A stretch of DNA of 32,000 nucleotides. Origin: Thermodesulfobacterium commune DSM 2178 (lineage in GTDB: Bacteria > Desulfobacterota > Thermodesulfobacteria > Thermodesulfobacteriales > Thermodesulfobacteriaceae). The notes under the pieces are model-generated. The model was not told the DNA's origin, ran no database searches, and saw only the letters and a program-made list of their open reading frames with translations. Shown in pieces: positions 1-32,000 of the stretch (position 1 is the stretch's first letter; each line of letters opens with the position of its first letter). The translations under genes were made by a program, and so were the position numbers. Location: NCBI RefSeq assembly GCF_000734015.1, contig NZ_CP008796.1:1320001-1352000 (forward strand). Reading direction: 5' to 3'.

Positions 1-63
1 AAAAAACATAGAGCTTATGCGTGGCTACTGCTCTGAGCTTAGGCTTATCCTTGAGAGTTTGCA

Positions 64-1371
64 ATGGAAGGACAATGGGACAAAGAAGGAAACGAAATAG
101 TAGAGAAACTCTACAAACTTCTTTATCCTTCTCTTGGTTCTTCTTTAAGAGATGCCTTAGCAGATATTCTGCGTAAAGCAACATATTTTATAAGCTTTGA
201 TGATTTAACTCGCTACATTTTAATTACCCTTGAAGAAAAATTTCAGCTTCCTGAAAAAGTTAAGTTTGCACTTAAGCTTGAGCTTGAAAAGATTTATAAA
301 GAGACTCAAGCTAAGGCACTTTCTGAGGTTGGGATAATTTTTAAACCTGAGCTTTCCATACCAGATTTTAGAGCTATTTCATACGCAGAAAAGCTTCATG
401 ATTTTTATCTTGGGAAATTTTTCAGAGGAGATAGAGAAATCCGGCTAAGAATTGTTAAATGGTTCTCAAAATATTATCTTGAGGAAGGAAACCCAATTGG
501 GCGTGGTCAGGCTGGTATAAGAGAGTTTCTTGATAGGTTTGGGGAATACATACAACCTCAAACAGAATGGAAGGCAAGACAAATCATAGATACTTCAGTT
601 AATTTTTTGCGTAATTCTGCAAGAATTCGTGCTATGCAAAAAGCAAGGATTAAACGCTATAGATGGGATGCAGTGGGGGATAGGCTTACATGCAAGACTT
701 GCAGGAGTTTTGATGGAAGAACATGGGAAGTAACAGAAGCGGTAAGGATCCTTGATGCTATTGAGAGTTCAGAGGACCCAAGAGCTATTGTAGATTATAA
801 GCCCTTTGTTACTACTCCTTATAAAGGACCATCTTCTCAAGCTCCCTCCCGATTACCGCCTCTTCATCCTCATTGTAGGTGTAGAATAGTTGCGGAGATA
901 GAAGAAAAAGAGATACCAGTAACCATAGAGAGACCAGCATTTGCAAAAGATAATCCTATTCAAAGAGACTTAGAGGATGAATATAGAGCTTTAAGCCCTA
1001 AGGAGCTTGAAAATAAAATTAAAGCTCATCTTGGAAGTGATTGGTTCAGACCAGTTAAAGGTGAAAAAGGAATAAATGCTTATAAATCAGCAAAAAAAGA
1101 AGCAGAGAGGCATTTTTTAAAACACGGGCATGAATTTGGTTTTAAAACCCCTGAAGAATATTATCACTCAGCCTATGAGGTGATAAAAAAGCCTGACGAA
1201 GTATACATTGAAAGGGTTAAAGATAAAACCTTTTACATTTTTCGAAAAGGTGATAAAGTAGTAATATCAAGTGATGATGATCTTGCAATAAAAACTTATT
1301 TTAAGTTGAATAAGCCATTTGAAACCTTTTTAAAAGAGAGGAAAAGAGATGGACTTATCAAGGTTCTCTGA
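64..1371 (+). CDS. Phage head morphogenesis protein, Mu gpF / SPP1 gp7 family, with a ~150-aa C-terminal extension (toxin-like module candidate)
   Basis: 435-aa ORF. The core ends with the MuF-family signature RLPPLHPHCRCRIV (HPHCRCR = nt 865-885). It lies next to head genes. Residues ~283-435 extend beyond the family core and contain ERHFLKHGHEFG...KTYFKL. Confidence 0.8.
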   Translation: MEGQWDKEGNEIVEKLYKLLYPSLGSSLRDALADILRKATYFISFDDLTRYILITLEEKFQLPEKVKFALKLELEKIYKETQAKALSEVGIIFKPELSIPDFRAISYAEKLHDFYLGKFFRGDREIRLRIVKWFSKYYLEEGNPIGRGQAGIREFLDRFGEYIQPQTEWKARQIIDTSVNFLRNSARIRAMQKARIKRYRWDAVGDRLTCKTCRSFDGRTWEVTEAVRILDAIESSEDPRAIVDYKPFVTTPYKGPSSQAPSRLPPLHPHCRCRIVAEIEEKEIPVTIERPAFAKDNPIQRDLEDEYRALSPKELENKIKAHLGSDWFRPVKGEKGINAYKSAKKEAERHFLKHGHEFGFKTPEEYYHSAYEVIKKPDEVYIERVKDKTFYIFRKGDKVVISSDDDLAIKTYFKLNKPFETFLKERKRDGLIKVL

Positions 1372-1699
1372 TAAAGAATTAATTGAAGAATGGGCATTTA
1401 GTTTAGCATCTCAAGAAGCTATAGAAACTTTTTTTGATGATTATTCAGCAGAAGTAACCTTACCCTTTCGCACTGAAATCCATAAAAGAGGTCTTGACAA
1501 CCACCCAAAAGTTATAGAAGCAGATAAAAAGCTAATTCAATATGCTTTAAAAGAAAAGCCTTATCCTCCTGTTATAACCGATAATTATGAGCCACCTTTA
1601 GAATACTGGTGGTGGCACATAGATAAAATTGGAGAAAAAACCTATCCAGCTGAGCTACTTCCTGAGCCCCTCAGAGAACTTTATTTACAAGAATTTTAA
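1349..1699 (+). CDS. Hypothetical small acidic protein; candidate cognate (immunity-like) partner of the MuF C-terminal module
   Basis: 116-aa ORF whose ATG overlaps the MuF 3' end by 23 nt, with a purine-rich GAGAGGAAAAGAG upstream. I recognise no family. The functional call rests on position only. Confidence 0.5.
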   Translation: MDLSRFSDKELIEEWAFSLASQEAIETFFDDYSAEVTLPFRTEIHKRGLDNHPKVIEADKKLIQYALKEKPYPPVITDNYEPPLEYWWWHIDKIGEKTYPAELLPEPLRELYLQEF

Positions 1700-1741
1700 A
1701 AAGCCTTTTATTTTGGCTTTAAAGCCCCTCTTTTTAAGGGG
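1699..1741 (+). terminator. Two weak hairpins after the MuF block (possible terminator)
   Basis: AAAGCC (1700-1705) pairs with GGCTTT (1715-1720), and CCCCT (1725-1729) pairs with AGGGG (1737-1741). The stems are short and the trailing T-tract is poor. Confidence 0.25.
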
Positions 1742-1767
1742 GTAAGTATTATACCCTTACCCCCTTC

Positions 1768-1886
1768 GTTTACGAGCGTTTACGCATCGTTTACCTTGCG
1801 TTTACTGGCATCAATTCTTATTTAGAAGGAATTGAGGTAAACGAATGTCCGTTTACTTTGTTTATTTCTTGTTTACGAGCGTTTAC
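1768..1886 (+). repeat. Phased GTTTAC array: 4 + 4 direct copies flanking one inverted copy
   Basis: GTTTAC at 1768, 1778, 1789 and 1800. Inverted GTAAAC at 1837-1842. GTTTAC at 1851, GTTTAT at 1860, GTTTAC at 1871 and 1881. Spacing is 9-11 bp. The 16-mer GTTTACGAGCGTTTAC is exact at 1768-1783 and 1871-1886. Confidence 0.85.
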
Positions 1887-1891
1887 AAAGA

Positions 1892-1953
1892 AATTTTTGA
1901 GCCAATTTTGAGCCTTTTTTTAAAAAGCTTAACCCTTATTAAACCCTTATTAA
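1892..1953 (+). repeat. Two further tandem pairs with 11-bp period
   Basis: TTTTGAGCC at 1895-1903 and 1906-1914. ACCCTTATTAA at 1932-1942 and 1943-1953, ending 5 nt before the 14-nt motif. Confidence 0.8.
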
Positions 1954-1958
1954 ATTCA

Positions 1959-1996
1959 GAAAATATTGCTTGTTTTTCTTTTTTAAATTGTATAAA
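1959..1996 (+). promoter_or_regulatory. Candidate late promoter, copy 1 (motif GAAAATATTGCTTG plus -10-like TATAAA)
   Basis: Exact 14-mer at 1959-1972, shared with 3420-3433 and 13487-13500. An internal TTGCTT is -35-like. TATAAA lies at 1991-1996 after a 19-nt spacer. The ATG at 2005 has no SD. Confidence 0.5.
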
Positions 1997-2004
1997 GTTG
2001 CAAT

Positions 2005-2316
2005 ATGCAAGTTATAGAACGAGATACTATAAAGAGCATTATTCAAAATATCAATATAATCCTTACCACTCCTAAAGGTTCAGATCCTCACAGACCTTTA
2101 TTTGGTTCAAATATTTGGCAATTTATAGATCAACCCTTAACTGTTATAACAAGAGGACGTATCAAGGCTGAAATTATTGAAGCAATTGAGACTTGGGAAC
2201 CACGAGTAGAGATTGAAGAAGTTTATCTTCAAAGGGATTATTCGAGCTTGCGTATAATTATAAAATATAAAATTAAAGAAACAGAAACAATACAGACGCA
2301 GGAGATAACTTTATGA
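2005..2316 (+). CDS. Baseplate wedge protein, GPW/gp25 family
   Basis: 103 aa. It carries the typical gp25/W pattern: IIQNINIILTTPKGSDPHRPLFGSNIW...AIETWEPRVEI. Confidence 0.8.
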   Translation: MQVIERDTIKSIIQNINIILTTPKGSDPHRPLFGSNIWQFIDQPLTVITRGRIKAEIIEAIETWEPRVEIEEVYLQRDYSSLRIIIKYKIKETETIQTQEITL

Positions 2317-3410
2317 TTAAGTTTGTAATAACTGACCCTTTATATTATGAGCAAGAATTGATAAAAACTTATGAAGCTTTAACTGGTAGGACCTTACAGC
2401 CTGCAGATCCTGAAAGGCTTATTATTAATCTTATTGCCTATGCTATGACTATCATTGCGATAAACATTGATGAATCGGCACGGCAGAATTTGCTTGCCTA
2501 TGCAGAGGGAGAAAAACTCGATGCCTTAGCTGAATTTTATGGAATAAAAAGACTTCAAGCAAAACCAGCACAAACAATTTTAAGATTTAGTATAGATACT
2601 CCTTTAAATTTTGATGTAATTATTCCAAAAGGAACAAGAGCTACTCCAGATGGAAACCTTATGTTTGCAACAATAGAAGAAGCAAAAATTCCTGCAGGGC
2701 AACTTTTTGTTGATGTTCAAGCTGAATGCGAAACTCCCGGACTAATCGGAAATGGTTATCAAATTGGACAGATTAAGCAACTTGTAGACCCAATACCTTA
2801 TATAACATCGGTTTCTAATATCACAATGAGTATGTATGGAGCAGATGTTGAAGACGATGAGAGGTTTCGTGAAAGGGTCAGAGTTTCAATTGAAAGATTC
2901 TCAAATACTGGCTCAAGACAAGCTTATGAATTTTGGACAAAAACTGTCCATCAAGATATAGAAGATGTAAGTGTTTATTCTTCTTCGCCGGGAATAGTTA
3001 ATGTGGTTTTTATTTTAAAAGATGGAGCTTTGCCAGATACAACAATGATAGAGCTTGTAAGAAATTTCCTGTCAGATGAAAAGGTAAGACCTTTAACCGA
3101 TAAAGTTATAGTATCTTCTCCTGAAGTTATTGAATATGATATAAGCTTAACTTATTATATAAATCGCAAAGATGAAGCAAAAATTCGGTTCATTCAAAAT
3201 GAAGTAGAAAAAGCGGTGCAAGATTTTGTGCTCTGGACCAAGATAAAAATCGGAAGAGATATATTGCCAGAGGAGCTTATTCGCAGAGTAAAAGAAGCTG
3301 GTGCCTATAGGATTGATTTAAGCTCCCCAACCTATCAAAAGCTTGAAATCAATCAAGTTGCTCATGCAAAAAACATCACTATCACTTATGGTGGTCTCAT
3401 AGAAGATTAA
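2313..3410 (+). CDS. Baseplate J-like protein (P2 gpJ / Mu gp47 family)
   Basis: 365 aa. Its start overlaps the W stop by 4 nt. Size, position after W and sequence character fit the Baseplate_J family. Confidence 0.7.
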   Translation: MIKFVITDPLYYEQELIKTYEALTGRTLQPADPERLIINLIAYAMTIIAINIDESARQNLLAYAEGEKLDALAEFYGIKRLQAKPAQTILRFSIDTPLNFDVIIPKGTRATPDGNLMFATIEEAKIPAGQLFVDVQAECETPGLIGNGYQIGQIKQLVDPIPYITSVSNITMSMYGADVEDDERFRERVRVSIERFSNTGSRQAYEFWTKTVHQDIEDVSVYSSSPGIVNVVFILKDGALPDTTMIELVRNFLSDEKVRPLTDKVIVSSPEVIEYDISLTYYINRKDEAKIRFIQNEVEKAVQDFVLWTKIKIGRDILPEELIRRVKEAGAYRIDLSSPTYQKLEINQVAHAKNITITYGGLIED

Positions 3411-3419
3411 TTCTTTTTT

Positions 3420-3456
3420 GAAAATATTGCTTGCTTCTTTTTTTATAAGGCATAAT
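3420..3456 (+). promoter_or_regulatory. Candidate late promoter, copy 2
   Basis: Exact 14-mer at 3420-3433. TTGCTT lies at 3427-3432, followed by an 18-nt spacer and CATAAT at 3451-3456. The ATG at 3465 has no SD. Confidence 0.55.
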
Positions 3457-3464
3457 CTATTGCT

Positions 3465-4160
3465 ATGATGGATATAAGACTATCTTTTCAGTATAGCTCG
3501 TTGAGAGAGACAGAAGAATATGTTGAATTTGATGTTATTGCAATAACAGCTTCAGTTATAAATAGACCTTTTGGGAAAATTGAATTTCCTGAAGAGGTCT
3601 TAAAAGCTTCAGCACATACCTTGATTGGGAAACCCTTATTAATTGATCTTAGATATTCAGTTGAAGCTATAGTTGGAACTGTGGTTGATGCTAAATATTC
3701 AGAAGAAAAGAAAGGAATTGTAGCAACAGTCAAGATACCAAAAGCGGGTCATGAGAAATTAATTGGTTTAATCAAGATGGAACCTTCGCCAATCAAAAAT
3801 GTTTCAGTAGGAGTAGTAGTAGAAACTGAAGACAAAAATGGATTGCAAAGAGTAATAAAAGCTGAATTTAAAGAGTTATCTTTAGTGATAGAAGGAGCTG
3901 ACCCTAATGCTACAAGACTTAGCTCTCAGGATACCTCTCATTGGTGGGATGATCCAGATCTAAGACAAAAGGCTCCACGTGATTATTTTCTTGACCCATC
4001 ATCTCGCAGATATCCATATAAGACATGGGAAGGGGAAATTTCTTGTGAAAGATTAAAGGCTGCAATGAGTTTAGCTGGGTTACATGGACATAGACAAATA
4101 TATGATAGGGCAAAAGCCCTATATGAAAGACATTGTAAAAAGGAGGGTGCAAATGATTGA
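3465..4160 (+). CDS. Prohead protease-like / scaffold-associated protein (HK97 S78-like layout, non-canonical active site)
   Basis: 231 aa. The pattern GKPLLIDLRYS..IVGTV..KKGIVATVKI...NVSVGV...ELSLVIEGADPNA parallels the S78 prohead protease layout. It lies upstream of the scaffold and capsid genes. Confidence 0.5.
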   Translation: MMDIRLSFQYSSLRETEEYVEFDVIAITASVINRPFGKIEFPEEVLKASAHTLIGKPLLIDLRYSVEAIVGTVVDAKYSEEKKGIVATVKIPKAGHEKLIGLIKMEPSPIKNVSVGVVVETEDKNGLQRVIKAEFKELSLVIEGADPNATRLSSQDTSHWWDDPDLRQKAPRDYFLDPSSRRYPYKTWEGEISCERLKAAMSLAGLHGHRQIYDRAKALYERHCKKEGAND

Positions 4161-4575
4161 AAAATTTACTAAAGAAGTTGTAGAAGTAATGTCAAAAGAA
4201 GAATTGCAAGAAGCTGTCTTAACTCTTCAGCTTAAACTTGAAACTGCAGAAAAGGAAATTGAAAGGCTAAAAGTTGAAGCAGAAATTGGAAAGAAATATC
4301 TTGAATACTTAAGAGCTGAAGCAAAAAGGCTAATCAATTTAGTTCATAAAGAATCTCCACTTTTAAAACTTGTTGATAATGCTGATGTAGATACTTTAAA
4401 GCAGATAATTGATGATTTCAGTAAAAAGGCAAAAGAAATATATAAGCCATCTTCTACTTTTGCTACTGATACACAAAAAGAACCTCTTCAACTTACAAAA
4501 GAAGATTTAATGAAGATGAGTTATAAAGACCTTCTTAAATTAGCTGAAACTTTTAAAACTAAGGAGTTAGCTTAA
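4153..4575 (+). CDS. Scaffolding protein (coiled-coil)
   Basis: I chose the ATG at 4153 because AAGGAGGG lies 5 nt upstream; the track start at 4084 would overlap the previous gene by 77 nt. The sequence is E/K/L-rich with heptad character and sits directly before the capsid region. Confidence 0.55.
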   Translation: MIEKFTKEVVEVMSKEELQEAVLTLQLKLETAEKEIERLKVEAEIGKKYLEYLRAEAKRLINLVHKESPLLKLVDNADVDTLKQIIDDFSKKAKEIYKPSSTFATDTQKEPLQLTKEDLMKMSYKDLLKLAETFKTKELA

Positions 4576-4838
4576 TGAAAGAGGAAAAATTTCTTTTAAG
4601 AGGGGAGCTTGAAGAAATAAAAGATAGACTTTCTGTTCTTTATTATGAATTAAAAGGGAAAACAGCTATTTTTTATCAAAAGGCTTATGACCTTACTAAT
4701 ATTGGAATTGTTACTTATCAAGATGAAGTAAGTGAGATTACTAAATTAATTGAGGAAATAGTAAGTTTAAAGAAGGAAATTAAAGCCCTTGAAGAGAGGG
4801 CTGAATATTTAAAAAGAAAACTTAAGGAGGTGCAATAA
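4575..4838 (+). CDS. Hypothetical coiled-coil head-module protein
   Basis: 87 aa. AAGGAG SD upstream. The ATG overlaps the previous stop, and its own stop overlaps the capsid ATG. Confidence 0.5.
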   Translation: MKEEKFLLRGELEEIKDRLSVLYYELKGKTAIFYQKAYDLTNIGIVTYQDEVSEITKLIEEIVSLKKEIKALEERAEYLKRKLKEVQ

Positions 4839-5737
4839 TGCCAGTAACAGGTGCAACCTTACCAGAACTTTTTCCTCTCTATTATGAGAGGAAACTTTTG
4901 GAGTATATAAAAGCTAATTTAGTTGCAACAAAGTATGGGCAAAAGTTTTCTATGCCTGTTCATTCTGGAAGGACTGCGGTGTGGACAAGGTTTCAGCCTT
5001 TGAATCCAGTAACAACTCCGATTACCTTTCAGCCTACTCCTACAACTGGAGCAAGCATGGCAACTCAGCAGGTTCAGGCAACTATAGAAGAATACGCAAA
5101 CTACATTGAACTTGATGAGTTTACCGATATCACAAGCTTTGTCCCCCTTGTTGATCAGGCAACTGATTTACTTTCTTATAATGCTCAAATGTCTCTTGAT
5201 GCAATAGCGATGGCTGAACTAACAAGTGGGACAAATGTTTTATATGCAGGTGGTGTTTCTGGAAGGTCAGCTTTAGATGGCACAAAAAAGCTATCTAAAT
5301 CTGATATTAGAAAAGCTATCAATATCCTTAAAAGAAATAATATTCCACCTTTCCCAGATGGTTATTATGTAGTGCTAATACATCCTGACAAAATGCTTGA
5401 CCTTTTTACCGATACCGAATTAATCCAGCTTGCTATTACCTCTAAAGATATTTTTGAAAAAGGAGTCGTTGGTCAATATGGGGGAGCAAAGTTTGTAGAA
5501 TCTACTACTTTACCTATTTTAACAGGTGCTGGTGGTGGTTCTCCAGTCGCAGATGTCTATCAAACTGTTGTTCTTGGTATGAACGCTTATGGAGTAGTTG
5601 ATATTGATGGTAAAAGCGTTCAGATGGTCTTTACCAATGTTGATAAACTTGGAAGAGTCAAAACGATTGGATGGAAAGCATATTTTGCTTGTAAAAGATT
5701 ATATGAGCCGGCTATTGTAAGAATAGAATCAAACTAA
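4838..5737 (+). CDS. Major capsid protein (HK97 fold; N4-gp56-like family)
   Basis: 299 aa with an AAGGAGG SD. The N-terminus MPVTGATLPELFPLYYERKLLEY...GRTAVWTRF and the size are typical of this capsid family. It lies after the scaffold gene. Confidence 0.75.
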   Translation: MPVTGATLPELFPLYYERKLLEYIKANLVATKYGQKFSMPVHSGRTAVWTRFQPLNPVTTPITFQPTPTTGASMATQQVQATIEEYANYIELDEFTDITSFVPLVDQATDLLSYNAQMSLDAIAMAELTSGTNVLYAGGVSGRSALDGTKKLSKSDIRKAINILKRNNIPPFPDGYYVVLIHPDKMLDLFTDTELIQLAITSKDIFEKGVVGQYGGAKFVESTTLPILTGAGGGSPVADVYQTVVLGMNAYGVVDIDGKSVQMVFTNVDKLGRVKTIGWKAYFACKRLYEPAIVRIESN

Positions 5738-5750
5738 GCGAGGTGAAAAT

Positions 5751-5930
5751 ATGAAAGTATTAATAAAGCAAGACACAACTATATGGGTAAATGGAAAACC
5801 CTATGAATTTAAAAAAGGGATACAAGAAGTAGATGATGATATAGCGATTATTCTTATTGAGTCTAAGAATGCTGAAAAGCAGGAGGAAACCGATGCCAAG
5901 AAAACCAAAAAATCCGAAGCCCAAACCTAA
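5751..5930 (+). CDS. Small hypothetical protein (59 aa) missing from the ORF track
   Basis: ATG at 5751 preceded by GAGGTG. It translates to MKVLIKQDTTIWVNGKPYEFKKGIQEVDDDIAIILIESKNAEKQEETDAKKTKKSEAQT, with the stop at 5928-5930. It fills the gap between the capsid and connector genes on the operon strand. Confidence 0.5.
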   Translation: MKVLIKQDTTIWVNGKPYEFKKGIQEVDDDIAIILIESKNAEKQEETDAKKTKKSEAQT

Positions 5931-5933
5931 GAA

Positions 5934-6263
5934 ATGGTAACAATTGAGGAAGTAAAAAGTTTTTTGCAAGTAGCAGGGGCAGACTTTGATGATACAAAAA
6001 TTGCTAATGCCCTTGAAAGGGCGTTAGCAAGGGCAAAAAAACTTTTAAAAGTAGATATCTTGCCAGAAACTGCCGAGATAAAACAAGCCTTAATATTACT
6101 TGCGGTTGCTGAACTGGCAACAGAAATAAATCTTTATTACAGAGGGAAAGAAAATGTAATGATTTTACGAACAAAGGATGTAGTTGCTGAAGCTGAAAGA
6201 CTTCTTGGATTAATGCCAGAAAAGGAGCCTTTGAAGTGGGTTTCAATAAAGACAGATTCTTAG
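5934..6263 (+). CDS. Head-tail connector protein (gp6-like, Phage_connect_1 type)
   Basis: 109 aa. The N-terminus TIEEVKSFLQV..ADFDDTKIANALERALARAKKLL matches the typical gp6-like pattern. Confidence 0.65.
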   Translation: MVTIEEVKSFLQVAGADFDDTKIANALERALARAKKLLKVDILPETAEIKQALILLAVAELATEINLYYRGKENVMILRTKDVVAEAERLLGLMPEKEPLKWVSIKTDS

Positions 6264-6469
6264 CCTTAAATATTGAAATACTAAAATTTATGTTAAATGA
6301 GGCTTTTCAAAAAAGAAAACATGTTAAGTGGGATTTTCTTTATCGGGAATTTTCGGAATATTCAAAAGAGGAGATAGATTTCTCTATTCGCTATCTTAAA
6401 GACAAAGGTTATTTAATTGATTTTGAGATAACCGCTAAAGGAGTAGATGAAGTTTTGAAATGGATATAA
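6236..6469 (+). CDS. Hypothetical protein (possibly a small winged-helix-like protein)
   Basis: 77 aa. GTG start at 6236 with AAGGAG 9 nt upstream. The C-terminus YLKDKGYLIDFEITAKG resembles a wHTH, but only weakly. Confidence 0.4.
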   Translation: MGFNKDRFLALNIEILKFMLNEAFQKRKHVKWDFLYREFSEYSKEEIDFSIRYLKDKGYLIDFEITAKGVDEVLKWI

Positions 6470-6879
6470 AAGAATTTGAAGCATACATTAAAGAATTACC
6501 GGTTAAGCTCAATAAAGCAGTAGTGCAATCGTTACATCAGGCAGCACAGGAAACAGAATCAAGGCTTTCAAGAATTTTTAAATCGGAGGGAAGGTCAGAA
6601 GGGGTTGAGTGGTCTCCTTTGAAAGAGGCTTATCTTAAATGGAAAATCAAGAAAGGTTTTTCAGAGAAAAAATTGCATAAAACTGCAACATTAGCCCAAA
6701 GCTTTAACTCAATCGTAAACGAAACTTCAGCAGTTGTCGGGACACCTGTTCCTTATTCTGTTTATCATGAATTTGGGACAAGAAAGATGCCAGCTCGACC
6801 ATTCATGGAACCAGTTTTTAATACAATGGTTAAAAGACTTGAAAACATTTTTAACAAAAACTTAGCAGAGGTGTTTTAA
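6460..6879 (+). CDS. HK97 gp10-family head-tail joining / neck protein
   Basis: 139 aa. It carries the family hallmark YHEFGTRKMPARPFMEP. Confidence 0.7.
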   Translation: MDIKEFEAYIKELPVKLNKAVVQSLHQAAQETESRLSRIFKSEGRSEGVEWSPLKEAYLKWKIKKGFSEKKLHKTATLAQSFNSIVNETSAVVGTPVPYSVYHEFGTRKMPARPFMEPVFNTMVKRLENIFNKNLAEVF

Positions 6880-7359
6880 ATGCTCATAGAATTTGAAGAA
6901 GCAATTTTGCAAAGGTTAAAAGAAGAAGGAATAAGTAATGTTCAGGGTTGGTCTGGTAAGGCAGAAGAATTATTTATGAAGCCCAAAACCTATCCTGCAG
7001 TTCGTTATGTTTTTGAAGGTCTTGACTTGCAAGAAACTCTTGCTCCAAACATCTATAATAGCATAATACGGGGTTCTCTTATAGTCTTTTTTCAAAGTTT
7101 AAAAGAAAAAGGGCAAGGAGCTTATCCAATTCTTGAAACCATTTTAAATGCTCTTATGTGGCAAGAATTAAATGGTTATATGGTTGAGATAAAAAAGATA
7201 GAACTTCTTTTCCATGAGAGCATAGATTTTGCCTATCAAGTGAGACTTGAAGCTTATGGTAAATATATTGTGCCTTTTGAGGAAAAAGAGATATTAACAA
7301 CAAGAATTACAACCTATGAGGGAGAAGAATTATCAACAGATGTTAAAAAGGAGGGCTAA
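6880..7359 (+). CDS. Hypothetical neck / tail-completion protein (position of Mu gp37-like protein)
   Basis: 159 aa. The ATG is adjacent to the previous stop. The functional call is by synteny, two genes upstream of sheath. Confidence 0.4.
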   Translation: MLIEFEEAILQRLKEEGISNVQGWSGKAEELFMKPKTYPAVRYVFEGLDLQETLAPNIYNSIIRGSLIVFFQSLKEKGQGAYPILETILNALMWQELNGYMVEIKKIELLFHESIDFAYQVRLEAYGKYIVPFEEKEILTTRITTYEGEELSTDVKKEG

Positions 7360-7362
7360 GAT

Positions 7363-7557
7363 ATGAGATATAGAGTAAAACTAAGCTATCCTACTATTTT
7401 AATGATCGGGCAAGAAGAGTATCGGCTCTTTCCGGGTCAGGAGGTTGAACTTCCTGAATCCGCCGAGGTGGTTAAGACTTACGAGGGGCTTGGCTACCTT
7501 GAGCCTTTGCCAACAAAACCTAAAACCACCAAAAAGGAGGTAAGCGATGCCAGCTAA
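7363..7557 (+). CDS. Small hypothetical protein (position of FluMu gp38-like protein)
   Basis: 64 aa with an AAGGAGGG SD. It lies immediately upstream of the sheath gene and overlaps it. K/T-rich tail. Confidence 0.45.
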   Translation: MRYRVKLSYPTILMIGQEEYRLFPGQEVELPESAEVVKTYEGLGYLEPLPTKPKTTKKEVSDAS

Positions 7558-8812
7558 TTACTTGCATGGCGTTGAAACCATAGAAATAGTAAAGGGACCA
7601 ATCCCGGTCAGGGAAGTAAAATCGGCGGTCATCTTCTTGGTCGGGACAGCTCCGGTGCATCTAACTAAGCCCGCAGGTGTCTCCGAAGCTGACTGGTATG
7701 CCCAGACGATTAACAACCCCGTTTTAGTCCTGAGAAGGGAGGACGGCATAACCTACTTCGGCGATGCCACTCCGGGCTACACCATCCCCTATGCACTTGA
7801 TGCCATTTTTGATCACGGAGGCTCAACCATCATCGTGGTTAATGTCTTTGACCCAAGAAGGCATAAAGATGCAAGCGGAAACCCTGACCCCTCAACCGTT
7901 ATCCAAGCTGACATCATCGGCACATACGACCCGACAACCGGCAAACGCTCAGGACTAAAAGTAATCGACGAGCTATACAGCCGGTTTGGCTTCACCGCAA
8001 AGCTAATCCTTTGCCCGGTTTATTGCGAGTCTCCGGGTGTTATGGCAGAGATGATAGCCCTTTGCGAAACTCATCGTGCTTTAGCTTTAATTGACGCCCC
8101 AGCTGGCTTGACCCCTCAGCAAGTAATCAACGCTCGTGGAGCAGGCGGTCAGCTTAACACTTCTGCTTACAGGGCGGTTATCTGCTACCCCCACCTTAAA
8201 GTCTACGACACCGCAACCAACTCTGAACGCCTTGAACCTTTCAGCCAGCGCTTAGCGGGAGTTATAGCCAAAGTAGACCACGAGGAGGGATACTGGTATT
8301 CTCCATCCAACCATGAGATACTCGGCATAATCGGAGTAGAGCGCCCCATCACCTGCGCCATAAACGACCCAAACACCGAAGCAAACATCTTGAACGAAAA
8401 CGGCATAGTCACGGTCTTTAACAGCTTTGGAACAGGCTACAGGGTTTGGGGCAACCGCTCTGCCGCCTGGCCAACTAAATCCGACCCGAAAAACTTTATC
8501 TCAGTCCGCAGAACCGCAGACATCATCGCTGAAAGCATAGAGTATGCAACTTTGCAGTTTCTGGATAAGCCCATCACTGTGGCTATCGACGGGGTGCTTA
8601 GCATGGTCAATGCTTTTATACGCACCTTAATAGGCAGAGGTGCCCTCGTTGACGGCAAATGCTACTTTCTCAAAGACAAAAACCCAGAGACCAACCTTGC
8701 AAACGGACACCTTACCTTTACTTACGAGATAATGCCACCCACTCCAGCGGAACGCATAACCTTTGAGCAGGTGATAAACATAGAACTACTTAAAAAATTA
8801 GTAGGAGGTTAG
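7547..8812 (+). CDS. Contractile tail sheath protein
   Basis: 421 aa with an AAGGAGG SD. The N-terminus YLHGVETIEI..GPIPVREVKSAVIFLVGTAP is typical of Mu gpL / P2 FI sheaths. The tube gene follows. Confidence 0.8.
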   Translation: MPANYLHGVETIEIVKGPIPVREVKSAVIFLVGTAPVHLTKPAGVSEADWYAQTINNPVLVLRREDGITYFGDATPGYTIPYALDAIFDHGGSTIIVVNVFDPRRHKDASGNPDPSTVIQADIIGTYDPTTGKRSGLKVIDELYSRFGFTAKLILCPVYCESPGVMAEMIALCETHRALALIDAPAGLTPQQVINARGAGGQLNTSAYRAVICYPHLKVYDTATNSERLEPFSQRLAGVIAKVDHEEGYWYSPSNHEILGIIGVERPITCAINDPNTEANILNENGIVTVFNSFGTGYRVWGNRSAAWPTKSDPKNFISVRRTADIIAESIEYATLQFLDKPITVAIDGVLSMVNAFIRTLIGRGALVDGKCYFLKDKNPETNLANGHLTFTYEIMPPTPAERITFEQVINIELLKKLVGG

Positions 8813-8816
8813 AGCT

Positions 8817-9335
8817 ATGGCTATTGAAATCAGCAAGGTATTTAATGCAAGAGTATACATAGATGGCACAGATTTTATTGGGAAGGCTGAAGAAGTAGAC
8901 CTCCCCAAAATCAAATTCAAGTTTGCAGATACAAAAGCACTTGGTATTTATGCAGATAGCGAGCTACCAACAGGACTTGATAAGCTTGAAGCAAAAATAA
9001 AATTTAATTCAGTTTATCCTGAATTTATAGCGCTTGCCTCTGACCCTTTTACTGCAAGAACTGTTATCATTAGAGCTCCATACCAAGTTTGGGCTCAACA
9101 AGGCGTAATAAAGACTGCCCCACTAAGGGCAGAGCTAAGAGGTTTCTTCAAAGAATCAGATAGTGGCAAACTTAAAAAAGCAGACTCAGCAGAAGCTGAA
9201 GCAACTATGTCTGTTATCTATTATAAGCTTGAAATAGATGGACAGGAAATCATAGAAATAGATGTGCTAAATAATATTTATAAGATAAAAGGCGAAGATA
9301 AGCTAAGAGATTATACTCAAGCGATAGGAGGTTAA
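8817..9335 (+). CDS. Tail tube protein (P2 FII / Mu gpM-like)
   Basis: 172 aa with an AGGAGG SD. The pattern NARVYIDGTDFIGKAEEVDLPKIKFK...LGIYADSELPTGLDKLEAKIKF matches the major tube protein pattern. Confidence 0.75.
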   Translation: MAIEISKVFNARVYIDGTDFIGKAEEVDLPKIKFKFADTKALGIYADSELPTGLDKLEAKIKFNSVYPEFIALASDPFTARTVIIRAPYQVWAQQGVIKTAPLRAELRGFFKESDSGKLKKADSAEAEATMSVIYYKLEIDGQEIIEIDVLNNIYKIKGEDKLRDYTQAIGG

Positions 9336-9339
9336 ACAA

Positions 9340-9606
9340 ATGGCTGAGAAAACACAAGCTAAAGAGATTATACTTTCTGATGGACGCAAAGCTGTCATAA
9401 AAGATGGTAAAGGAAGGGACCTTTTTGAAGCAATGAGACTTGCATCTGAACCTGGAGAAATTTCAAAGATGCTTTTAGTTAGACTTGTTGAGATAGATGG
9501 TAAACCTATAACTGAAGATGATATAGATGAATTACCTCTTTCTGATGCTGTAAAGCTTCTTGATGCAATGAGTGATTTACTCCCTTTCACCCGAACTCAG
9601 AAATAA
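9340..9606 (+). CDS. Tail assembly chaperone (P2 gpE / lambda gpG analogue), zero-frame product
   Basis: 88 aa with an AGGAGG SD. It lies between the tube and tape measure genes. The C-terminal ITEDDIDELPLSDAVKLLDAMSDLL is typical of this chaperone family. Confidence 0.7.
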   Translation: MAEKTQAKEIILSDGRKAVIKDGKGRDLFEAMRLASEPGEISKMLLVRLVEIDGKPITEDDIDELPLSDAVKLLDAMSDLLPFTRTQK

Positions 9607-9731
9607 TTTTAAGTTTAATATATCATGGCTTTAGTTATCATGACCTGAAAGAAATGAGTATTGGTGAGATTTTATTTTGGGCTAAAGAATTAGGAAAAGA
9701 CACTTGTCAAGAGAATTGTGTCTCCTTATAA
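9576..9731 (+). pseudogene. -1 frame extension of the tail assembly chaperone (E'/T-like); 3' end displaced by the IS insertion
   Basis: The -1 frame reads ..HPNSEIILSLIYHGFSYHDLKEMSIGEILFWAKELGKD, then runs into the IS and stops at 9729-9731. The likely original tail YILLPRKILRKN-TGA lies at 11024-11062. Confidence 0.55.
9582..9588 (+). promoter_or_regulatory. -1 programmed ribosomal frameshift slippery heptamer C CCT TTC
   Basis: The X XXY YYZ heptamer is in register with the chaperone frame (codons CCT at 9583 and TTC at 9586). The -1 frame is open from 9576. Confidence 0.6.
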
Positions 9732-11023
9732 AATCTCTTTACAAACATTTGCCTCAATTCGTATAAAGCAGACTTAATTAAAGGAAGTGGTTTTTGCCAT
9801 CTCGTTTTCTGAATCCGACTTACTGTTATGTATATCGCAACCTCTGCTGTCTTGATTGATTGAAAATATCCCCCTGTATTTACCCTTATCAGCTCTATCC
9901 TGCTATTTATATTCTCAACCACATTCGTCGTGTATATATACCTCCTCACCCCCTCAGGATATTTCTTATAAACAAAATAATGCTCCTTCTTTTTCAAAAG
10001 TCCCTTTATATAAGCTGGATACTTCTTCTCATAACTCTTACATAATTCCTCAAATCTAATTAAGGCCCTCTCATACTCCTCTATCCTCTTTATAATGCTT
10101 AACTCCTCATAAAATTTTTTAGCATCCTGCTTAGACATGTTCCTGTTGATGTTCCTTTGCATGTGTACAAAACAAAGCTGATGATCTGTCTCAGGAAAAA
10201 GGGCTTTTATGGCTTGAGCAAGGCCAGGAAAATCATCACTCACTATTACCATAACCCTCTTAACTCCCCTCTTTATCAAATCATTAAGTATCTGGAGCCA
10301 GTCCTCCTTCGTCTCTGAACCAAAATAAATGTAATAAGAAAGTAAATTTTTTCTTCCCTCCATATCTATTCCGATGATATTATAAATAACTGCTTTTCTG
10401 ATTCTGTTGGCTTCGGTATCTTTTATCTGAGTATGATAAGCGTCTATAAACATAGCAAACAAATTTTCTGGCAATTCTTTGGTTTTTAATTCTTTGGCTT
10501 GGTTATACAATTCTTCTTTAATTTCTTCTATTTGTTCTGGAGAGTAGGGAAGTTTCATAGATTGCAAGAGGGCTTTGATTTTATTGGGGGAGTAGCTTTG
10601 GAGAACGAGGTTAAGGATAAAGTCCTGGAAAGATTCATCAGCTTTTTGCCATTCAGGAGGAAGAATAGCAGGTCTGAATTCAGATTTTCTATCTCTTGGG
10701 ACAGAGATACCAAGGTTACCTAAGAAACAGGCAAGTTGTCTTTCATAGTAACCATTAGCTTTATTATCAATACTATCTCTAAGGAATATTTCTCTTTCTT
10801 TTTTCATGAGAGCGTTTAAGAGGAGTGCAGCAGCCATTTTGATACCCTCTTTTGATTCAATTTTTGAGATTTCACTTAAAACTTTTTCTAAATCTAAGTC
10901 TAAGTTTTTCATTTTACAGACCTCCTGGTTAGTTTAGTCTTTTAGGTTTTATGTTATCATTAATTTAAAAAATATTAAAAATTTTTATTATGCCTCTAAA
11001 ATATTTTATTAAAAGACACAATT
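9704..11023 (-). mobile_element. IS256-family insertion sequence (boundaries +/- ~10 bp)
   Basis: Single transposase ORF. Imperfect terminal inverted repeats lie at 9714-9737 and 11000-11023 (19/24 match, with the outer 10 bp AATTGTGTCT perfect). The size of about 1.31 kb is typical of the family. Confidence 0.8.
9707..10912 (-). CDS. IS256-family (mutator-type) transposase
   Basis: 401 aa with an AGGAGG SD. Family pattern: VSDDFPGLAQAIKALFPETDHQLCFVHMQRN...YTTNVVENINSRI. Confidence 0.9.
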   Translation of the reverse strand: MKNLDLDLEKVLSEISKIESKEGIKMAAALLLNALMKKEREIFLRDSIDNKANGYYERQLACFLGNLGISVPRDRKSEFRPAILPPEWQKADESFQDFILNLVLQSYSPNKIKALLQSMKLPYSPEQIEEIKEELYNQAKELKTKELPENLFAMFIDAYHTQIKDTEANRIRKAVIYNIIGIDMEGRKNLLSYYIYFGSETKEDWLQILNDLIKRGVKRVMVIVSDDFPGLAQAIKALFPETDHQLCFVHMQRNINRNMSKQDAKKFYEELSIIKRIEEYERALIRFEELCKSYEKKYPAYIKGLLKKKEHYFVYKKYPEGVRRYIYTTNVVENINSRIELIRVNTGGYFQSIKTAEVAIYITVSRIQKTRWQKPLPLIKSALYELRQMFVKRFYKETQFS

Positions 11024-11068
11024 TATATTCTACTCCCTAGGAAAATTTTACGAAAAAATTGAACAATA

Positions 11069-13486
11069 ATGGAAAAGATATTTCAGCTTGCTATACTTTT
11101 TAAAACCATAGATCAAGCAACCCGTCCTATTCGGGAGATTCAGAAAGCAACACAAGCTTTACAAGAGACAGTAGAAAAAACTGCTTCAAAGTTTGCACAG
11201 TTTAAAGAAAAAATAGAAGGATTTGAAAAGAAGGCTCTCTCTATAGAAGGTTTAGTTTCTACAACTGCATGGGTTGGTGCTTCAAAAACTATTCTTGGTT
11301 CCTTTATGGAGCTTGAAGATGCATCATTGAGGCTTAAATCAACTTTTATGGAATCAGGGGGCGTTGTCCCAGAAGTTTTTACCAAAATAGATGAAGAGGC
11401 AAAAAAACTTGGTGCAGAATTACCTGGAACTACTGCAGATTTCTATCGTCTTGCTGCCGTTATGAGACAGCTTGGTGTTGAAGAAGATATTTTGGCAAGT
11501 GGTGGTCTTAGAGCAGCTGCCTATCTTGGAGCTGTATTAAATATCCCTTATGAAGTGGCTGGAGAACATGTCGCTAAATATAGACAAGCATTAGGAATAG
11601 TAGGTAAGGATCTTATACAATTTATTGATCTTATTCAAAGACTGGGTCATCTTGGTGTAAAACCAGGTGAGATGGCTTATGCCTTTTCAAAATTATCTGG
11701 AACTTTAAAACTTTTAGGCTGGCAAGGGCTTGAGTTTGCAAAAGAGCTTTCTCCTATTATTGCAAGATTTATTCAATTGGGTATGTCAGGAGAAACAGTA
11801 GGAACAAATTTAAGTAGGATTTTTACACAAATGTTACATCCTAAAAAATTACATGAATTTACTTCAAATCTTGCTCAATTTGGTATCAAATTAGAGTTGA
11901 TAGATGAAAAAACAGGCAAACTAAAAGGACCAGCTCAACTTATTGCTGAATTCAATAAGATTAAAGAAGCGTATGAAAAAGGTATAATCTCACAAAAGCA
12001 GCTTTATGAAATTGCTAGCAAATTAGCCGGAGAGGAAGGTGAAGACTTACATATGTTAATGACAATTATTCTTGAAGGCGCAGAGAGCTATAACAAAATG
12101 TCTGATGCAATACGAAAACAAGCTGATTTACAACAGCGTATAGGTGTAATAACGAATTCTCTTCGTAACGTGTGGGAAGCTTTCACAGGGACATTGCAAA
12201 ATGTCTTTGCTATTGTTGGCTCAACTCTCGCTCCAACATTAAAGAAGATTGCTGATTTTCTAAACGATCTTGCTGATAACATAGGACAATTTCTTGAAAA
12301 GCATAAAACTCTTGCAAGCATTATAGGCTGGTCAATTGGAGGTTTTGCCCTTTTCACTGTAGGCATAATGGCAACTGCAGGAGCTATTGCTGCAATCATG
12401 TTCCCACTCAAGACATTTATATGGATATTAGGAACATTAGGTCCATTGATGCGAGGAGCGGGTATAGCAACAGGTTTTTTCAGAAATCATTTATTACATG
12501 CTTTACCTGCAATTTGGGCAAAAATCAAAGCTTTAACTATTTTATCAGCTCAGATGGCAAGAATGGCATTTACTGGTTTAATTTCGGGGCTTAAGTCAGT
12601 TATTCTTGCAGTTAGAGCTTTAAGCATTGGGTTCTTTACATCTCCTATTGGCTGGTTTGCTCTTGGTATTATTGCTTTAATCGGCGTGGTTTATCTACTT
12701 TGGAGGCATTGGGATAAGGTTTCAAAAGCTCTATCTACCATCTGGAACTGGCTTAAATCTACATGGGAAAAAGTATCTAATGCTCTACTTACTGTCTGGA
12801 ACTTTCTTAAATCATCTTGGCAAAAAGTCCTTGAAGTCTTTATGTATATCCATCCTCTTGGTATTCTTTTTAAAGCCCTAAATAAACTCGTTCAATATGT
12901 ATTTGGATTGGACCTCTTTACTGCCGGCAAAAAAATTGTGGAGAGCCTCTGGAAGGGTATAGAAGTTCTTGCCATGAAGCCTGTTGAAGCCATGAAAAAC
13001 ATCGTCCAAAAAATAAGAAACCTTTTGCCCTTTAGCCCTGCCAAAGAAGGTCCTCTTGCAGACCTTCATAAAATCAAACTCATTGAAACCCTTGCTGAGG
13101 CAATAACTCCAGCTCCACTTATATATGCTATGACAAAAGCTGTTGAGCCAGTCAGAGCTATTACTCAGCCTTTAATTCAGCCCGTGAAACAGGTTCTTGA
13201 GCCAGTCAGAGCTATTACTCAGCCTTTAATTCAGCCCGTGAAACAGGTTCTTGAGCCAGTCAGAGCTATTACTCAGCCTTTATTTTCACCAACTTTGAGA
13301 TTGCCTGCTCCTGCAATACTTGGAGCCAGTGCAAGTCCTATAAGCATTCATGTTACGCAAAACATCACGTTTCAGCATGGTTCAATTTCTGAAAAGGAAA
13401 AAGAAGCTATAGCAATAGATTTGAAACGTGCTATAGAAAGAGTACTTGAGCAAATTAATTGGGATAAAACAAGAAGAGCATATTAA
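11069..13486 (+). CDS. Tail tape measure protein
   Basis: 805 aa, located after the chaperone. It has an alpha-helical N-terminal region, a hydrophobic glycine-rich central segment and an internal tandem repeat. Confidence 0.8.
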   Translation: MEKIFQLAILFKTIDQATRPIREIQKATQALQETVEKTASKFAQFKEKIEGFEKKALSIEGLVSTTAWVGASKTILGSFMELEDASLRLKSTFMESGGVVPEVFTKIDEEAKKLGAELPGTTADFYRLAAVMRQLGVEEDILASGGLRAAAYLGAVLNIPYEVAGEHVAKYRQALGIVGKDLIQFIDLIQRLGHLGVKPGEMAYAFSKLSGTLKLLGWQGLEFAKELSPIIARFIQLGMSGETVGTNLSRIFTQMLHPKKLHEFTSNLAQFGIKLELIDEKTGKLKGPAQLIAEFNKIKEAYEKGIISQKQLYEIASKLAGEEGEDLHMLMTIILEGAESYNKMSDAIRKQADLQQRIGVITNSLRNVWEAFTGTLQNVFAIVGSTLAPTLKKIADFLNDLADNIGQFLEKHKTLASIIGWSIGGFALFTVGIMATAGAIAAIMFPLKTFIWILGTLGPLMRGAGIATGFFRNHLLHALPAIWAKIKALTILSAQMARMAFTGLISGLKSVILAVRALSIGFFTSPIGWFALGIIALIGVVYLLWRHWDKVSKALSTIWNWLKSTWEKVSNALLTVWNFLKSSWQKVLEVFMYIHPLGILFKALNKLVQYVFGLDLFTAGKKIVESLWKGIEVLAMKPVEAMKNIVQKIRNLLPFSPAKEGPLADLHKIKLIETLAEAITPAPLIYAMTKAVEPVRAITQPLIQPVKQVLEPVRAITQPLIQPVKQVLEPVRAITQPLFSPTLRLPAPAILGASASPISIHVTQNITFQHGSISEKEKEAIAIDLKRAIERVLEQINWDKTRRAY
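13145..13282 (+). repeat. Perfect 54-bp tandem repeat (2 full copies plus 30 nt) inside the tape measure gene
   Basis: Units at 13145-13198 and 13199-13252 are identical. A third partial unit spans 13253-13282. The repeat encodes EPVRAITQPLIQPVKQVL. Confidence 0.95.
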
Positions 13487-13500
13487 GAAAATATTGCTTG
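13487..13500 (+). promoter_or_regulatory. Candidate late promoter / activator site, copy 3
   Basis: Exact 14-mer GAAAATATTGCTTG, starting 1 nt after the tape measure stop and 49 nt upstream of the SD-less ATG at 13536. The -10 element is less clear than in the other two copies. Confidence 0.45.
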
Positions 13501-13535
13501 TTTTTATTAAATCTCATTGCATACATTAAAAATGT

Positions 13536-14234
13536 ATGATAAAAGAGCTAATACAACCTTCTATAAAACTTTTAGCGCATTTAGTCGAATCTGCAGACCC
13601 TTATTTTGCAAAACTTCTTGAAGAGACTATAAAGGTTTTAATCTATAGCAGGATAGATGAACTCCCTGAAGAAGTTTTAGATACCTTAGGCTGGCAATTC
13701 CACATTGAAGGCTTTGACCAAGCCCAAACCGTTCAGGAAAAACGCAACTTAATCAAGCATGCCATCGAGCTCCACAGATACAAAGGAACACCCTACGCAG
13801 TTAAGAAGGTATTTCAAGCCCTAAACTTAGAGGCTGAGCTCTCCGAATGGTTCGACTACAACGGCGACCCATACAAGTTTAAAGTGCTCGTTAAAAACAT
13901 CATACAAGACGAAGACACATATTTGAGGCTAATCGAACTAATCAACGAATACAAAAATGTCCGCAGCTGGCTTGACGTAATCGGCTTCCATCGTGAATAC
14001 AGCCAAACCCTCTACTATGCCTTTGCCCAGAAAAACGGAAAGCATTATCAAATCGGTTTGCATACAGACACATCTGTTGAGCCTTATACCCTTTACGCCG
14101 GTCTTACCCAGAGAGTTGGAACATCTTACCAGATAGGCTTATACGAGCCCCAGACATCCGTTGAGCCTTATACCATTTACGCTGGCTCCGCCCAGAGGAT
14201 TGCAAGCTACATGGCTATATATCCAGCTAATTAG
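13536..14234 (+). CDS. Baseplate/tail protein, P2 gpI family
   Basis: 232 aa. The pattern LIQPSIKLLAHLVE...LPEEVLDTLGWQFHIEGFD...EKRNLIKHAIELHRYKGTPYAVKKVF matches the Tail_P2_I pattern. The fibre gene follows. Confidence 0.7.
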   Translation: MIKELIQPSIKLLAHLVESADPYFAKLLEETIKVLIYSRIDELPEEVLDTLGWQFHIEGFDQAQTVQEKRNLIKHAIELHRYKGTPYAVKKVFQALNLEAELSEWFDYNGDPYKFKVLVKNIIQDEDTYLRLIELINEYKNVRSWLDVIGFHREYSQTLYYAFAQKNGKHYQIGLHTDTSVEPYTLYAGLTQRVGTSYQIGLYEPQTSVEPYTIYAGSAQRIASYMAIYPAN

Positions 14235-14244
14235 GAGGTAAGGA

Positions 14245-15600
14245 ATGGCAGACTTTAGAGGCACGATACTAACCACAAAAGGAAGAAACCTTTTAGCCAA
14301 AGCCCAAACCGGAGCCCAACTAAGATTTACTCAAATAAAACTTGGTGATGGACTTTGGCCTTCAAACACAGACCCAACGCAACTAAACGACCTCGTTTCT
14401 CCCAAGCTAAATCTTCCTATACAAAGCATTACCGTTGTAGGGGACGGAACAGTCAGGCTAAGGTTCGTTCTAACCAATAGAGGACTTTCTCAGGGCTTCT
14501 TCATGCGAGAAATCGGTATTTACGCTCAAGACCCCGATCTTGGCGAAATCCTTTATGCGGTAGCCTATGCAGGAGATAGGGCAGACTTTATTCCTGCTGA
14601 CGGCGTCACCAAAGTTGAAAATGTAGTCGACATCTATACCGTCATTGCCAACGCCCAAAATGTCACCGCTGTAATCTCCGATACGGTTGTCCTTGCGACA
14701 AAACGAGATATAGACGAGCTTGCGGAGACGCTAAGCAACCTAAGCTCTCAGGTTAACTCACAAATAACCTCTCAGATAGACAACCTTTCTCAGCAACTAA
14801 ACGACACTGCATCAACACTAAGCACCCAGATTTCTACAGTCAAACCCGAAGCTGGATCCACAGCCCCAAGCTTGACCTACACAGGGAAGCTCTGGGTCGA
14901 TGCAAACGATTTCCTGCAATACTTCGACGGCTCAAACTGGAAAAATGTAAAAGCGTCCTTCGCCGACACCGTCGACGGCTTCCACGCAAGCCAAACCCCC
15001 GCTCCGAATGTGATAGTGCCTCTGAATGTAGAGGGGATTTTGGATTTGAGTGCGACTTATGTGAAGAGTAATGTGTATACATTTAGAAGAGTTGATTTGA
15101 CGAATGCGACGAGTGATTATATGTTGCAAGTTGGGGAAGAAGCAATAATAAATTTTACGGACGCTACAAGTGTTCCGTTGAGGATTGCGACGCAGAGTAG
15201 GACTTATTATGAGGTGCATTTGGTTAGTAGTAATACGGGTGGGACTTCGGGTGCAGTGGATAGTAATATATTTTTAAATCCCAACAATACAACTTATAGT
15301 AATGCTTTTGTATATGCTCAGATATACAGACAATCAGATGCATTATATTCAGACTATATGACTTATAACGCTTTTCGGTGTGGTATAGCTTTTTCAACCT
15401 CCATTTTTTATATAACAAACTATACACAATATAAGAATGTTAAAGGATTTTATGATACATGGGGGTATTCTTACTATTATCCGAGAATAACCGTTTTCTC
15501 AACTGACTGGCGAGATACAACAACGCCGTGGACTTCTCTCGGAACAATTACGTTTCCTCAATCATCTTCAGGCTACATCTTAGTTAGGAGGTTAGCATAA
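14245..15600 (+). CDS. Tail fibre protein (P2 gpH-type N-terminal collar domain)
   Basis: 451 aa with an AGGAGG SD. The N-terminus MADFRGTILTTKGRNLLAKAQTGAQLRFTQIKLGDG is the typical tail-collar fibre N-terminus. It also has a Ser/Gln-rich coiled segment and a divergent C-terminal domain. Confidence 0.75.
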   Translation: MADFRGTILTTKGRNLLAKAQTGAQLRFTQIKLGDGLWPSNTDPTQLNDLVSPKLNLPIQSITVVGDGTVRLRFVLTNRGLSQGFFMREIGIYAQDPDLGEILYAVAYAGDRADFIPADGVTKVENVVDIYTVIANAQNVTAVISDTVVLATKRDIDELAETLSNLSSQVNSQITSQIDNLSQQLNDTASTLSTQISTVKPEAGSTAPSLTYTGKLWVDANDFLQYFDGSNWKNVKASFADTVDGFHASQTPAPNVIVPLNVEGILDLSATYVKSNVYTFRRVDLTNATSDYMLQVGEEAIINFTDATSVPLRIATQSRTYYEVHLVSSNTGGTSGAVDSNIFLNPNNTTYSNAFVYAQIYRQSDALYSDYMTYNAFRCGIAFSTSIFYITNYTQYKNVKGFYDTWGYSYYYPRITVFSTDWRDTTTPWTSLGTITFPQSSSGYILVRRLA

Positions 15601-16046
15601 TGAAAGTATGGGCTTATATTCATCCAGATTTGAAGATACTTTGCTGTGCCTTACTACCTGAAGCAGTGCCAGAATGTGTTGAAGCCGTAGAACTTGAAGT
15701 AGAAAGTCCTGATGATGTAGTGCTTGTTAATGGGCAAATTAGACTGAAAACAGAAGCAGAAAAGTTGCAAGAAGAGAAGCAGAGGAAACTTACAGAGTTA
15801 AAAAACTATGTAGCAAGCATGCTTGAACAGACAGATTACATTATAACGAAGATAGCAGAAGCTCAGATACAAAACGACACCGCAGAAGTAGAAGCCCTCA
15901 AGCAAAAATACTCAATCCAACTCCAGCAGCGAGAAGCAATCCGAGCTTGGAATGAGCAGATGAAGCAAGCCATCAAGAACGCCCAATCTCTTGACGAACT
16001 CCTCAGCCTTGAAATCAACTTCAAGGAGCCCACGAATGTTTCTTAA
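15600..16046 (+). CDS. Tail fibre assembly protein / chaperone
   Basis: 148 aa. Its ATG overlaps the fibre stop, with an AGGAGG SD. Position and coiled-coil C-terminal half are typical of Tfa-like proteins. Confidence 0.55.
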   Translation: MKVWAYIHPDLKILCCALLPEAVPECVEAVELEVESPDDVVLVNGQIRLKTEAEKLQEEKQRKLTELKNYVASMLEQTDYIITKIAEAQIQNDTAEVEALKQKYSIQLQQREAIRAWNEQMKQAIKNAQSLDELLSLEINFKEPTNVS

Positions 16047-16105
16047 ACTACTTAGCATCCTTTTTGCCCTCTCCCTCTCTCCTTCATAACAAAATGAGAT
16101 GAACC

Positions 16106-16579
16106 ATGATTAACAAAGTTATCCTCATTGGGAGGCTTGGAGCAGACCCCGAGCTCCGCTTCACTCTTGACGGAAAGCCTGTAGCCACAATGCGCATTGC
16201 CACGAACGAGGTTATAAACCGTGAAGGAACCAAAGAAACTCTCACGGAATGGCATAGGGTGGTTGCCTTTGGAAGGCTTGCCGAAATCTGCGGAGAATAT
16301 TTAGAAACAGGTTCACAAATCTATGTGGAAGGCTCACTCCGCTACCGAAAGGTCCTCGATAGATCCGGCTTTACTCGTGTCATCCCTGAAATCTTTGCCG
16401 AAACAATCAAATTTTTATCCAAACCAGCTCCTAAAGATCATACTTTCTCTTACCAAGAAAGCCCTATTTCAACCCAATCTACCTCTTCAGACCTACCTCT
16501 TAGCTATTCCAGCGATGATTTTGCCACTCAAGACCCACGCTTACTCTTTAAAGATGACCTCGACGACCTACCTTTCTAG
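16106..16579 (+). CDS. ssb: Single-stranded DNA-binding protein
   Basis: 157 aa. OB-fold N-terminus VILIGRLGADPELRF...WHRVVAFGRLAE, a low-complexity linker and an acidic tip DDLDDLPF. Confidence 0.9.
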   Translation: MINKVILIGRLGADPELRFTLDGKPVATMRIATNEVINREGTKETLTEWHRVVAFGRLAEICGEYLETGSQIYVEGSLRYRKVLDRSGFTRVIPEIFAETIKFLSKPAPKDHTFSYQESPISTQSTSSDLPLSYSSDDFATQDPRLLFKDDLDDLPF

Positions 16580-16967
16580 CAATTTCCATGCCCAAACCCT
16601 TCAAAATTGCCCCAAAAAACATGTCAATTTTTTAGAATTTTTTGACATCTACAAACTTAGAATTCATAAGCCCTCCCAGACATCCCCCTTCCCAATTGAT
16701 ATTCCTTTTGACATATCTCTTTTTGTAACAAAGTTTCTCTCTATCTACAAGCCCTACGCCAAATCTAATATTCTTACTTTTTATGCTATGTCCCACTCTT
16801 TCCCATCTTATCCTTCTTTGCCCTCACATTTTGCAAAACTATGTAATAAGCCCTTTCTCTCCACAACCTTGTTATACAATTACCCTGTCCCGCCCTTTCC
16901 CACCTCATCCCTCTGCCTAATTTTTTAGCACATTATCCCACGCCAAAGCACACCAAAACACGGAAAT
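16580..16967 (+). other. G-depleted, C-rich noncoding tract
   Basis: By hand count, nt 16621-16980 contain 27 G and 111 C. No credible ORF on either strand. It contains the palindrome ATGTCAA-N14-TTGACAT (16621-16648) and three copies of AAGCCCT. Confidence 0.6.
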
Positions 16968-17039
16968 CCTCAACTTTTTTCCTGGAATTTCCTCAACCAA
17001 ATTCCTGGAATTTCCTCAACTTTTTTCCTGGAATGAACA
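16968..17039 (+). repeat. Three abutting 23-bp direct repeats at the prophage terminus (candidate transposase end-binding sites / attR)
   Basis: U1 = 16968-16990, CCTCAACTTTTTTCCTGGAATTT. U2 = 16991-17013, CCTCAACCAAATTCCTGGAATTT. U3 = 17014-17036, CCTCAACTTTTTTCCTGGAATGA. ACA follows, so the bottom strand reads 5'-TGTTCATTCCAGG. Confidence 0.7.
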
Positions 17040-18204
17040 TAGAGATAGTATAACTGATATTTTGACCCTGTAGATTTAAAGGAGTTGAGGTAACTTTTCT
17101 CCTAAAATACTCTATAAATTCTATAAATGCTCTTTTGTCTGAATAAAGGATCAAGACTACGAATTCTTCCCCGCCAAACCTGGCTACTATGTCTTCTTCT
17201 CTTTTAAAGGTTTCTTTTAGTTTTTCAGCCAAATCTTTTAATACTAAATCTCCTACTTCATGACCGTAAGTATCGTTGATTTGTTTAAAATTATCTATAT
17301 CTATCACCAAACAAGCCAGGTTCAAATTTCTTCTTTTGGCTATACTTAGAAATTTAGGGGCTTCTTCCATAAAATATCGTCTGTTATAAAGCCCTGTAAG
17401 TGGGTCATGATAGGCTAAAAACTCAAGTTCTTGTATTAACTCTATGAGGTCCAAGGTGTTGTGCACTCTTACCATAAATTCTTCTTGACTAAAAGGTTTT
17501 CTCAAAAAATCATTGGCCCCTGCCTTTAGTAAAACAGGTATCATTTTGGTTTTTACTATGCCTGAAACGACTATAATCCCTAACGCACTTTTAGAATAAC
17601 CCCTCCTAATCTCGTAAAGAAACTCCAAGGTATCTTCTTCTGGAAAATAATAATCAAGTATCAGTAGTTTAATTTGAGGGTCTTCCTTAAGTATTTTTTG
17701 AGCTTCCCTAAGGCTTGAGGCTTCTACAACCTGAAAAAGCATATTTTTTAAAATGTTTGCAATAATCTTTCTATCAACAGGCATATCTTCTACCACTAAA
17801 ACTTTAGTCTGAGAATTTTTAAGGGTCCTTTTTATACTAAGAATTAGATTCTCGACAATATTTGGGGTTCCTTTTACTAAATAGTCTACTACCCCTTTAT
17901 CCAAAATAGATTCTCTTAAGTTTTCGTCATATGAAGCGGTTAAAACTATCGTAGGGACGTTATGAGACAGCAAAAAATCGATAGCCTCACCTTTTTCTGC
18001 ATCTGGAAGATGATAATCACACACCGCAAGCCCGATGTTTTGCCTTTCCTTTTTCAAGCATTTTTGGGTCTCTGATAGGTTTTCTGCAGTAATTACCGGT
18101 AAAGAAAGCCTTTGAGAAATAAGCTTGGAGACAGCCTTTAATATAATCCTATCATCATCTACTAAAAGGATCTTGTTCTTTTGACAAGGCAACGTATCTT
18201 GCAT
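16993..18204 (-). CDS. PleD-like response regulator diguanylate cyclase (REC-REC-GGDEF); 3' end truncated and fused to prophage terminal repeats
   Basis: 403 aa with two receiver domains and a GGDEF domain containing GGEEF. The domain stops at ..NISYTISM, and the last 14 residues FIPGKKLRKFQEFG are read from the 23-bp repeats. Confidence 0.8.
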   Translation of the reverse strand: MQDTLPCQKNKILLVDDDRIILKAVSKLISQRLSLPVITAENLSETQKCLKKERQNIGLAVCDYHLPDAEKGEAIDFLLSHNVPTIVLTASYDENLRESILDKGVVDYLVKGTPNIVENLILSIKRTLKNSQTKVLVVEDMPVDRKIIANILKNMLFQVVEASSLREAQKILKEDPQIKLLILDYYFPEEDTLEFLYEIRRGYSKSALGIIVVSGIVKTKMIPVLLKAGANDFLRKPFSQEEFMVRVHNTLDLIELIQELEFLAYHDPLTGLYNRRYFMEEAPKFLSIAKRRNLNLACLVIDIDNFKQINDTYGHEVGDLVLKDLAEKLKETFKREEDIVARFGGEEFVVLILYSDKRAFIEFIEYFRRKVTSTPLNLQGQNISYTISMFIPGKKLRKFQEFG

Positions 18205-18234
18205 CGTATAAGTACTTAATTTTTATTTTTATTA

Positions 18235-20586
18235 TTAATATTTAACAATTTTAAACAACGAAAGTGGGTTGTCAAGTTCGAAAGTTTGTTTTAAAAATTT
18301 TAACAAAGAAAAGTTAGGGATATAAACTCTAACCCAAACTTCTTGTTTTTTTATTTCCATCTCTGTGCCTTCTGGAAAGTTAAGAGTAGCAAACCTATTT
18401 AACCAGAGTTCTTTTTCTGTTAAAGGTTCGATTTTGTAGACTTTTTTCTCTCTTTTTAAACTTGGTTTTTCTTGTCTTTCTACTACTTTAACGATACGGA
18501 GACCTGGGTAAAACTCTAATCCTTGCAATTTTGTAGAAAGGCCTGACTCATACATAGCCAACCCTATGGTTTCCCTCTCTGAAAAAACACCGATAGGGAG
18601 GGCATCATCCACGACTATTTTGGGATGAGGGTGAAACCCTGAAGTATAAACCAAGGGGAATCCAAGTTTGTTTAAGACTAACACAAAGAGTCTTATCACC
18701 TCAAGCTGGGAAAGAAAAACCGCTTTATCTTTTTTGGTATAATAAATCTCATACCAATATTCTTTAACCCCTTTAAAAGGAAATAAAGGTTTATTCTGTA
18801 TATCTAACTTTACTTCTTCGAGCTCTTTTTTGCTCAATAAGTTTTTAATCTCTTCATTGCAAACCCCGCATTTACTGCATCGATCAAACCTACAATCTTT
18901 AGTAATTTCACCTTGGTAAGCCTTAGCTCTTTCTTTTATTAAAAACTCCTTAGAAACTCTCAGGTCTATATGTTCCCAAGGAAGATTTTCTTCTAAAGAC
19001 CTTTCTCTTAGGTAGGTGTTTAGGTCAACCCCAACCTCTTTAGCAGCCTCAATCCAAAGACTTAAGTTAAAAAAGTCTTTCCAGCTATCAAACCTTGCCC
19101 CTTTCTGATAGGCTCTTTCTATCACCAAACCTATGGTTCTATCTCCTCTGGCAATCACTCCCTCGAGAAAACTTTGCTCAGGGTGATGGTACCGAAGGTT
19201 CTTCCCTAACCTTCTTTTTAAAAATTTAATTTTCTCATAGGTTTCTTCTAAGGAAATCTGTCTTTCCCATTGAAATGGAGTATGGGGTTTAGGAATAAAC
19301 GTTGAAACTGAGACAGTTATACTAACTTGGGGGACTTCTTTTCTAAGGGTTCGAAAAAGCTGATAGATGCCTTCTAAATCTTCTTCTTTTTCTGTAGGAA
19401 GGCCGATCATAAAATAAAGTTTTACCTTGGTCCACCCATGTTTTTTGGCAAGTCTTATGTCTTCTATAAGCTGAGCAATATCTATATCTTTATTTATAAC
19501 CTTTCTCAGCCTTTCTGTTCCTGCTTCTGGGGCAAAAGTAAGGCCGGTTTTTCTTCCAAGTTTTATAAACTCTAACAGTTCGTCATCGATACTACCTACC
19601 CTTAAAGAAGGAAGAGAAAATGAATACTTTCTACAAGGTGTGTTTAGATAAAACTCTTCTTTTAGTTTTTTTACCAACGTTTTAAGTGCAGTATAATCTC
19701 CAGCAGAAAGGCTCATTAAAGAGGCTTCTGTAATCCCGGTAGTTAGAAAATTTTTCTTTATCTGGTTTATCACATAAAACGGGTCTTTTTCTCTTACAGG
19801 GCGATAGTAAAAACTTGCCTCGCAAAAACGACATCCCCTGGTACAACCTCTTGAAATTTCCATCGGGATTCGGTCGTGAGAAAGCTCGATTACAGGGATA
19901 CCAAACTCCCAACTTAAGGTTTCTAAGTTTAAATCCTTTAAAATCCTTCTTTTCACCTGGTTTCTTATCAGAGGAACATAAACTCCCTCTATTTTGGTTA
20001 ATTCTTCCCAGAGGGTGGTACGAGGTTTTCCACTATTTTTCCAGTTTTTATAAACCTCAAACACCTCAAAAATAGCCTCTTCTGCGTCTCCTATGATAAA
20101 AGCATCAAAAAACTCTGCTACAGGCTCTGGATTCCCACAACTTGGACCTCCCCCTAAAACTAGGGGAGCATCTCTTTCTCTGTGGTGAGCCCTTAAAGGA
20201 ATTCCAGCAAGGTCTAATATCTGTAAGATTCCGGTAGCTGAAAGCTCATAAGCATAGCTTATTCCTATGACGTCAAAATCTCTGAGAGGCTTTCGGTAGT
20301 TCCAACTTAATAAAGGATAGCCTTTAGTCTTTAAGGCATTTTCTAAGTCAGGGGCTACAGCAAAACCTAAATCTGCTAAATATTGTTCTTTCTGGTTGAC
20401 CAGATAAGCTAAAATGTTAATTCCTAAATGGGAACGACCTATTTCATAGAGGTCTGGATAGCAAAAGCAAATCTTTAGGTCTGTCTTTTCCCAGGCTTTT
20501 TTCTTGAAAAAAGGTTCTTCTCCTAAGTACCGAGAAGGCTTTTTAATGTTTATAAGTATTTGATAAGGATAGTCAGCCATTTTCAC
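18235..20586 (-). CDS. Uncharacterised fused radical SAM protein (B12-binding-like N-terminus + radical SAM core + DUF2344-type C-terminal domain)
   Basis: 783 aa. CxxxCxxC cluster motif SRGCTRGCRFCEA. The architecture resembles the TIGR03960/TIGR03936 pair fused into one protein (from memory). Confidence 0.7.
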   Translation of the reverse strand: MKMADYPYQILINIKKPSRYLGEEPFFKKKAWEKTDLKICFCYPDLYEIGRSHLGINILAYLVNQKEQYLADLGFAVAPDLENALKTKGYPLLSWNYRKPLRDFDVIGISYAYELSATGILQILDLAGIPLRAHHRERDAPLVLGGGPSCGNPEPVAEFFDAFIIGDAEEAIFEVFEVYKNWKNSGKPRTTLWEELTKIEGVYVPLIRNQVKRRILKDLNLETLSWEFGIPVIELSHDRIPMEISRGCTRGCRFCEASFYYRPVREKDPFYVINQIKKNFLTTGITEASLMSLSAGDYTALKTLVKKLKEEFYLNTPCRKYSFSLPSLRVGSIDDELLEFIKLGRKTGLTFAPEAGTERLRKVINKDIDIAQLIEDIRLAKKHGWTKVKLYFMIGLPTEKEEDLEGIYQLFRTLRKEVPQVSITVSVSTFIPKPHTPFQWERQISLEETYEKIKFLKRRLGKNLRYHHPEQSFLEGVIARGDRTIGLVIERAYQKGARFDSWKDFFNLSLWIEAAKEVGVDLNTYLRERSLEENLPWEHIDLRVSKEFLIKERAKAYQGEITKDCRFDRCSKCGVCNEEIKNLLSKKELEEVKLDIQNKPLFPFKGVKEYWYEIYYTKKDKAVFLSQLEVIRLFVLVLNKLGFPLVYTSGFHPHPKIVVDDALPIGVFSERETIGLAMYESGLSTKLQGLEFYPGLRIVKVVERQEKPSLKREKKVYKIEPLTEKELWLNRFATLNFPEGTEMEIKKQEVWVRVYIPNFSLLKFLKQTFELDNPLSLFKIVKY

Positions 20587-20685
20587 TTTTCCTATTTAAG
20601 GTTATTTTTAAAACTTACCACAAACTTTTAAAATTAAAAAAAAGTTTTAAAATTTATACAAACTAAATTTTAAGAGGTTAAAAAG

Positions 20686-21717
20686 ATGTTAGCAAAAATT
20701 TTTAGCTGGTTTTCGAAAGATATGGCTATAGATTTAGGAACTGCGAATACCCTTATCTACCTAAAAGGTAGAGGGATCATTCTTAGTGAACCCTCTGTAG
20801 TAGCGGTTAAAGAGGATGGAAGGTTTAAAAAGGTGATAGCTGTAGGAGAAGAAGCAAAAAAGATGGTAGGGAAAACACCAGGAAGTATTAAGGCTATAAG
20901 ACCATTGAGGGAAGGGGTTATTGCTGATTTTGAGGTAACAGAAGCAATGATCAGATACTTTATTCAGAAAGTGCACAATAGGGGATATTTTGTAAAACCA
21001 AGGATTATCATAAGTGTACCTTCTGGGACTACCCAGGTTGAAAGAAGGGCGGTAAAAGAAAGCGCAGAAACCGCCGGGGCAAGAGAGGTGTATCTGATAG
21101 AAGAGCCCATGGCAGCAGCCATAGGGGCAGGACTTCCGGTGACTGAACCTGTGGCCAACATGATAGTAGACATCGGAGGAGGAACAACCGAGGTAGCCGT
21201 TATCTCCCTTGGAGGAATAGTGGTCAGCCATTCCCTTAAAGTTGCAGGGGATAAAATAGATGAGGCCATTGCAAGTTATATCAAAAAGAGATACAACCTT
21301 TTGATAGGAGAAGCTACAGCAGAGCAGATCAAAATCAACGTAGGAGATGTTTTACCTGAAGAACCTTATGCTACGATGGAAATAAAGGGAAGGGATCTGG
21401 TTACAGGAATACCTAAAACCATTATTATTACCTCTAAGGAAATACAAGAAGCTATCAAAGAACCTGTAGACATGATAATCCAAGTGATAAAACAGGTGCT
21501 AGAGGAGACTCCTCCTGAATTAGCGGCTGACATGGTAGACAGAGGGATTGTTTTAAGTGGAGGGGGTGCATTGCTTAAAAACTTAGACAAACTTATTCAA
21601 AAAGAAACCGGGCTTAATGTCACCATAGCAGAAAATCCTCTTCATTGTGTAGCCTTAGGGGCAGGTAAAGCCCTTGATGAGATAGACAGGCTAAAAGAGG
21701 TGATGGTTCAGGCTTAA
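20686..21717 (+). CDS. mreB: Rod shape-determining protein MreB
   Basis: 343 aa. Motifs [13 protein letters not shown] and [13 protein letters not shown]; actin-like ATPase throughout. Confidence 0.95.
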
Positions 21718-21956
21718 GAAAGGTTCTTGGTCTTAGCTAAAAACTTTTCTGCACAGGCTTTAGAACAAAAATAGTAGGTTTTGCCTTGAACTTCTATCTT
21801 TAAGGCTTCTTCTTTTTTTACGTAGGTTTGGCAGGTTTCGTCAAAAACCAAGTCTGCTACCTTTTTTTTATCCTTTAAACTTACAGTCTTTTTCCGTTTT
21901 TTAAAATAAAGATAATAGACTAATAAAGCTAACACTAATATCAAAAAGAGTTTCAT
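21714..21956 (-). CDS. Membrane-anchored YHS/TRASH-domain protein
   Basis: 80 aa. N-terminal hydrophobic helix, and a C-terminal CQTYV...[12 protein letters not shown] metal-binding-type motif. Confidence 0.6.
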
Positions 21957-22438
21957 TGCAGCACACCTATCTTTTTTACGTTTTTTACAAAAAGATTTCT
22001 TTTTTCTTCAAAAATATCTTTTAAAGATTTTCTTAACACAGGATGAACCCAATCTGGAACAAGTTCAACCACTGGTACCATAACAAAATCTCTTAAGTGT
22101 GCTAAAGGATGAGGAAGGGTTAAAACGTTTGTCTCTAAGTTTAGGTCTTCATAAAAGATAAGGTCTATGTCGATAAAACGATCCTGGTAATCTCTTTTGG
22201 TGACCTTGGGGATCTTCCCCAAAGTGGCCTCGATCTTTTTGATCTCAAAAAGAAGGGCAAAGGGGGATAAAGAGGTTTCTACTAAAGCTATCAGGTTGTA
22301 AAAAGAAAAGGGGGTTGTGAACCCCCATGGTGAGGTTTCGTAAATATTTGAAATAGCCTTTATTTTTATCCCTATCTGTTGTAAACAAAATATCGCTTGT
22401 TTTAGATTTTCTCGTCGGTTACCTAAATTTGACCCCAA
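21953..22438 (-). CDS. folK: 2-amino-4-hydroxy-6-hydroxymethyldihydropteridine pyrophosphokinase (HPPK)
   Basis: Motifs GSNLGN, RFIDIDLIFY and LTLPHP. The TTG start at 22438 cuts the conserved first strand; in-frame AVLSLGSNLG continues upstream, so the start is uncertain. Confidence 0.8.
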   Translation of the reverse strand: MGSNLGNRRENLKQAIFCLQQIGIKIKAISNIYETSPWGFTTPFSFYNLIALVETSLSPFALLFEIKKIEATLGKIPKVTKRDYQDRFIDIDLIFYEDLNLETNVLTLPHPLAHLRDFVMVPVVELVPDWVHPVLRKSLKDIFEEKRNLFVKNVKKIGVLQ

Positions 22439-22455
22439 ACTAAGAACCGCCTTTT

Positions 22456-23613
22456 TTAAAACTTGAGGGTAGCTAACCGCCCTACCGCCTCCTTTAACCT
22501 TTGAATGTCTACTGTAAGGGCTATTCTAAAATATCCTTCTCCAGCAGAACCAAAACCTACACCAGGGGTTACCACTATTGCTAAATCCTGTAAAACTTTT
22601 TTACAAAACTCTCTTGAATCCATCCCTTCCGGAACTTTTACCCAAAGATAAAAGGTAGCAGAAGGCTTTTTTAACTGATATCCCAGGCGTTCAAGTTCTG
22701 CACATAAAAAGTCTCTTCTTTCCTTAAATACTTTTATCAAAGAAGGAGTTATTTTTTCAAGATTGTTTAATGCATAAGCCCCTGCTTCCTGGATGGCTGT
22801 AAAGGCTCCTGAATCTATGTTACTTTTTACCTTAGCTAAAGCAGAAACCAAGGTGGCATTACCTACCGCAAAACCTATCCTCCAACCTGTCATACAAAAG
22901 GTCTTAGATAAACTGTGGAATTCTATAGCTATCTCTTTAGCCCCTTCAACTTCAAAAATGCTTATAGGAGGCTCTTCGTAATACATTTCTATATAAGCGG
23001 CGTCATGAGCCACGATAAAATTGTATTTTTTAGCAAGGGCTATAACCTCTTTGAAAAACTCCTTAGAAGCCGTGGCACCGGTAGGATTGTTAGGGTAGTT
23101 TAACCATAAAATTTTAGTTCTTTCTAAGATCTGTGTTGGAACTTTGGTAAAGTCTGGTAAGAAATCGTTTTCCCAGGTAAGAGGAAGATAAAAAGGTTCT
23201 CCGTCGGTAAAAATAGCCCCTAAGTGATAAACCGGATACCCCGGATCTGGGCAGAGGACTATATCACCTGGATTTACAAAGGCTATCGGGAAATGGGCTA
23301 TACCTTCTTTAGACCCGATAAGGGTGGTTACTTCGGTTTCAGGGTCAAAATCAAGCCCAAAACGTCTTTTCATGTAATCTGCACAGGCTTTACGGTAAAA
23401 AAATGCTCCTGCGTTTGAGGGATATTTATGATTCTCTGGTTTTTCCAAAGCTCTTTTGGCTACCTCTACGATTTCAGCCGGAGTAGGTAAGTCAGGGTCT
23501 CCTATGCCAAGGTCTATAACATCTGCCCCTTCTTTAAGCTTTTCTGATTTCAAACGGTCTATCTCCACAAAAAGATAGGGAGGAACTTTTTTTAGTCTGT
23601 TAGAAAGTTCCAT
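22456..23613 (-). CDS. Class I PLP aminotransferase, LL-diaminopimelate aminotransferase (DapL)-like
   Basis: 385 aa. The N-terminus VPPYLFVEIDRLK...VIDLGIGDPDLPTP is typical of DapL-type enzymes. PLP-lysine motif SLSKTFCMTGWRIG. Confidence 0.65.
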   Translation of the reverse strand: MELSNRLKKVPPYLFVEIDRLKSEKLKEGADVIDLGIGDPDLPTPAEIVEVAKRALEKPENHKYPSNAGAFFYRKACADYMKRRFGLDFDPETEVTTLIGSKEGIAHFPIAFVNPGDIVLCPDPGYPVYHLGAIFTDGEPFYLPLTWENDFLPDFTKVPTQILERTKILWLNYPNNPTGATASKEFFKEVIALAKKYNFIVAHDAAYIEMYYEEPPISIFEVEGAKEIAIEFHSLSKTFCMTGWRIGFAVGNATLVSALAKVKSNIDSGAFTAIQEAGAYALNNLEKITPSLIKVFKERRDFLCAELERLGYQLKKPSATFYLWVKVPEGMDSREFCKKVLQDLAIVVTPGVGFGSAGEGYFRIALTVDIQRLKEAVGRLATLKF

Positions 23614-23625
23614 CTTAAGCCTCCT

Positions 23626-24732
23626 TTATCGTTCTCTTTTCCCTTCGATAAATTCTAAAACCATCTGTCTGGCTATATGGTCAGGGAATTGTTTAGGAGG
23701 ATGTTTCATCGTATAAGCAGAGATGGAAAGTAAAGGACCTCCTATACCTCTATCTTTGGCAAGCTTAGCACATCTTATCGCATCTAAGGCAGATCCTGCA
23801 GAGTTTGGAGAATCTTCTACCTCTAACTTAACCTCTACAGAAAGAGGAACCCCTCCAAAATGTTCTCCCTCAAGCCTAATATAGGCAATTTTTTTGTCCT
23901 TTAACCAGGGAACCCAGTCTGAAGGACCTATATGCACATTTTCCCATCCTATGTCGTAAGGCAGAAGGCTGGTTACAGCCTCTGTCTTAGAAATCTTTTT
24001 GGTTTTTAAACGGCCTCTTTCTAACATGTTTAAAAAATCGGTATTTCCACCAAAGTTTAACTGATAAGTCCTTTTTAAAGGTATACCTCTGTCTATAAAA
24101 AGCTGCACCAAAGTTCTATGTAAAATGGTTGCACCAAGTTGAGATTTTATGTCGTCCCCCACCGCAGGGATACCTTCTTTTTCAAACCTAGCTCCCCATT
24201 CTGGGTCTGAAACTATAAAGGTGGGCATGGCGTTTACAAAAGCAACCCCTGCCTTTAAACAAACCTCGGCATAAAACCTGGCTGCCTGTTCAGACCCTAC
24301 TGGCACATAATTTATCAACACATCTGCCTGGGTTTCCTTAAGAACAGCCACCATGTCTTCCAAACTGTCTTCTTTTTCTGGAGAAATTTGGAAACTTTTA
24401 TCTACAGGAAAATTAAACATATGGTTAGCAACTCCGTCTAAAACCTTACCTTTCCTTACTTTCACGTTAAGCTTGGGAACGTCTCTGTAAAAAATGGTAG
24501 TACAGTTAGGGGGACTAAAAATAGCCTCAGACAAATCTTTTCCTACCTTTCTTGCGTCTACATCCCAGGCAGCCACAAATTCTATGTCTGAAGGTTTATA
24601 ATCTCCTATCTTAGGAAACATGATGCCATGAATCTTTGAAAGGTCTACCTCTTTATAATAAAAAACCCCTTGGACTAAAGAACTTGCACAGTTTCCTACC
24701 CCAGCGATAGCCACCTTTACAGTCTTAGACAT
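23626..24732 (-). CDS. ino1: Inositol-3-phosphate synthase (myo-inositol-1-phosphate synthase)
   Basis: 368 aa. Collinear similarity to bacterial/archaeal Ino1: [42 protein letters not shown]. Confidence 0.9.
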
Positions 24733-24825
24733 TATATAGTCCTCCTAAAACAATTTTTCGACTTTATAAAAATATCATAAACCATAATAATATCAATCCA
24801 ACAGTATTTATTCAGTTTAAATTTC

Positions 24826-27237
24826 TTAAGTTTTTTCTTCTATCCTTATCGGAGTTATTCCCATCACTATTTCTCCAGGCAACAACGTTATAATCCTTAC
24901 TCCTTTAGTAGCCCTCCCTTGTTGAGGCACATCTTGAGAGGAAATCCTTATTGCTTTACCAGAACTTGAAAAAACCACAAAGTCTTCTTTTTCAAAAGTA
25001 GCTACCCCATCTGCTAAATATCCTGTTTTTTCGTTTAATCCATGAGCTATGATACCCTTTCCTCCTCTTCCTTGTAACCTAAAATCAGAAAAGGGGGTTT
25101 TTTTACCAAAACCTTTTTCTGTGATCGTAAAAAGATATCCTTGGGAAGAAGTCTTTATTAATCCTAAAACTTCATCGTTGGCGTCTAACCTAATACCTAC
25201 CACCCCTTCAGCCTGCCTTTTGGTGACACCAAGTTCCTCTTCCTCAAAATGAAGGCTCATCCCTTTCTTGGTCAAAAAAAGCAGACGATCGTTACCGTTG
25301 GTAATCACACCTTTACAAAGTCTATCTCCTTTTTTTAGACTTATCACTATAAGCCCGTTTTTCCTTAGGTTTTTTAATTCTTCTATCTCAAGTTTTTTAA
25401 CGATACCTTTGGCTGTAGCCAAGACTAAAAACCCTTCTTCAGCAGGAGGAAGCACAAAGGACACAGGACTTTCCAGGTTAGGGAGCAAATTCTTGATATA
25501 AGTTCCCTTAACTGTTTTTCCAGAAAAGGAAAGCTCTCTAAGGTCAAGTGGGTATACCTTCCCGTCTTCTGTAAAAATCCACAAAACCGCTGTAGCCTCT
25601 GTCTGGATGGCAACTTTTAACCTTTCTTCAGAGGTAAAGGCTAAACTACCTTTCCCCCCTCTTTTTTGCGGGCTGAAAAGTTCTAAAGGAAGCTTTCTCA
25701 CGTACCCTTCTTCACTTATCAAAAACAAAACTTCTTCCGAAGGTAACTTCTCTTCCTGAATTACCTCATCCGAGTCATCTTCAAAAATGATCTGAGTTCT
25801 TCTTTCATCTCCATATTTTTCTTTTATTTCTTTCAATTCTTCTTCTACTACCGCAAGAAGAGTGGGCTCATGGGTTAAAATCTTCTCATAATAACTTATA
25901 GCCCTTTTAATTTCTTCATACTCGAGGAGTATCTTTTCTCTTTCTAAGGCTGTTAACCTTTGAAGTCTAAGGTTTAAAATCTCCTGAGCTTGTATCTCGC
26001 TAAAATCAAACCTCTTTATAAGGGCTTCTTTCGCTTCCTTAGGAGTTTGAGATTTCTTGATAAGTTCTATAATTTCGTCTATATGAGAAAGTGCCTTTAA
26101 AAAACCTTCTAAAATATGAAGTCTTTCCTTAGATTTCCTAAGCTCATATTGCGTCCTTCTTATAATAACAGTCTTTCTCCAGTTTAAGAAATTTTGCAAA
26201 ATATCCTTAAGATTAAGGACCTCAGGTTTTCCGTTAACCAAAGCCAACATGATAACACCAAAAGAAGTCTGAAGAGGAGTCATCTCGTAAATCTTTTTTA
26301 AGATAGTATAAGGGGCGTTCGCCCATTCTTTCTTAAGTTCAACCACAATCCTTATACCCTCTCTGTCAGACTCATCTCGTACTTCTGCGATACCTTCGAT
26401 TTTCTTATCTTTAGCCAATTGAGCTATCTTTTCTACCACCTTAGCTTTGCTAACCTGATAGGGAATTTCGTCAAAGACTATCCTAACTTTATCTTTTTCT
26501 CGTTCTATCTTATGCTTAGCCTTAAGTTTTATACTTCCTCTACCTGTAGTATAGGCCTGTTTTATGCCTTCAGTGCCTACGATATAGGCTCCGGTAGGAA
26601 AGTCTGGCCCTTTTATATATTGCATCAAATCTTCTACTGATGCCTCAGGATTTCTCAAAAGGAAAATTAGCCCGTTGATTACTTCGGAAAGGTTATGAGG
26701 TGGGATGCTAGTTGCCATTCCAACCGCTATTCCTGATGAGCCGTTTATCAAAAGATTAGGAATTTTGGAAGGTAAAACTACAGGTTCTTTCAAGGTGTTA
26801 TCATAGTTAGGGACAAACTCTACCGTTTCTTTTTCTATGTCTGCTAAAAGTTCATGGGCGATCTTAGCAAGCCTTACTTCAGTATATCTCATCGCGGCAG
26901 GAGCATCCCCGTCGACAGAACCAAAGTTTCCTTGTCCATCTATAAGAGGATATCTCATGGTAAAATCTTGAGCCATTCTTACTATAGACTCATAAACAGG
27001 CATATCTCCGTGAGGATGATATTTACCGATAACCTCTCCCACAATTCTTGCACTTTTTTTGTAAGGCTTATTCCAGTCGTTTCCTGTTTCATACATAGCA
27101 TAAAGGATTCTTCTTTGAACAGGCTTTAAACCATCCCTTACATCAGGAAGAGCTCTCCCCACGATAACACTCATCGCATAGTCTAAATAAGATTCCTTGA
27201 GCTCTTCTTCTAAAGAAACAGTGATTACTTCTGACAT
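24826..27237 (-). CDS. gyrA: DNA gyrase subunit A
   Basis: 803 aa. Active-site region [19 protein letters not shown], and C-terminal beta-pinwheel repeats. Confidence 0.95.
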
Positions 27238-27244
27238 ATCTTTA

Positions 27245-27964
27245 CTACACCTCCTTCTTAAGGTGCTCTATCCCTTTTAAAATAGACTCTTTTACCTGTT
27301 GAGCTAAAACCTGTTTGTCCCTTAAAGACAAACCAGTAGTCTCTATAGGTGCTCCTAAATAAACCCCTACCTTCCTTCTTTTTCCTACCTTTAACCAAAG
27401 AGACCCCTTAGGTAAAATATCTTTTGTCCCCCACAGAGAAACAGGCACTACCTTCACCTGAGCTTTAATCGGGATTAAAAACCCCCCAAGCTTAAAAGGC
27501 AAAAGATCTCCGTCCTTACTTCGTGTACCTTCAGGAAAAACTACCAGAGAAACCCCTTCTTTTAACCTTTCTACGCAGGCTAAGATACTTTTAAACCCCT
27601 CCTTAGGGTCTTCTCTTTCCACAGGCACATATCCTAACGCCTTTAATCCCCATCCAAAAAAAGGGATGTTAAAAAGACTTTTTTTGGCTAAAAACCTTAT
27701 GTTATAGGCTTCAAGTACCTTTTCTAAAACCGGGATATCGAGCTGACTTTGATGATTACTCATAAAAACATAACTACCCTTAGGTAAATCTATCTCTTGA
27801 TAAACCTTGATCTCTATCCCTAATACCTTTAACAACCCTTTACACCAGATTCTTGCCCAAAAATGTTTTCTTATCAATAAAGCTAAACTTCCGAAAACAG
27901 GAACGGTTACTAAACAATAGACCCAGCACAAAAAATTTCTTAGAACCTCAGCCACCTTTTCCAT
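27245..27964 (-). CDS. plsC: 1-acyl-sn-glycerol-3-phosphate acyltransferase
   Basis: 239 aa. N-terminal transmembrane segment, HX4D motif NHQSQLD, and FPEGTRS. Confidence 0.8.
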
Positions 27965-27968
27965 AATC

Positions 27969-28622
27969 TCAATAAACGGTAAAGAAATTTCTTAAAAGTA
28001 TCACCCCTTCTGGTAGGTCCTCTTTAGAAAAATCCCAATCCTTAGGGGGTAGAGAATACTTCATCCATCTCTCAAGAGAGGTACCGATAGACTCTGGATG
28101 GAACTGTACCCCTTCTATAGGATATTCTTTATGCCTTATTCCCATAATCTCACCGTCTTCAGCCCGAGCGGTAACCTCAAAATACTCCGGCAAGGTTCCT
28201 GGGTCTATGGCTAAGGAATGATAACGCATAGCCTGAAAAGGATTAGGAAGTCCGGTAAAAACTCCTTTGCCGTCATGATAAATTTGGGAAACTTTTCCAT
28301 GCATAAGCCTTTTAGCTTTAACTATCTTTGCCCCAAAAGCATACCCTATGCTTTGATGCCCTAAACAAACCCCTAAAATCGGGACTTTACCTGCTACCTT
28401 TTTGATAAGTTCCACCGAAATTCCTGCCTCCTTAGGGGTACACGGACCTGGCGAAATCACTAAATAATCTGGCTTTAACTTAAGCACCTCTTCCGTAGAC
28501 ACAGCATCATTTCTAAAAACCTTTATCTCTCCTCCCCAAAGTTTTTCGAGCATAATCCCGATAAGTTGAACCAGATTATAGGTAAAAGAATCGTAGTTGT
28601 CAATTACGATTATCCTTTTCAT
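27969..28622 (-). CDS. trpG: Anthranilate synthase component II (glutamine amidotransferase, TrpG/PabA family)
   Basis: 217 aa. Motifs [11 protein letters not shown], catalytic GVCLGHQ and FHPES. Confidence 0.85.
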
Positions 28623-28626
28623 TTTT

Positions 28627-30120
28627 TTAACAAAATTCTCCTAAGGTTTCTATAGCTTTAAAAATAGCTTTAGCTTTGTTTAAAGTTTCTTCATATTCTT
28701 TTTCAGGGTCAGAATCAGCCACAATCCCTGCTCCAGCCTGCAAATAACACAGCTCTCCCTTCTGAAAGAGAGTTCTTATGGTAATGCAAAAGTCCATGTT
28801 ACCTGAAAAACCAAAATAACCTACCGCACCTGCATAAGGACCTCTGACCGTTTTTTCAAGCTCAGAGATAATCTCCATCGCCCTTATCTTAGGGGCTCCA
28901 GACACAGTACCTGCAGGAAAGGTAGCAGCAAACACGTCAAACATATCTAAACCTGGTAAGACCTCTCCTTTCACCCCAGACACAAGGTGCATCACATGAG
29001 AATACCTCTCTACCACCATCAACTCATAAACCTCTACACTTCCATACTTACAAACCCTACCCAGGTCGTTTCTCCCAAGGTCAACCAGCATGATATGTTC
29101 AGCAAGCTCCTTTTCATCTCTTTTTAAATCCTCTTCTAACTCCTTATCTTCTTTTTCGGTTTTACCTCTTCTTCTTGTCCCAGCAATCGGGCGAGTTTCA
29201 ACCAAACTACCTTCCATCCTCACTAAAATCTCTGGAGAAGAACCGATAAGCACCTCATCATCAAGCTTTAAAAAGAAAAGATAAGGAGAAGGGTTTATCT
29301 TTCTTAACGCCCGATAAAAAAGAAAAGGAGATCCTTGTGACCTAAACCTAAACCGTTGAGAAAGCACCACCTGAATGATGTCTCCTTCTAAAATATACCT
29401 TTTAGCCTGCTCTACCATCGAACAAAATTCTTCTTTTGTGATCTCAGGTTGAGGAGAAGAAACGTTAACTTTTTCAACAGACTGACCGTTTGAGTAAAAA
29501 CCTGAGAGGCGATGTTTTATTTCACTTAACCTGTGTATAGCTTTCTGATAGATTTTAGAAGGGTCCTCGTTTAAGTCTATATTTGCGTTATATACAATTT
29601 TCAAGGTATGTTTAAACCTATCATAGATTAAAACCACTTCAGGAAACATAAAATGTAGGTCAGAAAAACCAAGCACATCTTCCCCTACAGGGATCTTTTC
29701 AAAAAGCCTGACCACTTCATAACCTATAAAACCAACAGCCCCTCCAAAAAACCGGGGTAATCCATCTAAAACAGCACAATCTATCTTTTTGATAAATTTT
29801 CTTAATTCATAAAAAGGATTATCACTAAAAAATTCTTGTTTAGAAACTAACCTATCCCCTTGTTTTTCTAAAAGGTTTATCTGATTTCCTTTGCTTTTAA
29901 ACACCAAGTAAGGGTCTATTCCTATAAAACTATACCTTGCCCACTTTTCCCCTCCTTCTAAACTCTCAAGCAAAAAGGAATAAGAGCCTTCTCCTATTTT
30001 ATAAAAAAGAGATATAGGTGTGTCTAAATCACAGGCAACTTCAGTATAAACGGGAACAAGGTTGTGCTTTTTGGCAAGGTCTATAAAGACCTCTTTCTCT
30101 GGAAAAACCTTTAAGCTCAT
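28627..30120 (-). CDS. trpE: Anthranilate synthase component I (TrpE/PabB family)
   Basis: 497 aa. Motifs [39 protein letters not shown] and [17 protein letters not shown]. Confidence 0.85.
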
Positions 30121-30123
30121 AGA

Positions 30124-31434
30124 CTATCCCTTTACCTCTTTAACCACTTTCGCCACAAGGTCATCTAAACCATCAAAACCTATCTCTTTCTGGGCACTTT
30201 TCTTTAAATCTCTAAAAACAGCTCTTTTCTCAGCCCACTCTTTTTCTCCTAAAATCAGGACAAAATTAGCCCCAAGTTTATCCGCATTTTTTAGCTGCGC
30301 TTTTAAAGACTTTTCTTCATAGGTTGTCTCACATCTTAGACCTTTTTCTCTGAGCTTCTGAGAAAGGATTACTCCTTGTTTTATCAAAGGTTTACCTAAA
30401 AATACCAGATAAAGGTCAGGACAAAGTTTTTCTGTAAGTGTATTTGGGTCAAGAAGTCCCTTATTTTCTTCGTCTCCGAAAAGTGAAATAGCCCATCTTT
30501 CAAGTCCTATAGCAAACCCTATAGCCGGCAACTCCGGTCCACCAAGTTCTTTAACGAGATAATCATATCTACCGCCAGCACACACCGTATCCTGAGCCCC
30601 TAAACCTTTAGCCTTAATCTCAAAGATAGTCCTCACATAATAGTCTAAACCCCTTACCAACCTTGGGTTTAGAGAAAACTCGATGTCTAAGGATTGCAAG
30701 GCCTCCTTAAGCTCCTGAAAGTGTGTTTTGCAGTCTTCGCATAAGAAATCTGTAATCAAAGGACTTCCTGAAACGACCTTTTTACAGCCCTCATTTTTAC
30801 AATCAAGCACCCTTAAAGGGTTTCTCTCGATCCTCTCTTTACAGGTCTCGCAAACCTCATCTTTATGCTCTCTAAGAAAGGATAACAGCGCCTCCCGATA
30901 TTTAGGTCTACACTCAGGACAACCGAGGGTGTTTAATTCTAACGTATAAAGCTGATCAGATTCTTCAGGCAAAGGACTTTTTAAAATCTTTAAGGCAAGA
31001 AAGATAACTTCTGCCTCTAAATAAGGATTCAACTCTGAAAAAACCTCAAGGTCTATCTGAAAAAACTCCCTTAATCTTCCCTTTTGAGGGCGTTCGTGAC
31101 GAAACATCGGGCCTATGGTAAAAAACTTCAGAGGCTTAGGCCTTACATACAAACCATGCTCTATAACCATCCGACAGATTCCTGCGGTAGCCTCAGGACG
31201 TAAGGTCAACCAGTCTTTGTTTCTATCTTCAAAAGAATAGGTTTCCTTTTGAACGATATCGGTGACCTCTCCTATGGACCTTACAAAAAGTTCTGTTTTT
31301 TCAAGTATAGGGATTTTAATCTCTTTAAAATTAAACAGCTTACACCATAGCCGTGCCTTTTCTATCAAATATTCATACTTTACGAAATCTTCAGGCAACC
31401 AGTCTTTAAAACCTCTTACTGCCTGCAGCTTCAT
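30124..31434 (-). CDS. hisS: Histidine--tRNA ligase
   Basis: 436 aa. Motifs GFKDWLP, RPEATAG, FRHERPQKGRLREF, GGRYDYL and RGLDYY. Confidence 0.95.
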   Translation of the reverse strand: MKLQAVRGFKDWLPEDFVKYEYLIEKARLWCKLFNFKEIKIPILEKTELFVRSIGEVTDIVQKETYSFEDRNKDWLTLRPEATAGICRMVIEHGLYVRPKPLKFFTIGPMFRHERPQKGRLREFFQIDLEVFSELNPYLEAEVIFLALKILKSPLPEESDQLYTLELNTLGCPECRPKYREALLSFLREHKDEVCETCKERIERNPLRVLDCKNEGCKKVVSGSPLITDFLCEDCKTHFQELKEALQSLDIEFSLNPRLVRGLDYYVRTIFEIKAKGLGAQDTVCAGGRYDYLVKELGGPELPAIGFAIGLERWAISLFGDEENKGLLDPNTLTEKLCPDLYLVFLGKPLIKQGVILSQKLREKGLRCETTYEEKSLKAQLKNADKLGANFVLILGEKEWAEKRAVFRDLKKSAQKEIGFDGLDDLVAKVVKEVKG

Positions 31435-32000
31435 CTAACATCTTCTCCCCAGGATTTAGCAAGCACAACCCCACCCATAGGCATAAACACCCTGTCATAA
31501 CCTTCGGCCTTTAACCAGCGGACCACCTCATAAGACCTTGTTCCCACACTGCAAACCACCACTAAGTCCTTATCCTTGGGAAGGGTTTTTATCGCTTCCT
31601 TTGCTCCTTGATAGGGAAGGTTAATCCAGTTGGGATACCTCTGTACCATCTCTTTGGCTTCTTCTGGGGTTCTTACGTCTACTATCAACAAGTCTCGGTC
31701 CCTTTCCCTTAATCTTCTTAAAACCTCCTCCCACTCTATCGGTTTAAACCTTTCAAAAATCAAATTTTCTGCCACATGTCCCACAACGTTAATCGGGTCA
31801 AGGGCCGTGTTAAAAGGTGGTGAATAGGCCAACTCAAGCTCTACTAAATCTGCCACCGAAGGTTTTTCTAACAACAAGGTTGACATGGCATGCACCCTGG
31901 CCAAAGTACCATCAGTATAGGGCCCTACAGACTGAAAACCCAAAACCTTACCTGTCCTTTTATCAAACACTAAGTTATAATAGGAACAGCCTATAGAAAA
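31431..32000 (-). CDS. Pyridine nucleotide-disulfide oxidoreductase (CoA-disulfide reductase/NADH oxidase type) with C-terminal rhodanese domain; 5' end outside the window
   Basis: The ORF is open to the window edge. It has a dimerisation-domain sequence followed by a rhodanese domain with active-site loop VVVCSVGTRS. Its stop overlaps the hisS start by 4 nt. Confidence 0.7.
   Translation of the reverse strand, partial: FSIGCSYYNLVFDKRTGKVLGFQSVGPYTDGTLARVHAMSTLLLEKPSVADLVELELAYSPPFNTALDPINVVGHVAENLIFERFKPIEWEEVLRRLRERDRDLLIVDVRTPEEAKEMVQRYPNWINLPYQGAKEAIKTLPKDKDLVVVCSVGTRSYEVVRWLKAEGYDRVFMPMGGVVLAKSWGEDVR

Follow-up and report, generated by a model that had tools for sequence, protein, structure and literature searches.

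A Mu-like transposable prophage carries an array of phased sites, all on one face of the helix, in the slot that the strong gyrase site (SGS) occupies in phage Mu, and the array is real, conserved and specific. It was found in the window, by which we mean the whole stretch of 32,000 nucleotides analyzed here, and comprises two arms of about 38 bp (38 + 36) around a 45-bp core, some 120 bp in total. The array is a cis-acting platform at the level of DNA. Its job is one that we infer: with a probability of roughly 0.35, it would be an architectural or wrapping site similar to the Mu SGS. The features discussed below are collected in Table 1.

The conserved unit of the array is (R)TTTAC, mostly in the form CGTTTAC. 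Direct copies of GTTTAC or GTTTAT start at window positions 1768, 1778, 1789 and 1800 in the first cluster and at 1851, 1860, 1871 and 1881 in the second. A single inverted unit, GTAAAC, occupies positions 1837-1842, and a 16-mer, GTTTACGAGCGTTTAC, is present exactly at both 1768-1783 and 1871-1886. The original prediction had listed these eight direct units, the inverted copy, the 16-mer and the downstream tandem pairs, and every position that it gave was recovered from the window sequence. The eight direct units lie on one helical face with a period of 10.2-10.4 bp, and phase is maintained from one cluster to the other over the 51 bp of the core (phase resultant R = 0.94-0.95 at 10.2-10.3 bp and 0.89 at 10.4 bp; Rayleigh p ~1e-3). 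The phase analysis thus bears out the earlier description of two phased, iteron-like sets on one face of the helix around a core of about 45 bp.

The 32-kb window has 9 copies of CGTTTAC where 1.3 are expected; 0 of 100 shuffles reached 9, and seven of the nine copies fall within 1767-1886. Among the clusters of any hexamer in the window, the array is the strongest. When the 305-bp gap that contains it was shuffled with preservation of dinucleotides, none of 2000 shuffles had seven same-strand copies or four successive spacings of 9-11 bp. These statistics show that the array is not explained by composition, and its phasing is not expected from composition either.

Table 1. Features in and around the array-bearing gap (window coordinates)
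Feature	Position	Strand	Description
ORF116	1349..1699	+	Closes the late operon upstream (terminase, portal, lysis genes, MuF, ORF116); in the slot of Mu gene G
GC-rich hairpin	1736..1766	+	Inverted repeat; perfect 11-bp stem AAGGGGGTAAG / CTTACCCCCTT
Arm 1	1767..1805	+	CGTTTAC x4 at 1767, 1777, 1788, 1799; spacers GC-rich
Core, ~45 bp	1806..1850	.	Imperfect palindrome 1812-1834 and lone inverted GTAAACG 1837-1843
Terminator-like hairpin	1833..1860	+	Inverted unit pairs with unit 5, then T-rich run
Arm 2	1850..1886	+	CGTTTAC 1850, GTTTAT 1860, GTTTAC 1871, CGTTTAC 1880; first two spacers T-rich
TTTTGAGCC x2	1895..1914 (1895-1903, 1906-1914)	+	11-bp period; conserved in close lineage
AACCCTTATTA x2	1931..1952 (1931-1941, 1942-1952)	+	Tandem duplication only in window
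Late-promoter-like region	1959..2004	+	GAAAATATTGCTTG 1959-1972, -10-like TATAAA 1991-1996, gpW ATG at 2005
gpW (gp25-like) and gpJ baseplate genes	2005..3410	+	Pfam GPW_gp25, Baseplate_J
Mu-I-like head protease	3465-4160	+	PHROG head maturation protease

The element that hosts the array is a Mu-like transposable prophage of about 30.6 kb. Its identity as a transposable phage rests on a transposase, a MuB-like ATPase, a Gam protein, end repeats and flanks that vary. The right half of the prophage is in the window, with MuF, gpW, gpJ, the head protease, capsid, sheath, tube, tape measure, gpI, tail fibre and SSB genes, followed by host genes that include a GGDEF regulator, mreB and gyrA. The closest named relatives are in the Aquificota, and a comparison of window positions 1-4200 with GenBank phages gave no DNA-similarity match. 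The left half of the prophage was taken from contigs with 97-100% identical gpW. It encodes a 647-amino acid transposase (phrog_310, E 7e-38) in which an N-terminal HTH_17 domain (E 6e-11) precedes a second HTH, together with the MuB-like ATPase (phrog_296), Gam, a GemA-like protein, a CI-like repressor with HTH_3 and Peptidase_S24 domains, and a 79-amino acid HTH_17 protein. These are joined by the tail genes U-X-D-V and by a small terminase of the Mu gp27 type, the large terminase, the portal and a lysis cassette, then MuF and ORF116. The phage also codes for a 144-amino acid "transcriptional regulator" (phrog_2345) and several uncharacterised small early proteins.

The left flanks of two copies, each from a different metagenome, diverge to the left of AAGGGAATTGCA. 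Three TTGCATnnTTTTGCAA sites are found just inside the left end, and matching inverted end sequences are present in the window at ~16831-16887, placing the right end at ~16887. Another array, of five TTRCAACC copies, adjoins the left-end sites, and the early region has no GTTTAC cluster. The window copy carries a 1339-bp insertion of the IS256 family. With this insertion subtracted, ~16.8 kb of the prophage lie to the left of the array and ~13.7 kb to its right, which puts the array at 53-55% of the ~30.6-kb prophage, with ends inferred from composite contigs, versus 48.7% for the cut site in Mu.

The gap that bears the array is the largest non-coding stretch found in the phage, and the small ORFs within it are implausible as genes. 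The local order is MuF, ORF116, the hairpins, the array, GAAAATATTGCTTG, gpW, gpJ, the GAAAATATTGCTTG motif again and the protease. ORF116 has no match to a Pfam or PHROG family. Its homologues, which share a YWWWH(I/L)D motif, come after MuF in all lineages, including those that have no array. The GC-rich hairpin downstream of ORF116 probably marks an operon boundary or a terminator. Every late operon has the promoter-like 14-nt motif GAAAATATTGCTTG 44-48 nt ahead of its ATG; a 13-mer of it is exact at 1960, 3421 and 13488, and L023 has five copies, each 44-48 nt 5' of an ATG. From this placement GAAAATATTGCTTG is a late-promoter element and not a part of the array. The mRNA for gpW and gpJ is probably leaderless. 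The array ends ~75 bp 5' of the -35-like element, and a sequence scan of the core found no promoter in it.

Whether related phages carry the array was a point on which the original prediction turned. In the close lineage, which is ~97% related and represented by seven distinct sequences, every unit position is kept. Among the sequences that were not retrieved through the array itself, variation affects 2 of 45 columns in the TTTAC cores versus 20 of 81 columns in the rest of the array region (Fisher p = 0.003), so the spacers drift while the TTTAC cores hold. Indels occur on both sides of the array and none occurs inside it in the seven sequences, and the 51-bp spacing from arm to arm (5 turns of 10.2 bp) is therefore retained. 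Three repeat families had been described, and all are present in the window. Their conservation differs, as the TTTTGAGCC pair is found throughout the close lineage and the ACCCTTATTAA pair is private to the window, with a single copy in 6 of 6 relatives.

More distant relatives have something else in the gap or nothing comparable. Three lineages whose gpW is 69-75% identical have a shorter gap, from which the array is missing. What they share there is a block of 42 invariant bp that encloses a perfect 24-bp palindrome, GTAAACTGTTTA|TAAACAGTTTAC, which is made of the hexamer of the array, and the flanks have diverged. In the 70-75% relatives, GAGCC is again found directly beside the palindrome, which has no match in IMG/VR. 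In lineage C and L121 the gene order is as in the window, the gap is only 55-116 bp and there is no hexamer element; distant relatives of this type keep the promoter motif, which is thus retained in relatives that have no array. A homologue of ORF116 in a 1.9-Mb genome is an isolated remnant beside IS fragments, without the element. Conservation in the close lineage, taken with the relatives that have the palindrome or lack the array, indicates that the array element is functional but lineage-specific and that the promoter is independent of it, the array being predicted to be dispensable for promoter activity.

The annotation of the Mu record runs from F and G through a gyrase cut site at 17879/80 (48.7% of the genome), a terminator and the late promoter P_I to protease I. 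This counterpart in phage Mu, the G-I gap with its strong gyrase site, terminator and P_I, had been missed when the array was originally described. In the Mu genome the SGS maps to the midpoint, in the G-I interval; the central position is needed for efficient replication, and the right arm of the site is essential. A strong gyrase site of the Mu type is bound and strongly cleaved by gyrase, and fast replicative transposition requires it. Only Mu's own SGS and that of one close relative have been reported to promote Mu replication. The motif bound by E. coli gyrase spans 130 bp, of which 36 bp form the middle and the rest an arm of 47 bp on either side with 10.75-bp periodicity, and well-phased sequences such as the Mu SGS bind gyrase best (PMC6379681). 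Repeat motifs in the right arm of the SGS induce bending (PMC10052514). In favour of an SGS-like site, the size of the array (38 + 45 + 36 bp) and its single phase of 10.2-10.4 bp fit the gyrase motif, and its genomic slot fits Mu.

An SGS-like array would place a DNA-wrapping protein, with DNA gyrase as the foremost candidate, where the loop of the prophage has its apex. Periodic TpA steps, each within a TTTA between G/C flanks, may bend the arms to one side and so let them wrap on the protein, and the wrapped apex would promote synapsis of the far-apart prophage ends in replicative transposition. Gyrase can come from the host, whose GyrA has a GyrA box (QKRGGKG). In Mu, the right arm contains TTTTAAAACG, TTTAAACCG and TTTAACGG; its TpA steps are spaced by 21 and 12 bp. 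Units similar to those of the array occur in other Mu-like prophages, a recurrence noticed post hoc. The gap after MuF in a Bacillota prophage, L028, has two copies of CCGTTTAA and four of TTAAACG, and five of the six CGTTTA sites in the 20-kb L028 locus are in this gap. Pairs of CGTTAAAC follow MuF in the corresponding gap of several prophages from Rhodobacterales. CGTTWAM is enriched 3-fold after MuF (p = 1e-7), for a motif picked post hoc after some of the data had been seen. Similar units are lacking in three further phages of the Mu type, namely RC1, a prophage of Helicobacter and a B3-like phage.

Several observations count against an SGS-like site. When correlated with the E. coli gyrase consensus, the site does not stand out from the rest of the window, nor does the correlation centre on the core. 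By arithmetic from the unit coordinates and the A/T positions of the consensus, the arms are ~7 bp closer together than in the E. coli motif. Periodicity of A/T versus G/C over 1760-1895 is not significant (p = 0.14). The first two spacers of arm 2 are T-rich, which means that the hexamer is conserved rather than an alternation of AT and GC, pointing to sequence-specific recognition. The A/T periodicity, the misfit to the consensus, the T-rich spacers and the palindrome of the sister lineages together point away from an SGS-like site and toward a sequence-specific protein. The array-less lineage C and L121, along with the three Mu-like phages that lack the units, make the element something less than general, which also counts against it. 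Support from the central position is weak because centrality is approximate and the array gap is one of few gaps.

The sequence-specific protein toward which these observations point is itself an explanation that we consider almost as likely as an SGS-like site, and which remains tentative. The units would be operator-like sites for a putative sequence-specific DNA-binding protein of phage or host, of a winged-helix or ribbon-helix-helix type, bound head-to-tail here and as dimers on the sister palindrome. Of the earlier proposals, that of cooperative repressor binding survives in this form. Such a protein might act locally at the junction of the late operons, as a roadblock or an aid to termination, as an insulator or as a modulator of the W-J promoter. 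Conservation of the hexamer between drifting spacers favours it, as does the recurrence of the hexamer as an invariant and perfect 24-bp palindrome despite diverged flanks, a pattern typical of a dimeric site-specific protein. The arm-2 units are kept within T-rich spacers, and the two opposed clusters of L028, 150 bp apart, suggest looping and not a single gyrase footprint. Half-sites of 6-7 bp arranged head-to-tail with a 10-11 bp period are the pattern of the OmpR/PhoB family, and the Xis, Cox and Apl proteins of phages lambda, P2 and 186 bind comparable direct repeats. The minus strand of the array, GTAAA-N5/6-GTAAA, presumably resembles a CpxR box.

The phage offers candidates for such a protein among its small early proteins and in the phrog_2345 regulator. 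However, no cognate binder was found among the phage proteins, and those tested against Pfam had no Trans_reg_C domain. The earlier statement that no gene for a DNA-binding partner adjoins the array stands: ORF116, which was considered as the binder, has no known domain and is present where the array is absent. The 79-amino acid HTH_17 protein was rejected because it is 54% identical in an array-less lineage, and it is unrelated to the N terminus of the transposase; we think that it serves the shared promoter motif. Genes confined to the array-bearing lineages turned out to be those of the lysis cassette (holin-like, SLT-domain and spanin-like proteins). A DUF2513 winged-helix protein occurs in lineage B only, with no homologue in lineage A. 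A possible second site, TAAAC-NN-GTTTA near the 3' end of the portal gene and inside the holin-like ORF that overlaps this gene, merely encodes the conserved peptide FKPVYG. A role at the W-J promoter has further difficulties. The other four late promoters work without an array, one relative has the promoter directly after the stop codon of its ORF116 homologue, and ~75 bp separate the end of the array from the -35-like element here.

An enhancer of transposition would also act as a platform for a phage protein. Like the internal activating sequence of Mu (IAS, or E element), it would be bound by an extra N-terminal winged helix of the transposase, in this case at a central position. The plan of two clusters and a core is similar to that of the Mu enhancer, the transposase has its N-terminal HTH_17 ahead of the second HTH, and a GTTTAC cluster is lacking in the early region. 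The repressor is CI-like and not of the Mu c type, so that its operator need not double as an enhancer. Nevertheless, we regard an enhancer at this location as unlikely. The five TTRCAACC copies by the left end are an equally good candidate for an enhancer or a pac site, the core has no conserved IHF-like site, and lineages without the array must do without an enhancer here. The transposase shows no sequence similarity to any MuA structure in the PDB. A related and doubtful proposal is that a phage protein, for example the N-terminal winged helix of the transposase, sits on the iterons as a dedicated, sequence-specific central organiser of a thermophilic transposable phage and merges the roles of the Mu enhancer and the SGS. 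If this were true, Mu-like prophages from other phyla, with their related CGTT(T/A)A(A/C) arrays, would carry one and the same device.

The hairpins of the gap raise the question of whether the array works as RNA, in the form of a structured 3' UTR or attenuator in which GUAAACG pairs with the upstream CGUUUAC units or, as a terminator, with unit 5. Predicted folding is far above that of shuffles (z = -5.3). Units 1 and 3 are perfectly complementary to the inverted copy over 9-10 nt, the core has a terminator-like hairpin with a T-run, and one long-range pair has changed on both sides among the relatives. However, covariation is negligible, and Rfam gave no match above the gathering thresholds. 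The AU-rich hairpins have in silico energies of -0.3 to -2.8 kcal/mol at 65 °C and of about 0 at 75 °C, temperatures that assume a thermophilic host; most Aquificota are thermophiles. The only hairpin predicted to be stable at 65-75 °C is the GC-rich one at 1736-1766, outside the array. Moreover, spacing by the helical turn and a 24-mer palindrome that is unbroken at its centre are marks of duplex DNA. A function at the RNA level is therefore quite unlikely.

A centromere resembling parC of plasmid R1, replication-origin iterons and a terminase-binding array, in effect a pac or cos site, had been put forward, and taken together they are very unlikely. The plan of four plus four direct repeats at one-turn spacing around a core resembles R1 parC and P1 pac. 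When IMG/VR was scanned for three CGTTTAC units in phase, 11 contigs were found, all unrelated and none of them linked to the phage of the window. In some of these phage contigs the units are iterons beside VapE-like primase genes; another has its array at the contig end, in a phage with a T7-type terminase. However, the element is integrated next to host genes, is transposable and has variable flanks, and a scan of the ORFs of the ~30-kb phage found no gene for ParM, ParR, ParA, ParB, Rep, DnaA, a primase or a helicase. The idea of a centromere thus fails for want of partition genes in an integrated, transposable element, and that of origin iterons because the phage has no replication-initiator gene. 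Transposable phages replicate by transposition, and headful packaging of a Mu-like prophage starts at an end. A site for packaging would be expected at or close to an end in Mu-like phages, or within or beside the small terminase gene. The array is roughly central, with the small terminase gene 5.7 kb upstream, and a pac site in the middle of the element could not package the left half of the genome. The TTRCAACC array beside the left end is a better candidate than the GTTTAC array for a pac site or an enhancer. What is left of the probability goes to an array that is non-functional or that does something else.

The central strong gyrase site of Mu is a classic case of the use of DNA topology by a phage, which joins ends that are 37 kb apart. 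The array described here is unusually regular and easily mutated, and mutations can be directed at its units, its phase or its core one at a time. Should gyrase bind here, the array would count as a "designed" wrapping site found in nature, and the principle would be ancient. Binding by a specific protein would make it an alternative solution to the problem of end synapsis. If it does neither, it would be a mere operator at an operon junction and of local interest only.

Comparison with known systems brings out how far each resemblance goes. R1 parC, a type II site bound by ParR, likewise has two sets of direct repeats with about one turn per repeat and a core of ~40 bp, and in both cases cooperative binding on one face would be favoured. 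In contrast to R1, there is no parM or parR here, the core has no par promoter, the genes downstream are gpW and gpJ, and there is no plasmid. OmpR/PhoB boxes (CpxR, GTAAA-N5-GTAAA) and the repeats of Cox, Apl and Xis appear to share with the array a direct half-site of 5-7 bp every 10-11 bp, and the minus strand of the array reads GTAAAC-N4/5-GTAAAC; unlike these systems, the sister lineages of our phage use inverted repeats. The Mu enhancer (IAS/E, operators O1-O2) also consists of two clusters of short protein-binding repeats with a spacer. However, the array is ~17 kb from the left end versus ~1 kb for the Mu enhancer and does not overlap the operator of the repressor.

The Mu SGS differs from the array in several respects. 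The arms of the array are near-perfect iterons of one hexamer, whereas the A/T tracts of Mu are loosely phased; the W and J genes intervene here between the site and the protease; and the sister lineages bear a 24-bp palindrome instead of an array. Nevertheless, both sites belong to Mu-like transposable prophages and lie in the gap that separates head genes of the F/G type from a late promoter and the protease, and in both phages a terminator-like hairpin overlaps the site. The array appears to be roughly central, as the Mu site is, and in its extent of ~120-130 bp and its arms with helically phased signals it may correspond to that site.

The motif GAAAATATTGCTTG lies 44-48 nt upstream of the ATG of each late operon, both in the window and in L023, a 97% relative, and is kept across lineages as far as 63% gpW identity. 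Late transcripts are probably leaderless, because a -10-like element ends only ∼8-13 nt upstream of the late-operon ATG. The coordinates of the motif and of the other features discussed here are collected in the table.

Coordinates of features in the window prophage, its host flank, and comparison loci
Feature	Coordinates	Position or strand
GAAAATATTGCTTG motif, window	1959-1972, 3420-3433, 13487-13500	
GAAAATATTGCTTG motif, L023	513, 2995, 9958, 11419, 19930	
87-aa coiled-coil ORF	window 4575-4838	
IS256-family (Transposase_mut) insertion, 1339 bp	window 9699-11037	between tube-proximal ORF and tape measure gene
SSB gene	window 16106-16579	within prophage
Host GyrA	window 24826-27237	minus strand
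Lysis cassette	L023:6717-7877, L016:469-2249	between portal and MuF genes
Ab30 (L127) palindromes, then three-unit set	2250-2300 and 3130-3160	

The P2-type tail genes are dispersed over several blocks (window 64-15600 and L023). A U-X-D-V block is found upstream of the terminase, a W-J block separates MuF/ORF116 from the head protease, and an I-H block is located downstream of the tape measure. Each tail-gene block starts with GAAAATATTGCTTG, and this shared promoter motif could have mediated block shuffling. The lysis cassette, which encodes an SLT transglycosylase together with holin-like, i-spanin-like, and lipoprotein o-spanin-like proteins, is limited to lineages that also have the GTTTAC element.

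Two stretches of the window prophage are insertions relative to L023. The IS256-family element, which is absent from L023, has an overlap of ∼8 bp consistent with target duplication. The other, 4567-4816, contains most of the coiled-coil ORF and is present in the comparison locus L022.

Both prophage ends are visible, the left in two comparison loci (L113:117-400 and L114:66-345) and the right in the window (16580-16887). At the left end, three TTGCATnnTTTTGCAA sites precede a set of five TTRCAACC direct repeats that is a pac or enhancer candidate. In the window, the right end at ∼16887 carries TTGCAAAACTATGTAA and ATACAATTACCCT. Immediately beyond it, at 16968-17035, TTTTTTCCTGGAATTTCCTCAAC or a variant occurs as 2-3 direct repeats, which are located at the 3′ end of the GGDEF response-regulator gene. 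Farther into the flank, the sequence QKRGGKG at residue 524 of the host GyrA is a canonical GyrA box, so the host probably has a true supercoiling gyrase.

CGTTTAC iterons with an 11-bp period, plus inverted copies, also occur in three IMG/VR gut contigs (L006, L008, and L010), where they adjoin VapE-like primase genes and are probably origins of replication. These unrelated phages share the CGTTTAC unit with the window phage and are not otherwise linked to it.

In a Bacillota Mu-like prophage (L028:13540-13765), two copies of CCGTTTAA lie at the stop codon of MuF and four TTAAACG units, spaced 8-12 bp apart, lie directly upstream of the next head gene; this segment holds five of the six CGTTTA sites in the 20-kb locus. 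Pseudomonas phage Ab30 has two 13-bp palindromes, GGCACAWTGTGCC, directly after the G-like gene, and CGTTAAC, CGTTAGA, and CGTTAGA at 9-11-bp spacing ∼120 bp upstream of the protease gene. A published study has proposed the Ab30 segment containing the palindromes as the strong gyrase site (SGS).

Follow-up and report, generated by a model that had tools for sequence, protein, structure and literature searches.

The closest described systems

The closest described systems are phage Mu, the Bcepmuvirus phages BcepMu and phiE255, and Tn7 together with the type V-K CAST transposons. In Mu, the attR sites R1-R3 are reportedly packed together while the attL sites L1-L3 are spread out, an arrangement credited to Craigie, Mizuuchi and Mizuuchi in 1984. 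Thermodesulfobacterium commune is a thermophilic sulfate reducer with growth near 70 °C. The window analysed here is the whole stretch of 32,000 nucleotides taken from strain DSM 2178 (contig NZ_CP008796.1, positions 1,320,001 to 1,352,000). A survey of sulfate reducers counted one prophage computationally in this strain (PMC8146710); neither "Mu-like" nor "transposable" occurs in the main text of that survey. Our literature search found no paper linking Thermodesulfobacterium with Mu-like phages. We are highly confident that three 23-bp units in the window are the right-end (attR-type) sites for the MuA/TnsB-family transposase of a 34.3-kb Mu-like prophage. The element is a new, divergent, thermophile-borne member of the transposable phages and not a new kind of system.

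The prophage shares with Mu the TG...CA tips, the 5-bp target duplication and three repeats of about 22-23 bp per end, packed at the right and spread at the left, where one terminal and two internal sites are found. As in Mu, the left part carries the repressor and early genes and the right part the tail fibres, and a predicted DDE transposase, an AAA+ partner, Gam, Mu gp27 and MuF are encoded (the GemA-like match is weak). The repeat sequence, however, is unrelated to that of Mu, the transposase shows neither BLAST-level similarity to deposited phages nor a Pfam rve match, the repressor is S24/LexA-like, and an SSB gene adjoins the right end. The tail genes are scattered, with U/X/D/V before terminase, W/J after MuF and I/H after the tape measure, and the host, a member of the Thermodesulfobacteria, is thermophilic. 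BcepMu and phiE255 resemble the prophage in combining Mu-type transposition genes with a P2-like contractile tail and in a broadly similar head and tail gene order; its sheath is 47.6% identical to phiE255 gp13. They differ from it in early genes that face the other way, in transposase lineage and in end sequences, and the baseplate genes are dispersed in this prophage. Like Tn7 and type V-K CAST, the prophage has multiple end repeats of about 22 bp, TGT...ACA tips, a 5-bp duplication, a partner ATPase resembling TniB/TnsC and a transposase whose profile aligns almost full length to TnsB. Unlike them, it has phage content, no TnsA, TniQ or Cas12k, and dispersed targets with no fixed attachment site.

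Right end and the interrupted diguanylate cyclase gene

Features are listed with window coordinates; L085 is the left-arm locus of the same strain described in the next section.

1-17039, plus strand: right half of the prophage, MuF through SSB, then the repeat end
9699-11037, minus strand: IS256-family insertion sequence, 1,339 bp, with a Mutator-type transposase gene at 9707-10912
16106-16579, plus strand: SSB gene, the last before the right end (gene table)
16928-17039, plus strand: right-end segment, 112 bp, consisting of GCACATTATCCCACGCCAAAGCACACCAAAACACGGAAAT, then the three units, then the tip
16968-16990, plus strand: unit U1 (R3), innermost repeat, CCTCAACTTTTTTCCTGGAATTT
16991-17013, plus strand: unit U2 (R2), CCTCAACCAAATTCCTGGAATTT, with spacer CAAATT in place of TTTTTT
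17014-17036, plus strand: unit U3 (R1 by Mu convention), terminal putative transposase-binding-type repeat, CCTCAACTTTTTTCCTGGAATGA
17037-17039, plus strand: prophage tip ACA, with the 3'-terminal CA at 17038-17039; the bottom strand begins 5'-TGTTCATTCCAGG
17040-17044, no strand: TAGAG, right copy of the 5-bp target-site duplication (left copy at L085 4656-4660)
16993-18204, minus strand: host response-regulator diguanylate cyclase gene (REC-REC-GGDEF), truncated, 403 aa; host part 17040-18204
L085 11963-12847: MuB-like AAA+ ATPase gene, directly after the transposase gene (phrog_296, AAA_22, TniB)

The initial annotation, made from the letters of the window, had described three 23-bp units of exact period with U1 and U3 identical at 21 of 23 positions, an array ending in a CA tip at 17039, and a GGDEF gene that had lost its 3' end. 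Each of these descriptions held up. Direct reading and TRF (3.0 copies, score 108) agree on a period of exactly 23 bp with the units head-to-tail, the 21/23 identity was reproduced, and the end at 17039 coincides with the point where homology stops in the six right junctions described below. Each unit is bipartite (CCTCAAC-N6-CCTGGAAT), and with up to 3 mismatches this pattern matches U1-U3 and nothing else in the 32-kb window. U3 read from the tip inward gives ATTCCAGGAAAAAAGTTGAGGAA at tip positions 6-28. With this 23-mer as consensus and up to 6 mismatches, the window matches are again U1-U3 only, and both strands of the window plus L085 (54 kb) contain no copy outside the two ends. Rfam, promoter and terminator scans of 16000-17300 gave nothing meaningful. 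The array region is AT-rich, and other short repeats are present in it.

The 403-aa gene product has two receiver domains and a GGDEF domain whose Pfam match covers no more than positions 1-127 of a profile with 161 positions. U3 and U2 supply the codons of the C-terminal 14 residues, FIPGKKLRKFQEFG, and the stop codon also comes from the phage end. A protein search found an intact orthologue (P0001) of 423 aa and 99% identity, which continues ...SIGGALELKNSLREMLFIADNNLYKAKKQGKNCVVV where the truncated cyclase has its FIPGKK... tail. The C-terminal continuation of P0001 (...ISYTISIGGALELKNSLREMLFIADNNLYKAKKQGKNCVVV) is the ending of all other orthologues too, and the repeat-encoded tail is absent from it. 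The DNA of the intact locus (L003) diverges from the window exactly at 17039/17040: it reads ...TATACTATCTCTATCGGAGGAGC..., and the window reverse strand reads ...TATACTATCTCTATGTTCATTCCAGG... at the junction. The intact gene in L003 has a single TAGAG (CTCTA), and in the prophage-free relative an intergenic region and then the 16S rRNA gene follow the intact gene. The REC-REC-GGDEF gene of this strain is thus truncated because the prophage inserted into it. The insertion costs the cyclase its last ~34 residues and adds the 14-residue repeat-encoded tail. One c-di-GMP synthase has probably been lost.

Left junction and limits of the prophage

The left arm was reached via P0157, the NCBI T. commune DSM 2178 member of the 90% cluster of the transposase. 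It lies on a 22-kb locus (L085) of contig JQLF01000011.1 in the draft assembly GCA_000746435.1 of the same strain. Over 17,479 bp, a second locus of this assembly (L002) has the same sequence as the window (100% identity), and a Logan contig (L001), which is overlapped by the end of L085, is 100% identical to window positions 1-9726.

The initial annotation had expected four things at or around the far end of the element: inverted copies of the units next to a TG tip, the missing 3' fragment of the GGDEF gene, a duplicate of the TAGAG at 17040-17044, and MuA/MuB-like genes. All four were recovered with L085. Its positions 4050-4660 are the missing part of the intact locus (96% identity); directly adjoining the prophage end, they cover the 3' fragment of the GGDEF gene, together with the intergenic region and the first part of the 16S gene. 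The left junction reads ...GCTCCTCCGA-TAGAG/TGTTAAATCTACTAAAAAAGTTTAGGAA (slash at the junction) or, in a longer reading, ...GCTCCTCCGA TAGAG / TGTTAAATCTACTAAAAAAGTTTAGGAAGG. The left tip, TGTTAAAT, begins with TG at L085 4661. TAGAG, present once in the intact gene, occurs twice around the element, at L085 4656-4660 directly before the left TG and at window 17040-17044. The terminal A of the right tip is conserved in six independent junctions, so the A at 17039 is assigned to the element by alignment and the duplication is read as 5 bp, not 6.

The element therefore spans from 5'-TG (L085 4661) to CA-3' (window 17039). Joined from the L085 draft contig and the window, it is 34,331 bp long (about 32,984 bp without the insertion sequence and its duplication) and reaches 17,291 bp beyond the left edge of the window. 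Aligned from their tips inward, the two ends agree in 22 of the outermost 28 positions and form a terminal inverted repeat. The right units abut at tip positions 6-28, 29-51 and 52-74, and the left units are found at 6-28, 82-104 (opposite orientation) and 135-157. These three are the only consensus matches in L085 (up to 6 mismatches), all within 157 bp of the left TG tip and about 34 kb from the right array. The terminal units of the two ends, U3 and L1 (L085 4666-4688), have the same register, 6-28 from the tip.

Transposition genes of the left arm

The genes of L085 include those for an S24 repressor, a 647-aa transposase, a 294-aa MuB-like ATPase and Gam; a GemA-like match is weak (E=5e-4) and falls short of the Pfam cut-off. 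Phage_Mu_Gam, Phage_Mu_Gp27, terminase, portal and SLT were matched by Pfam in the left arm or in relatives. The 647-aa protein carries HTH_17 at residues 7-53 and HTH_23/28 at 111-148 (Pfam) and matches phrog_310 "transposase" over residues 5-549 (E=3.6e-38). A profile built from 17 homologues aligned almost full length to CAST TnsB (E=5.6e-12), followed by MuA (4fcy, E=1.6e-6) and the MuA core (1bcm, 0.017). Three residues, D259, D326 and E381, are invariant in the family at spacings of 67 and 55. In MuA the D-D-E spacing is 67 and 56. D259 pairs with the first catalytic-type D (GD(G) of MuA, CD(H) of TnsB), and D326 and E381 pair with the YTDGGK and VVERPF motifs of TnsB. Distant homologues carry Mu-transpos_C (PF09299).

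The 647-aa protein has no Pfam rve match, and a tblastn search of it against 50,697 deposited phage records returned no relative; for these reasons its assignment to MuA/TnsB rests on the profile searches. The empty tblastn search also makes the lineage a divergent one. The protein is predicted to be a DDE transposase of the MuA/TnsB family, and it appears to lie between MuA and Tn7/CAST TnsB, closer to TnsB in the profile searches. The adjoining ATPase matches phrog_296 "DNA transposition protein" (E=1.9e-31), AAA_22 (1.1e-16) and TniB (6.5e-8). The MuA/MuB-like pair expected at the left end is thus represented by this predicted transposase and its AAA+ partner.

Copies of the right end at other sites

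A metagenome scan for two units within 33 bp gave 28 contigs, five of which contain the full three-unit array (L071, L074, L076, L077 and L083). The I-H-assembly-SSB module of the window is found in all five at 80-88% identity, and the SSB gene, the noncoding stretch and the repeats travel together in them. The last 112 bp are almost invariant across the six copies (window and five contigs), and U3 is invariant in five of the six independent right ends (alignment). At all six right junctions similarity stops at the first base after GAACA. The flanks that follow (TTCTTT..., TTCAGA..., AGAGGG..., TGGAGA... and TCCTGG... in the contigs, TAGAGA... in the window) are mutually unrelated. One is the GGDEF gene of the window; by eye from the translations, another flank is intergenic, upstream of an apparent outer-membrane protein gene, and a further one is likely an IS256-like transposase gene. 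The six unrelated insertion sites mean that there is no fixed attachment site. The six independent insertions of this Mu-like lineage suggest activity in nature. L074 and L083 have the canonical tail gene order, and the right arm is therefore a module common to different phages.

Scans of the viral collection with the tip, the two-unit pattern and the repressor found nothing, and a generic tip pattern gave a single match there, on a 380-kb contig and presumably by chance. In the genome collection, from which the source strain is absent, the GGDEF 3' fragment had 0 matches and the two-unit pattern 11, all of them chance matches and none in Thermodesulfobacterium.

Alternative explanations

The array could terminate a non-viral transposon of the TnsB type, Tn7-like or other, with the phage genes as mere cargo. 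CAST TnsB ranks before MuA as the best solved-structure match of the transposase profile, the partner ATPase also matches TniB, and the TGT...ACA tips and 5-bp duplication are those of Tn7. What the ends enclose, however, is the layout of a complete phage, with no other content; TnsA, TniQ/TnsD, a CRISPR module and a Cas effector are all missing from the gene tables of L085, L047 (a relative introduced below) and the window, and the unrelated insertion sites speak against a fixed target. We consider a transposon of this kind very improbable, and a Mu-like prophage is the reading that we retain.

Even smaller is the chance that a tyrosine or serine integrase uses the repeats as arm-type sites and that the junction is an attR made by site-specific recombination. 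Direct repeats beside prophage junctions are known in integrase systems too, and the initial annotation had named arm sites as the weaker alternative. That ranking proved right: no integrase or recombinase family is among the genes called in the left arm and the window, and the two junctions have only the 5-bp TAGAG in common, with no longer shared core. The tips are TG...CA with inverted repeats, and the same end is joined to six unrelated sequences, so that site-specific integration can be ruled out in practice. An array without function, produced by chance or slippage and located by coincidence at the breakpoint of a GGDEF deletion or rearrangement, would fit an AT-rich region with other short repeats, but we give it the same negligible weight. 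It is refuted by three observations: five contigs preserve the array almost unchanged although identity in the adjacent genes is just 80-88%, diverged inverted copies lie at the other tip 34 kb away, and a clean 5-bp duplication surrounds the element. The junctions, the target-site duplication and the transposase genes together support the view, put forward in the initial annotation, that the prophage was inserted by transposition into the diguanylate cyclase gene.

Proposed transposition and significance

Judged from sequence, the element displays all the testable defining features of a Mu-like transposable phage. These are TG...CA termini (left tip at L085 4661, right tip at 17039), a 5-bp target-site duplication (TAGAG), the pattern of several ~22-bp repeats at both ends and inverted between them, insertion at many unrelated sites (six different flanks), a predicted DDE transposase, a MuB-like AAA+ ATPase whose gene comes straight after that of the transposase, and Mu-type accessory genes with a full virion module, GemA being represented only weakly. 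From their position, copy pattern and conservation, we infer that the units are binding sites of the transposase. By analogy with Mu, the HTH domains of the transposase would read the two half-sites of each unit, and protomers bound to R1-R3 and to the left units would pair both ends. The transposase would then nick at the terminal CA and the 3'-OH ends would be joined to target DNA with a 5-bp stagger. The MuB-like ATPase may help in target capture and delivery, and lytic growth would proceed via replicative transposition.

For annotation, the borders of the prophage in T. commune DSM 2178 are fixed to the base, with movement by Mu-type transposition, and a Mu-like phage lineage is documented in the Thermodesulfobacteria. 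Conceptually nothing is added beyond the Mu paradigm. The interest is modest; it comes from a thermophilic host, a transposase that is divergent and TnsB-like, and ends defined to the base. Defined ends together with a transposase from a ~70 °C organism could be the start of a heat-stable in vitro transposition tool. The right end is found at different sites in several metagenomes, and the contig names match hot-spring datasets. That the prophage stands for a lineage of thermophilic transposable phages that is active at present and has not been described is a tentative idea, which we rate as possible and somewhat doubtful. If true, the base-defined ends would give a ready-made thermostable Mu-type transposition system, and the lineage might be an evolutionary bridge between transposable phages and Tn7-like transposons.

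Phage genes and relatives

The genes at window 64-16579 follow the order MuF, gp25-like W, baseplate J, protease, scaffold, major capsid, connectors, sheath, tube, IS256 insertion, tape measure, P2-I-like protein, tail fibre, fibre assembly and SSB. The Phage_Mu_F domain was found by Pfam in the window, and the sheath is ~48-51% identical to the sheaths of P2-like and BcepMu-like phages. The IS256 insertion is flanked by an 8-bp duplication, TAGGAAAA, at 9691-9698 and 11038-11045. It lies between the tube/chaperone genes and the tape-measure gene and is absent from the relative L024/L019. Owing to this insertion, this copy of the prophage may be unable to form virions, while its transposition may be unaffected.

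Among the relatives, L047 reaches 93% DNA identity across the MuF region and is closer than L018 and L021/L022. The part of L047 upstream of the late genes codes for an S24 repressor, a 647-aa HTH protein, an AAA_22/TniB ATPase and Gam, and also for gpU/X/D/V, Mu gp27, terminase, portal, SLT and spanin. In L018 the GemA-like match is weak, at E=0.0014, and does not reach the Pfam cut-off. Three further loci (L025, L027 and L028) have different ends, with lysis genes and CCCGTTCGG repeats adjoining tRNA-Ser, and share no homology with the window past 16077. The contigs of P0142 and P0145 are other, more distant elements.

A second motif, TTGCA-N6-7-TGCAA, was considered as a set of transposase sites and rejected: in L085 it lies 1.15-1.29 kb inside the left tip, and the L047 and L056 contigs have no identifiable tip. 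The motif is conserved at the left of L047 and L056, and one copy is present at 16831-16846 of the window.

Repeated sites near the prophage ends

Three copies of the palindrome TTGCA-N6-7-TGCAA were found approximately 1.15 to 1.29 kb inward of the left prophage tip (5812-5946 in L085, the draft-assembly contig of the same strain that carries this end). The sites are kept in two related contigs, L047 (135-269) and L056 (approximately 47-165), whose transposases are only 58% identical. A degenerate copy lies about 200 bp inward of the right tip (window 16831-16846) and is found too in L074 and L076, two metagenome contigs in which the same right end is joined to other flanks. These palindromes may serve as operators or as a Mu-IAS-like enhancer. 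The stretch that separates the left-end repeats from the first leftward gene holds arrays of 10-bp palindromes in L085 (4877-4954, five copies of GGTT(G/C)(G/C)AACC), L047 (335-400, TTACAACC) and L056 (357-587, 14 copies of GTTATAACC); the array position is kept among these relatives but the sequence varies. C-rich tracts, which are G-rich in the direction from the tip into the element, flank the 23-bp unit arrays at both ends (window 16789-16817 and 16886-16914; L085 4689-4740), and those in the window include a 29-nt direct repeat pair (TGTCCC.C.CTTTCCCA.CT.ATCC.TCT). A comparable C-rich stretch is found ahead of the right end of the related phage in L025.

Related phages in L025 (12088-12269) and L027 (approximately 5090-5271) have an end adjoining a tRNA-Ser(CGA) gene. 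The end repeats in these two contigs are different, with three copies of CCCGTTCGG(A/T)TTTT and one inverted copy, and lysis genes are found where SSB would stand.

Transposase and target sites

The 647-aa transposase of the prophage (P0157, L085 10001-11944) scores better against the TnsB of CRISPR-associated transposons than against MuA in profile comparison. It gave no rve match in Pfam, and a tblastn search of 50,697 phage records returned no match. In three of the six target flanks, the sequence AGATAG is found at +4 to +9 past the right tip (TAGAGATAG, TTCAGATAG and TGGAGATAG).

Positions of AGATAG in the target flanks
Window 17043-17048: AGATAG
L076 2393-2398: AGATAG
L083 12727-12732: AGATAG

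This may reflect a target preference reaching past the 5-bp duplication, six sites being too few to judge.

A second assembly (Logan contig of 20,071 bp) encodes a version of the interrupted host response regulator with 99% sequence identity (P0021). Because this protein is 231 aa long and contains the receiver domains only, it suggests that the gene was disrupted a second, independent time in that assembly.

IS256-family insertion and tail gene order

The prophage itself carries an insertion element flanked by an 8-bp duplication.

IS256-family insertion in the prophage
Window 9691-9698 and 11038-11045: flanking 8-bp duplication, TAGGAAAA
Window 9699-11037: IS256-family element of 1,339 bp, encoding a Mutator-type transposase of 401 aa

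The element is located about 90 bp past an 88-aa tail-chaperone ORF and 31 bp ahead of the tape-measure gene. It may have disrupted a frameshift-extended form of the chaperone and so made the prophage defective. Two draft-assembly contigs over this region (L001 and L002) both terminate within the element.

The tail and baseplate genes are dispersed (L085 14481-16613; window 2005-3410 and 13536-15600): gpU/X/D/V follow the early genes and precede terminase, W/J are flanked by MuF and the protease, and I/H are found past the tape measure. The same order is kept in L047 and in L018, a further related contig. L074 and L083, which have the right end in common with the prophage, display the canonical contiguous tail gene order. 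The tape-measure gene holds a perfect 54-bp tandem repeat of 2.6 copies (window 13143-13282), encoding the repeat peptide VRAITQPLIQPVKQVLEP. In a related viral contig, L028, long arrays of 20-24-bp repeats (7713-7989 and 8312-8541) were found about 2 kb upstream of a P2-I-like gene, with 11.5 copies of the array repeat TGTCACCCCGAGCACTCCCCTCTC.
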